DNA of 64,000 bases, taken from sequence record SRR2962707_660; one strand, written 5' to 3'. The notes under the pieces were generated by a model. That model was not told where the DNA came from and did no database searches. It was given only the letters and a program-made list of their open reading frames with translations. Shown one piece after another: positions 1 through 64,000 of this stretch. How positions within the stretch are numbered: position 1 is the first letter of the stretch; every line of letters begins with the position of its first letter. Made by a program: the position numbers and the translations under genes.

Positions 1-1130
1 ACCAGCATCCCGTAGCCGCCGGAACCGTGAACTTCCTTCACGACGAGCTCCGGCAGATGCTCCAGTACATATTGCGCGTCGTCTTTTTCGCCGCAGCGCC
101 ATGTCGGCACGTTCTTCAGGATCGGCGTTTCGCCGAGATAGAATTCCACCATCTTGGGCACGTAAGTGTAGATCGCCTTGTCGTCGGCGATGCCCGCGCC
201 GACAGCATTGGTAAGGTTCACGTTGCCCGCCCGGTAAGCGCTCATGAGACCCGCGACGCCGAGCGCCGAATCCGGCTTGAAGGTCAGGGGATCGAGAAAC
301 TCGTCGTCGACGCGGCGATAGATCACGTCGACCCGTTTCGGCCCCTGGGTCGTGCGCATATAGACGATATCGTCCATCACATAGAGGTCCGGCCCTTCGA
401 CAAGCTCAACGCCCATCTGGTCGGCGAGGAAGGAATGTTCGTAATAGGCGCTGTTGTAGATGCCGGGCGTGAGCACCACGACGGTCGGCTCCCCCGGGCA
501 GTTGCGCGGTGCGACGGAGGTGAGTGTGCGCATCAACTCATCGCAATAATGGTCGACCGGCGCCACGTTGTAGCGAGAGAAGAGATCCGGGAAGAGCCGC
601 ATCGTAAGCTCGCGGTTCTCCAGCATGTAAGAGACGCCGGACGGCGTGCGGCAATTGTCTTCCAGCACGTAGAACTCTTCCGGACCGACACGCACCATGT
701 CGATGCCCGCGATATGCGTGTAGACGTTGTGCGGAACGGAGACGCCCTGCATCTGATAGCGGTAGGTGTCGTTCAGGATCACCTGATCGCGCGGCACAAT
801 GCCGGCCTTGAGAATTTCCTGTGCACCGTAGACATCGGCGATGAAGGCGTTGAGCGCCCGCACGCGCTGGATCAGCCCGTCCGAAATCTGCTGCCATTCG
901 GCGGCTTCGAGAATGCGGGGGATGATGTCGAAGGGAATGATGCGTTCCGGGTCGCCGCCCTCGCCATAGACGGCGAAGGTGATGCCGATGCGGCGGAAGA
1001 ACGTCTCCGCCTCTTCGCGCCTCAGCGTGAGTATTTCAAGCGGTGTTTCGCCCAGCCAAGCTTGCAGAGTCTTGTAAGCCGGACGGATGCCGCCAGCTTC
1101 GCCCATTTCATCGAAGATGGCCTGCGCCAT
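1..1130 (-). CDS. Circularly permuted type 2 ATP-grasp protein (DUF404/DUF407 type), truncated by the window edge
   Basis: Manual minus-strand translation: MAQAIFDEMG...RRIGITFAVYGEGGDPERIIPFDIIPR...VLEDNCRTPSGVSYMLENR...SAYYEHSFLA...IYRRVDDEFLDP...GIADDKAIY...VKEVHGSGGYGML. RBS AGGAGA at 1135-1140. Absent from the ORF track because it runs off the edge. Confidence 0.9.
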   Translation of the reverse strand, partial: MAQAIFDEMGEAGGIRPAYKTLQAWLGETPLEILTLRREEAETFFRRIGITFAVYGEGGDPERIIPFDIIPRILEAAEWQQISDGLIQRVRALNAFIADVYGAQEILKAGIVPRDQVILNDTYRYQMQGVSVPHNVYTHIAGIDMVRVGPEEFYVLEDNCRTPSGVSYMLENRELTMRLFPDLFSRYNVAPVDHYCDELMRTLTSVAPRNCPGEPTVVVLTPGIYNSAYYEHSFLADQMGVELVEGPDLYVMDDIVYMRTTQGPKRVDVIYRRVDDEFLDPLTFKPDSALGVAGLMSAYRAGNVNLTNAVGAGIADDKAIYTYVPKMVEFYLGETPILKNVPTWRCGEKDDAQYVLEHLPELVVKEVHGSGGYGML

Positions 1131-1192
1131 CGAATCTCCTGACAGTGCCGCGTTCAAAGACGCGTTGGTTGCGTTTCTGAGCCTAAAGGGTC

Positions 1193-1208
1193 AGCAAAAG
1201 GGATGCCA
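1193..1208 (-). promoter_or_regulatory. sigma54 (-24/-12) promoter for the CP-ATP-grasp gene
   Basis: Minus strand TGGCATCCCTTTTGCT, with exact GG-N10-GC spacing, about 60 bp upstream of the ATG. Confidence 0.7.
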
Positions 1209-1313
1209 TGATTTGAAACGCACGGGCCCCGGGTTTCGCTCCCAAAGAAGGCTGAGTACTGGCTGGATTTTGAGCGTGTCGGCCTGAAAACGCCGCGAAA
1301 ACAGGCAATCCGA

Positions 1314-2612
1314 TCAACGCTGACGGAGTTTCGTCAGAAGATCCGGCGTCGGATAACCATCCGCCGGGAGTCCGGCGCTCTGCTGAAACGCGCGGATCGC
1401 CTTACGCGTATTATAGCCGATAATCCCGTCGACGCCGCCCGTATCGTAGCCCCGGTCGGTGAGAAGCTGCTGCAGGTCGTGGCGCTCCTCCCGCCCGAGC
1501 GGCCTGTCTTCGCGCGGCCAACTCCCCTCGATCTCGCCCCGGCCCTTGAACCGGTCGGCAAGCAGGTTCACCGCCAGCGAATAGGAGGTGGAGGCGTTGT
1601 AGGCGAGGACGGTGCGGAAATTGTTCATGACAAGGAAGGCAGGGCCACGATGCCCGGCGGGCAGGAAGATCGACGCTTTCTCACCCATCTCGCCTTGAGG
1701 GAAAGGCCGTCCGTCCATGCGGGCAACCCCGGCGTCCGACCACTCGCCGGCCGTTTTCGAAACCGACATGTCGGCGCTCGCATAGTCGAAGCCCTGCGGC
1801 ACCTTCACCTCGTAGCCCCATGTGCCGCCGGTCTTCCAGCCGGACTGGCCGAGATAGTGCGCGGCGGAGGCAAGCGCATCGCCACGCGAATTCCAGATGT
1901 CGCGCCGCCCATCGCCATCGAAATCGACGGCGTGAGCATTGTAGGTGGTGGGAATGAACTGCGTCTGGCCCATGGCGCCCGCCCAGGAGCCGGTCATGCC
2001 CTTGGGCGTGATGTCGCCGTTCTGGATGATCTGCAGCGCGGCGACGAGCTGGGTGCGGCCATATTCCGTCCGCCGTCCCTCGAAGCCGAGAGTGGCGAGC
2101 GAGCGGACGACGCTCATCGTGCCCTGGAACGACCCGAAGTTCGATTCGAGCCCCCAGATCGCAACAAGCACATGCCGGTCGACGCCGTAACGCGCCTCGA
2201 TCCCGTCGAGCAGCGTCTTGTTCTCGGCGAGAAGCGCCTTGCCCTTGGCAACACGCGTATCGGAAAGAGCGCCTTCCAGATATTCCCAGACGGGCTTTGT
2301 GAACTCCGGCTGGCTTTCATTTGCCTCGATCACGTCGCGGTCGATCCTGACGCCTGCCAGCGACCGGTCGAAGGTCTGACCGGTGATACCCGCCTTGAGC
2401 GCATCCGCCCGAAAGGCGGTGAGCCAGTCCGCGAAGGCAGCGTTCTCAGTGACGGGCGAAGGGAGCGGCAGTTGCGTGTCCGGCGATGCATCCGCCGCGC
2501 AGCCGGTAACGGCAAGCGCGAGGAAAACAAAGGCGGGCATGGTAAGGCCCCGGGCCCGAAAAGGGCGGGACGGACGGAAGACGGACATCGAATGCTCTCC
2601 GGGTGACATCAT
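1314..2612 (-). CDS. Lytic murein transglycosylase (MltB/SLT_2) with C-terminal peptidoglycan-binding domain, probable lipoprotein
   Basis: AIWGLESNFG, GSWAGAMGQTQFIPTTY, DFDGDGRRDIW, YNASTSY; C-terminal LQQLL...GYDTGGVDGIIGYNTRKAIRAFQ; lipobox-like VTGC. Start codon uncertain. Confidence 0.92.
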   Translation of the reverse strand: MMSPGEHSMSVFRPSRPFRARGLTMPAFVFLALAVTGCAADASPDTQLPLPSPVTENAAFADWLTAFRADALKAGITGQTFDRSLAGVRIDRDVIEANESQPEFTKPVWEYLEGALSDTRVAKGKALLAENKTLLDGIEARYGVDRHVLVAIWGLESNFGSFQGTMSVVRSLATLGFEGRRTEYGRTQLVAALQIIQNGDITPKGMTGSWAGAMGQTQFIPTTYNAHAVDFDGDGRRDIWNSRGDALASAAHYLGQSGWKTGGTWGYEVKVPQGFDYASADMSVSKTAGEWSDAGVARMDGRPFPQGEMGEKASIFLPAGHRGPAFLVMNNFRTVLAYNASTSYSLAVNLLADRFKGRGEIEGSWPREDRPLGREERHDLQQLLTDRGYDTGGVDGIIGYNTRKAIRAFQQSAGLPADGYPTPDLLTKLRQR

Positions 2613-2829
2613 GGGCGAGACGCTATCACGCCCGTTTTCAAAATCGCAGATGGCACGCCCGTCCTTTTCCAGTGTCGGTTAATGGTTGTTGCTGTTCCGA
2701 TCCTGACGGTGAATTGAGGCGAGATATCGGCGCGGCCCTGCCGGTACGCGAATTCGGGTGTCATTCCCGCCATGCTAACCCTAGACTCCGATACGATTCT
2801 CGAAGGGACGGCAGCGGCTGGAGACATCG

Positions 2830-4521
2830 ATGGAAAGGCAAGGGGAACCCGGCATGTTCCCGATGTCGACGGCCTGGCGCCCGGGCCCGCTTCTTCTCTG
2901 GACAGGGGCCGCACTGGCCCTCGCCGCCTCTTGGAGCGTGGCGCCGCTCGCGCATGGCTGGCAAGCGGCCGACGAGACCTTGTTCCGCCTGCTGAACGGC
3001 ACCATCGCTCAGGGAGAAGGCGTGGCGACGCTCTGGGCTATCGGTTGCGAGCCGAGGTTTTCCGCTTTCCTGACGCTGACGATCATGACGGTCTACCTCG
3101 TTCGCCTCGGCCATGAGCGGGGGCAGGGTTTCCGCCACGATCTGGCGCTTGGGCTTGCCGCGATCGCTGTCCCCGCAGCACTCTTCATCCTGGAGGCGCT
3201 CGCCTTAGACATCGCCCGCCCCTCACCCGCAGACGCACTCTCGCCCCACAACGCCATACCGGCGCTCCTGCCATGGTCGGATGCGGGCGCAAACCGGCTT
3301 TCCCCCTTCCCCGCGGGTCACGCGGTACTGACAGGCTCGCTGAGCGTTCTCCTCTGGTTGGGGTTCGGCTGGCGGCTCGGCCTAGCCGGGCTCGCGCTCG
3401 CCGCGTTGCTTGCCTTGCCGCGGATTGCCGTGGGCGCCGAATGGACGGCGGACACGATTGCGGGCGGCGGGGTAGCGGCGTTCGCGACGCTGGCGCTCGC
3501 AACGGGGACGCCGCTCGTCTTCCTTCTCTATCGCGCGGCGCGCATGCCCGTCGACGGGCTGCTCGCGTGGTGGGAAAGCATCACCGGGCGGCTGAGCGTC
3601 GAGGGCCGCGAAAACTATCACCCGGCGAAACAGACCCTCCGCGGCATGTGCATCGGCGCGGCCGACCTCGTGCCCGGTGTCAGCGGCGGCACCATGGCGC
3701 TCATCCTCGGCGTCTACAAACGCCTGATCGCGGCCATCGCGCATTTCGACCGGGAATTCCTCGGCCAGTTGAAACGCTTCGAGTTCGTTGCGGCCGCACG
3801 CCACGTCGATCTCCTCTTCATCCTGCCTATCGGGATCGGTGCGCTGCTCTCGCTCATCATTTTCAGCCGGATCGTCCCGCTCTCGTTCCTTGTGACTGCC
3901 TTTCCTGAAATGACCTTCGGGTTTTTCTTCGGGCTGATCGCGGCCTCCATCTTTGGCCTTCTTGCCCATGTCGAAATTGCAGGCGCGAAGGGCGTCGGAT
4001 GGATCGCGCTTGGCGTCTGCTTCGGCCTGTTCGCCGCGATCCTCGTTCCCGTCGAAACGCCGGACGCAGCCTGGTTCATTTTTCTCTGCGGCATGGCGGC
4101 TATCGCCGCGATGCTGGTGCCGGGGATTTCCGGCTCCTTCGTGCTCCTCATTCTCGGCAAATATACCGATGCCATCGACGCGCTGGGCCGCCTCGACATG
4201 TCGTTTCTGCTGCCGCTCGCAGGCGGCGTCGTAACCGGCGCGCTGATCTTTTCACGCGCCATTTCATGGCTGCTCGACCGCTTCTATCGCCGGACCATGC
4301 TGACCGTGATCGGCATTCTGTGTGGATCGCTGCTTGCCGTCTGGCCGTTCAAGGACCGGCAGTATGAAACCATCCATGGCAAGACGCAGATGGTCTCCGC
4401 CGATCCCTTCATCCCCGTGAACCTCAACGGGACGGTCATCGCGGGCCTGATAGCGATCCTCGCCGGTGTCGCGCTCTACCGCGTTCTCGACAGGCTGGCC
4501 CAGCATTCGGATGAAAGCTGA
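2830..4521 (+). CDS. Fusion of an LpxT/PAP2-like domain and a DUF368 (undecaprenyl-phosphate translocase) domain
   Basis: N-half has RPSP, SPFPAGHA and LPRIAVGAEWTAD. C-half has GMCIGAADLVPGVSGGTMALILGVY and AMLVPGISGSFVLLILGKY (the two DUF368 PGxSG motifs). Single open frame. Confidence 0.85.
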   Translation: MERQGEPGMFPMSTAWRPGPLLLWTGAALALAASWSVAPLAHGWQAADETLFRLLNGTIAQGEGVATLWAIGCEPRFSAFLTLTIMTVYLVRLGHERGQGFRHDLALGLAAIAVPAALFILEALALDIARPSPADALSPHNAIPALLPWSDAGANRLSPFPAGHAVLTGSLSVLLWLGFGWRLGLAGLALAALLALPRIAVGAEWTADTIAGGGVAAFATLALATGTPLVFLLYRAARMPVDGLLAWWESITGRLSVEGRENYHPAKQTLRGMCIGAADLVPGVSGGTMALILGVYKRLIAAIAHFDREFLGQLKRFEFVAAARHVDLLFILPIGIGALLSLIIFSRIVPLSFLVTAFPEMTFGFFFGLIAASIFGLLAHVEIAGAKGVGWIALGVCFGLFAAILVPVETPDAAWFIFLCGMAAIAAMLVPGISGSFVLLILGKYTDAIDALGRLDMSFLLPLAGGVVTGALIFSRAISWLLDRFYRRTMLTVIGILCGSLLAVWPFKDRQYETIHGKTQMVSADPFIPVNLNGTVIAGLIAILAGVALYRVLDRLAQHSDES

Positions 4522-4606
4522 CACAAGCAACGGGGCGCCACGCCCCGGGAAGACGCCAAAAACGACCGGGTAACCCAGCTTGGTAAAACCGCCGTAGCAG
4601 CTTCGC

Positions 4607-4621
4607 TTAATGAAGGTTTAA
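4607..4621. promoter_or_regulatory. CtrA-type box TTAA-N7-TTAA
   Basis: TTAA TGAAGGT TTAA about 25 bp upstream of the MHYT kinase ATG, in GC-rich DNA. Confidence 0.7.
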
Positions 4622-4645
4622 GCGAGGGCATGCTTAATTCTGCCC

Positions 4646-6226
4646 ATGCTGACGGTCTATAACTGCATCACCGTCGACCACGATCTGCGCCTCGTCATTC
4701 TCGCCGGGTTCATTTGCGTGTTCGCAACCTTCTCGGCGGCCCATCTTCTCGTGCGCTCCACGGAAGAGGGCGAACAGCGGCGTGCGATCTGGATTCTGGG
4801 CGCAGGAATAGTCGCCGGCTGCGGCCTCTGGGCCACCCATTTCATTTCCATGCTCGCCTTCCGGGGGGAAGACCCCGTGAGCTACGACCCGGGCGTGACG
4901 TTCCTCTCCTTCGTCATCGCCATCGTCTTTTCGAGCGTCGGCTTCTCAGTCGCCACGCGGTTTCGTCCGGCGGGGATTGGCGGCGCGATTGTCGGCCTTG
5001 CCATCGGCGCCATGCACTACGTCGGCATGTCAGCTGTCAGCGCCCATGGCTACATCACATGGGACCGTGGTTTCGTTGCGGCCTCCATCGTGATCGGCAC
5101 GCTCTTCGCGGCGGCTGCGGCCGAGGCTGCTTTCTCGCTCAAGGGCCGATGGCGCATTCATGCCTGCTGGATACTGGCAACGATTGCGATTTGCGGTCTG
5201 CACTTCACCGGCATGGCGGCGATGAGCATTACCGGCGACCCGAGCGTCGAAATTTCGAGCGACGCCGTCGATTCCCTCCCCCTCGCCATCGCCGTTGCCG
5301 CCGTGACGCTCCTGATCGTGGTCCTCGCCTATGCCGGTATTGCTGTCGACCGCCATCTTGCTGATCGCGCGGTTCAGGAAGCGAGGCGGCTGCGCGCGCA
5401 TGTCGTTGAACTTGAGCAAACGAAGAAGCAGCTTGAGGCGACATCGGCCGACCTGCTGGTCGCGCTCAAGACCGCCTCCGCCGCCGATCACGCAAAGTCG
5501 CAATTCCTGGCCACCATGAGCCACGAGCTTCGCACACCGCTGAACGCCATTCTCGGCTTCTCCGAAATCATGACGACCGAAACTTTCGGCCCGCTCGGCA
5601 GCGCACGGTATCGCGACTACGCACAAGACATCTTCCGGAGCGGCAAGCACCTCCTGGCTCTCATCAACGACGTACTGGACTTCACGCGGGCCGATGCGGG
5701 CGAGCTTCATATCCATGAGGAAGAAGTCGACGTATCCGACGCCGTGGCCGACGCCGTGGCCGACGCCGTCAGGATGATCGAGACGCAGGCCGCGACGCAA
5801 AAGATCGAAATCCAGACAAACTTCTCTCCATCGCTGCCCCATATTCGTGCCGACCATCGCCGCGTAAGGCAGGTGCTGCTGAACCTCCTCTCGAACGCAG
5901 TCAAATTCACGCCCGAAGGCGGCAATGTCCGGATGGAGGCTGTTGTCGAGAATGGCAGGCTTGTCCTGCGCGTCGCCGACACGGGCATCGGCATTGCGCA
6001 GAAGGACATTCCGCTGGCGCTTGAGCGCTTCGGGCAGATTGACTCCGACCTGTCTCGGAAATACGAGGGCACGGGCCTCGGCCTGCCGCTCTCGAAATGC
6101 CTGATGGAGCACCATGGCGGGACGCTCGAGATCGAAAGTGAGCTCGGACAGGGCACGACGGTCATTCTGACCTTTCCCGCCGAGCGGAGCGTCGCTTTGC
6201 CGGACGCGGCCCGCGCGACCGCCTGA
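4646..6226 (+). CDS. MHYT-domain sensor histidine kinase (PleC/DivJ-like HisKA)
   Basis: MHYT repeats (WATHFISMLA, AMHYVGMSA, LHFTGMAA); H-box FLATMSHELRTPLNAILGFSE; N, G1 and G2 boxes (LNLLSNAVKFT, DTGIGI, GTGLGL). Confidence 0.92.
   Translation: MLTVYNCITVDHDLRLVILAGFICVFATFSAAHLLVRSTEEGEQRRAIWILGAGIVAGCGLWATHFISMLAFRGEDPVSYDPGVTFLSFVIAIVFSSVGFSVATRFRPAGIGGAIVGLAIGAMHYVGMSAVSAHGYITWDRGFVAASIVIGTLFAAAAAEAAFSLKGRWRIHACWILATIAICGLHFTGMAAMSITGDPSVEISSDAVDSLPLAIAVAAVTLLIVVLAYAGIAVDRHLADRAVQEARRLRAHVVELEQTKKQLEATSADLLVALKTASAADHAKSQFLATMSHELRTPLNAILGFSEIMTTETFGPLGSARYRDYAQDIFRSGKHLLALINDVLDFTRADAGELHIHEEEVDVSDAVADAVADAVRMIETQAATQKIEIQTNFSPSLPHIRADHRRVRQVLLNLLSNAVKFTPEGGNVRMEAVVENGRLVLRVADTGIGIAQKDIPLALERFGQIDSDLSRKYEGTGLGLPLSKCLMEHHGGTLEIESELGQGTTVILTFPAERSVALPDAARATA
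5736..5769 (+). repeat. In-frame 12-bp tandem repeat (CCGACGCCGTGG x2.8; DAVADAVADAV)
   Basis: Read directly inside the kinase CDS. Confidence 0.85.
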
Positions 6227-6287
6227 TCCCCACGCAAACGCCGGAAAACGGCTTCCAGCTCCCGCGAATCACTCTTCCCGCGCTATC

Positions 6288-6306
6288 ATGGTTAACGCGC
6301 CATTAG
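6288..6306. promoter_or_regulatory. CtrA-like box upstream of pseB
   Basis: TTAA CGCGCCA TTAG (reverse strand CTAA-N7-TTAAC), overlapping TTAACCAT on the minus strand. Confidence 0.6.
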
Positions 6307-6348
6307 GGTTGTCATGCGATGAATCGAACACCCAAAAACCAAGAGTGA

Positions 6349-8524
<2,176 letters not shown>

Positions 8525-8528
<4 letters not shown>

Positions 8529-9214
8529 TCATCGCGATAATCCCCGCTCGCGGTGGCTCCAAACGCATCCCCCGCAAGAACCTCAAAGTCTTTCTCGGCC
8601 ATCCGATCATCGCCTACGCAATCCGCGCTGCGCGCGACACGGGCATCTTCGACCGCATCATCGTCTCCACCGACGACGAGGAGATCGCCGCAGTTTCCCG
8701 AGCGGAAGGGGCAGACGTTCCATTCATGCGCCCGCCAGAGCTTTCAGGCGACCACACGGCAACCGTCGACGTTGTGCGCCACGCCGCAGACTGGGCGGCT
8801 GCGAATATCGGCCCGGTCGATTTTGTCTGCTGCATCTACCCGACCGCCGTCTTCGTGGACGGAGAAACGTTGAAGCGCGGCTTCGACGAAATGCGCGCCG
8901 CAGGCACGGACTACGCGGTGAGCGTCGTCCGCTACTCCGCTCCCATCGAACGTGCGATGCGCATCACGGACAAAGGCCGCCTTGCCGCCGTGAACATCGA
9001 AGGCATGGCGATGCGCTCGCAGGACATCGAAGAGGTCTGTCACGATGCCGGGCAGTTTTACTGGGGAAGCCCCGCCGCCTTTGCCGCGACGCAAGCGGAG
9101 AGGATCGCACGCGCCGTGCCGGTCATTCTGCCGCGCACCCGCGTGCAGGACATCGACACGGAAGAAGACTGGCTGAACGCCGAACTTCTCTATCGCACTT
9201 TCTTCGGTGGCTAG
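8525..9214 (+). CDS. pseF: Pseudaminic acid cytidylyltransferase
   Basis: IIPARGGSKRIPRKN, CCIYPTA, HDAGQFYWG, VQDIDTEEDW. Confidence 0.92.
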
Positions 9215-10407
9215 ACGTCGGGCGCCACGTCGAAGCGCACCGCCTCGCGGATCGCGAGCGCCATTTCTTCAGCATCAGAGACTGTCTTTCCCCTCGTCAC
9301 GATCTTGCCGATCCGGTCCGTTCCCTTGCGCAACTGGCTCACGCGCGCGCCGGGCTCGACCGTGACCTCGAATTCAAGCACATCGTCACGCGCAAGCATG
9401 TCGTGCGGCAGATGGGCAGCCGAGAGAACGCCGTCCGCCGGCGCTTCCAGAATGAAGGCGGCGCAGGGCTGACGCAGGGCGGACACGAGAGACGTTTCGC
9501 GCCCGAACCCCGCGTGCACCGCAGCCGAAACCCAATCGACCCCGGTATAGCAGGTGACGAGTTCCGGCAGGCAGGTCGCACCGAGCCGCGCACCGACCTC
9601 GATGATCGCAGGAGTGCCGTCCGCGCGCAGGATGAGATCGATATTGGACGGCCCCCAGAGAATGCCGAGAGCATCGACGCACGCGGCGATTGCCGCCTCC
9701 ACCTTCGCAAGACCCTCCGGCGGAAGCGCCGATGGAAAGGAGTGACCGACGGGAATCATGAACGGCGGCGACGACATGAAATCATTGTGGACCTGAACGG
9801 AGACGCATTTGCCGCTAAGCGAAAAGGCCTGCGCGCCTGTTTCATATCCATCGATGAATTCCTCGACCAGAACGAGCCCGACACGCGAATACTGCATCGC
9901 TTCCGCATAGGCAGCGGGAACACTTTCTTCGGCCGTCACCTTGACGACGCCGCGGCTACCCGAGCTGTCGGGCGCCTTGACCACACAGGGAAACCCGATG
10001 CGGCGGGCTTCCTCCAGCGCTTCGTTTTCACGCGACGCCACCGCAAAACGCGGCTGCGGCACGCCCGCTGCCGCCAACGCTTTCCGCGTTTCGATCTTGT
10101 TGCTGCAGCGATCCGCGACCGCGCGCCCATTCCCCTTGAGCCGGAGCGCATCAACAACTGCGCCAACCGTCGGCACGCCAATATCGCTCTGAAGCGTCAT
10201 GGCGGCCCCGACCTTGTGCCGCCGGGCGACTGCGACCACGGCCTCGATATCGACGATGTCGACAGCTTCCGCGATATCGGCAAGCGCCATACCCGGCGCG
10301 TTCGCGTCCCGGTCCACGACGATGCTGCGAATGCCGAGCCCGCGCGCCGCTTCGATGGCCGGAACCTGGCCGAAGCCCGCGCCACAAATGAGGATCGTGT
10401 CAGTCAT
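9211..10407 (-). CDS. ATP-grasp domain ligase (L-amino-acid ligase / carboxylate-amine ligase-like)
   Basis: NKIETRKAL, VVKAPDSSGSRGV, VLVEEFIDG, IIEVGARLG; start overlaps the stop of the upstream acyltransferase. Confidence 0.85.
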   Translation of the reverse strand: MTDTILICGAGFGQVPAIEAARGLGIRSIVVDRDANAPGMALADIAEAVDIVDIEAVVAVARRHKVGAAMTLQSDIGVPTVGAVVDALRLKGNGRAVADRCSNKIETRKALAAAGVPQPRFAVASRENEALEEARRIGFPCVVKAPDSSGSRGVVKVTAEESVPAAYAEAMQYSRVGLVLVEEFIDGYETGAQAFSLSGKCVSVQVHNDFMSSPPFMIPVGHSFPSALPPEGLAKVEAAIAACVDALGILWGPSNIDLILRADGTPAIIEVGARLGATCLPELVTCYTGVDWVSAAVHAGFGRETSLVSALRQPCAAFILEAPADGVLSAAHLPHDMLARDDVLEFEVTVEPGARVSQLRKGTDRIGKIVTRGKTVSDAEEMALAIREAVRFDVAPDV

Positions 10408-10948
10408 CCGCAGGCAACACCGTTCCATCGCCGGCAAGGCGCCCGATTACCTTCGCGGGCACGCCGCCGAGCACAACGCGGTCGCCATAGCTCTTCGTGA
10501 CGACGGCTCCCGCCGCAACGAGACTCCCGGCACCCAACGTCACACCCGCCATGATGCAAGCATGTGCGCCGATCCATGTACCGCGCCCGATGCGGACATC
10601 CAGAAGCTCCGAGCCGCCGAAGCGGAACGACTGCTCCTTTTCCAGATGATTGGCTGCGGTGATCGAGACGTGATTGCCTATCAGCACTTCGTCCTCAAGC
10701 ATTATCGGTCCGTTGCCGAGATAGGTGCAGAAGCCGACATACACATGATCTCCCGCGCGGAGTTTTTCCGGGCTGTAGATGAAGGACTGTTCGGCCACCT
10801 TGAAGTTTTCGCCGCAGGAAAGGAGATGCGGACGGTAAAGCGCGCCGCGCCGTGCGTCGCCCGGCGGGCCGGAGGGAACGATCAGTCCCCTGAGCTTTAT
10901 CGATAAGCGTTGGGTGCTGGTGAGCGGCTTTCTCTCCGGGGAAGTCAT
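10400..10948 (-). CDS. Hexapeptide-repeat (left-handed beta-helix) acyltransferase
   Basis: IGRGTWIGAHACIMAGVTLGAGSLVAAGAVVTK...GGVPAKVI. Confidence 0.88.
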   Translation of the reverse strand: MTSPERKPLTSTQRLSIKLRGLIVPSGPPGDARRGALYRPHLLSCGENFKVAEQSFIYSPEKLRAGDHVYVGFCTYLGNGPIMLEDEVLIGNHVSITAANHLEKEQSFRFGGSELLDVRIGRGTWIGAHACIMAGVTLGAGSLVAAGAVVTKSYGDRVVLGGVPAKVIGRLAGDGTVLPADD

Positions 10949-11979
10949 GACGCCTCCCGCCAGCCAAGCATCCGCGTTGCCACGCGCGCCGCCCCGCGCC
11001 CATCCACCAACTGCATTCCGTTTTCAGCCATGGCCTCCCGCTCCTCTTGCCCCCGCCACAATCCGGCGATGCGCGCCGCAAGCATCGCCTCGTCGAGCTT
11101 CGCGACCTCGCCTGCGAAGGAGCATAACCCATCGTTGGCGAGCGCCGTCACCGCGAGCGACTGGTTCGGCGCGATGGAAACGACAAGCATGGGCAAGCCG
11201 ACGCAAAGCCCTTCAAAAACCGTGACGCCACCGCCGCAGATCGCGAGGCCTGCTGCGGCCATCAACATAGCGATGTCGGGCGGCGAGACATGAAGGCGGA
11301 CGGACGTCATGCCCGACGCAAGCGATTCGAGTACGGCGCGATGCCGGTTCGCGGCACCGATCACCACATCTGCCTCGATGCCGGGGTCGGCTCTGGCAAG
11401 CGCGCGCAGAACGAGCTCCGTCGCGTTAAGCGCATCCGCCCCGCCGAAGCTCACGAAGATGCGCTGCCTCTCCGCGGGGCGCCGCTCGCGCACCGCCCGG
11501 AACTCGGGCCGCAGCAGAGCAAAACGCGGACCGAGCAGCAGATCGGCGGCGGGCGGCACGAGCGGCCGCCACATCGCCTCGTGATTCGGAAAATAGTTCT
11601 GGTCGTGCAGGAGGTCGCAATGGTGGCGCCGGTCAGCCGGGCCGCCGATCACGCAGATGCGGCGCGCGGCCGGCGCGACCGCGTCTTCCCATGCGGCGTC
11701 GATGCCGTAGTGGTCGGCGACGAGCCAGTCCGCCCCGCCGTTCTCCTCCGCGGTCTTGCGCGTGGCGGCGGCATCGGCGGCCAAATCGGCGATCCCGGAA
11801 AGAAATCGGGCTTCATGCCCCCGCGCCGCGATGACATCTCCGATCTGGCCTTCAAGCTCCCGGCAGACGAAAAGGCAAGACGCGCCTCTTTCGCGAAGCT
11901 CATCCGCCAGCGTCAGGCAGCGCATCACATGGCCGATGCCGATTTCGGCCGATGCATCCACACGGAAGACGATTTTCAT
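10945..11979 (-). CDS. pseG: UDP-2,4-diacetamido-2,4,6-trideoxy-beta-L-altropyranose hydrolase
   Basis: FRVDASAEIGIGHVMRCLTLA, DHYGID, LLGPRFALLRPEF, SFGGADA, IAPNQ; no fused GNAT domain. Confidence 0.9.
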   Translation of the reverse strand: MKIVFRVDASAEIGIGHVMRCLTLADELRERGASCLFVCRELEGQIGDVIAARGHEARFLSGIADLAADAAATRKTAEENGGADWLVADHYGIDAAWEDAVAPAARRICVIGGPADRRHHCDLLHDQNYFPNHEAMWRPLVPPAADLLLGPRFALLRPEFRAVRERRPAERQRIFVSFGGADALNATELVLRALARADPGIEADVVIGAANRHRAVLESLASGMTSVRLHVSPPDIAMLMAAAGLAICGGGVTVFEGLCVGLPMLVVSIAPNQSLAVTALANDGLCSFAGEVAKLDEAMLAARIAGLWRGQEEREAMAENGMQLVDGRGAARVATRMLGWREAS

Positions 11980-12072
11980 GGGCCTGCTCGGAGTCTGTAA
12001 ACGATTCTGTGGCAGTATAATGGTTAACGGGTCAACACGGCATGAACAGCCGGGAACTGCAAAGCTTCAAGC

Positions 12073-13116
12073 ATGAAAATCGCAGACCTCCGGATAGGCG
12101 CAGGCGAAGCGCCATTCATCATTGCGGAAATGTCGGGCAACCATAACCAGTCGCTCGAACGGGCGCTGGCCATCGTGGATGCGGCGGCGGAAGCCGGCGC
12201 ACATGCGCTGAAGCTCCAGACCTACACCGCCGACATGATGACGCTCGACCTCGAAATCGGCGAATTCTTCATCGACGACCCGAAAAGCCTCTGGAAGGGC
12301 CAATCGGCGCACACCCTCTACCAGAAGGCCTATACGCCTTGGGAATGGCACGAAACCATATTCGACCACGCAAAACAGCTCGGGATGGTCGCCTTCTCCT
12401 CGCCCTTCGACGAAAGCGCCGTCGACTTTCTCGAAGAGCTCGGTGTGCCCTGCTACAAGATTGCGTCCTACGAGAACACCGACCTGCCGCTAATCCGCAA
12501 GGCGGCGGCGACGGGCAAGCCGCTCATCATCTCGACCGGCATGGCGAGCGTCGCGGAACTGGGCGAAGCCGTGCAGACGGCGCGCGAGGCGGGCTGCGAA
12601 GATCTCGTGCTGCTGAAATGCACCAGCACCTATCCGGCGACACCGGAGAACACCAACATCCTGACGATCCCGCATATGCGCGACCTGTTCGGCTGCGAAG
12701 TCGGCCTTTCCGATCACACAATGGGGATCGGCGTTTCCGTGGCGGCGGTCGCGCTCGGCGCAACCGTGATCGAAAAGCATTTCACGCTGGCGCGTGCCGA
12801 TGGTGGCGTCGATTCCGCCTTCTCGCTTGAACCCGCCGAGCTTGCCGCCCTCGTTACCGAGACAGGCCGCGCAGGGCAGGCGCTGGGACATGTGCGTTAT
12901 GGGCCGACGGAGGCTGAAAGCCGCTCCGTGACGCGCCGCCGCTCGCTCTATATCGGCAAGGACATGAAGGCGGGCGACGTGCTGACGGAAGAAAATCTCC
13001 GTCGCGTTCGCCCCGGGCTCGGCCTGCCGCCGAAATTCTACGACAAGCTGCTCGGCCGCCGCGTAAACCGCGACCTCACCAAGGGAACGCCCGTGAGCTG
13101 GGACATCGTTGGATGA
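12073..13116 (+). CDS. pseI: Pseudaminic acid synthase (NeuB family)
   Basis: IAEMSGNHNQSLERA, KLQTYTAD, AYTPWEWH, LLKCTSTYPA, GLSDHT, IEKHFTL; C-terminal SAF domain. Confidence 0.95.
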   Translation: MKIADLRIGAGEAPFIIAEMSGNHNQSLERALAIVDAAAEAGAHALKLQTYTADMMTLDLEIGEFFIDDPKSLWKGQSAHTLYQKAYTPWEWHETIFDHAKQLGMVAFSSPFDESAVDFLEELGVPCYKIASYENTDLPLIRKAAATGKPLIISTGMASVAELGEAVQTAREAGCEDLVLLKCTSTYPATPENTNILTIPHMRDLFGCEVGLSDHTMGIGVSVAAVALGATVIEKHFTLARADGGVDSAFSLEPAELAALVTETGRAGQALGHVRYGPTEAESRSVTRRRSLYIGKDMKAGDVLTEENLRRVRPGLGLPPKFYDKLLGRRVNRDLTKGTPVSWDIVG

Positions 13117-14033
13117 GCGATATCGAAGATTATTTCCGCCTGCGCCGCGAAATGACGGCACTGGCAACGGCGGCCTTCGACGCAGGGGAGAATGTCGTCA
13201 ACACGCTCGTCGCGCGCTTTCCTGATGCAAAGCAGGAGGCGATCGAAATCGCCTATGAGCTGCAGGCCGGGTCCTACACGGCGAACCGCGACAAGCCCGC
13301 GGCTCTCGCCTATCGCGGCGAGCAGCACACCATCCTGTCGAACGACGTTCTGCCGCTCGCAGCGCGCCGCGACGGCGCTTCGCTTCTCGACGCGGGAACA
13401 GGCGAAGGCACAGGCTGGTACGGCTTCGATTTCGCGGCCTCGTCCATCGGCGAACTCCACGCCGTCGATATCAGCCTTCGCCGTCTTTCCTTCGTGGAAC
13501 AAAACCTGACGAACCCTCCCGCCCGGCTGTCGACTGTGCGGGCGGATCTCCGCGACCTGCCCTATTTTCCGGGTTCGTTCGATATCGTCGTGACCATGCA
13601 TGCGGTGGAGCCGAACGGCGGCAGCGAGCACGATATTCTCGGCGACCTCGCGGCGCTTTCCTCCGACATGCTTTGCCTCTTCGAACCGGATTACCGGGCC
13701 GCCTCGCCGGAAGGGAAAGCACGTATGGAGAAGCTCGGCTATGCACTCGAAATCTTCGAGGCCGCGCGGGCATTGCCGGATTTCGATATCGCTTTCGAGC
13801 GCCCGCTTCCCTCCGCGACCAACCCGCTGAACCCCACCACCGTCATCTGCCTGAAGCGGAAAAACGCAAAGCAGGCAACGCTCAGGCGAAAATCGCCGCT
13901 CGCGGAACTCGAGCTTGCCGATCATGGCGACCATTTTGCAGAGACGGGTCCCGGCGCAAGCGCGATCTTCCCCGTCATCGGCGGTATCGGCTGCCTGCGC
14001 AAGAGCGATGCGGTCATGAGAATCGGCCGCTGA
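13113..14033 (+). CDS. Class I SAM-dependent methyltransferase
   Basis: LLDAGTGEGT, AVDISLRR, ADLRDLPY..SFDIVVT; ATGA overlap with pseI; Trm112-like tail (FPVIGGIGCL). Confidence 0.82.
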   Translation: MSDIEDYFRLRREMTALATAAFDAGENVVNTLVARFPDAKQEAIEIAYELQAGSYTANRDKPAALAYRGEQHTILSNDVLPLAARRDGASLLDAGTGEGTGWYGFDFAASSIGELHAVDISLRRLSFVEQNLTNPPARLSTVRADLRDLPYFPGSFDIVVTMHAVEPNGGSEHDILGDLAALSSDMLCLFEPDYRAASPEGKARMEKLGYALEIFEAARALPDFDIAFERPLPSATNPLNPTTVICLKRKNAKQATLRRKSPLAELELADHGDHFAETGPGASAIFPVIGGIGCLRKSDAVMRIGR

Positions 14034-14046
14034 TCCGCACCTTGCA

Positions 14047-14112
14047 GTAACCCCGAATTAACCACGCTGACGCGCCCGAAACGGGACAAAACCGGCTGGC
14101 GCACAACTTGCG
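14047..14112 (+). promoter_or_regulatory. CtrA-like box (14047-14062) and sigma54 -24/-12 element (14097-14112) upstream of wbaP
   Basis: GTAA-CCCCGAA-TTAAC; TGGCGCACAACTTGCG. Confidence 0.55.
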
Positions 14113-14150
14113 ACCACATCACCAACTGTCGCATTCGGAAACAAGTTGGC

Positions 14151-15716
14151 GTGAGTACCGTGACCGCAATTGAAAATCACATTCCGGCCTTCAGCAAGGC
14201 GGCCCCCGTCGCCGCTCCCGCCGTCGAAGGCTTTGAGAACACCTACCGCGAGGAAACGGGCGCCGGTACGCGACTGACGCCGCTTGCCGACCGTTTCATG
14301 CTGCTGGTCGGCGATCTCGGCGCACTGGTGCTGGCGCAGGTGATTGCCGGCTCCATCGCTTTCGGCATCAATGTGCAGGTTCTCAATACGGAATTCGCGG
14401 CTCTGGAGGCCGGCGAGCTGACAAGCCGCCTCGTTCGCATAGGTTTCCTGCTGATGCTGCCCGTTCTGTGGTGGGCCGCAAAGGGCCACTATTCGAAGCG
14501 CACCCCGTTCTGGGCCGAGACCAAGGAAATCGTGAAGGGCATCGCGCTGGTCGCCCTTGTCGACGGCTTCCTTCAGTACCTGACCAAGGACTATTTCTCG
14601 CGGCTCTGGATGCTCCAGGCGTGGATCTGGGCGCTGGCGCTTGTCCCGGTGACACGTATCGCAATGAGACATGTCCTGAAGCGGTACGGCAGCTGGACCG
14701 CGCCGGTCCTCCTGATCGGCTCGAAAGAGAACACCGACGAAGCCGCTCAGGTGCTCGAGGACGAACCTTATCTCGGCTACGAAGTGGCGGGCGCCATCGA
14801 TCTCGCTGAGCTTACTTCCGAGCGCAACGCCTCCAACCCTGCGAGCCTTCTCTATCAGGCGGGCGGCCAGCTCTCCGCTGCCCTGAAGCTCGCCTGCACC
14901 CGTCACGGCGCACGCTTCGTGGTTCTTGCCCCTTCGCCGGAGGAAATGGCGAGCCTTGACCACATCCTGCGCGCGCTGCACCGCGCCCGCATCGCCTTTT
15001 CAATCGTGCCGCCGGTGAAGGGCATCGGCGTGATGGCGCTCGAGGCCGGCAACTTCTTCAGCCACGACCTCGTGATGCTGACGCTCGCCGACAATTTGAA
15101 CCGGCCGATGGCGCGCCTCATGAAGCGCAGCTTCGACCTTGCCGTCGCGAGCGCCGCGCTCGCCGTGCTGGCCCCCTTCTTCTGGGTCGTCTCCGGCCTT
15201 ATCCGTCTCGACGGCGGACCGGCTTTCTTCGCCCATCGCCGCGTCGGCGAGAAGGGCCGCGATTTCCATTGCCGCAAGTTCCGCACGATGCATGTCGACA
15301 GCGACGCGATCCTGAAGGACGTGCTCGAAAACAACCCGCAGGCCGCCGCCGAATGGGCCCGCGACCAGAAGCTCCGCAACGATCCGCGCGTGACGGCGGT
15401 GGGCGCCTTCCTGCGCAAGACGAGCCTCGACGAACTGCCGCAGCTCATCAACGTGATCCGCGGCGAGATGAGCCTTGTCGGCCCCCGCCCTGTCACCTAC
15501 GCGGAAGTCCTGCGCTATGGCGAGGACGCGGAATACTACCTCTCCGCAAAGCCCGGTATCACCGGTCTCTGGCAGGTGAGCGGCCGCAACGACACGACCT
15601 ATATGCGCCGCGTTGAGCTCGACGCCTGGTATGTGAAGAACTGGTCGCTCTGGCAGGATATCGCGATCATGTTCAAGACCTTCCCGGCCGTGCTGCTGCG
15701 CCGCGGCGCCTGCTGA
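14151..15716 (+). CDS. wbaP: Undecaprenyl-phosphate galactose phosphotransferase (WbaP-type priming GT)
   Basis: N-terminal TM helices, GHYSKRTPFW, KRSFDL, KFRTM, DPRVTAVGAFLRKTSLDELPQL, MSLVGPRP, KPGITGLWQVSGR. Sugar specificity is uncertain. Confidence 0.88.
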   Translation: MSTVTAIENHIPAFSKAAPVAAPAVEGFENTYREETGAGTRLTPLADRFMLLVGDLGALVLAQVIAGSIAFGINVQVLNTEFAALEAGELTSRLVRIGFLLMLPVLWWAAKGHYSKRTPFWAETKEIVKGIALVALVDGFLQYLTKDYFSRLWMLQAWIWALALVPVTRIAMRHVLKRYGSWTAPVLLIGSKENTDEAAQVLEDEPYLGYEVAGAIDLAELTSERNASNPASLLYQAGGQLSAALKLACTRHGARFVVLAPSPEEMASLDHILRALHRARIAFSIVPPVKGIGVMALEAGNFFSHDLVMLTLADNLNRPMARLMKRSFDLAVASAALAVLAPFFWVVSGLIRLDGGPAFFAHRRVGEKGRDFHCRKFRTMHVDSDAILKDVLENNPQAAAEWARDQKLRNDPRVTAVGAFLRKTSLDELPQLINVIRGEMSLVGPRPVTYAEVLRYGEDAEYYLSAKPGITGLWQVSGRNDTTYMRRVELDAWYVKNWSLWQDIAIMFKTFPAVLLRRGAC

Positions 15717-15719
15717 GGG

Positions 15720-16016
15720 TCAGGCTTCGGGTTTTGGGGTCTCGCTGACGACGGATACGCCGCGTTTCTCCGCGCGGCGTATTTCCCTTTTCACTTTCGC
15801 CGCCTGCCAACGGCGGCCCACCCGCACGATCACGACGCGCCGCCAGCGCCGCCCGCGCGGGTGGTCGAGGGTCAGGATGGTCAAGCCGATCGGTATCACC
15901 GCAGGCCCCGGAGGGCCGGGAATGAACCCCAGAATGACGAGAACGACCCCCGCGCCCACACGCCCGGTGCGGCTTTTCGGCACGGGAATGCGATATTTTC
16001 CGATCCTGATTTTCAT
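15720..16016 (-). CDS. Small basic membrane protein (PGPGW-like)
   Basis: 98 aa MKIRIGKY...GVVLVILGFIPGPPGPAVIPIGLTIL...RRWRR. Confidence 0.6.
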   Translation of the reverse strand: MKIRIGKYRIPVPKSRTGRVGAGVVLVILGFIPGPPGPAVIPIGLTILTLDHPRGRRWRRVVIVRVGRRWQAAKVKREIRRAEKRGVSVVSETPKPEA

Positions 16017-16188
16017 TTCAGCCGCCAGATTGCCTTGCACCGCCGCCCTTAACCGGGCCGACACAGGGAGATACGAAGCCGGACCCCTTTTTCCAGCGGG
16101 AGATTTGTGCGATTTTGACACGAAGTGTTTGAAGACAGGGCGCCGTAACCACGAACTCGCAAGGTAACGCCCCCGGAAGGAGGACCAG

Positions 16189-17061
16189 ATGTCCGCCCCT
16201 CGCACTGAAACGCCGAGCCAGAGTACCAGCGAAATCCCATTCGCTGCCCGCAATCGCCAGTTTCATGCCGGCGAAAGCAAACACTGGTACGCCGGCGATC
16301 CGGCGGTCTCCGCTTATTACAACGCATTGTCAGCGCTGTTTCCGGCGGGCGAAACGTTCTTTTGCGAAACGATACGCGCCCAGAAAAGCAAGGTCACAGA
16401 CCCGAAGCTCAAGACCGAGATGAAGGAATTCCTTGGCCAAGAGTCGATCCATGCGCGCGAACATCACATCTACAACAAGCGCATCGCCTTGCAGGGCTAT
16501 CCAATGGAAGCGCTTGAACGGCGCTCGGAAAGGATGCAGGCAGTCGGCCGCTTGCTGCCGAAAAAGCTGCAACTGGGCCTTACAGTGGCGCTTGAGCACT
16601 ACACCACCATTATCTCAGACTGCCTGCTCAACGTCCGCGGCCATTTCGCCGAGCATGTCTCGCCCCCTGACTATGAATTCTGGATCTGGCACTCGATCGA
16701 GGAAACCGAGCACAAGTCGGTCGCCTTCGATGTGCTGAAGGCCATCACCTCACCGCCGGCATTTTACGCGATCCGCGTCTTCTCGCTGTTTGCGACGACG
16801 TTGAGCTTCAATGCGATTTTGCTCCTCCATATCCGCACGCTTTTGAAAACGGACGGATTGCAATGGAGCCCGATGGCATGGGGACGCATTCTCCACTACA
16901 TGTGGGTTTTTCCCGGCGCCTGGCGCGTTTGTTTCCCCGCCTGGATGGCCTGGCTGAAGCCCGGCTTCCATCCGTGGCAGAACGACAACCGCGAGCTCGT
17001 GGCGACCTGGAAGGCCGAGCAAGGCGAAAAGCCGTTCGCGACCATAATCGACGCCGCGTGA
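16189..17061 (+). CDS. 'Metal-dependent hydrolase' (PF10118-type, ferritin-like diiron motifs), copy 1
   Basis: FPAGETFF, GQESIHAREH, LEHYT, WHSIEETEHKSVAFDV, PGFHPW; RBS GGAGG. Confidence 0.88.
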   Translation: MSAPRTETPSQSTSEIPFAARNRQFHAGESKHWYAGDPAVSAYYNALSALFPAGETFFCETIRAQKSKVTDPKLKTEMKEFLGQESIHAREHHIYNKRIALQGYPMEALERRSERMQAVGRLLPKKLQLGLTVALEHYTTIISDCLLNVRGHFAEHVSPPDYEFWIWHSIEETEHKSVAFDVLKAITSPPAFYAIRVFSLFATTLSFNAILLLHIRTLLKTDGLQWSPMAWGRILHYMWVFPGAWRVCFPAWMAWLKPGFHPWQNDNRELVATWKAEQGEKPFATIIDAA

Positions 17062-17263
17062 GGCTCACCGGAAGAACAATCCAGCAATCTTGCGGCTTTC
17101 GAGCATCCGCCAGCGCCCCGTGAAACCACAGACGGAAACCCCAGATTGAAAATGTGGGGTCCGGTTCCGCCATAGAATTGTGCGATTTTGTGGCGAGGCA
17201 TTGAATGCAAGGCACAACTGACAAAAATGTAGGGGGAAGTCGCAGACAAAGAGGAGTGCGCCC

Positions 17264-18145
17264 ATGTCCACCGCCGAGCCCGACCAGGCCGCCCGCGGCC
17301 AGAGCGGAAGCGAACTGGCCTTCGCCACACGCAACCGCCAGTTTCAGGCTGGCGAGCGCCGCCACTGGTACAATGGCGACCCTGTCGTCACGGCCTATTT
17401 CAACGCGCTTTCGGCGATGTTCCCCGTCGGCGAGCGTTTCTTCTGCGACACTGTGCGCTACCAGAAACACAAGATCACCGATCCGAAGCTGCAAGGCGAG
17501 ATCCGGGAGTTTCTCGGACAGGAAGCAATCCATTCCCGCGAACACCAGGCCTATAACAATCGCATCGCCGCGCAGGGCTATCCGATGTGGAAGCTGGAGC
17601 GCCGTTCCGCCCGCATGCAGAACCTCGGTCGATTGCTAATGCCGAAGAAAGCACAGCTCGGCCAGACGGTCGCGCTGGAGCATTTCACGGCAGTGCTCGC
17701 CGATCATTTGCTTCGGGAGCGCGAGACCTTCGCAAGCCACGCCTCGCCAGAAGAATACGAACTCTGGATGTGGCACGCGGTGGAGGAGACGGAGCACAAG
17801 GCCGTCGCCTTCGATGTGCTGAAGGCCGTCACGAAGCCCACGACCTTCTATTTCCTGCGTGTGCGCTCGCTGCTTATGGCGACGTTCTTCTTCAACCTCA
17901 ACCTGTTCCTGCACATCCGCAATTTGCTGACGGTCGAGCGGATGCAATGGAGCCCACGCGCCTGGGGCCGGCTCTTCCGCTATCTCTGGATCAACCCTGG
18001 CCCCTTGCGGAAATCGATTCCCGCCTATCTGGACTGGTTCAAACCGAGCTTCCATCCCTGGCAGCACGACAACCGCGAACTCGTGGCCGAATGGAAGGTG
18101 GAGCATGGCGAGGAGCCGGCTCACGCCGCTACGGCGGCAGCCTGA
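17264..18145 (+). CDS. 'Metal-dependent hydrolase' (PF10118-type), copy 2
   Basis: FPVGERFF, GQEAIHSREH, LEHFT, WHAVEETEHKAVAFDV, PSFHPW; colinear paralog of copy 1. Confidence 0.88.
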   Translation: MSTAEPDQAARGQSGSELAFATRNRQFQAGERRHWYNGDPVVTAYFNALSAMFPVGERFFCDTVRYQKHKITDPKLQGEIREFLGQEAIHSREHQAYNNRIAAQGYPMWKLERRSARMQNLGRLLMPKKAQLGQTVALEHFTAVLADHLLRERETFASHASPEEYELWMWHAVEETEHKAVAFDVLKAVTKPTTFYFLRVRSLLMATFFFNLNLFLHIRNLLTVERMQWSPRAWGRLFRYLWINPGPLRKSIPAYLDWFKPSFHPWQHDNRELVAEWKVEHGEEPAHAATAAA

Positions 18146-18265
18146 ATCTCAACCACGAAGCACGAGATAGGCGTCGCAGATTTCGATCATACGGTCGCGT
18201 CCGAAACTCGGGTCATGGCCGCCATGGACCGTCTCGAGATCGGGACCGCGCGGCCGCCTTGGCGG

Positions 18266-18859
18266 TCAGAAAATCAGCGCACCGATGCAAACGAGGCTGA
18301 GCGACAGCATCGCACCGGACATCACCGGGACCACGCGCTTGAAGCGCCGCTTCGTCCAGGGCCGGACGGACGATTCCCGAGCCGCCTGAACGATGGCCCC
18401 TCCATGCGGAGACTTTTCCTCCGCTTCATCGCTCTCCGCGATCACGCGCACCTGCGCGTCGATGACCGCCCCGCGATGCGTGACGAGCTTCGTGCACTTT
18501 ACTTCTCCCGCGATCCGGCTCGACGAACGCAGGATTATCTCTCCCGCGCATTCGAGCGTCCCGTCGAACACACCGGCGATTTCGGCGCGAAGGACCGAAG
18601 CCTGCCCCTCGACGCGGCCTGTTGCGCCGATCGACAGTTGAAACGCTCGCAGATCGGCGTTTACGGCAGCGCCGTCGACAAAAATCGAACCCTGTGTTTC
18701 GAAAGAGCCCTCGAAAAGACTGTTCTCACCGATCGTGATGTCTTCATTACCGGCCCGGAGAATGCGGACCGGTGCCTCGGTCCTGCGGACCTGACTGTCC
18801 TTGGCAGACGCGTCCATGCCGACGTTTGCCGTATTCATGTTCCCCAGCGACATTTTCAT
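18266..18859 (-). CDS. Bactofilin (polymer-forming cytoskeletal protein) with C-terminal hydrophobic helix
   Basis: ITIGENSLFEGSF...IFVDG...LSIGATGRVEG...AEIAGVFDGTL...SSRIAGEV...GAVIDAQ. Confidence 0.8.
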   Translation of the reverse strand: MKMSLGNMNTANVGMDASAKDSQVRRTEAPVRILRAGNEDITIGENSLFEGSFETQGSIFVDGAAVNADLRAFQLSIGATGRVEGQASVLRAEIAGVFDGTLECAGEIILRSSSRIAGEVKCTKLVTHRGAVIDAQVRVIAESDEAEEKSPHGGAIVQAARESSVRPWTKRRFKRVVPVMSGAMLSLSLVCIGALIF

Positions 18860-19037
18860 CTCCCATCCGCTTGGATTCACAGAAGCGTCCGTAAACCCGA
18901 AGGTCCGACAGAACGCTTGTACGAGCGGATAGACTGCTCTCCCGATGGATTAAAAACTCTTTCCCAAAAGGAGGGATGCATCCGGGATGGAGAGAATATG
19001 GCTAACGACGACACCAATTCGGCAGAGAACGGACAAA

Positions 19038-20471
19038 TTATTCCGCCGCAGGTTTCTTTACGTCCCGTCCATAGACGTCGTCATAGCGCACGATGTCGTC
19101 TTCGCCGAGATAGGAACCTGACTGAACCTCGATGATGCTCAGAGGCTCGTCACCGGGGTTGGCGAGCCGATGCCTGGTGCCGATGGGAATATAGGTGGAC
19201 TCGTTCTCTTCAAGAATTTTGACCTTGTCGCCGACAGTCACTTCCGCACGGCCTTTGACTACGACCCAGTGTTCCGCCCGGTGGTGATGCATCTGCAGGG
19301 AAAGCGCCGCGCGCGGATGAACCATCAAATGTTTCACCTGATGCCGGTCGCCGGAATCGAGACTTTCGTAAAAACCCCACGGACGATAGACGCGGCTGTG
19401 CGCCCGATGCTCCGTTCTCCCGGCTGCGGCCAGCCGCTCGACGACTTTCTTTACGTCCTGAACACTGTCGCGCGCCGCGACGAGAAGCGCATCTCCCGTC
19501 TCGACGATGATCAGGTTCTCCAGTCCGACGGTGGCGACGAGACCTGCTTCCGCGCGCACGAAACAATCGCGCGTGTCTTCCGCGATAACGTCACCGGCAA
19601 GAACATTACCTTGCGCATCCTTCTCGCCGATTTCCCACAGCGCCGACCACGAGCCGATATCGCTCCAGCCGATATCGACCGGGACGACGGCCGCCGTCGA
19701 CACGTGCTCCATCACCGCATAGTCGATCGAGTCGGAAGGGCAGGCCGCGAATGCCTGCGGATCGAGCCGGAGAAAGTCCAGATCCCTCACACCCTTCACT
19801 ACCGCCTCGCTTGAGCAAGCCGCAATCTCGGGGCAATGGGTTCTCATTTCGTCGAGTATCGTGTCCGCCCGGAACATGAAAATGCCGGCGTTCCAATCGT
19901 AACCGCCTTCGGCGAGATAGGATTTCGCGGTTTCGAGATCGGGCTTCTCGACAAAGCGCTCCACGGCGAAGGCATCGCTCCCGGGCAAACGCTCGCCCCG
20001 CTTCACATATCCATATCCGGTCTCGGGCCCGGAAGGCAGCACGCCGAACGTCACCAGCTTTCCTGCCTCAGCGAGACTGGCGCCCTGGGAAACGGCGTCG
20101 AGAAAGGCGGCGACATCGGCAATATGGTGATCGGCAGGCAGCACGAGAAGGATGCCTCTCGGATCGTGCGTCTGCACGAAGGCAGCGGCAGCGGCAGCGG
20201 CGGGAGCTGTGTTGCGGCCCTGCGGTTCAAGGATGTGGGCAAGCGGCGTGATTCTGGCATCGCGCATCTGCTGTGCGATGATGAACCGGTGTTCTTCGTT
20301 CGACACGATGATGGGACCGGCGAACTGCGCTCCTCCGGACACCCGCAGAGCGGTTTCGAGCAGCATGGCGCGCTCGGAAACGAGCGGCAGCAATTGCTTG
20401 GGATAGAGCGCCCGGGAGGTAGGCCAGAGCCGTGAACCGACACCGCCCGAGAGAATGACCGGATAGATCAT
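19038..20471 (-). CDS. manC: Mannose-1-phosphate guanylyltransferase / mannose-6-phosphate isomerase
   Basis: PVILSGGVGSRLWPTSR..PKQ, EPQGRNTAPA, FVEKPD, SIDYAVME, RPWG, SLQMHHHRAEHW, EVQSGSYLGEDDIVR. Confidence 0.95.
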   Translation of the reverse strand: MIYPVILSGGVGSRLWPTSRALYPKQLLPLVSERAMLLETALRVSGGAQFAGPIIVSNEEHRFIIAQQMRDARITPLAHILEPQGRNTAPAAAAAAAFVQTHDPRGILLVLPADHHIADVAAFLDAVSQGASLAEAGKLVTFGVLPSGPETGYGYVKRGERLPGSDAFAVERFVEKPDLETAKSYLAEGGYDWNAGIFMFRADTILDEMRTHCPEIAACSSEAVVKGVRDLDFLRLDPQAFAACPSDSIDYAVMEHVSTAAVVPVDIGWSDIGSWSALWEIGEKDAQGNVLAGDVIAEDTRDCFVRAEAGLVATVGLENLIIVETGDALLVAARDSVQDVKKVVERLAAAGRTEHRAHSRVYRPWGFYESLDSGDRHQVKHLMVHPRAALSLQMHHHRAEHWVVVKGRAEVTVGDKVKILEENESTYIPIGTRHRLANPGDEPLSIIEVQSGSYLGEDDIVRYDDVYGRDVKKPAAE

Positions 20472-20636
20472 GCGTTTCGTCGCCCCGCCCTGAAACCCTT
20501 GCCTCGTATCCCGCCCGTCTCGAGCGGGCGTGGCCAAATACTAGAGGAAGGCAATGGCCTTTTCACCCCACCGCGTGAATTTCGGTTAACCGGCACTGAA
20601 ATCGGACGGACTTTCACTGAAAGGTCCGCGACGAGG

Positions 20637-21977
20637 CTAGAGCTTGAAGAATCCCAGAAGCGTTCCGATAGCAGGCTCGAACCGGTCTGGATCCCGCTCA
20701 ATCGTCATGTGGTACTCGGCAACGCCCCACGGAGAGGCACCGAGCAGGATCGCGAGAAGCGTGTTGCCGGTCATACGGAACCGCAGCCACGGTCTTCCCG
20801 CCCCGGCGGGTTCCGTTGGCAATTCTGAGTTATCGAGCGCCATCCTGATTTCAAAGTGCTTGCGTCCCGCGAGCGGCACGCCTTCGCTCGCCACGACATC
20901 GAGATAAATATCGAGCTCCGGGAAAATGCCGAGCACCTCCTGCCGCGACCACATGGACGCCCTCGCTTTGCCGACGAGCGAACGCCAGGGCACACGGATA
21001 CCGGCCGGGATGCGAATTTCATCGAGGTCGGAGGGCTCTGCCGCAAGCGTTTGCGCATAAGCGATGCGATCGGAAACCGAAAAGTCGCGGATGGCGTCTG
21101 AAACCGTTTCCTCGACCGATCCATCGCCCGCATCGAGCCTGTCTCCTGGCGCGAGCTGGCGAAGACCGTCCGCCGCACCCCCCCTCGCAGACCAAGCACT
21201 GCCGATATCCGCCGGTGTCGCCTGACACTGATAGACGGCAAGGCCGGCTGCCTTTCCACCGAAGACGAAAGATCCTGCCGCCGGCACGGAATAGCGCGCG
21301 CCCATGGCCGCAGCCAGATCGCAAAACTTGCCGACGCGGTCTGTCATCAATTGTTCGACCCGGCGCATTTTCTCGCTGTGGTCATACTGGCTGAACATCG
21401 CCGGAAAGACGCTGACGGAAGCGTAGGGCAGTATTGCGACGTCGATGGGGCCGAAACGCTCGCCGATCTCCTGTGCGTGTCTGAGCTGGATCGGATTATC
21501 GACATTGTGAAAGAGCCGCGCACCACCCGGCTCTCCTACATAGATCGACGTGTCGATGGGCAGGTTCGTTTTGTTTTCCAGATCGTCGTTCGAGCCCGCG
21601 AACTGTTCAAAGATACAGATATCGATACCCTCGACCTTCACCGTCTCACCAAACGGCAGTTCTCGTACATCCGAGAACCCAAGACTGCGAATGGCATTCG
21701 CAAGAGCGGGCGTTGGAAATTTGCCCGTCAGAATGGGGGTCTCCTTCGGATAGTGCGCCAGCGTCGGTGGGTCGAAATGATCGCCATGAATATGGCTGAT
21801 GTAGATGTAATCAGGCTTGAGCCCGAGAAATCTCTCTTTCAACAGCGCGGGCAAGGGAGGGTAATTGAAGATAAGTCCGTGATAGATACCATCCGTGTAC
21901 CAAGGGTCTGTCAGGATCGATCGTCCATCGTCGAGCTCGATCAGGAATGATGCATTCGCGATGAATTCGAGCTTCAT
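20637..21977 (-). CDS. MBL-fold metalloenzyme (UlaG / CMP-Neu5Ac hydroxylase-like, no Rieske domain)
   Basis: ILTDPW, PDYIYISHIHGDHFDPPTL, IDTS, HNVD, VPAAG. Confidence 0.75.
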   Translation of the reverse strand: MKLEFIANASFLIELDDGRSILTDPWYTDGIYHGLIFNYPPLPALLKERFLGLKPDYIYISHIHGDHFDPPTLAHYPKETPILTGKFPTPALANAIRSLGFSDVRELPFGETVKVEGIDICIFEQFAGSNDDLENKTNLPIDTSIYVGEPGGARLFHNVDNPIQLRHAQEIGERFGPIDVAILPYASVSVFPAMFSQYDHSEKMRRVEQLMTDRVGKFCDLAAAMGARYSVPAAGSFVFGGKAAGLAVYQCQATPADIGSAWSARGGAADGLRQLAPGDRLDAGDGSVEETVSDAIRDFSVSDRIAYAQTLAAEPSDLDEIRIPAGIRVPWRSLVGKARASMWSRQEVLGIFPELDIYLDVVASEGVPLAGRKHFEIRMALDNSELPTEPAGAGRPWLRFRMTGNTLLAILLGASPWGVAEYHMTIERDPDRFEPAIGTLLGFFKL

Positions 21978-21981
21978 CCAC

Positions 21982-22959
21982 TCAACCCTTCAGGCGCGCC
22001 ACGACACAGGCTTCGCGGCCAAGGCCTGCATTCGCGAACGACCTGTAGAGATCGCGCCGTGTCTCTGCGAGACCGGCCTGCTCGAACAGGTTTTCCATGC
22101 GAACGCGGCGCAGATGGCTCGCGCGCCCAATTTCCGGTGTCTCGACGTAATTGTCTCCCATCGCAAGAAAGAGATCGATGGGGAAGCTGCAAAAGCGCGA
22201 TACGGGCTCGAAACCCCGGGCGGTCACGAGGCCCTCCAGGCTCTCGAAATCGAAATAGTTGAGATGGTGCTTCACCGCTACCCACCAAGGCCGATAGCCT
22301 TCGACCTTCCGAAGAGCCTTCTGGATTGGGTTGTAGTCGTTCGGCACGACCGCGACGAGAAGCCCTCCGGGCTTCAGCCGCCGTGCGGCTTCCTCGATCA
22401 TCGCGGCGGGTGCGGGGACATGTTCCAGCACGTTGCGCATGTGAACGACGTCGAAGGGCTCGCGCAAACCGGATACTGCTCCTTCAAATGTATCCTCAAT
22501 GACGGTGAGACCCTTACCCTGGCAATGGGAGGCGGCGGTGTGGCCGGGTTCCACCCCCGTGGCCTCCCATCCCGCCATCGACGCGGCTTCGAGAAATATT
22601 CCAGCGCCGCAGCCAACATCGAGAAGCCTGCGGCCCGATCCGGGCGCGAGTTGATTCTCGATTTCAGCAAGGACGTCGCCGTAGCTCACCATCCACCAGT
22701 CCCGGTCGCGCTCGTAATAAGCGATCCGGTCGCGCGTCACATCGTCGTAGTAGTTGTCCTTGTAGTCTTGCTCAAGAGCCCGGGCATCCGGCAGGGGCGA
22801 GATGTGGACAAAACCGCAGGTTTCGCAGGCAATGACATCGCGCCCCTCGGAGCTGTCGAGCACCTTGCCGCCATGTTCGCCACGCTCCCGCATCTTCTGG
22901 ATGACCTGTTCGATAGGTTGCACGAATCTCCTCTTTATATCACGTGCCGTCCGAGCCAT
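21982..22959 (-). CDS. Class I SAM methyltransferase with N-terminal CxxC
   Basis: CETCGF, LLDVGCGAGIFL, GVEP, FDVV...VLEHVPAP...LKPGG...VPN; start uncertain. Confidence 0.85.
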   Translation of the reverse strand: MARTARDIKRRFVQPIEQVIQKMRERGEHGGKVLDSSEGRDVIACETCGFVHISPLPDARALEQDYKDNYYDDVTRDRIAYYERDRDWWMVSYGDVLAEIENQLAPGSGRRLLDVGCGAGIFLEAASMAGWEATGVEPGHTAASHCQGKGLTVIEDTFEGAVSGLREPFDVVHMRNVLEHVPAPAAMIEEAARRLKPGGLLVAVVPNDYNPIQKALRKVEGYRPWWVAVKHHLNYFDFESLEGLVTARGFEPVSRFCSFPIDLFLAMGDNYVETPEIGRASHLRRVRMENLFEQAGLAETRRDLYRSFANAGLGREACVVARLKG

Positions 22960-23003
22960 CTGCCACCGCCAACCGCTTGCGGCATCCCCCTGAAAATGCG
23001 AAA

Positions 23004-23039
23004 CCAGACTGACCGTCGCGCCCAGACTGACCGTCGCGC
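23004..23039. repeat. Perfect 18-bp tandem duplication CCAGACTGACCGTCGCGC x2
   Basis: Copies at 23004-23021 and 23022-23039, in the divergent methyltransferase/galU intergenic region. Confidence 0.9.
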
Positions 23040-23075
23040 GTTGTCGACAAGCGCCGCCAAGAGCATATCACCGCC

Positions 23076-23966
23076 ATGAACACGACCTCCCCCCGCAAGA
23101 TCAGAAAAGCCGTTTTCCCCGTCGCTGGCCTCGGCACGCGCTTTCTTCCGGCCACAAAAGTTATCCCGAAAGAAATGCTGACCGTAGTGGACAAACCGGT
23201 CATCCAGTACGCGGTAGAGGAAGCGATTGAAGCCGGCATCGAGCATTTTGTGTTCGTAACCGGACGCGGCAAAGGTGCCATCGAAGACCATTTCGATCTC
23301 GCCTACGAACTGGAGGCGACACTGAAGTCGCGCGGCAAGACTGCCGAGTTCGAGATGCTTCGTGCGAGCCGCCCCGTCGCGGGGGGCGCAAGCTTCGTCC
23401 GCCAGCAGGAACCCCTCGGCCTCGGGCATGCCGTCTGGTGCGCGCGCGACATCGTCGGCGACGAACCCTTTGCGCTTGCCCTTCCCGATATGCTCGTCCA
23501 TGGGGAGCGGGGTTGCTTCGCGCAGATGATCGAGGTTTACGAGAAACACGGCGGTAACGTGATCGCGGTAGAGGAAGTACCGCATGAACATGTGAACCGC
23601 TACGGGATTGTCGCTCTCGCGGAAGATCTCGGTAACGAGACGCACCGGATCACCGGCATGGTGGAAAAGCCGAAGATCGAGGAAGCACCTTCCAACCTCA
23701 TCATCTCAGGCCGCTACATTCTGCAACCGGATATATTCGGGAAGCTCGAAACCCAGAAGCCCGGTGCGGGGGGCGAGATTCAGTTGACGGATGCGATGAT
23801 CGCCCTCCTCGCGGAACAGGATTTCTACTCGTATCGCTTTGAGGGCACCATCTACGATTGCGGCGACAAGATCGGCTATCTCGCCGCCAACGTAGCGCTC
23901 GCACTCGACCGTCCGGACATCGAACCGAAGTTCCGGCCGCTGCTCGATAAACTGATCCGCGACTGA
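23076..23966 (+). CDS. galU: UTP--glucose-1-phosphate uridylyltransferase
   Basis: KAVFPVAGLGTRFLPATK..PKEML, RQQEPLGLGHAV, VEKP, GEIQLTDAM. Confidence 0.96.
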   Translation: MNTTSPRKIRKAVFPVAGLGTRFLPATKVIPKEMLTVVDKPVIQYAVEEAIEAGIEHFVFVTGRGKGAIEDHFDLAYELEATLKSRGKTAEFEMLRASRPVAGGASFVRQQEPLGLGHAVWCARDIVGDEPFALALPDMLVHGERGCFAQMIEVYEKHGGNVIAVEEVPHEHVNRYGIVALAEDLGNETHRITGMVEKPKIEEAPSNLIISGRYILQPDIFGKLETQKPGAGGEIQLTDAMIALLAEQDFYSYRFEGTIYDCGDKIGYLAANVALALDRPDIEPKFRPLLDKLIRD

Positions 23967-23984
23967 AAACCTGCAGATAAGGCG

Positions 23985-25520
23985 TCAATAGGCGTTGCGC
24001 CCGATGAACCCATAAAATGGCGTCATCGCCAGGACCTTCAGGTCGAACCATACAGACCAGTGTTCGATGTAATAGAGGTCGTGTTCGACGCGGCGGCGCA
24101 TCTTTTCCGGCGCGCCGGTTTCACCGCGATAGCCGTTGACCTGCGCCCAGCCGGTCATGCCTGGCTTGACTTTGTGGCGGTTCGCATATCGGCCCAGAAC
24201 GCTTGAATAGTATTCGTTGTGCGAAAGAGCATGAGGGCGCGGGCCAACAAGGGACATGTCGCCCTTCAGCACATTAAAGAGCTGAGGCAGTTCGTCGAGG
24301 CTCGTCTTGCGAAGGAACCGTCCTACACGGGTGATGCGCGGATCGTGGCGCATCGCCTGCACGACGGTTTTTTCATCCTCTCCCGTCACATACATCGTGC
24401 GGAACTTGTAGACGTTGAACACTTCGTGATTGAAGCCATGCCGCCTCTGTTTGAAGATCACGCTTCCCTTGCTGTCGAACTTGATGGCAGCGGCAACAGC
24501 AAGAAAAAGCGGCGCAAAACCGACAAGTAAAAGAGCGGCAAGCACACGGTCTTCAATGTTCTTGATGATCGGCGCCCAGTCGTCCATCGGACGCCTTTCG
24601 AGCTCCAGCACCGTCAACCCTTGATAGTTGAGCAGCCCCTTGGGCGGAATACGGAAGCTCGTCGAGCTCGGACATATCCTGATATCGGACGGGAGCAGCG
24701 AAAGCTGTTCCACAAGATTTGCAATTCGCAGCTCGTCGGCAAGCGGCATGGCGATCAGAATTTCATCGACGCGATGCCTCTGTCCGAAAACGATCAAGTC
24801 GGAAAGACCGCCGCGTACCGGAACATGCGGATTTTCTCCGTCGCGAAGGTCGTCGAACACACCGACCACGCGGAGATTCATGGAGGACAGACCCACTTTC
24901 CGTATCAGGTTCTCGGCTATTTCACCGCTGCCATATATGGCGACGTGCCTGGCGAACCAGCCGAGCGCCCCCCACCACTGCAGAATACGGGCACCCGCGA
25001 GATGCAGCGTCATGACGCCTGAAACGGAAAACGCAAACCATAGCGCGAACCAGCCGCGCGAATAGTCTTCCGATATCTTCAGGAGATACCCGGCAGCCAT
25101 CAGCACAAGAGCTGTGGCCAGAAACCCGAACAGTATGCGCCTCGTTTGGCCGCGAACGTGGCTCAGTACATGGAACTCATAGAGCTGCCGGTATCTGAAA
25201 ATCGTAACGCTGAGAATGGCGCCAACACCGGCGACCACGGCGTAGGGCACTGACCCCGCGGCGGTGCCGAGATGAAGATTGATATACGTCCACTTGGCGA
25301 GCAACGCCGCGCCCATGATGATTGCTCCGTCGGCGCACATCATCAAATCGGCAATAACACGCTTGGAAACAAGCGCTTGCTCAGCGCCCCCCTCCCTGGC
25401 GCCCGAGGGAGCGCCTTCTTCACGCAAAGTTTTTGAAGGATCGGGGGACAAACCGCCCTGCGCCTGTCCGGAGGACGCGAAGACGATATTCTCGTCCGGT
25501 CTTTCTCCCAACCTGCGCAT
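23985..25520 (-). CDS. wcaJ: Undecaprenyl-phosphate glucose phosphotransferase (WcaJ/HfsE-type priming GT)
   Basis: YSRGWF, VVGVFDD, FKQRRHG...KFRTM, DPRITRVGRFLRKTSLDELPQ, VGPRPHA, RHKVKPGMTGWAQVNGYRGET. Confidence 0.88.
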   Translation of the reverse strand: MRRLGERPDENIVFASSGQAQGGLSPDPSKTLREEGAPSGAREGGAEQALVSKRVIADLMMCADGAIIMGAALLAKWTYINLHLGTAAGSVPYAVVAGVGAILSVTIFRYRQLYEFHVLSHVRGQTRRILFGFLATALVLMAAGYLLKISEDYSRGWFALWFAFSVSGVMTLHLAGARILQWWGALGWFARHVAIYGSGEIAENLIRKVGLSSMNLRVVGVFDDLRDGENPHVPVRGGLSDLIVFGQRHRVDEILIAMPLADELRIANLVEQLSLLPSDIRICPSSTSFRIPPKGLLNYQGLTVLELERRPMDDWAPIIKNIEDRVLAALLLVGFAPLFLAVAAAIKFDSKGSVIFKQRRHGFNHEVFNVYKFRTMYVTGEDEKTVVQAMRHDPRITRVGRFLRKTSLDELPQLFNVLKGDMSLVGPRPHALSHNEYYSSVLGRYANRHKVKPGMTGWAQVNGYRGETGAPEKMRRRVEHDLYYIEHWSVWFDLKVLAMTPFYGFIGRNAY

Positions 25521-25877
25521 TATCGCACTTCCCCAAAAGCTCAGTGGGGCGCGGCCGATTCAAGGCCGACGCACAGCAGACGATACCCCGAGTAAAGGCG
25601 CCCGTTCAATTCCCGTTGCACAGGCGATCAGCTTCCTCTACCGAAACGATAGTCTAACTTCTCACCCTTCCCGGCGAAACCTGCTGGAAGTCATATGACT
25701 GAAGTTGCATGCAGTTTGATTTGAGTTGGTACAAGTCAATCACACCGCCCTCATTAAACCGCAACATAAGGTAGATCCGGCCACCTTTCACTCTACCCAT
25801 AGAAGATTGGCTGACCTCGTCTGACCGTGGCCAGGGTGGCTGGGACACGAATTTCCTCCGTGCCGGGAATGCCGGCC

Positions 25878-26954
25878 TCAGTCCGGAACGCCGAATGATC
25901 CGAACTGGGCCTTTCCCGATAGCCGTTGCACGTCGGCGGCAACCATTTCGCCCACCAACGAGCGAAATTTCACTCTCGGTACCCAGCCCAGTTCCGCGCG
26001 CGCCCTCGAAGCATCACCAAGTGACGCGGCAACCTCCGAAGGCCGGAAAAAGGCCGGGTCGATCGTGACAAGCAATTCCCGGGTTGCGGTGTCGATACCG
26101 GTTTCGTCTACCCCTTCGCCGCTCCACTCAAGTTCCCTTCCAATTTCCGCGAACGCCATTTCAACAAACTCGCGCACCGAATGATCCTCGCCGGTCGCGA
26201 CAACATAGTCTCCGGGAGTCTTGTGCTGAAGCATGAGCCACATGGCCTCGACATAATCTCGCGCATGTCCCCAATCTCGCCTGACATCGAGGTTTCCCAG
26301 TCGGAGAGGTTGTCTGTCTCCCAGATGCCGAGCCGCGACTGCATGCGAAATCTTCCGCGTGACGAACGACAGGCTCCGATAAGGGCTCTCATGATTGAAG
26401 AGGATACCATTCGAAGCGAAGAAACCGGCGGCTTCACGAAACTGCACCGTCGCCTCAAACGCCTCGCCCTTCGAAAGAGCGTATGGATTCAAGGGACGAC
26501 GCGGCGTCTCTTCGGTCCGGGGACCATCAACTGCATCGCCGAACATCTCCGAACTCGACGCTTGGAAGAAGCGTACATCGCGCGATGGATAGACCTGTCG
26601 CAACGCGTCCAGAAGCTGCACTGTGCCCGCCACGTTCACCTCCGCCGTAGCTTTGGGATCTTCCAAGCTTGTCTGAACATGCGTTTGCGCCGCGAGATTA
26701 TAGACCTCCGCAGGCCGCACCTTGCCGACGATATCCAGTACAGCAGCGCGGTCCCGCAGGTCGCAGCTGTGCAGGCAAAGGCGGCTTTCGAGATCTGCGA
26801 ATTTTTGAAATCTTCCCCGGTCGAGGCTCTCTGCGGTTCGGGAAAGCCCGTGAACGAGATATCCCTTTTCAAGCAGCAGCTCAGCGAGATAGCCGCCATC
26901 CTGCCCGGTAATGCCGGTTACCAGAGCGACGGGCGCATCTGAGTTACGATGCAA
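25878..26954 (-). CDS. gmd: GDP-mannose 4,6-dehydratase, divergent second copy
   Basis: [64 protein letters not shown]; start uncertain (TTG assumed). Confidence 0.82.
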   Translation of the reverse strand: MHRNSDAPVALVTGITGQDGGYLAELLLEKGYLVHGLSRTAESLDRGRFQKFADLESRLCLHSCDLRDRAAVLDIVGKVRPAEVYNLAAQTHVQTSLEDPKATAEVNVAGTVQLLDALRQVYPSRDVRFFQASSSEMFGDAVDGPRTEETPRRPLNPYALSKGEAFEATVQFREAAGFFASNGILFNHESPYRSLSFVTRKISHAVAARHLGDRQPLRLGNLDVRRDWGHARDYVEAMWLMLQHKTPGDYVVATGEDHSVREFVEMAFAEIGRELEWSGEGVDETGIDTATRELLVTIDPAFFRPSEVAASLGDASRARAELGWVPRVKFRSLVGEMVAADVQRLSGKAQFGSFGVPD

Positions 26955-27001
26955 TGTCTCGGCAATCGGCAAATCGGCAAACCTGCGACGTTGAAAGGCG
27001 G

Positions 27002-28081
27002 TTAGTCGTGCCGGCTGACCCGGTTGGCTTCCCGGGCAACTGTCTTGAGATCGGCGGCGACCATTTCGGCCACAAGGTCGGGGAACTGGGTCTCGTGGCG
27101 CCAACCGAGCTGCCGGTGGGCCTTGCTCGCATCGCCCAGGAGCACATCGACTTCTGTCGGACGGAAATAGCGCGGGTCGATGCGGACCAGAACTTTTCCG
27201 CTTACGCCATCGACACCCGTTTCATCGGCGCCCTGACCCTTCCACACAATATGCCGGCCGACTTCGGCGAAGGCCAGTTCGACGAACTCGCGCACGGAAT
27301 GGGTTTCACCGGTCGCAAGCACGTAATCATCCGGCACGTCCTGCTGCACAATCCGCCACATGCCTTCCACATAGTCACGGGAATGCCCCCAATCGCGGCG
27401 CGCATCGATATTGCCGAGAAAGAGAACGTCCTGAAGCCCCAGTTCGATTGCGGCAACGGCGCGCGTGATCTTGCGGGTAACGAAGGTTTCGCCCCGTGTC
27501 GGCCCCTCATGATTGAACAGGATTCCGTTCGAGGCGTGCATGCCATAAGCCTCGCGGTAGTTCACCGTGGTCCAGAACGCATAGAGCTTGGCGACCGCAT
27601 AGGGGCTGCGGGGATAGAACGGGGTGCTCTCGTTCTGCGGCGTTTCTTGCGTCTTTCCGTATAGTTCGGAGGTCGAAGCCTGATAAAACCGGACGGTCCC
27701 CGACATGCCGAGAATGCGGATTGCCTCCAAGAGGCGCAGCGTGCCGATAGCATCGGCGTTCGCCGTATATTCGGGCGTCTCGAAACTTACATGAACGTGG
27801 CTTTGGGCGGCGAGGTTGTAGATTTCGTCCGGCTGCGTTTCCTGAACGATCCGGATGAGGTTCGTCGCATCCGTCAAGTCGCCGTAATGGAGAAAAAGGC
27901 GCACACAATCGAGATGGGGGTCCTGATAAAGGTCATCGATCCGGCCCGTGTTGAACGAGGACGAACGGCGCTTTACGCCATGGACGATATAACCTTTGTC
28001 GAGCAGCAAACGGGCAAGCCAGGCACCGTCCTGGCCGGTAATGCCGGTGATCAGGGCTCTCTTCGATGTCGACGCCGTCAC
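27002..28081 (-). CDS. gmd: GDP-mannose 4,6-dehydratase
   Basis: [61 protein letters not shown]. Confidence 0.95.
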
Positions 28082-28319
28082 ATTCGCTCCTCATGAGGAT
28101 CACCGGGCGGGACGCTCGGCCTCGAGTCCCGGGAATTGAGCTTTTTTTTCCCCTCCTTGCAAGCCCGTTAACTCTCACGGCAAAAAGACCACTGATCGGA
28201 AGCAGAGGCGCCGCACTTTGAGGTCCCTATCTCGTATGCTGCCGCTGTTGCCGCATTTGTTCCGCCTCGCTTCTCGCTATACGATTACCTCCTCACCCAT
28301 TGGAAACAGCGATCCCTTC

Positions 28320-28889
28320 ATGATTGAGATTGAAGAAACCGCCATCCCCGACGTCAAAGTCCTGCGACCGAAACGTTTCGGCGATTCCAGAGGTTATTTT
28401 TCCGAGACCTATAACAAGCAGGCTCTGGCCGAAGCCGGCATCGATTTCGACGCCATCCAGGACAATGAATCTCTCTCGGCTGCGGCCGGGACGATCCGCG
28501 GCCTTCATTTTCAGAAGCCCGACGCCGCCCAGGCAAAACTTGTGCGCGTCCTGTCGGGCTCGATCTTTGACGTGGCGGTCGACCTCAGGCGCGGATCGCC
28601 TAGCTATGGCCAGCATGTCGGCGTCACACTGACGGCAGACGACTGGACACAGATCCTCATTCCAAAGGGATTTGCCCACGGATTTTGCACGCTTGCTCCC
28701 GATACGCGCGTCTTTTACAAGGTTGACGCTTATTACTCTCAAGCGCTCGACGCAGGTCTCATATGGGACGATGCTGACCTGGCAATCGACTGGCGGGTAT
28801 CGCCGGACAAGGTCACGCTTTCGGAAAAGGACGGCCGGTTGCCGCGCTTCTCGGATTTCGATAGTCCTTTCGTTTATCAAGGCGGCTGA
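28320..28889 (+). CDS. rfbC: dTDP-4-dehydrorhamnose 3,5-epimerase
   Basis: [38 protein letters not shown]. Confidence 0.95.
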
Positions 28890-28918
28890 GAACCACGAGA
28901 GCAATCGGGGGACGTTCT

Positions 28919-29980
28919 ATGCGTATCATGGTTACCGGCGGTGCGGGCTTCATCGGATCGGCTGTGATCCGTATGCTGATCGGCGACACCGATCATCATG
29001 TGTTGAACGTTGATAGCCTCACCTATGCAGGCAATCTGGACTCGCTCGCAGCCGTCTCCGAAAACAACCGGTACAGCTTCTCCCGCACGGATATCCGCGA
29101 TCTCGCCGCTCTTCGGGAGGCCGTCACAGGCTTTGGCCCGGACATCATCATGCATCTGGCGGCAGAAACGCATGTCGACAGGTCGATCGATGGCCCCGCC
29201 GCTTTCATCGAAACCAATCTGGTCGGCACAGCCAATCTGCTGGAGGCGGCCCGCGCTCATTTGGAAACCCTCAAGGACGCCGCGAAGGCGCGGTTCCGCT
29301 TTCACCACATATCGACCGACGAGGTATTCGGATCGCTTGGGGAAACCGGCGCCTTCACCGAGGAAACATCCTACGCGCCGAACTCCCCCTATTCGGCGTC
29401 GAAAGCGGGCTCGGACCATCTCGTGCGGGCATGGCGCGAGACCTATGGACTTCCAACAGTCACGAGCAACTGCTCGAACAATTACGGTCCCTTTCAGTTT
29501 CCCGAAAAGCTGATCCCGCTCATCGTGCTCAATGCTCTGGAGGGAAAGCCGCTGCCGGTCTACGGCGCCGGCACACAGATACGAGACTGGCTCCATGTCG
29601 ACGATCATGCCCGCGCCCTGATCACCATTGCGACACGCGGTGCCATCGGCGAAACCTACAATGTCGGTGGCAACGCTGAACGCACCAACATCGACGTCGT
29701 TCGCACGATATGCCGTATTCTCGATGAGTCGCGCGCCGGATCGCCGCATTGTCCGCATGAAGAGCTGATCGCTTTCGTTGCGGACCGGCCGGGCCACGAC
29801 AAACGCTACGCCATCGACGCCTCGAAAATCGCCCGTGAGCTGGGCTGGCACCCGCAGGAGAACTTCGAGAGCGGATTGCGCAAGACGATCGCGTGGTATC
29901 TCGAAAACCGCGAATGGTGGGAGCGCGTGCGTTCCGGCCTTTACCGGGGCGAACGCCTCGGCCTGACGACTGCCGGATAA
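28919..29980 (+). CDS. rfbB: dTDP-glucose 4,6-dehydratase
   Basis: [56 protein letters not shown]. Confidence 0.96.
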
Positions 29981-29990
29981 GCGCTCCTTC

Positions 29991-30908
29991 ATGACGCCAA
30001 CAAACGCTTCCAGACACATGCTCGTAACAGGTGCCGGCGGACAAGTCGCCACCGAATTGGTGGCGGAGAGCGGCGCTCTGGGATTTTCGATCATGGCGCT
30101 CTCGCGAAGCCAGCTCGACATCACCGATGCTGACGCCATCGCACAAGCGATTGCCACGCATAGGCCCGGCATTGTCGTCAACGCAGCCGCCTACACCGCC
30201 GTCGACAAGGCGGAGAGCGAACCGGAACTCGCAAATGCCGTCAACGCACGCGGGCCCGGCTTGCTCGGTGCAGCCTGCGATGCTGCCGGGATTCCGCTTT
30301 TCCACATCTCCACCGACTATGTTTTCGATGGGAGCGCCACACGCGCCTGGCAGGAGGACGATCCTGTAAATCCCCTCGGCGTCTATGGCCGAAGCAAGGC
30401 CGAGGGAGAGGCTCTACTGCGACGGGCCACGCAGCGCCACATCATTCTTCGAACGGCCTGGATATTCGGTGCGCAGGGCAATAACTTCGTCAAAACCATA
30501 CTGCGGCTCGCCGGCGAACGGGACCGGCTTTCCGTTGTGGACGACCAATTCGGTAATCCGACCTCGGCGACGGACATCGCCCACATATTGCTGCAGCTGG
30601 CATCTTCTTGCATCGATCAAATGAAAGCCGGGGAAGACCCTTATTGGGGAACATATCATTTCTGCAATGCTGGAGTGACAAGCTGGTGCGGCTTTGCCCG
30701 CGCCATCATGGAAGGCTCGTCATGCCGGGGGGGACCTTCCGTTCCGGTCACGCCGATTGCCACTGCCGAATACCCCACACCCGCCAAAAGACCGGCCAAC
30801 TCGGCGCTCGACTGTGGCGAGCTGAAAACCGTATTCGGTATCGTTCCTCGGCCATGGGAGGAAGCGCTCGACGATGTTCTCGACCGGCTCCTTGAGCCGC
30901 GCGGCTAA
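29991..30908 (+). CDS. rfbD: dTDP-4-dehydrorhamnose reductase
   Basis: [48 protein letters not shown]. Confidence 0.95.
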
Positions 30909-30936
30909 CGGCAGGAAAGAGCGAAAGGTATCGGGC

Positions 30937-31812
30937 ATGAAGGGCATTATCCTCGCGGGCGGCAGCGGAACTCGCCTCTATCCCGTCACCAAGGCCGTTT
31001 CGAAGCAACTCCTCCCCGTCTACGACAAGCCGATGATCTATTATCCGCTGACGACGCTGATGCTCGCCGGCATCCGGGACATCCTTGTCATCACCACACC
31101 TCATGACGCCGCCGCCTTCGAGCACCTGCTGGGCGACGGCAGCGACTGGGGCATCTCCATATCCTACGCCGTGCAGCCAAAGCCCGAAGGCCTCGCCCAG
31201 GCATTCATCATCGGCCGGAATTTCATCGGCGGCGATCGCTGCGCGCTCATGCTTGGCGACAACATATTCTACGGCAGCGGACTGTCCGGCATCCTCCAGC
31301 GCGCCGCGCAACGGAGCGAGGGCGCAACCGTATTCGGCTATTGGGTCCGTGACCCGGACCGCTACGGCGTCGTCGAATTCGACGCGAAAGGGAACGCCAT
31401 TTCCATCGAGGAGAAACCAGAAAACCCGAAGTCGAACTATGCCGTGACGGGCCTCTATTTCTACGACTCGCGCGTAAGCGATCTCGCCACCGAGGTCCGT
31501 CCTTCGGCGCGTGGCGAACTCGAAATCACGACGTTGAACGAGATATATCTGGAGCAGGGAGCATTGACGGTCGAAATGCTCGGCCGGGGATTCACCTGGC
31601 TCGACACCGGCACGCACCAGTCTCTGCTGCAGGCCGGCGCCTTTGTCGAAACGATCGAAGAGCGCCAGAATCTCAAGATCGGAAGTCCCGACGAGGTTGC
31701 GTTCCGAATGGGATATATCGACGCCGAGCAAGTTCTGAAAATTGCACGCGGTATCGGCAAGAGCAGCTACGGCGACTATTTGCGGGCGCTGGTGAAGGAC
31801 GACCGGAGATAG
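30937..31812 (+). CDS. rfbA: Glucose-1-phosphate thymidylyltransferase
   Basis: [16 protein letters not shown]...[33 protein letters not shown]. Confidence 0.97.
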
Positions 31813-31858
31813 ATCGCACTACACCCGCTACGGATTCCAAGTTACTGGGAGCGAGAAG

Positions 31859-33184
31859 ATGAAAGTGACCATGATCGGAACGGGCTATGTAGGCCTCGTC
31901 ACCGGCGCCTGCTTTGCCGATCTCGGTCACGAAGTTGCCTGCGTCGAAATCGACGAAGGAAAGCTTGCAAGACTTCTCGACGGGGAAATCCCGATATACG
32001 AGCCGGGCCTCGAAGACATGGTTGCGCGCAACGTCGACGCAGGACGCCTTTCCTTCACCGGAAAGGCCGCCGAGGCCGTCCCGGCAAGCGACGCGGTGTT
32101 CATTTGCGTCGGCACGCCGCCCCGTGACGACGGTGACGCCGACCTTACTTACGTCCACGCCGCCGCTCGCGACGTCGCACCCAACCTGAGCGGCTACACC
32201 GTCGTTGTCGACAAGTCGACGGTACCAGTCGGAACCGGCGACGACGTCACGGCAATCATTCGCGCCGGGAACCCAAAGGCCGAGTTCGATGTCGCATCGA
32301 ACCCGGAATTTCTCCGCGAGGGCAACGCAATCGACGATTTTATGAAACCGGATCGTGTCGTGATTGGCGTCGACGCGCCGCGCGCTCGCGCCGTCATGCA
32401 GGCCCTCTACCGGCCGCTGACGCTGAACGAAACGCCGATCCTCTATACCAGCCGCGCCACGGCGGAACTGACCAAGTATGCCGCCAATGCCTTTCTCGCC
32501 ATGAAGGTCACCTTCATCAACGAAATTGCCGACATCTGCGAACACGTCGGCGCCGACGTGCAGGACGTTTCCCGCGGCATCGGTCTCGACACCCGCATCG
32601 GCACCAAATTCCTCCAGGCGGGCGCGGGCTTCGGTGGCTCCTGCTTCCCGAAAGACACGCTGGCGCTGACCGGCACGGCGCGCAAGGTTGGCCGGCCGAC
32701 AAAGATCGTGGAGGCCGTGATGGCCGCCAACGACGAACGCAAACGCCGCATGGCCGTAAAGATCATCGACGCCTGCAGCGGCAGCGTCGCAGGAAAAACC
32801 ATCGGCATCCTCGGCGTGACCTTCAAGCCGAATACGGACGACATGCGCGACGCGCCGAGCCTCGACATCATTCCGCTGCTTCAGCAAGCAGGCGCGCAAA
32901 TCAGGGCTTACGACCCGGAAGGCATGCGCGAAGCGCGCAAGTATCTGACGGACATCGAATGGACGGAGGACGCCTATGGCGTAATGCCGGGCGCCGACGC
33001 ACTTCTCATTCTCACCGAATGGAACGAATTCCGCGTTCTCGACCTCGACCGCGTGCGGCGCGAACTGAAGAAGCCGTTGATCGTCGACCTGCGCAACATT
33101 TACCGCCCGGAAGAAATCGCCGAAGCAGGCTTCACCTATCATTCTGTCGGGAGAAAGACAGCCGCACCGGCGCGCTCCGCCTGA
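31859..33184 (+). CDS. ugd: UDP-glucose 6-dehydrogenase
   Basis: IGTGYVGL, KSTVPVGT, SNPEFLREG, GFGGSCFPKD, FKPNTDDMR. Confidence 0.94.
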   Translation: MKVTMIGTGYVGLVTGACFADLGHEVACVEIDEGKLARLLDGEIPIYEPGLEDMVARNVDAGRLSFTGKAAEAVPASDAVFICVGTPPRDDGDADLTYVHAAARDVAPNLSGYTVVVDKSTVPVGTGDDVTAIIRAGNPKAEFDVASNPEFLREGNAIDDFMKPDRVVIGVDAPRARAVMQALYRPLTLNETPILYTSRATAELTKYAANAFLAMKVTFINEIADICEHVGADVQDVSRGIGLDTRIGTKFLQAGAGFGGSCFPKDTLALTGTARKVGRPTKIVEAVMAANDERKRRMAVKIIDACSGSVAGKTIGILGVTFKPNTDDMRDAPSLDIIPLLQQAGAQIRAYDPEGMREARKYLTDIEWTEDAYGVMPGADALLILTEWNEFRVLDLDRVRRELKKPLIVDLRNIYRPEEIAEAGFTYHSVGRKTAAPARSA

Positions 33185-33518
33185 TCATCTAACGAGCAGA
33201 GGTATTTTGCGAAGATCCGCATCGGAAAACAGCGCCCGGAGCTGCATAGCAATCTTCGCTGACGCGGAACATAAGCTGCCATCGTACGAGAGTATAGTCG
33301 ACTTGGTTTCTGCTTTTCATATGCGGCGGATCACTTGCGTGCCAACAAAGCGTGTTGCTCACATACCTGCAACAAGGGCGGTTTGTGAGCAGGGGGGGAA
33401 AGTCAAAAGCTTCCTCCCTTTCTCTGAAGGAGAAATATCTGCCGTTGCACTCAGCCTCGGAGCGATTTCATACTGATATTTGAAGATGAGCTGGACCGGC
33501 AGTTTACACGGGCTGAAT

Positions 33519-33983
33519 ATGAGGTTGAATTCAACGAACAAGCGGATTCTGGCCGTCGCCTCCGGCGGCGGACACTGGACCCAGTTGCTCCGTCTGCGGC
33601 CTGCTTTCGACGAGTTCGACGTTACATTTGTGACGACAATTCATGGCCTGGGTGACGATATCGTCGGCGCCGACGTCCGCATTGTTCGTGATTCATCCGG
33701 CGACGACAGGCTTTCACTCCTCGTCACGCTCTGGCAGATGTTGAAAATAGTTCGGGACGTGCGCCCTTCCATCGTCATCACGACGGGCGCGGCGCCTGGC
33801 CTCATTGCACTTTGCCTTGGAAAGGTTTTTGGGGCTCAAACCGTCTGGATCGACAGCATCGCAAATGCCGAACGCCTGTCCCTCTCAGGCAAGATCGCAG
33901 GCTGGTTTGCAGACCTCTGGCTCACGCAATGGCCGCATCTCGCAAAGAGTGGCGGCCCTCTCTTCAAGGGAGCGGTACTTTGA
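33519..33983 (+). CDS. Alg14-like glycosyltransferase subunit (PssD/CpsF type)
   Basis: AVASGGGHW.QL, VITTGAAPG, WIDSIAN..LSLSG, LTQWP. Confidence 0.9.
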   Translation: MRLNSTNKRILAVASGGGHWTQLLRLRPAFDEFDVTFVTTIHGLGDDIVGADVRIVRDSSGDDRLSLLVTLWQMLKIVRDVRPSIVITTGAAPGLIALCLGKVFGAQTVWIDSIANAERLSLSGKIAGWFADLWLTQWPHLAKSGGPLFKGAVL

Positions 33984-34462
33984 TTCTCGTAACCGTGGGC
34001 ACACAACTGCCCTTTGATCGGTTGGTCAGAGCCATCGATAACTGGGCCAGGCAGTCTGGCGAACGAGACATCTTCGGTCAGATTGGCGCCGCCACTTACA
34101 AACCAGACTGCTTTGAAGCAACGCCTTTCATGGCGCCTGCTGCCCTCCAGTCGAGAGTGAGCCAAGCCAATCTGATCGTATCGCATGCGGGCATGGGATC
34201 TGTTATCGCTGCGCTTACCATGAGCAAACCGATTATCATCATGCCTCGGAAGAAAGGTTTGGGAGAGCACAGAAACGATCACCAGGTTGCCACGGCACGC
34301 AATCTTGAAACGCGAGCGGGGATCCATGTGGCTTGGAATGAAACGCAACTCGTGGAAATGTTGGATGGCCGGGAGCGTCTCGAACCGTCGCCGCCAATAG
34401 GATCCTACGCACCATCGGACTTCACCACTTTTTTGAAAACCTTCGTCGAAAACACTCGCTAG
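33980..34462 (+). CDS. Alg13-like GT28 C-terminal subunit (PssE/CpsG type)
   Basis: TTG start overlapping the previous stop; ILVTVGTQLPFDRLV, SHAGMGS, PR..GEHRNDHQ. Confidence 0.9.
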   Translation: MILVTVGTQLPFDRLVRAIDNWARQSGERDIFGQIGAATYKPDCFEATPFMAPAALQSRVSQANLIVSHAGMGSVIAALTMSKPIIIMPRKKGLGEHRNDHQVATARNLETRAGIHVAWNETQLVEMLDGRERLEPSPPIGSYAPSDFTTFLKTFVENTR

Positions 34463-34470
34463 GCACTCAA

Positions 34471-35343
34471 GTGACTGTAAATATTTCCGTAGTTGTCCCG
34501 CACTACAACGATTTGGAGAACTTGCGCCGCTGTCTGCAATTGCTTCAGTCCCAAACTCTCCCACGCGATAAGTTTGAAGTGCTGGTTGCCGACAACAATT
34601 CGCCGACCGGCATGGCCCCAATAGAACAGATTGCAGACGGTCAGGCTCGAGTTGTCCTCGAAACACGCAAGGGTGCCGGCATTGCTCGTAATGCTGGCGC
34701 GCTAGCCGCTTCCGGCGAAATCCTGGCTTTCATAGATTCCGACTGCAGGCCCGCGCCGGATTGGCTGGAGAAGGGGTTGGCCGCACTTAAAACCTGCGAT
34801 GTCGTCGGAGGAAGAGTGCGAGTGGGACGCGGCGCGGCAGGTTTTTTGACACCTGCGGAAGCCTTCGAATGCGTTTTTGCATTCGATATTGAATCCTACG
34901 TAAATGAAAAGGGCTTCGTACCGAGCGGAAATATGTTTGTTCGCCGCAGCACTTTCAAAGCTGTCGGTGGTTTTCGCGGTGGCGTTTCCGAAGACGTGGA
35001 ATGGAGCCGCCGCGCGGCCGGTATGGGTTTTAAACTCGTGTATGGCGATGATGTCGTGGTGGAACATCCCGCTCGAACGACGTGGACTGATTTAAAAGCT
35101 AAGTGGCGCCGGGTGTCTCTCGAAAGTTACTTGCTGATGCGCGAACAACGGCTCGGACGGCTAAAATGGATACTAAGAAGCTGGGTGGTGTTGTGCTCTC
35201 CGTTCTTCCATATTTTGAAAGTAGTACGCTCGACAGAACTTGAGACGCCTGTCGATCGGGTAAACGCAATTGCAGCTCTTTTTGCTATTCGCAGTTACCG
35301 TTTTGTCGAAGCACACAAGGTGACGTGGCGGCAGCCCCCTTGA
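34471..35343 (+). CDS. GT2 glycosyltransferase
   Basis: SVVVPHYN, VADNNS, ARNAG, AFIDSDC, SEDVEW. Confidence 0.9.
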   Translation: MTVNISVVVPHYNDLENLRRCLQLLQSQTLPRDKFEVLVADNNSPTGMAPIEQIADGQARVVLETRKGAGIARNAGALAASGEILAFIDSDCRPAPDWLEKGLAALKTCDVVGGRVRVGRGAAGFLTPAEAFECVFAFDIESYVNEKGFVPSGNMFVRRSTFKAVGGFRGGVSEDVEWSRRAAGMGFKLVYGDDVVVEHPARTTWTDLKAKWRRVSLESYLLMREQRLGRLKWILRSWVVLCSPFFHILKVVRSTELETPVDRVNAIAALFAIRSYRFVEAHKVTWRQPP

Positions 35344-35406
35344 GAACAGCTCAAGAAGTCGAGTCCGCCCGGGCGGATGTCCTCAATGCAACAAGCCGCA
35401 AAAACG

Positions 35407-35523
35407 CGTCTGCGACCTACTTTCGATGAGTTCGGCGTTACACTTGGGACGACAATGCAAGGCTTAGTGGATGATATCGGCGGCACCGATGTCCACATTG
35501 TCCCCGACTCATCCGGCGGTTGA
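35407..35523 (+). pseudogene. Degenerate internal fragment of the pssD-like gene
   Basis: 35407-35518 aligns ungapped to 33591-33702 at 91/112 nt by hand count (RLRPTFDEFGVT... vs RLRPAFDEFDVT...), then reaches a TGA. Confidence 0.8.
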
Positions 35524-36130
35524 TTATCAGTTACACTATTCCAAGCGGTAGGCCACTCGAATGGGCCATCTTAGAAAACTCCGCTTCGGAACGATTTTGA
35601 TCCCGTATCACCCTGCAGGGACTGAAGTTAATGTCAATATTGTCGCAATCCGTCTGAGCCCTTCGCAAGGGCGGCATATCTTTTTTCTTCGCAAAGGTCC
35701 TGGATCGAGCCGGGCGGCGTTCAGGTATACGTCCGTCATCCTATTTTGCACATCCCTTATCAGGTGACCAAGTCAGCGAGCGGCAAGCGATATTTGAATC
35801 GATCTTCCAGTCGCGAAGCTGGGGCTCTTTCATAATAACCCGTAAGTCACTGTTGTTGAAGAACTTGGACATGTCGACTGGAGGGTTTCGATACCTTGAT
35901 CTTGGAAAAGCCTCCTTTGAATTTTCCGTCTCCGGAGCAATATCTAAAGGACTATCATGCCAGCAGAGACTTTTCGCGCTATGTGGGAGTATGGAGTTTG
36001 GAACAGGTTCGAGACGTCATGAGCAACCGAATGAAGATATAAAGGGGTGTTATCCGGTTCGTCATCTCGGCAATGCTGATACTGTGTAACTTTCCGTACT
36101 GAGACGCTATCCACCTCGGGGAACACGCTT

Positions 36131-37288
36131 TTGAAAGCTCGACCGTCTGCAATAGATGTAGGGATACTAAACCCGATGGCCTTCGACGGTCGGGGGCCGA
36201 GCGAGACAACCGTGCGGATCGCGAGAGAGTGGCAGAAATCAGGTGCGCATGTGCGGCTGGTCGGCTCACGCGCCAGAAAGAAACCCGAAGGACTGAAAGT
36301 CACTCATCCCGCCCATATGGGGCTCAATTGGCTGCCCTATCGGAAAGTTGCTGTTCCACTTGAGAGAGCCGCAGAGGAGATATTCATCCGGCAAACAGAG
36401 CCAAGCCAAGCTTGTCATGTCTGGCCCAGCGCTTCCACACACGCTAGGAAGCGACTCAGGCAACGTGGTGCTGTCCTATTCGTGGAAATGATCAATTGCC
36501 ACACGGCTATGGAACGAGAACTCGTGATGGCGGAGTATCAACGGCTGGGCATCCACGAAACGGGTTACATCGCTTCCGACATGGTCAGTAAGCAAAGAGC
36601 CGATCTAGCCCTCGCAGATTTCATCTTTGCACCGAACGCTTGGGTTCGGGAATCCTTGGCGAACGAAGACATAGATCACAGCGCAATCATTGATACATCG
36701 TACGGCGCCTATGCACGCGACGATATAGAAAGCGAAATGCAGGAACGCAATGAGAGATCCGCGCGGCCCGGCCGAAGACTGACTTACGTCTTCGTCGGCA
36801 ATCTCAGTATTCAAAAAGGCGCACATACCCTTCTGCGTTCGTGGAACAAAGCTCGGGTGGATGGAGATTTGATTATCGCAGGCGACATCGACCCGACCTT
36901 CTCGAAGCACTTCGGCAGTCTGATGAACACCGAGAATGTATTTCACCATGGATTCGTCGCATCGATCGACAAACTCTACGCAAGTGCAGATGTTTTCTTA
37001 TTCCCATCGTTGACAGAAGGAGGTCCGCAAGTCGTCTACGAAGCAGCGGCTCACGGACTTCCAATGATTGTATCTCCGATGGGTGGCGGTCGCCTTGCAG
37101 TTGACGGCGTTAATTCACTTGTTCGCTCTCCATATGACGAGAGCAAGTGGGTGGAAGCCATTCAAGATGTTCACCACGACTCGGAACTGCGGCAAAAGCT
37201 CGGCAAGAATGCCGCCGTCGCCTCATTGGCGTTTACTTGGGAGAATGTTGCACGGCAGCGGCTCGATGCTATTATCCAACGGGTTTAA
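36131..37288 (+). CDS. GT4 glycosyltransferase
   Basis: FVGNLSIQKG, ADVFLFPSLTEGGPQVVYEAAAHGLP; start uncertain. Confidence 0.88.
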   Translation: MKARPSAIDVGILNPMAFDGRGPSETTVRIAREWQKSGAHVRLVGSRARKKPEGLKVTHPAHMGLNWLPYRKVAVPLERAAEEIFIRQTEPSQACHVWPSASTHARKRLRQRGAVLFVEMINCHTAMERELVMAEYQRLGIHETGYIASDMVSKQRADLALADFIFAPNAWVRESLANEDIDHSAIIDTSYGAYARDDIESEMQERNERSARPGRRLTYVFVGNLSIQKGAHTLLRSWNKARVDGDLIIAGDIDPTFSKHFGSLMNTENVFHHGFVASIDKLYASADVFLFPSLTEGGPQVVYEAAAHGLPMIVSPMGGGRLAVDGVNSLVRSPYDESKWVEAIQDVHHDSELRQKLGKNAAVASLAFTWENVARQRLDAIIQRV

Positions 37289-37328
37289 AACGTTGGACTT
37301 TCATCTTCGGGCAATTAGGTCCCCGCGA

Positions 37329-38189
37329 ATGTCGCTCTTAAAGAAAGCACGATCGATCATTCGCGAGAATCGTCGAAGCTCTCCGATCCAGTTCTGCGCA
37401 AACATGTGCGAGAAATTTCTCCGCGCATACTACAACGAAGATTATTATGATTTTTCTAGGAACGGTGAGTACTGGGTCCTTCAATGTTTTGCGCAGCAAG
37501 CTGGGGGTAGGTCCATTGGGCCCGGCAATATCGTCGCTTTAGATGTAGGCGCACATAAGGGCTCCTGGACGCTTGAACTTCTCAAAGTCCTACCAAACAG
37601 CTCCGTCTTTTGCTTTGAACCCGTGTTGGAAATTGCAGAAGAAGGGCGATCCGTTTTTGCACGCGATCCAAGAGTTGCATATGTGAATGTTGCCCTTTCT
37701 TCCGAAGACGGAATATCCTCTATCACCCGAAATTTTGTTCACGACTCAACCAATTCGATTGCACCTCGACTGGGGTCACATCTTTTTTCGCAATTGGATA
37801 GTATTGAGGATGTCGAGATCATCTTAAAAAAGGGCGACAGCATTATCTCCGAACTTGGGTTGAGCTCTGTCGATATACTAAAAATTGACGTCGAAGGGCA
37901 TGAAGTAAATGTATTGCTCGGTTTAGGTGAGTTACTTGCGTCAGAAGGAAAACCGACGCTGATACAGTTTGAGTACGGGCAAACATATATTCCTGCATGC
38001 CATTCTCTTTATGAAATTTACAATATTCTAGAGCCTTTAGGTTACGATATCGGCCGCCTCTACCCCAATTACGTGGATTTCAAACCCTACAATTGGAACG
38101 ACGATAATTTCAGGATGGGAAATTACGTCGCGGCGCACCGACAGTCTAAACTGCGCACGCTGTTGGGAATACGTGGAACAGAAACATGA
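37329..38189 (+). CDS. FkbM-family methyltransferase
   Basis: NGEY, LDVGAHKG, FCFEP, NVALS, LKIDVEGHE..VL.G, IQFEY. Confidence 0.9.
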   Translation: MSLLKKARSIIRENRRSSPIQFCANMCEKFLRAYYNEDYYDFSRNGEYWVLQCFAQQAGGRSIGPGNIVALDVGAHKGSWTLELLKVLPNSSVFCFEPVLEIAEEGRSVFARDPRVAYVNVALSSEDGISSITRNFVHDSTNSIAPRLGSHLFSQLDSIEDVEIILKKGDSIISELGLSSVDILKIDVEGHEVNVLLGLGELLASEGKPTLIQFEYGQTYIPACHSLYEIYNILEPLGYDIGRLYPNYVDFKPYNWNDDNFRMGNYVAAHRQSKLRTLLGIRGTET

Positions 38190-39595
38190 CGCCGTACCGG
38201 CGCAAAGCAATTGCGGAGCAGATCCCCGCATGGCAACGCGCGACAAAGTCAGGGTCACGGGCGCGATATCAGGGTTTTCTTACGGCCGTGCCGTGGCCTG
38301 CGTTCATTTTCCTTCTTGGATTAGTTTGGCCAACGGCAGCAGCAATTCATCTAGGTGACCTTTTTCTACCCGTCTATCGTATTATTCTTCTTGCTCTGTT
38401 TCCCGTCCTCCTCCTCGCAATTGCGAGGGCGCGTGTCAGGTTGGCCGCCCCCGACTATTTAGTCGTTGGGTTTGCACTCGCTCAAGGATTGATAGTCATC
38501 GGGCATCACGGCCTTTTTGAGCCGATCGAGGTCATCTCTTATGTATCATCGCAATCAGCAACTGGAATCGAGAATGCGGGCTCTTTTTTTCTAGAAACAG
38601 CCATTCCCTACTTGACTGCCAGATTGTTCATTCGAGACACAAATGCTGTTGTAGCAACAATGCGTCTCCAAATTGTGCTTGTACTCGCGATCGCAATAAC
38701 CACCGTCGTTCAAGCGCTCACCGGGTATTCGTTATTCGCCGGTGGGTACGTCGGCGGCGAAATCAGAATGGGATTGTTCCGCAGCAATGGCCCATTTCCG
38801 CATCCAATACTCTGGGGTCTTTTCGCTGCGAGTTCATTTACTTTTGCTTTTTTGGCTACTGCCACCGCTTCGGAGGGTTGGAAGCGCACAGCAATTGCAG
38901 CGTTGATTTTCATTGCAACAGTCACCTCTGCTTCTTCGGCACCTATGTTGGCTGTTGTCGTGCAGCTATGCCTTATCCTTTGGCTCACGATTTCAAAGCG
39001 TTTACGGCATCGATGGTGGTATCTCACTGCAGCTTTTGTAACCGCCTATATAGCCATAGACATTCTATCAAATCGCACTCCCGTTCATGTGTTGTTTTCA
39101 TACGCCACGCTTAGTCCCGGCACCGGATATTACCGAATGCTAATTTGGGAGTATGGGTGGGCCAACGTAGTCAATTCTCCTCTTTTCGGCATAGGACTTA
39201 ATGACTGGACGCGCCCGTTCTGGATGAACGCGAGCGTCGACGCATTCTGGCTCGTTGTAATGATGCGTTGTGGTCTATTGGGGTTTGCCTGTCTGGTCGC
39301 GGGGCTGCTAGCAGCGTTCATCCAAGTCGCCCGAACAACCAACACCCTGTCTGTTAGCGACAGACGCATAGCAGCAGGGTGGATGATTACATTTTCTGCC
39401 TATGTTCTCGGAGGAATCACGGTAGCTTTCTTCTATCAATCGCTAGCTCATTTTTTCTTCTTGGCGGGCTTCTGGGGCGCGTTTATTAGCAACAAGAAAA
39501 GCCGGTCGCAGTTGCGACGACTTTCAGCGGGCACATTGACCCAAGCTCAATCGAACCGCTCTTCTGCATATCCCCGCAGCCAGGTGCGCCTGTGA
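38186..39595 (+). CDS. Wzy / O-antigen ligase-family polymerase
   Basis: About 11 TM helices; RMGLFRSNGPFPHPILWG, YYRMLIWEYG, GIGLNDW.RP.WM..SVDAFWL. Confidence 0.82.
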   Translation: MTPYRRKAIAEQIPAWQRATKSGSRARYQGFLTAVPWPAFIFLLGLVWPTAAAIHLGDLFLPVYRIILLALFPVLLLAIARARVRLAAPDYLVVGFALAQGLIVIGHHGLFEPIEVISYVSSQSATGIENAGSFFLETAIPYLTARLFIRDTNAVVATMRLQIVLVLAIAITTVVQALTGYSLFAGGYVGGEIRMGLFRSNGPFPHPILWGLFAASSFTFAFLATATASEGWKRTAIAALIFIATVTSASSAPMLAVVVQLCLILWLTISKRLRHRWWYLTAAFVTAYIAIDILSNRTPVHVLFSYATLSPGTGYYRMLIWEYGWANVVNSPLFGIGLNDWTRPFWMNASVDAFWLVVMMRCGLLGFACLVAGLLAAFIQVARTTNTLSVSDRRIAAGWMITFSAYVLGGITVAFFYQSLAHFFFLAGFWGAFISNKKSRSQLRRLSAGTLTQAQSNRSSAYPRSQVRL

Positions 39596-40515
39596 CGCCA
39601 GCTCGCGCCCCAGCTATCGGCAGTTTCCTGAAGAGATTGCCCGTGCGAGAGTAGCGCAAGAAACGAATAACCCGCGTACCGCGTCAGAACCCAGAGCATC
39701 AGAAGCCCCACGCCAGCTCCTCGTTGCCAGATCGGGAAATGCCTCCGAACAAGCTCGACCTTGGCGGTCAAAAGTTTGATGAGCTTGCCGGCTCGTGTCT
39801 TCTCGGATGCGCCTCCATAATGCACGATGGTCGCTTCCGGTGTAATCATGGGCCGGCAGCCGATTTTCCGGGCGCGAAGGCATAAATCGGCCTCCTCTCC
39901 GTACATGAAGAATGCTGGCGCGAAGCCGCCAAGCCGCACCCACATCTCTCGTTTGATCAAAAATAAGCAGCCAGTGACGATGTCGACCCGCCTGACGCTG
40001 TCGCGCTGCCACCCGCCATAGGATTCCGGATTGAATATCTCGCTTTTGGGGAAAATCAAACTCAATCCCACCGCCCGGCAGAAAAGATTCCAGAGGGTCA
40101 TTCGTCGCCAGCATGACGTAGGGTTGAGAGAGCCGTCGGCGAAGACAGTCCGTCCGCCCCATATATTGGCTTCCTGATTGTCTCGCGCAAAGTCCAGCAG
40201 CCTGTCTATTGCATGATCGAGAACCAGCGTGTCGGGGTTAAGCAAAAGCAGATAGTCGCCTTGCGCATATTCGGCGGCGAGGTTGTTGGCTCTCGCAAAT
40301 CCGTGGTTCTCTGCCTCCGCCAGAAGACGAACCTGCGGAAATTCTTCTCTTATGGCCGCTACCGAACCGTCTTCGGAGGCATTGTCGACAAGAACGATCT
40401 CGAAATCCGAAGAAAGTGCCTGCGCATAAATTGAACGGAGGCACGCGAGCGTCATCTGGCGCGTATTGAAACTGACAATGATAATCGAAAAATTAGACCC
40501 AACCGCTGTCTGCAT
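39547..40515 (-). CDS. GT2 glycosyltransferase (rhamnosyltransferase-like)
   Basis: SIIIVSFNT, VDNASEDGS, NHGFARANN, LLLNPD, FFMYGEEADLC; 3' end overlaps wzy by 49 bp. Confidence 0.88.
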   Translation of the reverse strand: MQTAVGSNFSIIIVSFNTRQMTLACLRSIYAQALSSDFEIVLVDNASEDGSVAAIREEFPQVRLLAEAENHGFARANNLAAEYAQGDYLLLLNPDTLVLDHAIDRLLDFARDNQEANIWGGRTVFADGSLNPTSCWRRMTLWNLFCRAVGLSLIFPKSEIFNPESYGGWQRDSVRRVDIVTGCLFLIKREMWVRLGGFAPAFFMYGEEADLCLRARKIGCRPMITPEATIVHYGGASEKTRAGKLIKLLTAKVELVRRHFPIWQRGAGVGLLMLWVLTRYAGYSFLALLSHGQSLQETADSWGASWRHRRTWLRGYAEERFD

Positions 40516-40695
40516 AATGGGAACAGTATGCACTTCTCAACGCCACCATTGCCATACGGCGGCACCTGCTTTCTTTGAGATTGCGCAATGTTAAATGTAG
40601 GATGCTTAGCGTAGTGACAATGTCGCAACGGCGATCAAGGAGAGAAGAAAAATATTGAACTGTGGAAATATGGATAGCAGATTCACTATAGCCAA

Positions 40696-41814
40696 ATGCA
40701 AATCAGATGGAACATGAGTATGGGTGAAATATTACAAGACCTCGTTCGAATAAAACTTCCCGACAGAGAGGCACACAACTCGCGTTTATTTGTTGATTTA
40801 TGCGAGAATATTCACATTCATCATCGCGAGTTCCGCATTGTCTTCTCTCTCGACGAATATTTCGAATTCGTAGACATTATTCGGAGGTCGACCGAGGATG
40901 TCCGCAGCTATCTCGCCCAGAATCCCGATTTTGAAGAAGGTCTCTACGGCACAACCCTGATGGTAGCGGGCGGAGCTGACCGCCAACGCAAGCTTTTGGA
41001 GAAGTCTCCGCAACCGAACCGTTCGAAGTACTTCGCAAATGACTTCGCTATCGAACTGCAGACAGAGACCGTCACGGATGAAATTCATGTCCATTGGCGA
41101 GATTACAGATTTGCTCTGAACCGGGATCAATTCAAAAAAATAGCGGATGCATTTACATCTGCCAAAATGGCTTTGGACGACTTCGAAAGTCGGCAGCATT
41201 ACGCTCGACGGTCACATCACGATCGAACGATGGAAGATTTTGAGAAAGAACAAAAAAAATACGCGGACAGCGAAACACGTCTCGTAGATGAAGTGGACAT
41301 GAAGATCAGCGACATACAGACGCGATTTAAGGATATCGAGAAGGAGTTTCAGCCTTCGTCAACTGCCATAAAATTTCTGGAAAACCTGTATAGAAATCGG
41401 GAGCGGGTTTTTCCCATTTTGCTCAGTACAGAGAAGAACGGGGATCATATTGTAATCGACGGAAGTCATCGATACCTGGCAGCAATAAGGGCGGGCCTTC
41501 CATCGGTTAATTGCATTATTTCGAGTATTTCCTTCGACCAATCAGAAAAGTTTCGAAAAGCGGAGTGGCTACTGAAGGAATTCGATAGGGAAACGGGGTA
41601 TCGATATGACACATCTGCTTCCAATCGAGAGTTTTTCGCATACAAGATGGGACGATATTATCGAAATCATTTCTACGGAAAACTAAACCCTACAATGGGA
41701 GATCGGTTCAGGCGTCTGAAGAAGGATATCAGGCCAAGCATTTCTCAAAAATTGAAGCGCTGGCCGACCGTACACGTGCTCGCAAAGAAAGTTTATCATG
41801 CGGCGAAACTTTGA
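40696..41814 (+). CDS. Hypothetical protein with a ParB/Sulfiredoxin-like domain
   Basis: PILL...HIVIDGSHRYLAA...GLPSVNCII; duplicated E-I-H-x-H-x-R motif in the N-terminal half. Confidence 0.7.
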   Translation: MQIRWNMSMGEILQDLVRIKLPDREAHNSRLFVDLCENIHIHHREFRIVFSLDEYFEFVDIIRRSTEDVRSYLAQNPDFEEGLYGTTLMVAGGADRQRKLLEKSPQPNRSKYFANDFAIELQTETVTDEIHVHWRDYRFALNRDQFKKIADAFTSAKMALDDFESRQHYARRSHHDRTMEDFEKEQKKYADSETRLVDEVDMKISDIQTRFKDIEKEFQPSSTAIKFLENLYRNRERVFPILLSTEKNGDHIVIDGSHRYLAAIRAGLPSVNCIISSISFDQSEKFRKAEWLLKEFDRETGYRYDTSASNREFFAYKMGRYYRNHFYGKLNPTMGDRFRRLKKDIRPSISQKLKRWPTVHVLAKKVYHAAKL

Positions 41815-41864
41815 CTACGCTTGGTCGTAGCCGCAGTCCCGTCGATACAATTTCCAGATTAGAC

Positions 41865-42896
41865 CTATAAATCTCTACCGGGCGAGCGGCCAAAAAGAAC
41901 GCCCATCTGGTATTGGAAATTCTGAACGCCAAGCTTCGCAAGAAACCCACCGCAATCACTGTAACAAAAATCTCCGGCACGTATTTCAGCGGTTCCGTCT
42001 TGCAGAATATAGTAACTCGGTAAGCCATAAATCTGAGTTGCTGTAAGGAGTGCCGTTGTTGGCGGACCGACCACTGCAACTATAGAACCAGCATGACTAC
42101 CAAACAGAAGTTCGATCGGAAAATCTCCCGTCACCATCGTCATGCCGTCGTTCAAAGATTCTTCATGAAGAAGTTTTCGTGAGTCATCTCGTGGATGTGG
42201 CTTTATCACGACATGCCATCCGGCGGTGTTCAGCCGCGAGATTAGTGACATTATGTAGTCGTGGTTGAAATCAAAACCCTTGCCGCCCAACGCCAGAAGC
42301 ACATATGGAGAGTTCGGAATTCGCGGCAACTTAGCAAACTTCTGTCGAATCGCGAGGTCAACTACTGCCTTGTATTTTTCTTTGTCAATTTGATGCTTCT
42401 TCCCAGAGAAAGATGACAGCATCGGACAATACAGATGCGCTTCAGAAAACAAGTTGTCGTCGAGAGGTATATCCGCTTCTTCCAACTTTCTGACGCGGTT
42501 TGACCAATAGCGTAGCACCCGACTACGTTCAGTATGGACTCGCCTCATTGTGTAGGTCGCCAATCCATCGTCGAAATAGGAGTAGGCTCCCGCCGGCCGA
42601 CCGAAGCTCACATATTTGTGAGCCGCCGAGAATGTTGACGAAATATACAGCACATCAAAGTGTTTTGCGTGCCATGAAAGTCGAAGCCAATCTTGGCGTC
42701 TCGGCGTTTCTTCGTCTGTCAATGACCGAAACACCACCTCATCGCCCCCTGCAATCGGCGTAAGGCTGCGAGCAAATTCGGCCAGTTGGACGGTCGATGT
42801 CACAACACTTGTGCATCCAGAAACATTCGAAGCAAAATATGCGATAGCTTGACTCTCGTTTGCCACGAAGGCCATCGCCCGGGACATGGTTCCCAT
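41865..42896 (-). CDS. Putative nonulosonate (sialyltransferase-like) glycosyltransferase
   Basis: YSYFDDGLATY, VIKPHPRD, FPIELL and GPPTTAL match the D/E-D/E-G, HP and S/T-S/T motifs of bacterial GT-B sialyltransferases. Confidence 0.7.
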   Translation of the reverse strand: MGTMSRAMAFVANESQAIAYFASNVSGCTSVVTSTVQLAEFARSLTPIAGGDEVVFRSLTDEETPRRQDWLRLSWHAKHFDVLYISSTFSAAHKYVSFGRPAGAYSYFDDGLATYTMRRVHTERSRVLRYWSNRVRKLEEADIPLDDNLFSEAHLYCPMLSSFSGKKHQIDKEKYKAVVDLAIRQKFAKLPRIPNSPYVLLALGGKGFDFNHDYIMSLISRLNTAGWHVVIKPHPRDDSRKLLHEESLNDGMTMVTGDFPIELLFGSHAGSIVAVVGPPTTALLTATQIYGLPSYYILQDGTAEIRAGDFCYSDCGGFLAKLGVQNFQYQMGVLFGRSPGRDL

Positions 42897-42965
42897 GTGA
42901 ACTTACCACTCCTCTTTGCCAACCTTGCCCTGACAAAATAGCGCATAGATTAGAGTCAGTATCGA

Positions 42966-43694
42966 ATGCCATATCTTTTTTCAGTCTGCACTCTCTTTAC
43001 CAATGCCGGCGAGTACCGGCAAATGAAGACCAGCTTCCTGCAGCGCGGGTTTGATGACGAAAACACCGAGTTCCTGGAGATAGACAACACCCAGGGAAAC
43101 AGTTTCGACGCTTATTCAGGCATACGGGAATTTATAGGTAAGGCGGCGGGCCGGTATATCGTCGTGTGCCATCAGGATGTTGAACTTGTCGATGATGGTT
43201 TTGAAGATTTGCAGGCTCGCTTGCTGGAACTCGATGCCGCCGATCCCCAGTGGGCGGTCGCAGGAAATGCCGGCATGAACGGACTTCGCGGCTGGGCGGT
43301 CCGCATTACCGACCCTCTCCTGCCCAATGTGCGCGTTGGCAATCTGCCCGCGCAAGTTGACAGCCTTGATGAGAATTTTCTCGTCATCAAGAGATCATCC
43401 CTCGTGGCCCCCTCTTCGGATCTCCGTGGATTTCATTTTTACGGACTTGATCTGTGCCTTCAAGCGTGGCTCGCGGGGCATCGCGCTTATGTCATCGACT
43501 TTCATCTTGAGCATAAAAGTGGTGGAGAAAAGTCAGAGTCCTACTACGTTTGCCGCGGCGAAATTGAACAAAAGTACGCACGCCTCACAAGCGGCAGGGT
43601 CATTCGCACGACCTGCGACTTTGTCTTTCTCGGCTGGCTCTCGCATATCAGCTTTCTTCGTCGTCCGCTTGCAAGCTTCATCCGCCTGTTTTGA
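42966..43694 (+). CDS. GT-A fold (GT2-like) protein
   Basis: EIDN, GRYIVVCHQDV, VAGNAG, VDSLDE, GFHFYGLDLC. Confidence 0.7.
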   Translation: MPYLFSVCTLFTNAGEYRQMKTSFLQRGFDDENTEFLEIDNTQGNSFDAYSGIREFIGKAAGRYIVVCHQDVELVDDGFEDLQARLLELDAADPQWAVAGNAGMNGLRGWAVRITDPLLPNVRVGNLPAQVDSLDENFLVIKRSSLVAPSSDLRGFHFYGLDLCLQAWLAGHRAYVIDFHLEHKSGGEKSESYYVCRGEIEQKYARLTSGRVIRTTCDFVFLGWLSHISFLRRPLASFIRLF

Positions 43695-43696
43695 CG

Positions 43697-45475
43697 TCAG
43701 ATCGTTAGCATACGGAATTCTTCATTTTCCTCGCACAAATATTCATAAGTTCCGGCATCCACAATCAATCCGTCCTTCATGAAGTAAATCTTGTCGCACC
43801 CGCGCACAGTCGAAAGCCGGTGGGCAATCATGATAAGGGTGCGGTCCTTGCGAGCCTCCTCAAGCGCCGCCATGAGAAGCCCTTCCGTCGTATTGTCGAC
43901 AGCGGCCGTCGCCTCATCCAGCACAAGAACCTCCGGGTCGTGATAGAGGGCGCGGGCGATCCCGATACGCTGCCGCTGTCCGCCCGAAAGCCGGATGCCA
44001 CGTTCGCCTATTTCCGAGAAAATGCCCTTGGGCATACCGTCCACAAACGCCTCCAGCTGGGCAATTCTCAGAACATCGCGAATACGTCCGTCGTCGATCT
44101 CATCGCCGGGAACACCGAGCGCGATGTTTGCACGGATGTTGTCGTCAAAAAGATGAATCGTCTGGGGTATGTAGCCAATCCGATCCTGCCAGCTTCGGAG
44201 GTTGTCGGCAATGTTCCTGCCGTCCACCAGGACCTCTCCCGTTTGCGGCGTCAGCAGCCCCAGAAGAATGTCCACAACTGTCGTCTTCCCGGCACCCGTT
44301 GATCCTGTAAAGGCTATCGAACTTCCCCGTTGAATATCGACGTTGATGCCCCTCAGTGATGGAGTGTGCGCTTCAGGGTAGCTGTATTTCACATCACGCA
44401 AGGAAATGGATTCACGAAAGACAATCGGGTTGCCTGACGGCTTGCTCGTCTGCACATTCCTGAGCACCTCAAATTCCCCAACCAGATGATCCAGCGACAC
44501 GATATTGCTTCGTAACGAAACAAGGCTTCCGCTGAACGTATTCATGCTGGGTAGAAGCCGTGCCATGACGGCAGCAAGGAGAACGACACCTTCGGCAACT
44601 TCCTGCGTCGAGTCGCCACGCGACACCAGCACATAGATAATGACGCCAATTCCGATAACCCCCAGCCCCTCGATCACGGGCTTCGCTGAGTCATGCGCAA
44701 ACATAGTGAAATGAAATGCACGGGCGCGGTCCGTTGATGCATCTTGTATACGCTGCACAAAGCTCTGCTCCTTGCCGCGCACACGAATATCTTTAAACGC
44801 CGTTATACTTTCCTGCGCCGTCTGCAGAAGACGCGATGTGCTGTAACTTTGTTCGCGCCCTGAGGACGCAGCACGCTTTCGTATGGAGCGCAGATAGGCA
44901 AAACCGACAATTCCAAGAAACCCGACGGTAAAGAGCCCCAATACCGGTTCTGCCATAAGAACCAGTGAGCCCAATGCTACAAGGAAAAACGTGGAGAGAA
45001 TCAGCTGCATAAGAGGACGTATAACGGACAGCAAGACCCGGTTGGTCTCGAAATGGAGGCTCCGGATACTCTCGGCCGAGCTGCGCATCAGGTGAAAAGT
45101 ATAAGGCGCGGCCATGTAGGCGCGGAAAAGATCTACCGTCACCCGCGCCATATGCCGGTTTACAAATCGCCCGCTCACATAGAACAGTGCGATTTGATAG
45201 GCAGACCGAAATACAAAGAAGCCTATAAACGCGCAGCCACCCCAGAACAATAGCTGTTCCGCATTCGCTATGCCGACCGACTCCAGAATCGGGGCAATTC
45301 GCGGATGCTCGAACACCCGGTCGGAATCGATCAGTGCACCTACAAAGATGGGAATGGCGCCAATCCCGATAAAATCCAGAAGCGCGGCGAACAGCATAAG
45401 CACCAACAGAGCTGCATAGCGCCATTGATCGCGCGGGGCGGTCATACGCCAAAAGCGCCGCAACGTATGATACAT
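43697..45475 (-). CDS. ABC transporter permease/ATPase fusion (PglK/WlaB-like lipid-linked glycan flippase)
   Basis: TM domain; GSTGAGKTT, IGYIPQ, LSGGQRQRIGIARALY, LVLDEAT, IAHRLST. Confidence 0.88.
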   Translation of the reverse strand: MYHTLRRFWRMTAPRDQWRYAALLVLMLFAALLDFIGIGAIPIFVGALIDSDRVFEHPRIAPILESVGIANAEQLLFWGGCAFIGFFVFRSAYQIALFYVSGRFVNRHMARVTVDLFRAYMAAPYTFHLMRSSAESIRSLHFETNRVLLSVIRPLMQLILSTFFLVALGSLVLMAEPVLGLFTVGFLGIVGFAYLRSIRKRAASSGREQSYSTSRLLQTAQESITAFKDIRVRGKEQSFVQRIQDASTDRARAFHFTMFAHDSAKPVIEGLGVIGIGVIIYVLVSRGDSTQEVAEGVVLLAAVMARLLPSMNTFSGSLVSLRSNIVSLDHLVGEFEVLRNVQTSKPSGNPIVFRESISLRDVKYSYPEAHTPSLRGINVDIQRGSSIAFTGSTGAGKTTVVDILLGLLTPQTGEVLVDGRNIADNLRSWQDRIGYIPQTIHLFDDNIRANIALGVPGDEIDDGRIRDVLRIAQLEAFVDGMPKGIFSEIGERGIRLSGGQRQRIGIARALYHDPEVLVLDEATAAVDNTTEGLLMAALEEARKDRTLIMIAHRLSTVRGCDKIYFMKDGLIVDAGTYEYLCEENEEFRMLTI

Positions 45476-45542
45476 GAACTCTTATCCCCAGATTGTATCC
45501 GACGAGCTGCGACATGCCGCAGACAGGATTAAAAGGAAGCCG

Positions 45543-46574
45543 CTAAAGACCGCACTTCTCCGAAGCCCGGATGAATTTGGCCTTGACCGGATAGTGATCG
45601 GAACCGCCCGCCCAGCGCGCAACAACTGCATCCACAGCCACGAGATCGCCGCTGAAGAATACATGATCAATCCTGATCATTGCGGGCAAAAACCGTCCGA
45701 GCTTTCTTCCCGGTGCCGGAAAACTCGCGCCGAGGCCGAACCCGGCCTCCTCATGCGCATTGCGAACAAAGCCGCGTAGATAAGCGTAGGAGGCGCTGCG
45801 TTCCGTCGTATTGAAGTCACCGGCAGCAAGTGCTGGGCCTTTGTGCATCCGCATATCTTCGGCAAGCATCGCCACAAACCGCTGCTGGCGCGCGACCCCG
45901 TCGAACGTCTTGGGCGCGCGCAAGTTCCACAAATGGATGTCGCCGCAGGGTAGGTGGGCAACCATCTTCTGTATACCGCGCAGCGGTGGCAGAGACGTCA
46001 ACGGGAAACGGCTGATGACAGTGAGCCCTGTGCGTGCTTGCGACTCTGTATAAACCGGCGCGCCTCCGTATAACCCGTTGATGCGCTCAAGCAGATCGCT
46101 CGCCACATGCAGTTCCTGCAGAAACAGAATGTCAGGCCGCTCTTTCAGTATCACGGATGCCATTGCGTCTGCGTTCCGATTGCGGCCCATCACGCTGTAA
46201 CTCATTACCGTAAAGGCGCCTTCACCAATCTGTGATCCGTTAAAGCGCGGCGCAAATTGGGGCACATAAGGTAACGCCAGCAGAACTGCGAACGGCACGG
46301 CGAGAGCGGCTAGACGCCAACGCCGATGCGCCAAGGCAAAAACGGAGACGGCAATCAGCCCCAATGCAATCCACGCGGCGAAGTGAAGCGCAAGCCGCAC
46401 CGGCAGAAGTGCTTCGCCCGTGGCAGCCCACAGTGCGAGCCACAACAGCGCGAACCCTGCGTATCCCCACGCCGCAAAGGCGCAAACCGCAAATATCGGC
46501 GTCCAGCCTGTCCACGCCGCAACCTTGCGCCATCGATGGCGGATTGCGCCGGAAAGGCTGTCTCGTCGAAGCAT
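45543..46574 (-). CDS. Membrane-anchored endonuclease/exonuclease/phosphatase (EEP) family protein
   Basis: N-terminal TM helices; MSYSV, PDILFLQE, AGDFN, RIDHVF, SDHYPV. Confidence 0.85.
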   Translation of the reverse strand: MLRRDSLSGAIRHRWRKVAAWTGWTPIFAVCAFAAWGYAGFALLWLALWAATGEALLPVRLALHFAAWIALGLIAVSVFALAHRRWRLAALAVPFAVLLALPYVPQFAPRFNGSQIGEGAFTVMSYSVMGRNRNADAMASVILKERPDILFLQELHVASDLLERINGLYGGAPVYTESQARTGLTVISRFPLTSLPPLRGIQKMVAHLPCGDIHLWNLRAPKTFDGVARQQRFVAMLAEDMRMHKGPALAAGDFNTTERSASYAYLRGFVRNAHEEAGFGLGASFPAPGRKLGRFLPAMIRIDHVFFSGDLVAVDAVVARWAGGSDHYPVKAKFIRASEKCGL

Positions 46575-46636
46575 CGGGAAAGCTCTGGTCTTGCATGATG
46601 GGCGGCGCAGCTTGGCCGGTATTTTGATTAGTATCG

Positions 46637-48121
46637 GTGAAATTTCCGGTTAAAAACAGAGACAGCACGTCGGTTCGCAGGACGGATTGCACGGAAGTAA
46701 CGATGCTGCTCGAGAAAGACGACAATGGCGAACGAATGAAGCGAGCACGGAATCCGATCCATTTCCGCCTTGTGTTTTGGGGCCTGATGCTGCTGATCGC
46801 GTGGACGCCGCTTCCCTTGGGCAGCAATCGCCCTTGGTCGGCCGCCTTGCTCGCCCTGCTGGCAGGTGGGCTCCTTGCCAGCCTCGCCGCCGTCAATCTG
46901 CTGAGTCGAAGAGATCTGTCCTCTCCGAGCGGCAGCCTTCGACTGCCGCTCGCTCTCGCCATCGTTCCCCTGCTGTGGGCCCTCATTCAATGGTCCACAT
47001 GGACCCCCGAAGCTTGGCATCATCCTATCTGGCGGCAGGCCGCGTCCGCGCTTGGCATACCGATCGGCGGGCGTATCACGGTGAACCCCGATGCGACACT
47101 CTCTGCGCTCATGAACCTCTCGGCTTATCTCGCAATCTTCTGGACGGCGATGATAACGACGCGGGATGTGGCCCGAGCCCGGCTTGCCATCCATATCTTC
47201 ATCTGGATCGGCGCGGCTTACGCATTTTACGGCCTCGTCGTTTTCTTCACCGGCAGCGAAACGATCCTCTTTTTCGACAAGTGGGACTATTTCGGTTCTC
47301 TAACATCCACATTCGTAAACCGAAATTCCTACGCCACCTACGCCGGACTCGGCCTGCTTTGCGCGACGGGCCTTCTGTTCGAGGAAATACGGCAGAGGAT
47401 GCCGAGGCGGATGACCCGCCTGCGCAGCCTGTTCGTCCTTGTCGTGGATATTGTCTCCCGCAAATTTCCGCTTCTGCTGGCAACCCTGCTTCTGGCTTGC
47501 GCCCTGATGCTGACCGGCTCCCGCGCCGGCATCGCCAGCACGCTTGCTGCTCTGCTTGTCCTTTTTGGCCTCTCCACTTTCGGGCAGCGTGGCCTGGGCG
47601 TGAAGGGGGTCGCTGTCGCCGCGCCGCTGATTCTGGTTCTGCTCACTTCCTTTTGGCTAGCCTCCGGTCCCTTGACCGAACGTCTGGACAAGATCCCGCA
47701 GGCGGGTGACCGGATAGCGGCCTACGCGCTCACTCTGAGGGCCATCGAAAGCGCGCCCCTTCTGGGAACCGGATACGGCACCTTCCAGGAAACCTTCGCG
47801 TCCAATCGCGACCTCTCCTCCGCGAGTCCGTCGAGTTGGAAAAAGGCGCACAACACCTATCTCGAAAACATGCTTGAACTGGGCATCCCCGCCGCCATGT
47901 CCTTGAACCTGGCAATCGCGCTCATTGCATGGCGCGCGCTCCGCGCCATTCCCGTCCGGCGCCGTGGCCGCATTTACCTGGTCCTCGGCGTGTCGGCCAC
48001 AATATTGGTCGGCCTGCACTCGCTGGTTGATTTCAGCTTGCAGATACCCGCCGTGTCAGCGGCCTATGCTTTCATAATGGGGGTCGCGACAGCCCATGCG
48101 TATCGGGAAGGCAAAGCCTGA
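46637..48121 (+). CDS. O-antigen ligase / Wzy_C family membrane protein
   Basis: PLPLGSNRPW, STFVNRNSYATY, TGSRAG, GTGYGTF, AHNTYLE, LHSLVDFSLQIPA; start may be about 100 bp later. Confidence 0.85.
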   Translation: MKFPVKNRDSTSVRRTDCTEVTMLLEKDDNGERMKRARNPIHFRLVFWGLMLLIAWTPLPLGSNRPWSAALLALLAGGLLASLAAVNLLSRRDLSSPSGSLRLPLALAIVPLLWALIQWSTWTPEAWHHPIWRQAASALGIPIGGRITVNPDATLSALMNLSAYLAIFWTAMITTRDVARARLAIHIFIWIGAAYAFYGLVVFFTGSETILFFDKWDYFGSLTSTFVNRNSYATYAGLGLLCATGLLFEEIRQRMPRRMTRLRSLFVLVVDIVSRKFPLLLATLLLACALMLTGSRAGIASTLAALLVLFGLSTFGQRGLGVKGVAVAAPLILVLLTSFWLASGPLTERLDKIPQAGDRIAAYALTLRAIESAPLLGTGYGTFQETFASNRDLSSASPSSWKKAHNTYLENMLELGIPAAMSLNLAIALIAWRALRAIPVRRRGRIYLVLGVSATILVGLHSLVDFSLQIPAVSAAYAFIMGVATAHAYREGKA

Positions 48122-48140
48122 GACATATCCGCCGGGCTTG

Positions 48141-48851
48141 TTACGAACCCTTGGACAGGCGTTTTACCCGGTAGTCGAGATATCTCCCGTCTGCCTCCGG
48201 ATCGGGAAGAAGTTGGCGCAGGAGCATCTTCTCCTTCGGGCCTAGCAGGACATAGAGTTCTGCCACCCTGACTGCGTGGCGGGCGCGCCAAAGCAGCGCC
48301 ACTTGAGACGCGGCATCCTCGCGCGCTTCCGCAGGAAGCTCGTCCCAGCCCGACAAATAAGTCTGCAGCCGCCTCAGACCATCGGGAAGCTCCAGCCGCC
48401 CCGTCAGCCATGACAGCTCGAGCGCATCCTGTGCAAGCGGCGTCATACCGGCGGCGGCAAATTCCGCATAGGCGAGCCGCGACCATATATCGGTTCGCAA
48501 GGGCGCCATCGATGCGGCCTGTACCAAGCGATCACGGCCTTCGCGAATGGGTTTGGACTGAAGGCGCTGCAATCCGATCTCGACCGAGACGATGGCAGCC
48601 CGGTTCTGCAATTCCGGGGAGGAAGGAAAACGGCTGGCTGCCTCACTGTACCGGGCCGCCATGGCGGCCATGTCGCTTTTGGCGAGCGATCCACCCTGCC
48701 CCAACTGCCAGTAACGGCCATCCTCGGGCAGGGCCGTGCCATAGGCCCAAAGCCGTGGCCCGGAAAGGGCTAGCAACAAAAGCCCCAACAGCAGCGCAAC
48801 GGCCTCGCCAGCTTTGTACTTCCGGGCGAGACCTCGCATGTCCTGCGGCAT
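48141..48851 (-). CDS. Hypothetical membrane-anchored helical protein downstream of wzc
   Basis: ATG 2 bp after the wzc stop; N-terminal TM helix (AVALLLGLLLLAL), TPR-like helices. Confidence 0.65.
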   Translation of the reverse strand: MPQDMRGLARKYKAGEAVALLLGLLLLALSGPRLWAYGTALPEDGRYWQLGQGGSLAKSDMAAMAARYSEAASRFPSSPELQNRAAIVSVEIGLQRLQSKPIREGRDRLVQAASMAPLRTDIWSRLAYAEFAAAGMTPLAQDALELSWLTGRLELPDGLRRLQTYLSGWDELPAEAREDAASQVALLWRARHAVRVAELYVLLGPKEKMLLRQLLPDPEADGRYLDYRVKRLSKGS

Positions 48852-48852
48852 C

Positions 48853-51099
48853 TCAGTTCGAGTGATACGAGCTGTAGCTGCTGTAGTAGTAGCCGCCGTC
48901 GCCATACCCGTATTTCTTCTGCTGGGTGAGATCGACCTGCGCCAGCACGACGCCCCCCAGCGGAAGACCGAAGGTGTAAAATTCGCGAATGGCATTCTTC
49001 GCGGCCGCCTTCGGCGTCTTGTTCCACTGAACGATAAAAAGTGTCGTGTCGACGAGCTTCGCAAGCTGTCGCGTATCCGAAACGGGCAGCACAGGCGCGG
49101 AATCGACCACCACCAGATCGTATGTGCGGCGGAGATGAGCCATGAGGTCCTGCATATGCTGGGATCCCAGAAGCTCGGTCGGATTGGCCGTTCCCGCCAC
49201 AATCGGAATGACGTCGAGCCCGGCTTCATGGTGAAGGAGAACGTCGTCAAGCTCTACTTGCTGCGCCAGGTACTCGACCAAGCCGGCTGCGGGCTTCTTT
49301 AGTTTCAGCGCCTCAATGACTTTCGGCCGTCGCAGATCGCAATCCATGAGAACGACCTTGGATCCTGCTCGGGCAGCCGACAGGGCGAAACTTGCCGCCG
49401 CCGTCGTCTTGCCCTCGCCAGGAAGCGACGAGGTGACGAGAACAACCAGAGGCGGCCGGTCCACATTCGACAGGGCCAGCGCGGTCCGAAGACCCCGGAA
49501 TGCTTCGGCATAGGAAGAAAGGGGTTTCTTCAGCAGAAACTCCTGCGGCTGGTCCCGGCCCGCGGTTGCCCGGTCGACAAGCGGCACGACGCCGAGATTG
49601 GCAACGCCAAGCGTTTCCTCGACCTGCGCTGTCGTGTGCATGGTGTCGTCCAGCAATTCCAGCAGCACCGCACAACCTAAACCCGCGCCAAGAGCCGCCA
49701 CCAGCGCACCGGCCAGCAATATGTTCATCTTCGGTTCGCTCGGCGATGTCGGAACGCTCGCCTCGGATATCACCCGCGCATCGGGCGTCAGCAGCCCCTG
49801 CTGTTCGCTGGTCTGCCGGAACCGGTTCAAAAACGACTCATAAAGAGTGCGGGTAGCCGTCGCATCGCGTTCGAGCGCGCGAAGTTGCACGAAGGCCTGA
49901 TTATCGCCCGACGCCCGCTTCGTCAGCCCCGCAAGGCTCTCTTCCAGCGACCTCTCGCGGGTGGCAGCCACATCCACCTCATTCCTCATGCCTTCCGCAA
50001 TGCGGCTGATTTCCTGCGAAATCTCCCGGCCCAAGTCGCGCTGTTCCGCCTGAACTTTCAAAATTTCCGGGTGACGGGGGCCATAGCGGGAAGACAATTC
50101 GGCTTGGCTGCGCGCGAGTTCCGCCTGCTGCTGCCTCAAACCGCCGATGACGGGAGAGGACAGAACCTCCCCGATGGCATCGACGCTGCCGCCCTGCTTC
50201 AGAACCTGTTGTAGCCTGCCGTAACGCGCCTGTTTGGCCGCGCGCTCGGCGCGGGCCAGAATAAGCTGGCTGTTGAGTTCGGAAAGCTGCTGTTCGTTCA
50301 GCGTGCCACCCTCGGTGTTGGCGCTGAGGAGATTGTTCTCGGTCCGGAATATTTCGACCGCGCGCTCGGCTTCGTCGAGCTTCGTTCGCAACTCCGACAA
50401 CCGGTCGTTCAACCACTCATTGGCTCGCCGGGTCGCTTCGAACTTCGCTTCCAGTTGATCGAGCACATAGGCTTCGGCCACGCCATTGGCGACGCGGGCT
50501 GCTTTTTCACGGTCTATTGATGTAAATGAAATCTCGATCGACATCGCCGAGGCATTCGGACGAACCTCAAGCCCGCCCAAAACCGCGCGGAACACAGCCT
50601 CGGATTCGACCCGCACCCTCTCTTCCGCGGCAAGCACCTTCGAACCACCAAATCCACCAGTCACCCATGAGGGTATTATTCCGCCCGACTCAGACACCCC
50701 TTTTTCGAGAAACGGATTGAATTCCGGATCATCTTCAAGCCCAAGCTCGGCGATGACCCGCCCAACGACCGATTTCGAACGGATCAACGCCGCTTGGGCG
50801 CTGACCGCGCCCGCATTTGGATCGGACAGAACCGACTCGATGTCCACAACCTGCTCTCGCCTGGTTTCGATCATGACGACTGTTGTCGCCGTAAACCGTG
50901 GCGTGAGCGTCTGGAGGACGAGGAAGGCGCAAATGAAAAGAACCACGGCCACGCCCAGGACGAGCCAGATGCGGCGCCTGACCATGGCGATCACGGCATG
51001 CAGGTCGATGCCGCTCCCATCGTCATCCATGGGACCGCCGGGATAGGAACGTGCGGCTTCGGCCCCAACGTCGTCGCGATTGGCATTCATGGCACTCAT
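48853..51099 (-). CDS. wzc: Polysaccharide co-polymerase / tyrosine autokinase
   Basis: Wzz-type N-terminus, coiled coil, TSSLPGEGKTT, DCDLRRP, VVDSAP; Tyr-rich tail YGYGDGGYYYSSYSSY. Confidence 0.93.
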   Translation of the reverse strand: MSAMNANRDDVGAEAARSYPGGPMDDDGSGIDLHAVIAMVRRRIWLVLGVAVVLFICAFLVLQTLTPRFTATTVVMIETRREQVVDIESVLSDPNAGAVSAQAALIRSKSVVGRVIAELGLEDDPEFNPFLEKGVSESGGIIPSWVTGGFGGSKVLAAEERVRVESEAVFRAVLGGLEVRPNASAMSIEISFTSIDREKAARVANGVAEAYVLDQLEAKFEATRRANEWLNDRLSELRTKLDEAERAVEIFRTENNLLSANTEGGTLNEQQLSELNSQLILARAERAAKQARYGRLQQVLKQGGSVDAIGEVLSSPVIGGLRQQQAELARSQAELSSRYGPRHPEILKVQAEQRDLGREISQEISRIAEGMRNEVDVAATRERSLEESLAGLTKRASGDNQAFVQLRALERDATATRTLYESFLNRFRQTSEQQGLLTPDARVISEASVPTSPSEPKMNILLAGALVAALGAGLGCAVLLELLDDTMHTTAQVEETLGVANLGVVPLVDRATAGRDQPQEFLLKKPLSSYAEAFRGLRTALALSNVDRPPLVVLVTSSLPGEGKTTAAASFALSAARAGSKVVLMDCDLRRPKVIEALKLKKPAAGLVEYLAQQVELDDVLLHHEAGLDVIPIVAGTANPTELLGSQHMQDLMAHLRRTYDLVVVDSAPVLPVSDTRQLAKLVDTTLFIVQWNKTPKAAAKNAIREFYTFGLPLGGVVLAQVDLTQQKKYGYGDGGYYYSSYSSYHSN

Positions 51100-51234
51100 T
51101 CAGTCTGATCTCTTCTCAATCCGGCGCTCTAGGCCGAGTTCCGGTCATTCCGCCACAATCGGGCGCTGCCTGCGATTTGGCTGGGAGACTACCGGGCCAG
51201 GGCAAAGCCCAACAACCTAAATCCCCAAATCAAA

Positions 51235-51265
51235 GGCCGCGAAACCGATTTGTGGTTTCGCGGCC
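51235..51265 (-). terminator. Stem-loop between the beta-barrel gene and wzc
   Basis: GGCCGCGAAACC-7nt-GGTTTCGCGGCC, followed by TTTGATTT on the minus strand. Confidence 0.6.
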
Positions 51266-51304
51266 AAGTAGTGTCGGTTTCGCTCGGTGACAAATTATTG
51301 CCGG

Positions 51305-52531
51305 TCAGCGTTGCAGGATCAGCGAAACGCCAACCCGGTTCTCCGTAAAGTCCTGTCCGGCCAGGCTCGAGCTGCGCTCGCTGTAGTCATAGCCGAGGCG
51401 GACCGAGGCGTACCGGTTCACGAGGTAACGAACACCCGCGCCGGCGTCGATATAGTCCTCGTTCTTGGCGTTGCCTTCATAGTCGGCATTTTCGAAGCGG
51501 AAATCGCCGGTCAGAATGACATTACGAAGCAACTCGTGCTCAATGCCGACCTCACCATACTGCGAGAGGTAACCGCCAGATGTCGCGAGCGTCGACTCTC
51601 CGACTTCCGCACCGGCACCGAAACGTACGGTGGTCAGAGGTGTGGCAAGCCATGTGACGTCAGCGTGATAGGCCAGCCCGCTGACATTCTCGAACAAGGC
51701 TGAGTCGTAATCCTGTTCCTGATATCCAACCCCGATTTCACCGCGAAGCAGGCGGGTCGGCGCAAAGCTGATACCGCCCTCGACCGCATAACCGTCCGAG
51801 TCGCGATTGAAGGCCGCGGCAGGTGGCTGGAGGTCATAGCGCCGCTGGTTCAGGCGGCCCTCGACAAAGATGTTGGTATCGGGAGAAACGTCGTAACCGA
51901 GCCGCAATGACTGCCCGAGCACCTCGCGGTCCCGGTCGTTATTGTTGATCGTACCCCCGCCGATCGCATCGACACTGTCGAAATCGAGATCCGCATAGGA
52001 GGCGCCCACTGCGGCCGTCATGCGATTAAAACGCTGGTTGAGCGTGATGGCGGCTGCAAGCGTTGAATAGGGCGTCGGCTCTGCGGCGCCCGCGACAGCC
52101 GAGGGCGTACCGCGCTCTTCGTGACCTTCCCGGTAGCTGAGTTCGCCCACAATGTTGGTATCGCTGGTAATATCCAACCGTCCATCGGTGCCGACGACCC
52201 AGTTCGTATTGTCCTCAGCGCTGTTGTCTTCATAGAAATTGTGCTGAAGACCGGCGTAGAGGTTCAGGGCATGACGGCTCCAGGTCGACTGGACTTCGAC
52301 CTGAGGCTCGATGGTGAAGATGAAATCGTCGACGGTATTCGTGTCGGTCCGGTAGATGTTGTCGCTATAGGTCGCCGTCAGCTCGGTCGACGGAAGAATG
52401 ACAAAACTGCCCGCGCGCACGCCGGTCGGCGCATAAGCAGCTTCGGTTCCGCCGTCCTGCGCATTGGCTGCGGCGATGGAAGCGCCGAAAGCCAAAGCTG
52501 TCAGAAGTGGCAGGTATTTCCCCATCGGCAT
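51305..52531 (-). CDS. Outer-membrane beta-barrel of EPS export loci (BBP2-like)
   Basis: Signal peptide; GVRAGSFVILP, YSDNIY, STWSRHAL; C-terminal FTENRVGVSLILQR. Confidence 0.85.
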   Translation of the reverse strand: MPMGKYLPLLTALAFGASIAAANAQDGGTEAAYAPTGVRAGSFVILPSTELTATYSDNIYRTDTNTVDDFIFTIEPQVEVQSTWSRHALNLYAGLQHNFYEDNSAEDNTNWVVGTDGRLDITSDTNIVGELSYREGHEERGTPSAVAGAAEPTPYSTLAAAITLNQRFNRMTAAVGASYADLDFDSVDAIGGGTINNNDRDREVLGQSLRLGYDVSPDTNIFVEGRLNQRRYDLQPPAAAFNRDSDGYAVEGGISFAPTRLLRGEIGVGYQEQDYDSALFENVSGLAYHADVTWLATPLTTVRFGAGAEVGESTLATSGGYLSQYGEVGIEHELLRNVILTGDFRFENADYEGNAKNEDYIDAGAGVRYLVNRYASVRLGYDYSERSSSLAGQDFTENRVGVSLILQR

Positions 52532-52635
52532 CTTGATCCCTCATAATTTTGATACGCGGATCGCGTATGAGCCCCTTGCAGGCCCTAAATCCAGGCACGT
52601 CTCGCCCACAGAAAATGCGCGGCTTGTCCTAAAGA

Positions 52636-53103
52636 CTAGTTCGCGCTCTTGTCACCCGTGGGCTCGGTGAACAGGTCGTTGCGGCGGTTCGCCACGATGG
52701 TCGCGGTCTGCCCGACGGTTTCGGCGAACGCCGTCTGCACTTCTTCCGACATCGTGGTCACAACGGCGGCGACTTCGGACGCCGCTGTCGGATTGGTTTC
52801 ATTGAGCGCCAGCACCGCGAGGCCAAGGCCGTCGCCGATCGCCGCGAGGCGTTCATCGCTCAGCGGCGGGTCCATCTCGGCGACCTTGTCGGCGATGATT
52901 TGCGCGGCAGCAGCCGGATTTTCAGCGTTGATGACGATCTCCGCGATCGCCTCCGCAAGCTGTTCATCGGTCAGGGTGGCATCGGCCAGCACGGCATCCA
53001 CATCCGCCGCAACATCGGCCTGCGCGGGTGACACCATTGTGAAGGATGCCGCGAACGCCATCATCGCAACCGCGACGACGGGCGCGATTAAATTTCTGAA
53101 CAT
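52636..53103 (-). CDS. Small secreted acidic Ala-rich hypothetical protein
   Basis: RBS GGGAG; signal peptide MFRNLIAPVVAVAMM...PAQA; 155 aa. Confidence 0.75.
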   Translation of the reverse strand: MFRNLIAPVVAVAMMAFAASFTMVSPAQADVAADVDAVLADATLTDEQLAEAIAEIVINAENPAAAAQIIADKVAEMDPPLSDERLAAIGDGLGLAVLALNETNPTAASEVAAVVTTMSEEVQTAFAETVGQTATIVANRRNDLFTEPTGDKSAN

Positions 53104-53408
53104 CGCCAACTCCCGAATGTTGATCCGCTTGCCAAATTTCAGCGCCATGATTGAACGCGAGCTGCGGAGAACCCTTGTCATGTTAATAACATATTAGCCA
53201 AAACGGCCCAACCGGAACGCCCTCACAGAAACAGCAAGAGGCCGTTGCATCCTACGAATCATACGGTTTGTGGCGTCAACGCCACGTTCCTGTTAACCAT
53301 GACCTTCTGACGCCGCGACGTTTCTCCACAGCTTGTGTCCCTGGCAAGCCGCGCACACAAAACCACTGTGTTAGGACGCGAAGGACGGTGATTCCCGTAC
53401 GAACGATC

Positions 53409-54056
53409 CTAGAAAAAGCGCTCGGGGATTCGGATGACGTCGCCGGGTTGCACTTTCAGCGTATCGAGCTGCCGGACCTCCGCTTCGCCGCCCGCATTCT
53501 CGCGTGTGACGAAGACGCGTGAATCGTCCGCCCGGTAGGTGTAACCCCCTGCAACCGCAACAGCATTCAGAACCGTCATGCCGTCCGTATAGGGATACTC
53601 GCCGGGCTTCGTTACCTCGCCGATGATGTAGAAAGGCCGGTAATTGATCACCTCCGCGCTGACGCGGGGGTTTGTGAGATATCCGTTCTGGAGCTTCGCC
53701 TCGATCGCGTCCTCGAACTCACTGAGCGTGAGGCCGCGCGCATCGACCTGACCGATAAGCGGCAGGGCCGCCTTGCCGGAACCGCTGATATCGAACTCGC
53801 CTGAAAGATTGGGTTCGTCGAAGACGATGACCCGGAGCCGGTCGCCCGAACCAAGGCGATAATCGGTCTGGGCCGGCAGCGAACTTGCGCCGCCTCCCTC
53901 CACGCCTGAGGAGCGCGCACCCCCGCCACCGCAGCCGGCAAGCAGCATGGCCATCACAGCGAGGCCGAAAGCCACTTGGAAAAATTGTTTGTAAGACAGG
54001 ACGTTACGGGTTTCGAATGCGCGGAATCCCGAGGACCGCGCGGCGGAATACGTCAT
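53409..54056 (-). CDS. wza: Polysaccharide export lipoprotein (short Wza/OPX)
   Basis: Lipobox LAGC; YRLGSGDRLRV, LPLIG, YRPFYIIGEV..PG.Y, AVAVAGG, PERFF. Confidence 0.9.
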   Translation of the reverse strand: MTYSAARSSGFRAFETRNVLSYKQFFQVAFGLAVMAMLLAGCGGGGARSSGVEGGGASSLPAQTDYRLGSGDRLRVIVFDEPNLSGEFDISGSGKAALPLIGQVDARGLTLSEFEDAIEAKLQNGYLTNPRVSAEVINYRPFYIIGEVTKPGEYPYTDGMTVLNAVAVAGGYTYRADDSRVFVTRENAGGEAEVRQLDTLKVQPGDVIRIPERFF

Positions 54057-54189
54057 CTAGAGCCCCTTTTCCGTCGCTCGCCCGCATGCGGACGTGGTGC
54101 CCGCAATTCCTATCACTATTTCGGAGGGGGTAAAGAGCGCAAACGTCAGCGGACCGCTCAATTTCGCGTCGCCTGGTTAAGGGAACCGG

Positions 54190-54990
54190 TTAACTGGCGG
54201 CGGCAAGCGGCAGGTCGCCCGTCTGCAGAAAGCGCCGCTCCTCGCCCTCAAGCACCAGCGCGGTCAGGACACCGGTCATGTAGGCGCCGGTATCGACACC
54301 GATCCGGTTCGAGCGGATGACGACCTCTTCGCGCGGGGTGTGCCCATGCACGACCACTTTCCCGTAACGGCTTGAGGAATCAAGGAAATCCTCGCGTATC
54401 CAGAGCAGGTCTTCCTCGATCTGGCGGTGGAGCGGAACGCCGGGACGGACACCCGCATGGGCGAAAAAATAGCCTCCAAACTCCGCCGAGAGCGCCAGCG
54501 TCCGCAGAAAATGGCGATGCGCCTCCGGCAGGACGTCGTTGAAACGCTCCCGCGCGCGCTCGAAATCCGCCGGATCGTCGCTCAGCGTCAGCTCGGTGAT
54601 GCCGTAGGAATGGAGGGTCTCAAGCCCGCCGTAATATTTCCAGGTCTTGCCGAACGCGGCGTCGTCGAGGAACTGCTGCAGCGCCTGCTCGTGATTGCCC
54701 TTGAGGAAGACGCGCTCGAAACCCGATGGCGCCGCGCCCGTCAGCCGGTCGAGAACCTGCTTCGACTGCAGTCCGCGGTCGACATAATCTCCAAGGAAAA
54801 TCAATATTTTGCGCGATGAAGGCGCGCCCCTCGCATCGCGCTCGATGCGCGCAAGGAGGTCGCTGAGCAGGTCGTCGCGGCCATGAATGTCGCCGATCGC
54901 ATAGATACGCATTCCCTCGGGCAGGGAAACGGCTTCTCGCTTGCCCCCGAGGGCTGCCCGCAATCGGCCAACCAGTCCGCTCAACACCAA
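54190..54990 (-). CDS. Metallophosphoesterase (PPP/PrpA-like protein phosphatase)
   Basis: AIGDIHG, LGDYVDRG, KGNHE, HAG, VHGHTP, GVDTGAY. Confidence 0.9.
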   Translation of the reverse strand: MVLSGLVGRLRAALGGKREAVSLPEGMRIYAIGDIHGRDDLLSDLLARIERDARGAPSSRKILIFLGDYVDRGLQSKQVLDRLTGAAPSGFERVFLKGNHEQALQQFLDDAAFGKTWKYYGGLETLHSYGITELTLSDDPADFERARERFNDVLPEAHRHFLRTLALSAEFGGYFFAHAGVRPGVPLHRQIEEDLLWIREDFLDSSSRYGKVVVHGHTPREEVVIRSNRIGVDTGAYMTGVLTALVLEGEERRFLQTGDLPLAAAS

Positions 54991-55228
54991 TACCTCGCAC
55001 CGCGCGCCCGGCCGCTAGCCCCGGCTGCACCTCCGGTGACCCTAGTAGATTTCTCAGCATAAACAAGGACATGCCAAGCCGAACCGGCACTGTTTCCGGT
55101 CCTGGAAAGGGCCGGAAACGGACGCTTCTCCACCAATGCTAAGTCCGTTGTAGGGAGAAGCAAGCCAACTGCTATATAACGAGGCAAATCACGACGCAGG
55201 CGCGAACGCGCCCCCGCAGGAGCGCATC

Positions 55229-56239
55229 TTGTCCCAATCCTCGACCGATCCAGACACCTCCCGCCCCGCCGCGACGGCCGGGAAAGCCGACCACCTGACC
55301 TCGGCGAAGCGCACAATCTCGTTGGAGATAGAAGGACTTAAGGCACTGATGGCGTCGCTCGCCGGGCCCTTCGCCATGGCCGTCGAGGCGCTCGGCCAGG
55401 CCACCGGCCGCGTCATCGTGACGGGCATGGGCAAGTCCGGCCATATCGCGCGCAAGATGGCGGCGACGATGGCCTCGACCGGCACGCCCTCCCAATACGT
55501 CCATCCCGGAGAAGCTTCCCACGGCGATCTCGGCATGATCGCAGCCGGCGACGTCATCCTCGCGCTGTCCTGGTCAGGCGAAACGGCAGAGCTTTCCAGC
55601 ATCATTTCTCATGCGAAACGGTTTGCGATCCCGCTCATCGCGATGACGGCGGAAGCCGAGAGCGCGCTCGGATCGGCCGCCGACATCGCCCTCGTCCTGC
55701 CACGCGCGGAGGAGGCCTGCCCCAACAAGCTCGCGCCGACCACCTCGACCACCATGCAGCTCGCGCTGGGCGATGCACTGGCGATCGCGCTCTTGGAGCA
55801 GAAGGGCTTTTCTGCCAAGGATTTCAGTGTCTTCCACCCCGGCGGCAAGCTCGGCGCGATGCTCAAACACGTGCATGAGGTCATGCATTCAGGCGGGGAA
55901 CTGCCGCTGACCGGCCCCGAAACGCCGATGTCGGAGGCGCTTCTCATCATGTCGCAGAAGAGCCTCGGCTGCGTCGGCATCGTCGACGAGGCAGGCAAGC
56001 TCATCGGCATGATCACGGATGGCGATATCCGGCGGAATTCCTCAGCCGAGGGCCTGCTTGCACGCTCGGCCGGCGAGATCATGAACGCCACGCCGAAGAC
56101 GGTGAGCCCCGGCATGCTGGCGTCGGAAGCCGTCAAGCTGTTGAACGAAAAGAAGATTACCAGCCTCTTCGTGGTCGAAAACGAACGCCCGGTCGGGGTC
56201 GTCCATATCCACGATTTCCTGAAGGCCGGCGTCGTCTGA
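55229..56239 (+). CDS. kdsD: Arabinose-5-phosphate isomerase (KpsF/GutQ; SIS + CBS)
   Basis: VTGMGKSGHIA, HPGEASHGDLG, APTTSTT, FHPGGKLG, ITDGD, HIHD. Confidence 0.92.
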   Translation: MSQSSTDPDTSRPAATAGKADHLTSAKRTISLEIEGLKALMASLAGPFAMAVEALGQATGRVIVTGMGKSGHIARKMAATMASTGTPSQYVHPGEASHGDLGMIAAGDVILALSWSGETAELSSIISHAKRFAIPLIAMTAEAESALGSAADIALVLPRAEEACPNKLAPTTSTTMQLALGDALAIALLEQKGFSAKDFSVFHPGGKLGAMLKHVHEVMHSGGELPLTGPETPMSEALLIMSQKSLGCVGIVDEAGKLIGMITDGDIRRNSSAEGLLARSAGEIMNATPKTVSPGMLASEAVKLLNEKKITSLFVVENERPVGVVHIHDFLKAGVV

Positions 56240-56338
56240 CGGGCAGCGTGACGCTCCGGCCCGGATCGAGAAGCCATTGGTGAATTCGCCAAGGACTCCA
56301 ATCGCTTGCCGCATGATCCTCATGTGAGCGGCTCGTGA

Positions 56339-56367
56339 CTGTCATCATACTGTCACCCGACTGTTAC
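56339..56367 (+). promoter_or_regulatory. Pho box (three 11-bp-periodic PhoB half-sites)
   Basis: CTGTCAT-cata-CTGTCAC-ccga-CTGTTAC. Confidence 0.75.
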
Positions 56368-56812
56368 AAAACGAGCAGTTGTCCCCGCTATGGCCGCCCT
56401 GCCACTCCATGACATTTTTGCCGCACCCCGGAAGACACAGGGAGAACACATCGGCGACAGTCGAGTGTGACGCTGCGTCAACAATATTCAATACTCGCGA
56501 ATAGTACGAATATTGGAAGCGTGATCCGTGCGGCAGACGTGGACCGCTTCGGGCCGGGGCATAGCCTGGCCGCGTCAACCAACGGACGACACGACACCTT
56601 GCCACAATGGCAAAGCGGGGGTCCGGCAAAGCGAGGTGCGAGGCAAACCTCCGGCGGAGCCTCTCTTGCGCCACCGGCAAAACGGAATATGAGGTTCTCC
56701 GCTTGTGATCGCGGGCGGCAAGCCTGACTGCCTTTCTATATCGGGCGCGGCGTCTGGACGGACACCCTGTCCGAGGGGAACGAGGGCGCGCTTCCGGTCG
56801 TTTCATCATCCG

Positions 56813-57817
56813 ATGGGATCTCACACAGAACGGCCAGCGGACCTCGAACCCGGCCTGCCGAAAGGGCGGGGGCGGCGCGCCGATGCGCCATCCGAAATCC
56901 CGCCTGCCGGGTGGAAGGACATTGCCTGGCGGGTATGGGCGGAGCTCGGCCGGGACCGCGTGACGCTCGTCGCGGCGGGGGTCACCTTCTACACCCTGCT
57001 CGCGCTGTTTCCCGCCCTTGCCGCCTTCGTCTCCATCTATGGCTTCGTCGCCGATCCCCAGACCATCGCCGACCACATCGCCTTTCTGGGCGGGCTCCTG
57101 CCTTCCGAAGGGCTCGAACTCATCCGCGCGCAGCTCGACGGCCTGCTCCAGCAGAACACGGAGTCTCTCGGTTTCGGTTTCGTTCTGGGTCTCGCGGTCG
57201 CTTTATGGAGCGCCAACAACAGCGTGAAGGCGCTCTTCCAGGCGATGAACGTCGCCTATGAGGAAGAGGAAAAACGCTCCATCGTGAGGCTCCACCTTGT
57301 CAGCTTTTCCTTCACGCTGGGTGCGATCCTGATCGGGGTGATGTTCCTGCTTTCCGTCGGCGTCGTACCCGCGGCGCTGGCCCTGCTCCGCCTCGACGCC
57401 TGGACGGAATGGATGGTGAGCCTCGGGCGCTGGCCGGTGCTGCTGCTTGCGGTCGGCACCGCGATCAGCCTCGTCTACCGCTACGGGCCGAGCCGGACAG
57501 AGGCGAAACTCCAATGGATCACCTGGGGCTCGGCGCTCGCGACCCTTGTCTGGATCGCGGCTTCCGTCGGCTTCTCCTTCTATCTGGAGAACTTCGCGAA
57601 CTACAACGCGACCTATGGCGCGCTCGGCGCGGTGATCGGCCTGATGATGTGGAGCTGGCTCTCGGTCGTGATCCTGCTCGTCGGCGCCGAGATCAATGCC
57701 GAGATCGAGCACCAGACGGCGCGGGACTCGACGGTCGGCGAGCGCCAGCCGAGAGGCGAACGCGGCGCGGTGGTGGCCGACACGCTGGGCGAGGGAAGCG
57801 GAGACGGGGCGGACTGA
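56813..57817 (+). CDS. YihY/BrkB family inner-membrane protein
   Basis: AAGVTFYTLLALFP, WSAN, LVYRYGP, FANYNATYGALG, GAEINAE.EHQT. Confidence 0.9.
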   Translation: MGSHTERPADLEPGLPKGRGRRADAPSEIPPAGWKDIAWRVWAELGRDRVTLVAAGVTFYTLLALFPALAAFVSIYGFVADPQTIADHIAFLGGLLPSEGLELIRAQLDGLLQQNTESLGFGFVLGLAVALWSANNSVKALFQAMNVAYEEEEKRSIVRLHLVSFSFTLGAILIGVMFLLSVGVVPAALALLRLDAWTEWMVSLGRWPVLLLAVGTAISLVYRYGPSRTEAKLQWITWGSALATLVWIAASVGFSFYLENFANYNATYGALGAVIGLMMWSWLSVVILLVGAEINAEIEHQTARDSTVGERQPRGERGAVVADTLGEGSGDGAD

Positions 57818-57832
57818 CCGGGCCGCGCACCC

Positions 57833-58909
57833 TCACTCCATCGCGGCGACCCATTCGCGGAGCAGCGCGATGGCGCGGGGTTCGCTCAGCGAACGGCCGA
57901 GTTCCGGCATCATGACGCCGGGTTCGTCACTCTCCACACGGTAGATCAGGATCGAGGCATCGGGGTCGCCGGGCGCGATATCGAATTCGAGATGGCCCGC
58001 GCCACGACCGGCAGCGACCGGGCGCTTGCCGACCCCGAGCGCGACCGGGTCCTGTTCGTCCCAGGTGAGAAAGAGGCCGGAATTGCTGGCGGGGCCTTCG
58101 GGGCGATGGCAATGGGCGCAATTGGTGTCGAGCCAGGCGCGGGCGCGGGCGTCGAGCGGCGCGGTCTCGTCGAGCCAGTCGGGAATGGCGGGGATCTCTC
58201 CCTTGTCCGGCAGCCCGGTGAGGAAGCCGTCGGCGGACCAGCGCGCGAGCTGGTTCTCCGGTCCTTCCGCATAAGGAAAGACATGGTTCAGGTTCCGCGC
58301 CTTGGGACCGATGGGGACGATCTCGCCCGAGACCTCGTGGCAGCCCTTGCACTGCGCCTTGTTCGGCACCGCATAGGTGATGGCTTCGGTGCTGCCATCC
58401 GGAAGCGGCACCTCCATCGGAATCTTCGCGCCCGCAATCTTGAGCACGGCATCCGACTGATCCGCGTTCCAGACATAGGCCCAGGCCTCCCAGCCCGCTT
58501 CCTGCCGGAGCAGCACCCGCGTCTCGACGAGCCGCAAGCCGTCGGGGCGGTCGGCGGCCTCATAGGCGAAGGTCTTGATGAGGGCGGAGCCGACCGGAAA
58601 GGCGAAGGCCTCGTGGGGATCATAGGCGGCGCTCATGCCCTCCGGCACATAGACGAAGCGGCGCTTCTCCGCGAAGTCGGTGAAGAGCGGCGTTCTCGGT
58701 GCGAAGGGGAGGACGCCGGGCGCGGGCACCTGCCGGGCGGCGTCGGCGAAGAAGCCGAAACCGGATAGCTCGGCGGGCGGCCGCTCGGCGAGGATCGCCG
58801 CTTCATCGACACCACCATCATCGGCGGCGGCGCCCCCGATTGCCGCGCCAAGGAAGAGGACCGCGAGAAGGGTCCGCTTCAGGAACGATGAAGGGGCGCG
58901 CGCCGTCAT
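57833..58909 (-). CDS. SO2930-family diheme c-type cytochrome
   Basis: Signal peptide; PLFTDFAEK, FPVG, VETRVLL, CKGCH, NCAHCH, MMPELGR. Confidence 0.85.
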   Translation of the reverse strand: MTARAPSSFLKRTLLAVLFLGAAIGGAAADDGGVDEAAILAERPPAELSGFGFFADAARQVPAPGVLPFAPRTPLFTDFAEKRRFVYVPEGMSAAYDPHEAFAFPVGSALIKTFAYEAADRPDGLRLVETRVLLRQEAGWEAWAYVWNADQSDAVLKIAGAKIPMEVPLPDGSTEAITYAVPNKAQCKGCHEVSGEIVPIGPKARNLNHVFPYAEGPENQLARWSADGFLTGLPDKGEIPAIPDWLDETAPLDARARAWLDTNCAHCHRPEGPASNSGLFLTWDEQDPVALGVGKRPVAAGRGAGHLEFDIAPGDPDASILIYRVESDEPGVMMPELGRSLSEPRAIALLREWVAAME

Positions 58910-58911
58910 TT

Positions 58912-60147
58912 TCAGCTCTTGCGGTCCTGCGGCAGCTCGACCGGCGCGGGCTCGGGCAGGCTGCCCGCGTGGTTCGCGATGTCGCGATCCGGGCTCGTTT
59001 CCCACGGAAGCAGCATGTGCGAGATCATCTTCGCGTTGGCGAATGTCGTGTCCTCCGCCTCCCTTATATAAAGACGGTTTTCCGCCGCGACCCATGAGAG
59101 CCATTCGGGGATGCGGGTGACGCCGTCCCAGACGATGTCGGGGCCCGGCGTGCCGGTCCGCCCGGCGATGATTTCGCCCATCTCGTTGTCCGGCGCATTG
59201 CCGCCCTCGCCATAGGTGTTGTCGTGGACGAAGACGCCGCGCGGCACGAACATGTAATTGTCGTCGTCATAATCGTTCGGATAGGCCGCGACGATGACAT
59301 GGACCGTGCCGTTGCCCGAGAGGCGGTTGCCGAAGATGTGCACGTTGCGGTTCGCCATGATCATGATGCCCGTGCCCATCGGCACCGAGCCGACGATGTT
59401 GCCTTCCGGCGCGAAATTCGGCGTGTCGTTGTCGATGGAGGAATTGTCGAAGACGCGGATGTCGTGGCCGCCCTGCTGCGGCAGGTTTGGCAGGTCGAAG
59501 ATCAGGATGCCGCCGGTGTTGTGGCGCGCCATGTTGCCGTAGACGTCGGCGCGGTAGCAGTTCTCGATCTCGATGCCGGCGACGTTGAACTCGGCGAGGC
59601 TGTTGCGGACGACGATGTCCTGGCTCTGGCCGACATAGATGCCGGCGTCCGACGCGCCGCGCACGGTCACGCCCTCGATCAGCACATTCTTCGACGAGAC
59701 GGGATAGACGCCATAAGCGCCGTTCTTCTCGTCCGGGCCGTTGGTCCATTCGACGCGCAGGTTGCGGAAGGTGATGAGGTCGCTGCCCTTCGCCTTGATG
59801 CCGTCGCCCTTCGTGTCCTCGACCGCGAAGTCTTCCAGCACGACATTGTCGGAGGTGATGAGGAGGCCCTCGCCGGACCCCGTCTGCCCCTTGAAGGAGA
59901 GGACGGTTTTCTCCGCGCCCGCGCCGCGCACCGTCACGCCATCGGCATCGAGGACGAGCCCGTCGACGAGATCCCAACGCCCGGCCCCGAGCAGGATAGT
60001 GTCGCCCTCCTCCACCATGATGAAGGTTTCAAGGAGTTTCTCCGGCCCGTCGCCCGGGCTCACCCGGAGTTCGGCGGCGTGGCCCGCCCCGGTGAAGAGC
60101 ACACCCATGGTGACTGCGACCGCAGCCGCTGAAAATTTCGACTTCAT
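58912..60147 (-). CDS. Secreted parallel beta-helix repeat protein (usual partner of the SO2930 family)
   Basis: NGAYGVYPV, GASDAGIYVGQS, NVAGIEIEN, NTGGILIFDLP, NFAPEGNIV, PDIVWDG. Confidence 0.85.
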   Translation of the reverse strand: MKSKFSAAAVAVTMGVLFTGAGHAAELRVSPGDGPEKLLETFIMVEEGDTILLGAGRWDLVDGLVLDADGVTVRGAGAEKTVLSFKGQTGSGEGLLITSDNVVLEDFAVEDTKGDGIKAKGSDLITFRNLRVEWTNGPDEKNGAYGVYPVSSKNVLIEGVTVRGASDAGIYVGQSQDIVVRNSLAEFNVAGIEIENCYRADVYGNMARHNTGGILIFDLPNLPQQGGHDIRVFDNSSIDNDTPNFAPEGNIVGSVPMGTGIMIMANRNVHIFGNRLSGNGTVHVIVAAYPNDYDDDNYMFVPRGVFVHDNTYGEGGNAPDNEMGEIIAGRTGTPGPDIVWDGVTRIPEWLSWVAAENRLYIREAEDTTFANAKMISHMLLPWETSPDRDIANHAGSLPEPAPVELPQDRKS

Positions 60148-60259
60148 CTCTTTCTCCCCAAAGCCCGGCCGAACCCGCCCAAAGACCAGCAGCCCGGACA
60201 GGAAGCTGCCGGGCACTCTTCTGACGACAAAATGCAGCCTTCGCTCTGGCCCTGTCAAC

Positions 60260-60282
60260 AAAAATGAAATAGTTTCACTTTT
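60260..60282. promoter_or_regulatory. Imperfect palindrome, probable TetR operator
   Basis: AAAAATGAAA-tag-TTTCACTTTT (9/10 arm match), between divergent genes. Confidence 0.65.
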
Positions 60283-60308
60283 TGAGAGAAGCAGCACTGG
60301 ACCCGAGG

Positions 60309-60968
60309 ATGCGACCGACGAGGCTCCCTGCCGAAGCGCCCTTGCGAGGGGCAAAGCGCGTTCCCGTCCAGACGCGCGCGCTGAAAACGCGCGCCGCGCT
60401 GCTCGCGGCGGTGAAGGAGATCACAGCCGAGACCGGCGCCGACGCGGTGACGACGACGAGCGTCGCCGAGCGAACGGGCGTCGCGGTTGGCAGCCTCTAC
60501 CGCTATTTCGCGGATCGCGACGCGCTGCTGCTCGCCGCCTATGACGCAACCGTCGAGCGGATCGCGGCGGCGAGCGTCGAACGGCTGGCCGGCCTCGACG
60601 CGGAGACGGAGCTCGAGGAGGCGGCGGGCTTTCTGCTTCACGTCTATCTCGACGAGGCGGAGGCGATCCCGGCGCATACGGGACTGCTCCGGGCGATGCG
60701 CGCGATCCGCACCATGGAGGAAGAGCAGGACCCGGCCAATGTCACGATCATCGGCGAACGCCTCGCGCCCTTCCTGAAAAAATTCTCGCACGGCGCCCGC
60801 CTCGACCCGGCGCGGCTTCACTTCATGAATGTGCTGATCGGCAATCTCGTCGACCTCTATCTCGTGACGCCGGGCACGGCGGACGAACGCACGGCGCGGC
60901 GCGAGGAAATCGAGGCGCATATGCTGCTGGCGCTGCGGCGGGCGATTGGGCCGGGCGAGCCGTCATGA
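60309..60968 (+). CDS. TetR/AcrR family transcriptional regulator
   Basis: P.Q.RA..T...LL.A...G...VTTTSVAERTGVAVGSLYRYF.DRDALL. Confidence 0.92.
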   Translation: MRPTRLPAEAPLRGAKRVPVQTRALKTRAALLAAVKEITAETGADAVTTTSVAERTGVAVGSLYRYFADRDALLLAAYDATVERIAAASVERLAGLDAETELEEAAGFLLHVYLDEAEAIPAHTGLLRAMRAIRTMEEEQDPANVTIIGERLAPFLKKFSHGARLDPARLHFMNVLIGNLVDLYLVTPGTADERTARREEIEAHMLLALRRAIGPGEPS

Positions 60969-61004
60969 AGGAATGACAAACGTCGAGTGTTCGAGCGACA
61001 TTTC

Positions 61005-61886
61005 CTACTGACGAGCGGAGCTGCCCGAAACGAGCCGCCGCTCGACTGTCTCGGTCGCGGTCTCAGTCTCAGACCTCTTGCCGGGCCCGTCGAATTGAAG
61101 CCTTGTCACCTTGGTCCGCCGCCATGCGTTTCCTGCGGCATCGGCATCGAACGTAACTTCAATCGTCCCGGAAACAGCCTCCCTCGCGCGCTCATGAAGC
61201 GCAGCGTCAAGCGTCACCGGCGTCTGCATGATCTCCCCGGCGATCACATCGGATTCGGCGCGAGCGCGACGCACGGCGTCAGGATCGACCTCCATGACCA
61301 CGGCAAACCTTGGCCCGTTGGGTCCGTTTGCCGTACGCGTCAATTTTCCGGGGCTGAGAGCCAGGGGGTCCTGATAGAGAGCACCCTCTCGGAGATCGAC
61401 AGATAGCAAATCGAATGTATGGATCGTTTCGATAATCGTCTCCGGATCGCATTCGACGCGGAACGCATTCCACGTGAAATACCATCCTCCGCAAGCGGAA
61501 TGGGGCAATCCGGCCGCCGAGAGCCAGGTGTCAACGCGCATTTCGAGTTCCGCACGGTTGATCAGTTGCATCGGCCCGTTCGATGGCCTGAATACACGCG
61601 CGGAAAACTGCCAGACGCGCGCTCTGGCTTCCGCTGGAACCTGCGATGGAAGATCGTATTCCATCTCCAGCCCACCATCGCGCGCGCCGATGACTCGCTC
61701 CACATACATGTTTCGGCCGCGAGAGCTTCCCGAGGACGTGCCATTCGTCCGCGACGACGTCTCGTAACTCGTGATGATGTCGTACTCCTCTCCGACCTTC
61801 GGGAAGAGTTTGGCTGAATCGCTGCGCGCATCCACAGCAAGGAGGAGCAGCGCGACGGCCACGGCGGAAATTCTGGTCGATTTCAT
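61005..61886 (-). CDS. Secreted hypothetical protein
   Basis: 293-aa ORF with a signal peptide; motif ACGGWYFTWNAFRVECDP. Confidence 0.65.
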   Translation of the reverse strand: MKSTRISAVAVALLLLAVDARSDSAKLFPKVGEEYDIITSYETSSRTNGTSSGSSRGRNMYVERVIGARDGGLEMEYDLPSQVPAEARARVWQFSARVFRPSNGPMQLINRAELEMRVDTWLSAAGLPHSACGGWYFTWNAFRVECDPETIIETIHTFDLLSVDLREGALYQDPLALSPGKLTRTANGPNGPRFAVVMEVDPDAVRRARAESDVIAGEIMQTPVTLDAALHERAREAVSGTIEVTFDADAAGNAWRRTKVTRLQFDGPGKRSETETATETVERRLVSGSSARQ

Positions 61887-62156
61887 ACCGCCAGATTGTA
61901 CGACTGTCGGGACTCTGACAATGTCCGCGTCCAGTCGGAAGCTGGCGCGATGTTCCGGGACACGATTCCCGCTACAATTGGCAAGACCGTGACCCGCGAC
62001 GGCTTCGCTTTCACGGAGACGATCCCGGCCTGAGGGCGGGCGCCCTGTTCAGGCCCGCAAACAGGCAGGAAACTTCAAAGACACCTGCGCACCAAGAGCA
62101 GTCTTTCGCCCCCGCGCCTTGAGGTCTAATCTCCCCCGCAATAGTGGAGGGAAGCC

Positions 62157-62432
62157 ATGAGCGACGCGGTTGGGCCCGGCGATCTTGTTCTTTGCGTCAA
62201 TGCCGCCCCGAACCATGTGACGGGCCAGCCTGTGCCGTTGCAGGCGGGCGAGACCTATCGTGTTCTCGACGTTCTGGAATTTGCCTGCCCGTGCGGGCGC
62301 TCCGATGCGCTGCTCGATGTGGGCGTCGATTTCGCGTGGTGCCAGTCGCGCTTTCGTCTTCTGCCGAAACCCAAAATGGAGGCGAAGCCCCGGCGCGCGT
62401 CGGTACCGAAGGAAAAAGAGACCGTCAGGTGA
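62157..62432 (+). CDS. Small hypothetical protein (SH3/KOW-like with CPCG)
   Basis: RBS GGAGGG; PGDLVLCVN...LQAGETYRV...CPCG...RFR. Confidence 0.6.
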   Translation: MSDAVGPGDLVLCVNAAPNHVTGQPVPLQAGETYRVLDVLEFACPCGRSDALLDVGVDFAWCQSRFRLLPKPKMEAKPRRASVPKEKETVR

Positions 62433-62481
62433 ACGGCCGGGCCAAGGGTGCCAGGAGCCGTCGCGAACGCGATCATCCGAT

Positions 62482-62510
62482 AAAAAAGGCCGGGCATCGC
62501 TGCCCGGCCT
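62482..62510 (-). terminator. Rho-independent terminator
   Basis: AGGCCGGGCA-4nt-TGCCCGGCCT followed by a T-run on the minus strand, about 30 bp after the stop at 62541. Confidence 0.85.
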
Positions 62511-62540
62511 GAAGTTTGAGTCTCATCCCGAGGGAGGGGA

Positions 62541-64000
62541 TCAGTTGAGCGTCTGCGTGAAGACGCCGTTGCCGGTGATGCCGGCATTGCCGAAGCCGAT
62601 CAGGTAACCGATGCCAATGGTCTTGCCGCCCTGGCCGAAGGCCTGGCCGCTCATCGAGGCATTGCAGCTACCGGGGTTCGGGCAGGCCGCGCCGGTGCCC
62701 GCGCCGTCCGCCGTGAAGGTGACGGGAAGCGAGCCGCCAAAGCTGCCATCGACGCCCATCGTGAACTCCGAACTTGCCGGATTGGCGGCGCCGCCCGTCG
62801 TGACGAGGTGGTAGACGGCGTCGCCCGCCATCGCCACGTCGAGATCGGTGCCGATCTTCGTCGCACCGGCGCCGCCCCACGCGACGGTCATCGCGCCGGT
62901 GAGCGTACCGGGAGCCGAACGTCCGTCATTGAAGACGGGCGCGCTGTAGCCGGCAAGTTCGTACTCCGCCGAGCCGGTGGTGGGAAGGTCGGACGCCGGG
63001 TTGCCCACCATCCAGTGCATGCCCTTGTTGCCGGAAAGGTCCGCGCTGACATAGCCGTTGAAGGAGCCGGTGCCGCCCGTTTCGCCACCAGTCCAGCGGC
63101 CCCACATGGCGTCGTCGGAGCGGCCGAGTTCGGCCATGCCGTTGGTACCGATATTGGGCGTCGATTCCGACCCGACATTGGTGCGGACCTGGTAGCTGAT
63201 GAGCTCGCCATTCTCGCCGAACACCGCCGCCTTGTCGGTATAGGTGGCATTGCTGCCTTGCTTGGTGACGAGCGCCGTGTAGTTGCCGTCGGCGAAAGGC
63301 GTGTCGAGCGGATCGGACAGGGACGCGACTTCCGCGCCGTTCGTGGTGAAGGCGGCCGAGCCGGTGATGGCCTGCGACAGATAAGCGCTCTGCCAGATCA
63401 TGTAGTTGAGCGCGGCAGACGAGCCGCCTTCGCCTGAAACGAAACCGTAGAGCGAGAAGAAGCAGCTCCCGTTTGACGGGCAGCTACGGCCACCATCGTC
63501 GATGGTGAAGGTGCCCATGCCGGTCTTGATGATGCTGTTCGTCGGATAGGCCGCACCCGTCGTGTAGACCACGAAGGGCGAGAGATGCGGCGTCGTAAGC
63601 CCGCCCGGCGTCTGCACGAGATAGATGTGGTCGTCCGGCATGTCGATCGCGAGATCGAGGCCGACATTCGGCATGCCGCCGCCATAGCCGATGGACATGC
63701 CGCCGGTGAGTGTCCCCGGCAAGCCGCCGCCATCGGCGAAGGTCGGCGCTGTCGCCGCCGCGAGATCGTAATAGGCGATGCCGTAGGTCGGCAGGTTCAC
63801 CGCCGCCGTGCCGACGGCGTAGTGATAGCCATCGACCAGCGGATCGAGTTGCTTCGCGAGATAGCCGGTTGTCGTGCCATCGTTCCAGCGGCCGATTGTG
63901 ACGTCCTCGTTGCCCCAGAGTTCGGCGACCGAGGCCGTTCCGCGATCCGATCCGTCCCCGCCGGTGTAAAGGTTGACGAAGGATTCGAGGGCACCGTCTT
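62541..64000 (-). CDS. C-terminal part of a large Gly/Thr-rich surface protein with repeated TbpB-like barrel modules
   Basis: Frame stays open to the window edge; two modules with GRW..G...H..VG....LPT.G.A.Y.L...P.F.DG...PGTLTG. Confidence 0.7.
   Translation of the reverse strand, partial: DGALESFVNLYTGGDGSDRGTASVAELWGNEDVTIGRWNDGTTTGYLAKQLDPLVDGYHYAVGTAAVNLPTYGIAYYDLAAATAPTFADGGGLPGTLTGGMSIGYGGGMPNVGLDLAIDMPDDHIYLVQTPGGLTTPHLSPFVVYTTGAAYPTNSIIKTGMGTFTIDDGGRSCPSNGSCFFSLYGFVSGEGGSSAALNYMIWQSAYLSQAITGSAAFTTNGAEVASLSDPLDTPFADGNYTALVTKQGSNATYTDKAAVFGENGELISYQVRTNVGSESTPNIGTNGMAELGRSDDAMWGRWTGGETGGTGSFNGYVSADLSGNKGMHWMVGNPASDLPTTGSAEYELAGYSAPVFNDGRSAPGTLTGAMTVAWGGAGATKIGTDLDVAMAGDAVYHLVTTGGAANPASSEFTMGVDGSFGGSLPVTFTADGAGTGAACPNPGSCNASMSGQAFGQGGKTIGIGYLIGFGNAGITGNGVFTQTLN

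Follow-up and report, generated by a model that had tools for sequence, protein, structure and literature searches.

Introduction

Synthesis of all envelope glycans is limited by recycling of the carrier lipid undecaprenyl phosphate (Und-P), and flippases for Und-P were identified only in 2022. Animal relatives of the PAP2 family, the plasticity-related genes (LPPR), have kept the fold and lost catalytic motif residues; they differ from the protein described here in being eukaryotic, in having no transporter fusion and in their unrelated function.

The closest described bacterial systems are E. coli LpxT (YeiU), an Und-PP:lipid A 1-phosphotransferase that is non-essential (PMC7356881), and the Und-P translocases PopT of S. 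aureus and VCA0040 of V. cholerae, whose family, DUF368/PopT, moves Und-P to the cytoplasmic leaflet (PMC9876793; 10.1101/2022.02.03.479048; PMC12826051). Pairing of a polyprenyl-phosphate flippase with a PAP2 Und-PP phosphatase, which act at consecutive recycling steps, is in print as fusions or neighbours of DedA proteins (UptA-phosphatase; Roney and Rudner, 10.1101/2022.02.03.479048), as a preliminary description of the present locus had stated; the flippase family in those cases is other than DUF368. The PAP2-DUF368 architecture itself is catalogued in the main text and Supplementary Table 3 of Sit et al. 2022 (Nature 613:721), where the four entries are from Parvibaculum sp. (565 aa), a Rhodobiaceae bacterium (565 aa), an alphaproteobacterium (575 aa) and a Xanthomonadales bacterium (562 aa). 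All four share the architecture of our protein, the Parvibaculum entry also its genus, and that table lists the architecture without LpxT type or catalytic residues. Literature searches for a PAP2 pseudo-enzyme, or for a link between LpxT and PopT, returned only this listing. The architecture is already known; what is new is a variant in which the C3 His has been lost from an LpxT-type half.

Results

Two modules in one open reading frame

In the window, by which we mean the whole 64,000-nucleotide stretch analysed (sequence record SRR2962707_660), an open reading frame at 2830..4521 (+ strand) encodes a 563-aa protein in which an LpxT-like PAP2 module is fused to a DUF368/PopT module. A Shine-Dalgarno-like GGAGA read from the sequence (2820..2824, +) lies 5 nt upstream of the ATG at 2830, and the start is supported by homologues alignable from residue 1; those spanning the full length are ~560 aa and 33-99% identical. 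The C-terminal module (residues ~265-560; 3622..4509, +) is well conserved and matches PF04018 (DUF368, 'undecaprenyl phosphate translocase-like') over residues 275-516 (Pfam; E 4e-72, 243.2 bits versus a cut-off of 26), with profile positions 1-240 of 246 covered. It also matches NF052564 (205.1 bits) and NF052563 (101.2 bits). Because both scores fall below the 400-bit NCBIfam equivalog cut-offs, it is classed as a member of the DUF368/PopT family and not as a VCA0040 or PopT equivalog; unlike those translocases it bears an N-terminal PAP2 module, and its transport activity is predicted. Since it belongs to a family with this published function, the C-half most likely carries Und-P back across the membrane, from periplasmic to cytoplasmic leaflet. 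Most of the 45 columns invariant across 94 fused homologues lie in this half.

The N-terminal module (residues 1-262; 2830..3615, +), an LpxT-type membrane PAP2 fold predicted to be catalytically dead, matches PF01569 (PAP2) over residues 119-223 at 24.2 bits (Pfam; E 3.1e-5), below the 27.2-bit gathering score. A PF01569 hit is precomputed for most fused homologues that retain the nucleophilic His. Members of the clade carrying Glu in its place (the Glu clade, below) are named DUF368-only by their sources; such proteins receive that label because their PAP2 half falls below the Pfam cut-off. The preliminary description, which had joined an LpxT-like PAP2 domain and a complete DUF368 in one true fusion, is borne out by the PF04018 score and by the LpxT similarity of the N-half. 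Its expected Pfam matches were found in full for the DUF368 half (243 bits) and, for the PAP2 half, as a weak match under the cut-off.

Within the PAP2 superfamily the N-half is specifically LpxT-like and not generic. Residues 1-267 align with E. coli K-12 LpxT at 27% identity over 210 aa (BLASTP; E 4e-18, 67.8 bits), compared with 23.1 bits for PgpB and 21.2 bits for YbjG. A profile of 53 catalytically complete N-domains scores LpxT at 206.5 bits over its full length, YbjG at 34.1 and PgpB at 14.2, and a Glu-clade profile gives 86.2, 1.1 and -3.9 bits, respectively; the label proposed earlier is upheld by BLASTP and by both profiles. Among the 16 of 94 alignment members scanned against NCBIfam, there was no LpxT-named match and only weak YbjG-type (14/16) and SepP (3/16) hits; the YbjG-type subfamily that these suggest is ruled out by the direct comparison with E. 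coli LpxT, YbjG and PgpB.

Structural comparison places a membrane PAP2 helical-bundle fold in the N-half. An AF2 model of the protein (pLDDT 87.5, pTM 0.78) was matched by Foldseek to LpxE (6ebu; probability 1.00, TM to target 0.50, E 0.04) and B. subtilis PgpB (5jki; probability 0.92, TM to target 0.46, E 0.42), the E-values being weak because the query was the full two-domain model. The N-half alone retrieved no PDB sequence at E up to 10 (phmmer), and the family profile aligned FPgDH and PRlvaGAHWltD with PhoN YPSGH and SRVICGAHWQSD at a weak E of 0.45. A complex prediction of N-half against C-half, run without controls, scored 0.00 and has no bearing on domain packing.

The catalytic site

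The N-half shares with E. coli LpxT the predicted six-helix PAP2 fold and the motif series SW...W...D...F...N, R-x-S/A-P, FP-x-x-H and PR-x4-GA-x-W-x-x-D. The corresponding residues are S34-W35...W44...D48...F52..L55-N56; a C1 remnant R130-P-S-P133 (3217..3228, +); a C2 region G153...R156..P159-F-P-A-G163-H164, containing the motif F160-P-A-G-H164 (3286..3321, +); and the C3 motif P197-R198-IAVGA-E204-W-TA-D208 (3418..3453, +). R130 (C1), H164 (C2), R198 and D208 (C3) are all present, while the nucleophilic His of the C3 signature SRX5HX3D (PMC7413402) is replaced by Glu204, encoded by GAA at 3439..3441 (+). Residue 204 is assigned to the nucleophile position because it stands opposite E. coli LpxT His190 in the BLASTP alignment and because of the weak PhoN profile alignment.

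All motifs quoted in the preliminary description, and the GAA codon, were found in the translation and sequence. The absence of the C3 His likewise stands, but not as the only defect, since A123 is non-basic and four further LpxT-family-conserved residues near the pocket are replaced. A123 occupies the C1 Lys column seven positions upstream of the Arg, a weak criterion for the LpxT subfamily because E. coli LpxT itself has Q there. The columns of E. coli LpxT H190, K139, S142, S145, D149 and D65 read E, G, R, P, G and S in the window's protein, so that the C2 region carries G, R, P, G for the LpxT-family K, S, S, D; K139, S142, S145 and D149 are conserved in 51-52 of 53 intact fused rows. Loss of the C3 His is disabling in two characterized enzymes: LpxT H190A of E. 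coli cannot restore lipid A 1-diphosphate, i.e. is inactive (PMC2904496), and PgpB H207A shows no activity in vivo or in vitro (PMC7413402). Unlike E. coli LpxT, the window's N-half has Glu for His190, is fused to a 300-aa flippase and is probably without activity.

Glu204 is a clade trait

Among 100 fused proteins of at least 500 aa, from a homologue sample centred on the query, residue 204 is H in 73, E in 21, N in 2 and R, Q, S or L in 1 each. In an unrooted tree of DUF368 columns only, built by a quick method with SH-aLRT support only, 20 Glu rows form one branch (SH-aLRT 98) nested within groups of 33 rows (96) and 39 rows (97) whose remaining members are His-bearing; the tree being unrooted, the direction His to Glu rests on this nesting. 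The loci with Glu (L001, L002, L010) and those with His (L004-L007) share the order ATP-grasp, SLT_2, fusion, MHYT kinase, PseB, and the Glu clade is orthologous to the His-bearing Parvibaculum proteins at the same locus. Orthologues might have proved to be split genes; the fusion is instead unsplit in all nine Parvibaculum-type loci where the N-half is seen (L001-L008 and L010; L009 ends inside the DUF368 half) and in ~100 database proteins. Retention of His, the other finding named beforehand as adverse, is the majority state of the fused proteins, yet the ortholog alignment shows Glu to be shared across a clade and not a private mutation.

The codon is GAA in all four Glu-clade DNA sequences (window, L001, L002, L010) and CAT or CAC at all six His-bearing loci, two base substitutions away. 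An origin of Glu204 in faulty sequencing or assembly, or in a mutation private to the window's genome, is refuted almost beyond doubt: CAY to GAA needs both substitutions, GAA recurs in three independent genome records, and 20 additional database proteins, drawn from several sources and including one with 99% identity to the window's protein, also have Glu.

Glu204 is accompanied by further losses. In 20/20 Glu rows K153 has become G, and S156, D163 and D78 are replaced; each of the four is found in E. coli LpxT and is shared by 51-53 of 53 complete fused rows. Later losses among the Glu rows affect D208 (10/20), H164 (5/20), R130 (4/20) and R198 (1/20), and some rows, e.g. P0012, lack D208, R130 and H164 together. 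The window's five-member subclade keeps R130, H164, R198 and D208.

Selection on the two halves

Relative to the flippase half, the Glu-clade N-half evolves 2-3 times faster. The six pairs among the window, L001, L002 and L010 have dN(N-half)/dN(C-half) ratios of 2.3-3.2, versus 0.93-1.37 for the six pairs among complete-motif loci L005-L008, and the median N/C divergence ratio at the protein level is 2.17 (186 Glu-Glu pairs) versus 1.34 (167 complete-complete pairs). The C1-C2 catalytic loop is most relaxed, with pairwise identity of 0.45 in the Glu clade versus 0.70, even though the Glu clade is the shallower sample (DUF368 identity 0.79 versus 0.69). Within the clade C3 is the best conserved N-half segment (0.71). 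The N-half is also the fastest-evolving stretch of the neighbourhood, at 74%, 73% and 54% identity in L001, L002 and L010 compared with 74-96% for flanking genes.

The N-half is nevertheless under weaker yet real purifying selection. Its omega is 0.25-0.40 within the Glu clade, and the module is therefore not free to drift; the DUF368 half has omega 0.12-0.23. Saturation (dS above 1) affects most of the pairs, the reliable ones (dS ~0.3) being L001-L002, with N-half omega 0.26 at dS 0.30, and L004-L006, one partner of which lacks the C3 Arg, with a close value of 0.20. Of 261 N-half columns, 36 are invariant in the Glu clade, including E204, W205, G202, P197, D48 and N56, and E204 is invariant in 20/20 rows despite ~48% N-half divergence.

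Catalytic decay accompanies fusion

At least one of C2-His, C3-Arg, C3-His and C3-Asp is missing from 37/94 fused rows, and catalytic-residue decay affects 17 fused rows beyond the Glu clade at ~15 places on the tree. Among LpxT-like cluster representatives, mostly stand-alone (142 of 150 listed are under 320 aa), the C3 His is present in 149/149 of full length and the C2 His is absent from just 1/142 stand-alone representatives, figures to be read with the proviso that 50% clustering may hide dead stand-alone lineages. Catalytic decay thus appears tied to fusion, repeated once fused and all but absent when stand-alone. The flippase fold is independent of the N-module, because DUF368 proteins of ~310-340 aa lacking it are common (44-51% identity with the C-half). 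A lineage that has cleanly deleted the N-module does not occur among the 100 fused proteins; four fused rows of 504-525 aa have a shortened or gapped N-half.

Neither the window nor the flanks of L001-L010 contain a stand-alone LpxT-like gene, all matches being the fused gene, or a second Und-PP phosphatase. Elsewhere, P. lavamentivorans and Parvibaculum sp002480495 are listed under BacA + DUF368 + DedA (supplement file 2 of Sit et al. 2022), and stand-alone LpxT-like proteins with intact motifs exist in databases, one named Parvibaculum sp. Redundancy of Und-PP phosphatase function is plausible.

Genomic neighbourhood

As described earlier, a lytic transglycosylase gene (SLT_2 + PG_binding_1; 1314..2612, - strand) is divergent from the fusion gene, and surface-glycan genes extend from 6355 to ~56 kb, after an MHYT-domain histidine kinase gene (4646..6226, +) directly downstream of the fusion. 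The kinase is downstream in 9/10 Parvibaculum-type loci. A transglycosylase lies upstream in 8/8 loci with upstream flank, directly adjacent in four and ~3.6 kb away in four; in L005, the only one with an annotated gap, GH42 and GH4 genes intervene. Its candidacy as an obligate partner is weakened by this spacing, and the functional link to glycan cluster and transglycosylase proposed earlier is not sustained by synteny within a single genus. Between 2500 and 4800 a sigma-70 scan gave no promoter-like site; the nine terminator-like hits in that interval are all within coding sequences or at their ends.

Discussion

We consider it probable that the protein is a flippase whose attached LpxT module is catalytically dead and kept as a folded appendage. 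The proposed protein is a two-module inner-membrane protein with an intact C-terminal DUF368/PopT module. In the ancestral fusion, which most relatives have kept, the N-module holds every catalytic residue and presumably transfers the distal phosphate of periplasmic Und-PP to lipid A or water, beside the flippase. In one Parvibaculum subclade, which includes the window, comparison of the sequences shows a single ancestral event that changed the phosphate-accepting C3 His to Glu; that lineage also replaced four more pocket residues conserved in LpxT, after which further catalytic residues drifted. Because of these three kinds of change the N-module is most probably dead for a phospho-histidine mechanism, persisting as a folded appendage of the flippase. 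Since PgpB H207A gains 17 degrees C in Tm upon phosphate binding in its pocket (PMC7413402), the Glu204 carboxylate may sit in the R130/R198 anion pocket and stabilize it, as phosphate does in that mutant. Und-PP would then be dephosphorylated in trans, by BacA or another PAP2. The full complement of R130, H164, R198 and D208 in the window's subclade, together with the invariance of E204, counts against a dead module and would also fit a chemical role of Glu. The low N-half omega of the clade weighs the same way, as does the closeness of the L004-L006 value to that of L001-L002.

It is unlikely that the N-half is a functionless relic, surviving only as an in-frame part of a needed flippase, with nonsense and frameshift mutations purged, helices held hydrophobic and the module contributing nothing. 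Such a relic would fit the repeated decay in fused forms only, the commonness of DUF368 proteins that manage without the module, and the rapid divergence of the N-half relative to flanking genes. An omega well below 1 argues otherwise, as do the invariance of polar periplasmic residues (W44, D48, N56, P133, P161, P197, G202, E204, W205) and the lack of any clean N-module deletion among the 100 fused proteins, the four shortened or gapped rows notwithstanding.

Somewhat more doubtful is a re-tooled Glu204 pocket, acting either as a general-base Und-PP hydrolase coupled to its own flippase or as an inactive periplasmic-face receptor that would pass carrier lipid to, or gate, the PopT module. In the receptor version the captured ligand would be Und-P, Und-PP or lipid A. 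Were either version true, a bacterial PAP2 pseudo- or neo-enzyme would for the first time have a defined part in recycling the carrier lipid.

Improbable, and less likely again, is continued enzymatic activity of the PAP2 half with altered chemistry. Glu204 would then be a nucleophile that forms an acyl-phosphate or, with greater plausibility, a general base that activates water, and a phosphotransferase dependent on covalent phospho-His would have become a simple Und-PP hydrolase that supplies the fused flippase. Invariance of E204 while 225/261 N-half columns vary, the conservation of C3, an N-half omega below 0.4 and the retention of both phosphate-binding Args, C2 His and C3 Asp in the window's subclade are all consistent with activity; nor is loss of the C2 His in some rows decisive, since PgpB H163A complements growth on C55-PP, that His being dispensable (PMC7413402). 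Against it stand the universal loss in the clade of K153, S156, D163 and D78, residues that E. coli LpxT and the complete fused rows have in common, the later losses of D208, R130 and H164, three at once in P0012, and a catalytic C1-C2 loop that is the most relaxed segment. Other fused lineages have N, R, Q, S or L at the site, making Glu one outcome of several, and a carboxylate-nucleophile PAP2 was not found in the literature searched. Between the pseudo-enzyme and acyl-phosphate options left side by side in the preliminary description, the evidence favours the pseudo-enzyme, because co-losses, drift and relaxed constraint are not expected of Glu as a new nucleophile; the preference is less firm for the window's five-member subclade, with its four retained motif residues. 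Its proposal of a one-protein recycling unit fits the His-bearing relatives; if the PAP2 half is dead, the window's protein would no longer be one.

Practical impact is modest because the organism is an environmental alphaproteobacterium. The LpxT type of DUF368's PAP2 partner would tie lipid A 1-phosphorylation, Und-PP dephosphorylation and Und-P flipping together in one polypeptide. Loss of catalytic residues from that partner has recurred in fused forms and not in stand-alone ones, and an entire Parvibaculum clade retains Glu at the nucleophile position under selection. The window's protein is a candidate bacterial membrane pseudo-enzyme, and its family is a natural experiment on the need for physical coupling between the phosphatase and flippase steps.

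A predicted LpxT-type domain fused to a DUF368 flippase

The fusion ORF at 2830-4521 (+) is open over 563 aa, is preceded by GGAGA at 2820-2824 (+), five bases 5' of its ATG, and has a GC3 of 0.80, similar to neighbouring genes. Every motif quoted in the preliminary description was found in the protein. Of the two Pfam domains it had proposed, PF04018 (DUF368, 'undecaprenyl phosphate translocase-like') scored 243 bits over residues 275-516; PF01569 (PAP2), at residues 119-223, reached 24.2 bits and fell below the 27.2-bit cut-off. Two NCBIfam polyprenyl-phosphate transporter models also matched the C-half (205 and 101 bits, each short of its 400-bit equivalog cut-off), and the N-half yielded a marginal SepP match only. 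The flippase half is intact and, by family membership, is predicted to return Und-P to the cytoplasmic leaflet, the function described for DUF368 proteins (PMC9876793, 10.1101/2022.02.03.479048, PMC12826051).

Because NCBIfam gave only weak pointers for 16 of the 94 aligned homologues (YbjG-type models in 14/16, SepP in 3/16), ybjG, lpxT and pgpB of E. coli K-12 were compared directly with the fused N-domains. A profile of 53 catalytically complete N-domains, those with all catalytic motif residues, scored 206.5 bits with LpxT (positions 7-225 of 237), 34.1 with YbjG and 14.2 with PgpB. The corresponding values were 86.2, 1.1 and -3.9 bits for a profile of 20 N-domains carrying Glu at residue 204 (the Glu clade), and 67.8, 21.2 and 23.1 bits for the window N-half in BLASTP. 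The window N-half shares 27% identity with E. coli LpxT over 210 aa (E 4e-18), with E204 aligned to LpxT H190. BLASTP and profile scores thus uphold the earlier LpxT-like label over YbjG and PgpB, and the N-half classifies by sequence as LpxT-type. An AF2 model (94 homologues; pLDDT 87.5, pTM 0.78) had PAP2-type PDB matches to LpxE 6ebu (prob 1.00) and B. subtilis PgpB 5jki (prob 0.92). At column 163 in motif C2 (LpxT D149, YbjG FPSDH), Asp is conserved across LpxT-type and YbjG-type proteins, whereas PgpB has Gly162 and its G162D variant is inactive (PMC7413402), so that even an intact pocket in this subfamily is unlike that of PgpB.

Glutamate at the nucleophile position

The codon at 3439-3441 is GAA on the DNA and encodes Glu204, as first read. 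A homologue search yielded 120 proteins; the 100 sequences with at least 500 aa, query included, were counted as fused. Residue 204 is His in 73 of these, Glu in 21 (counting the query and one 99%-identical protein from another source), Asn in 2, and Arg, Gln, Ser and Leu in one each. Ten Parvibaculum-type loci (L001-L010) were recovered. Codon 204 is GAA in the window, L001, L002 and L010, and CAT or CAC in the six His-bearing loci, so that His-to-Glu takes two substitutions. Recurrence of GAA in these loci, and of Glu in 21 of 100 fused proteins, excludes a sequencing error or private mutation.

For alignment and tree, six sequences were removed (P0002, a near-duplicate; P0069, P0077, P0079 and P0080, with a shortened or gapped N-half; P0074, with an unalignable N-half), leaving 94 rows. 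The tree used DUF368 columns only, keeping the trait's own domain from shaping it. The 20 Glu rows form a single branch (SH-aLRT 98), nested in one group of 33 rows (96) and one of 39 (97), all other members of which have His; as the tree is unrooted and made by a 'quick' method, the His-to-Glu direction rests on this nesting. Orthologue alignment thus bears out the His-to-Glu replacement as one common to a 20-row clade, with His in most fused relatives.

Active-site decay and constraint

For the active site, we tabulated the columns in which conservation extends from E. coli LpxT to 51-53 of the 53 complete fused rows. K153 (LpxT K139) is Gly in 20/20 Glu rows, the window included, and S156, D163 and D78 are likewise replaced in 20/20 (Arg, Gly and Ser, respectively, in the window). 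S159 is kept in 7/20 (Pro in the window), D208 in 10/20, H164 in 15/20, R130 in 16/20 and R198 in 19/20, the last four being retained in the window and throughout its five-member subclade. Beyond the Glu clade, 17 more fused rows, at about 15 separate places in the tree, are missing one or more of C2-His, C3-Arg, C3-His and C3-Asp; overall, the catalytic set is incomplete in 37/94.

An exhaustive search of the window N-half against 1.84 billion cluster representatives gave 321 matches at E <=0.001. Among the best 150 of these, 142 are shorter than 320 aa, 7 have at least 500 aa and one has 405 aa; His occupies column 204 in 149/149 full-length rows, and C2 His is missing in one stand-alone row only. 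The 50%-identity clustering can conceal dead lineages (one His-bearing representative covers the entire Glu clade), yet the contrast in decay between fused and stand-alone LpxT-like proteins is strong despite it.

Stand-alone LpxT-like proteins P0122-P0131 (244-271 aa) carry all catalytic motifs and share 50-64% identity with the N-half of a Parvibaculum fusion of the His type. They include one named Parvibaculum sp. and one from a 3.38-Mb contig; two clusters also have a precomputed PF03706 match. Other LpxT-like domain fusions occur (P0149, 725 aa; P0181, 405 aa). In one the domain is joined to a sulfatase-family PF00884 domain, whose fold is that of phosphoethanolamine transferases, and in the other it lies behind a GNAT acetyltransferase; both are further fusions with envelope-modifying modules.

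By pairwise Nei-Gojobori estimates, dN(N-half)/dN(C-half) was 2.26-3.20 in six pairs among the window, L001, L002 and L010, and 0.93-1.37 in six pairs among complete-motif loci L005-L008. N-half omega was 0.25-0.40 in the Glu clade versus 0.05-0.33 in complete pairs, with C-half omega at 0.12-0.23. As dS exceeds 1 in most pairs, the reliable ones are L001-L002 (dS 0.30; N-half 0.26, C-half 0.12) and L004-L006 (dS 0.33; 0.20 and 0.12). At the protein level, the median N/C p-distance ratio was 2.17 in 186 Glu-Glu pairs versus 1.34 in 167 complete-complete pairs. Constraint loss was largest in the C1-C2 periplasmic loop (mean pairwise identity 0.45 in the Glu clade versus 0.70), and C3 was the clade's best conserved N-half segment (0.71). 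Only 36/261 N-half columns are invariant in the Glu clade, W44, D48, N56, P133, P161, P197, G202, E204 and W205 among them. The faster N-half, looser C1-C2 loop and omega of at most 0.40 therefore indicate a module that is relaxed, chiefly near the catalytic loop, yet not neutral.

The fusion locus and neighbouring glycan genes

ATP-grasp and SLT_2 genes lie upstream of the fusion in 8/8 loci having upstream flank. The lytic transglycosylase neighbour proposed earlier is thus upstream in all eight, but about 3.6 kb away in 4/8 (L003, L005, L006 and L007; between ~6400 and 10000). In L005, the only gap annotated, GH42 beta-galactosidase and GH4 glycoside hydrolase genes intervene; the gap is missing in the window, L001, L002, L004 and L010. 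An MHYT-domain histidine kinase (4646-6226, +) adjoins the fusion downstream, a place kept in 9/10 loci and followed by PseB-like and Bac_transf genes; no response regulator lies beside it in the window. By this common gene order, Glu and His forms are orthologues at one locus.

Surface-glycan genes do flank the fusion as described, from 6355 to ~56 kb. They include a nonulosonic-acid set, two Bac_transf initiating transferases, rmlABCD, GDP-mannose genes, glycosyltransferases, two Wzy_C proteins, an ABC exporter, a Wzz/GNVR kinase and Poly_export. Since the fused-homologue loci obtained all come from one genus, this association may be no more than inherited synteny.

The nonulosonic-acid (pseudaminic/legionaminic-type) set at 6355-14033 encodes PseB-like, DegT aminotransferase, cytidylyltransferase, ATP-grasp, hexapeptide transferase, NeuB and methyltransferase proteins. 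L005 has the same set at 67-89% identity; in L001, L002, L004, L006 and L010, PseB is 87-93% identical to the window but NeuB matches at only 30-32%, and the cassette behind PseB has therefore been swapped between species. The large Bac_transf + CoA_binding_3 initiating phosphoglycosyl transferases at 14151-15716 (+) and 23985-25520 (-) suggest that the region encodes two separate Und-P-primed polymers. Also inside it are tandem PF10118 'predicted metal-dependent hydrolase' paralogues (16189-17061 and 17264-18145, +), followed by a bactofilin gene (18266-18880, -). A low-GC island within the glycan cluster, at 34000-46000 (0.48-0.55 versus 0.59-0.66 elsewhere), carries GT28-C, GT2, GT1/GT4, FkbM methyltransferase, Wzy_C and ABC exporter genes, a polysialyltransferase-like gene (41865-42896, -) and two ORFs without a Pfam match, and resembles a serotype-specific block exchanged by horizontal transfer. 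ORFs at 10945-11979 (-), 26181-26942 (+), 57992-58768 (+; unusual first-position GC of 0.85), 61005-61886 (-) and 62541-63998 (-) have gene-like GC3 and no Pfam match at E <=0.001.

Discussion

The PAP2-DUF368 architecture is already known: Sit et al. 2022 name it in their main text and give four such entries, one from Parvibaculum sp., in Supplementary Table 3; the DedA-PAP2 fusions mentioned in the preliminary description are likewise in print (10.1101/2022.02.03.479048). In literature searched without most subscription journals, we found no paper naming DUF368's PAP2 partner LpxT-type, reporting its repeated decay once fused, or describing Glu fixed at the nucleophile position in one clade.

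PAP2 enzymes form a phospho-histidine intermediate on the C3 His, and PgpB H207A has no activity in vivo or in vitro (PMC7413402); LpxT H190A does not restore lipid A 1-diphosphate species (PMC2904496). To judge from its residues, the LpxT-derived half most probably no longer works by phospho-histidine catalysis. That it is a relic without function is unlikely: decay is specific to fused forms and DUF368 proteins without the N-module exist, but an omega under 0.4 and the invariance of polar periplasmic residues fit such a relic less well. More improbable still is an enzyme working through Glu204, for although Glu is invariant in the clade and Arg, His and Asp are retained in the window's subclade, four other family-conserved pocket residues are gone, decay goes further in sister subclades, and N, R, Q, S or L stands at the same site in other fused lineages.

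Redundancy is plausible, with one or more other enzymes covering Und-PP dephosphorylation. Sit et al. (supplement file 2) list BacA, DUF368 and DedA for two Parvibaculum species, intact stand-alone LpxT-like proteins were found, one named Parvibaculum sp., and E. coli lpxT is non-essential (PMC7356881). If its chemistry is gone, the LpxT-derived half would persist as a folded module on the flippase, its Glu carboxylate perhaps occupying the Arg-lined anion pocket, by analogy with PgpB H207A, in which phosphate in the pocket raises the Tm by 17 degrees C (PMC7413402).
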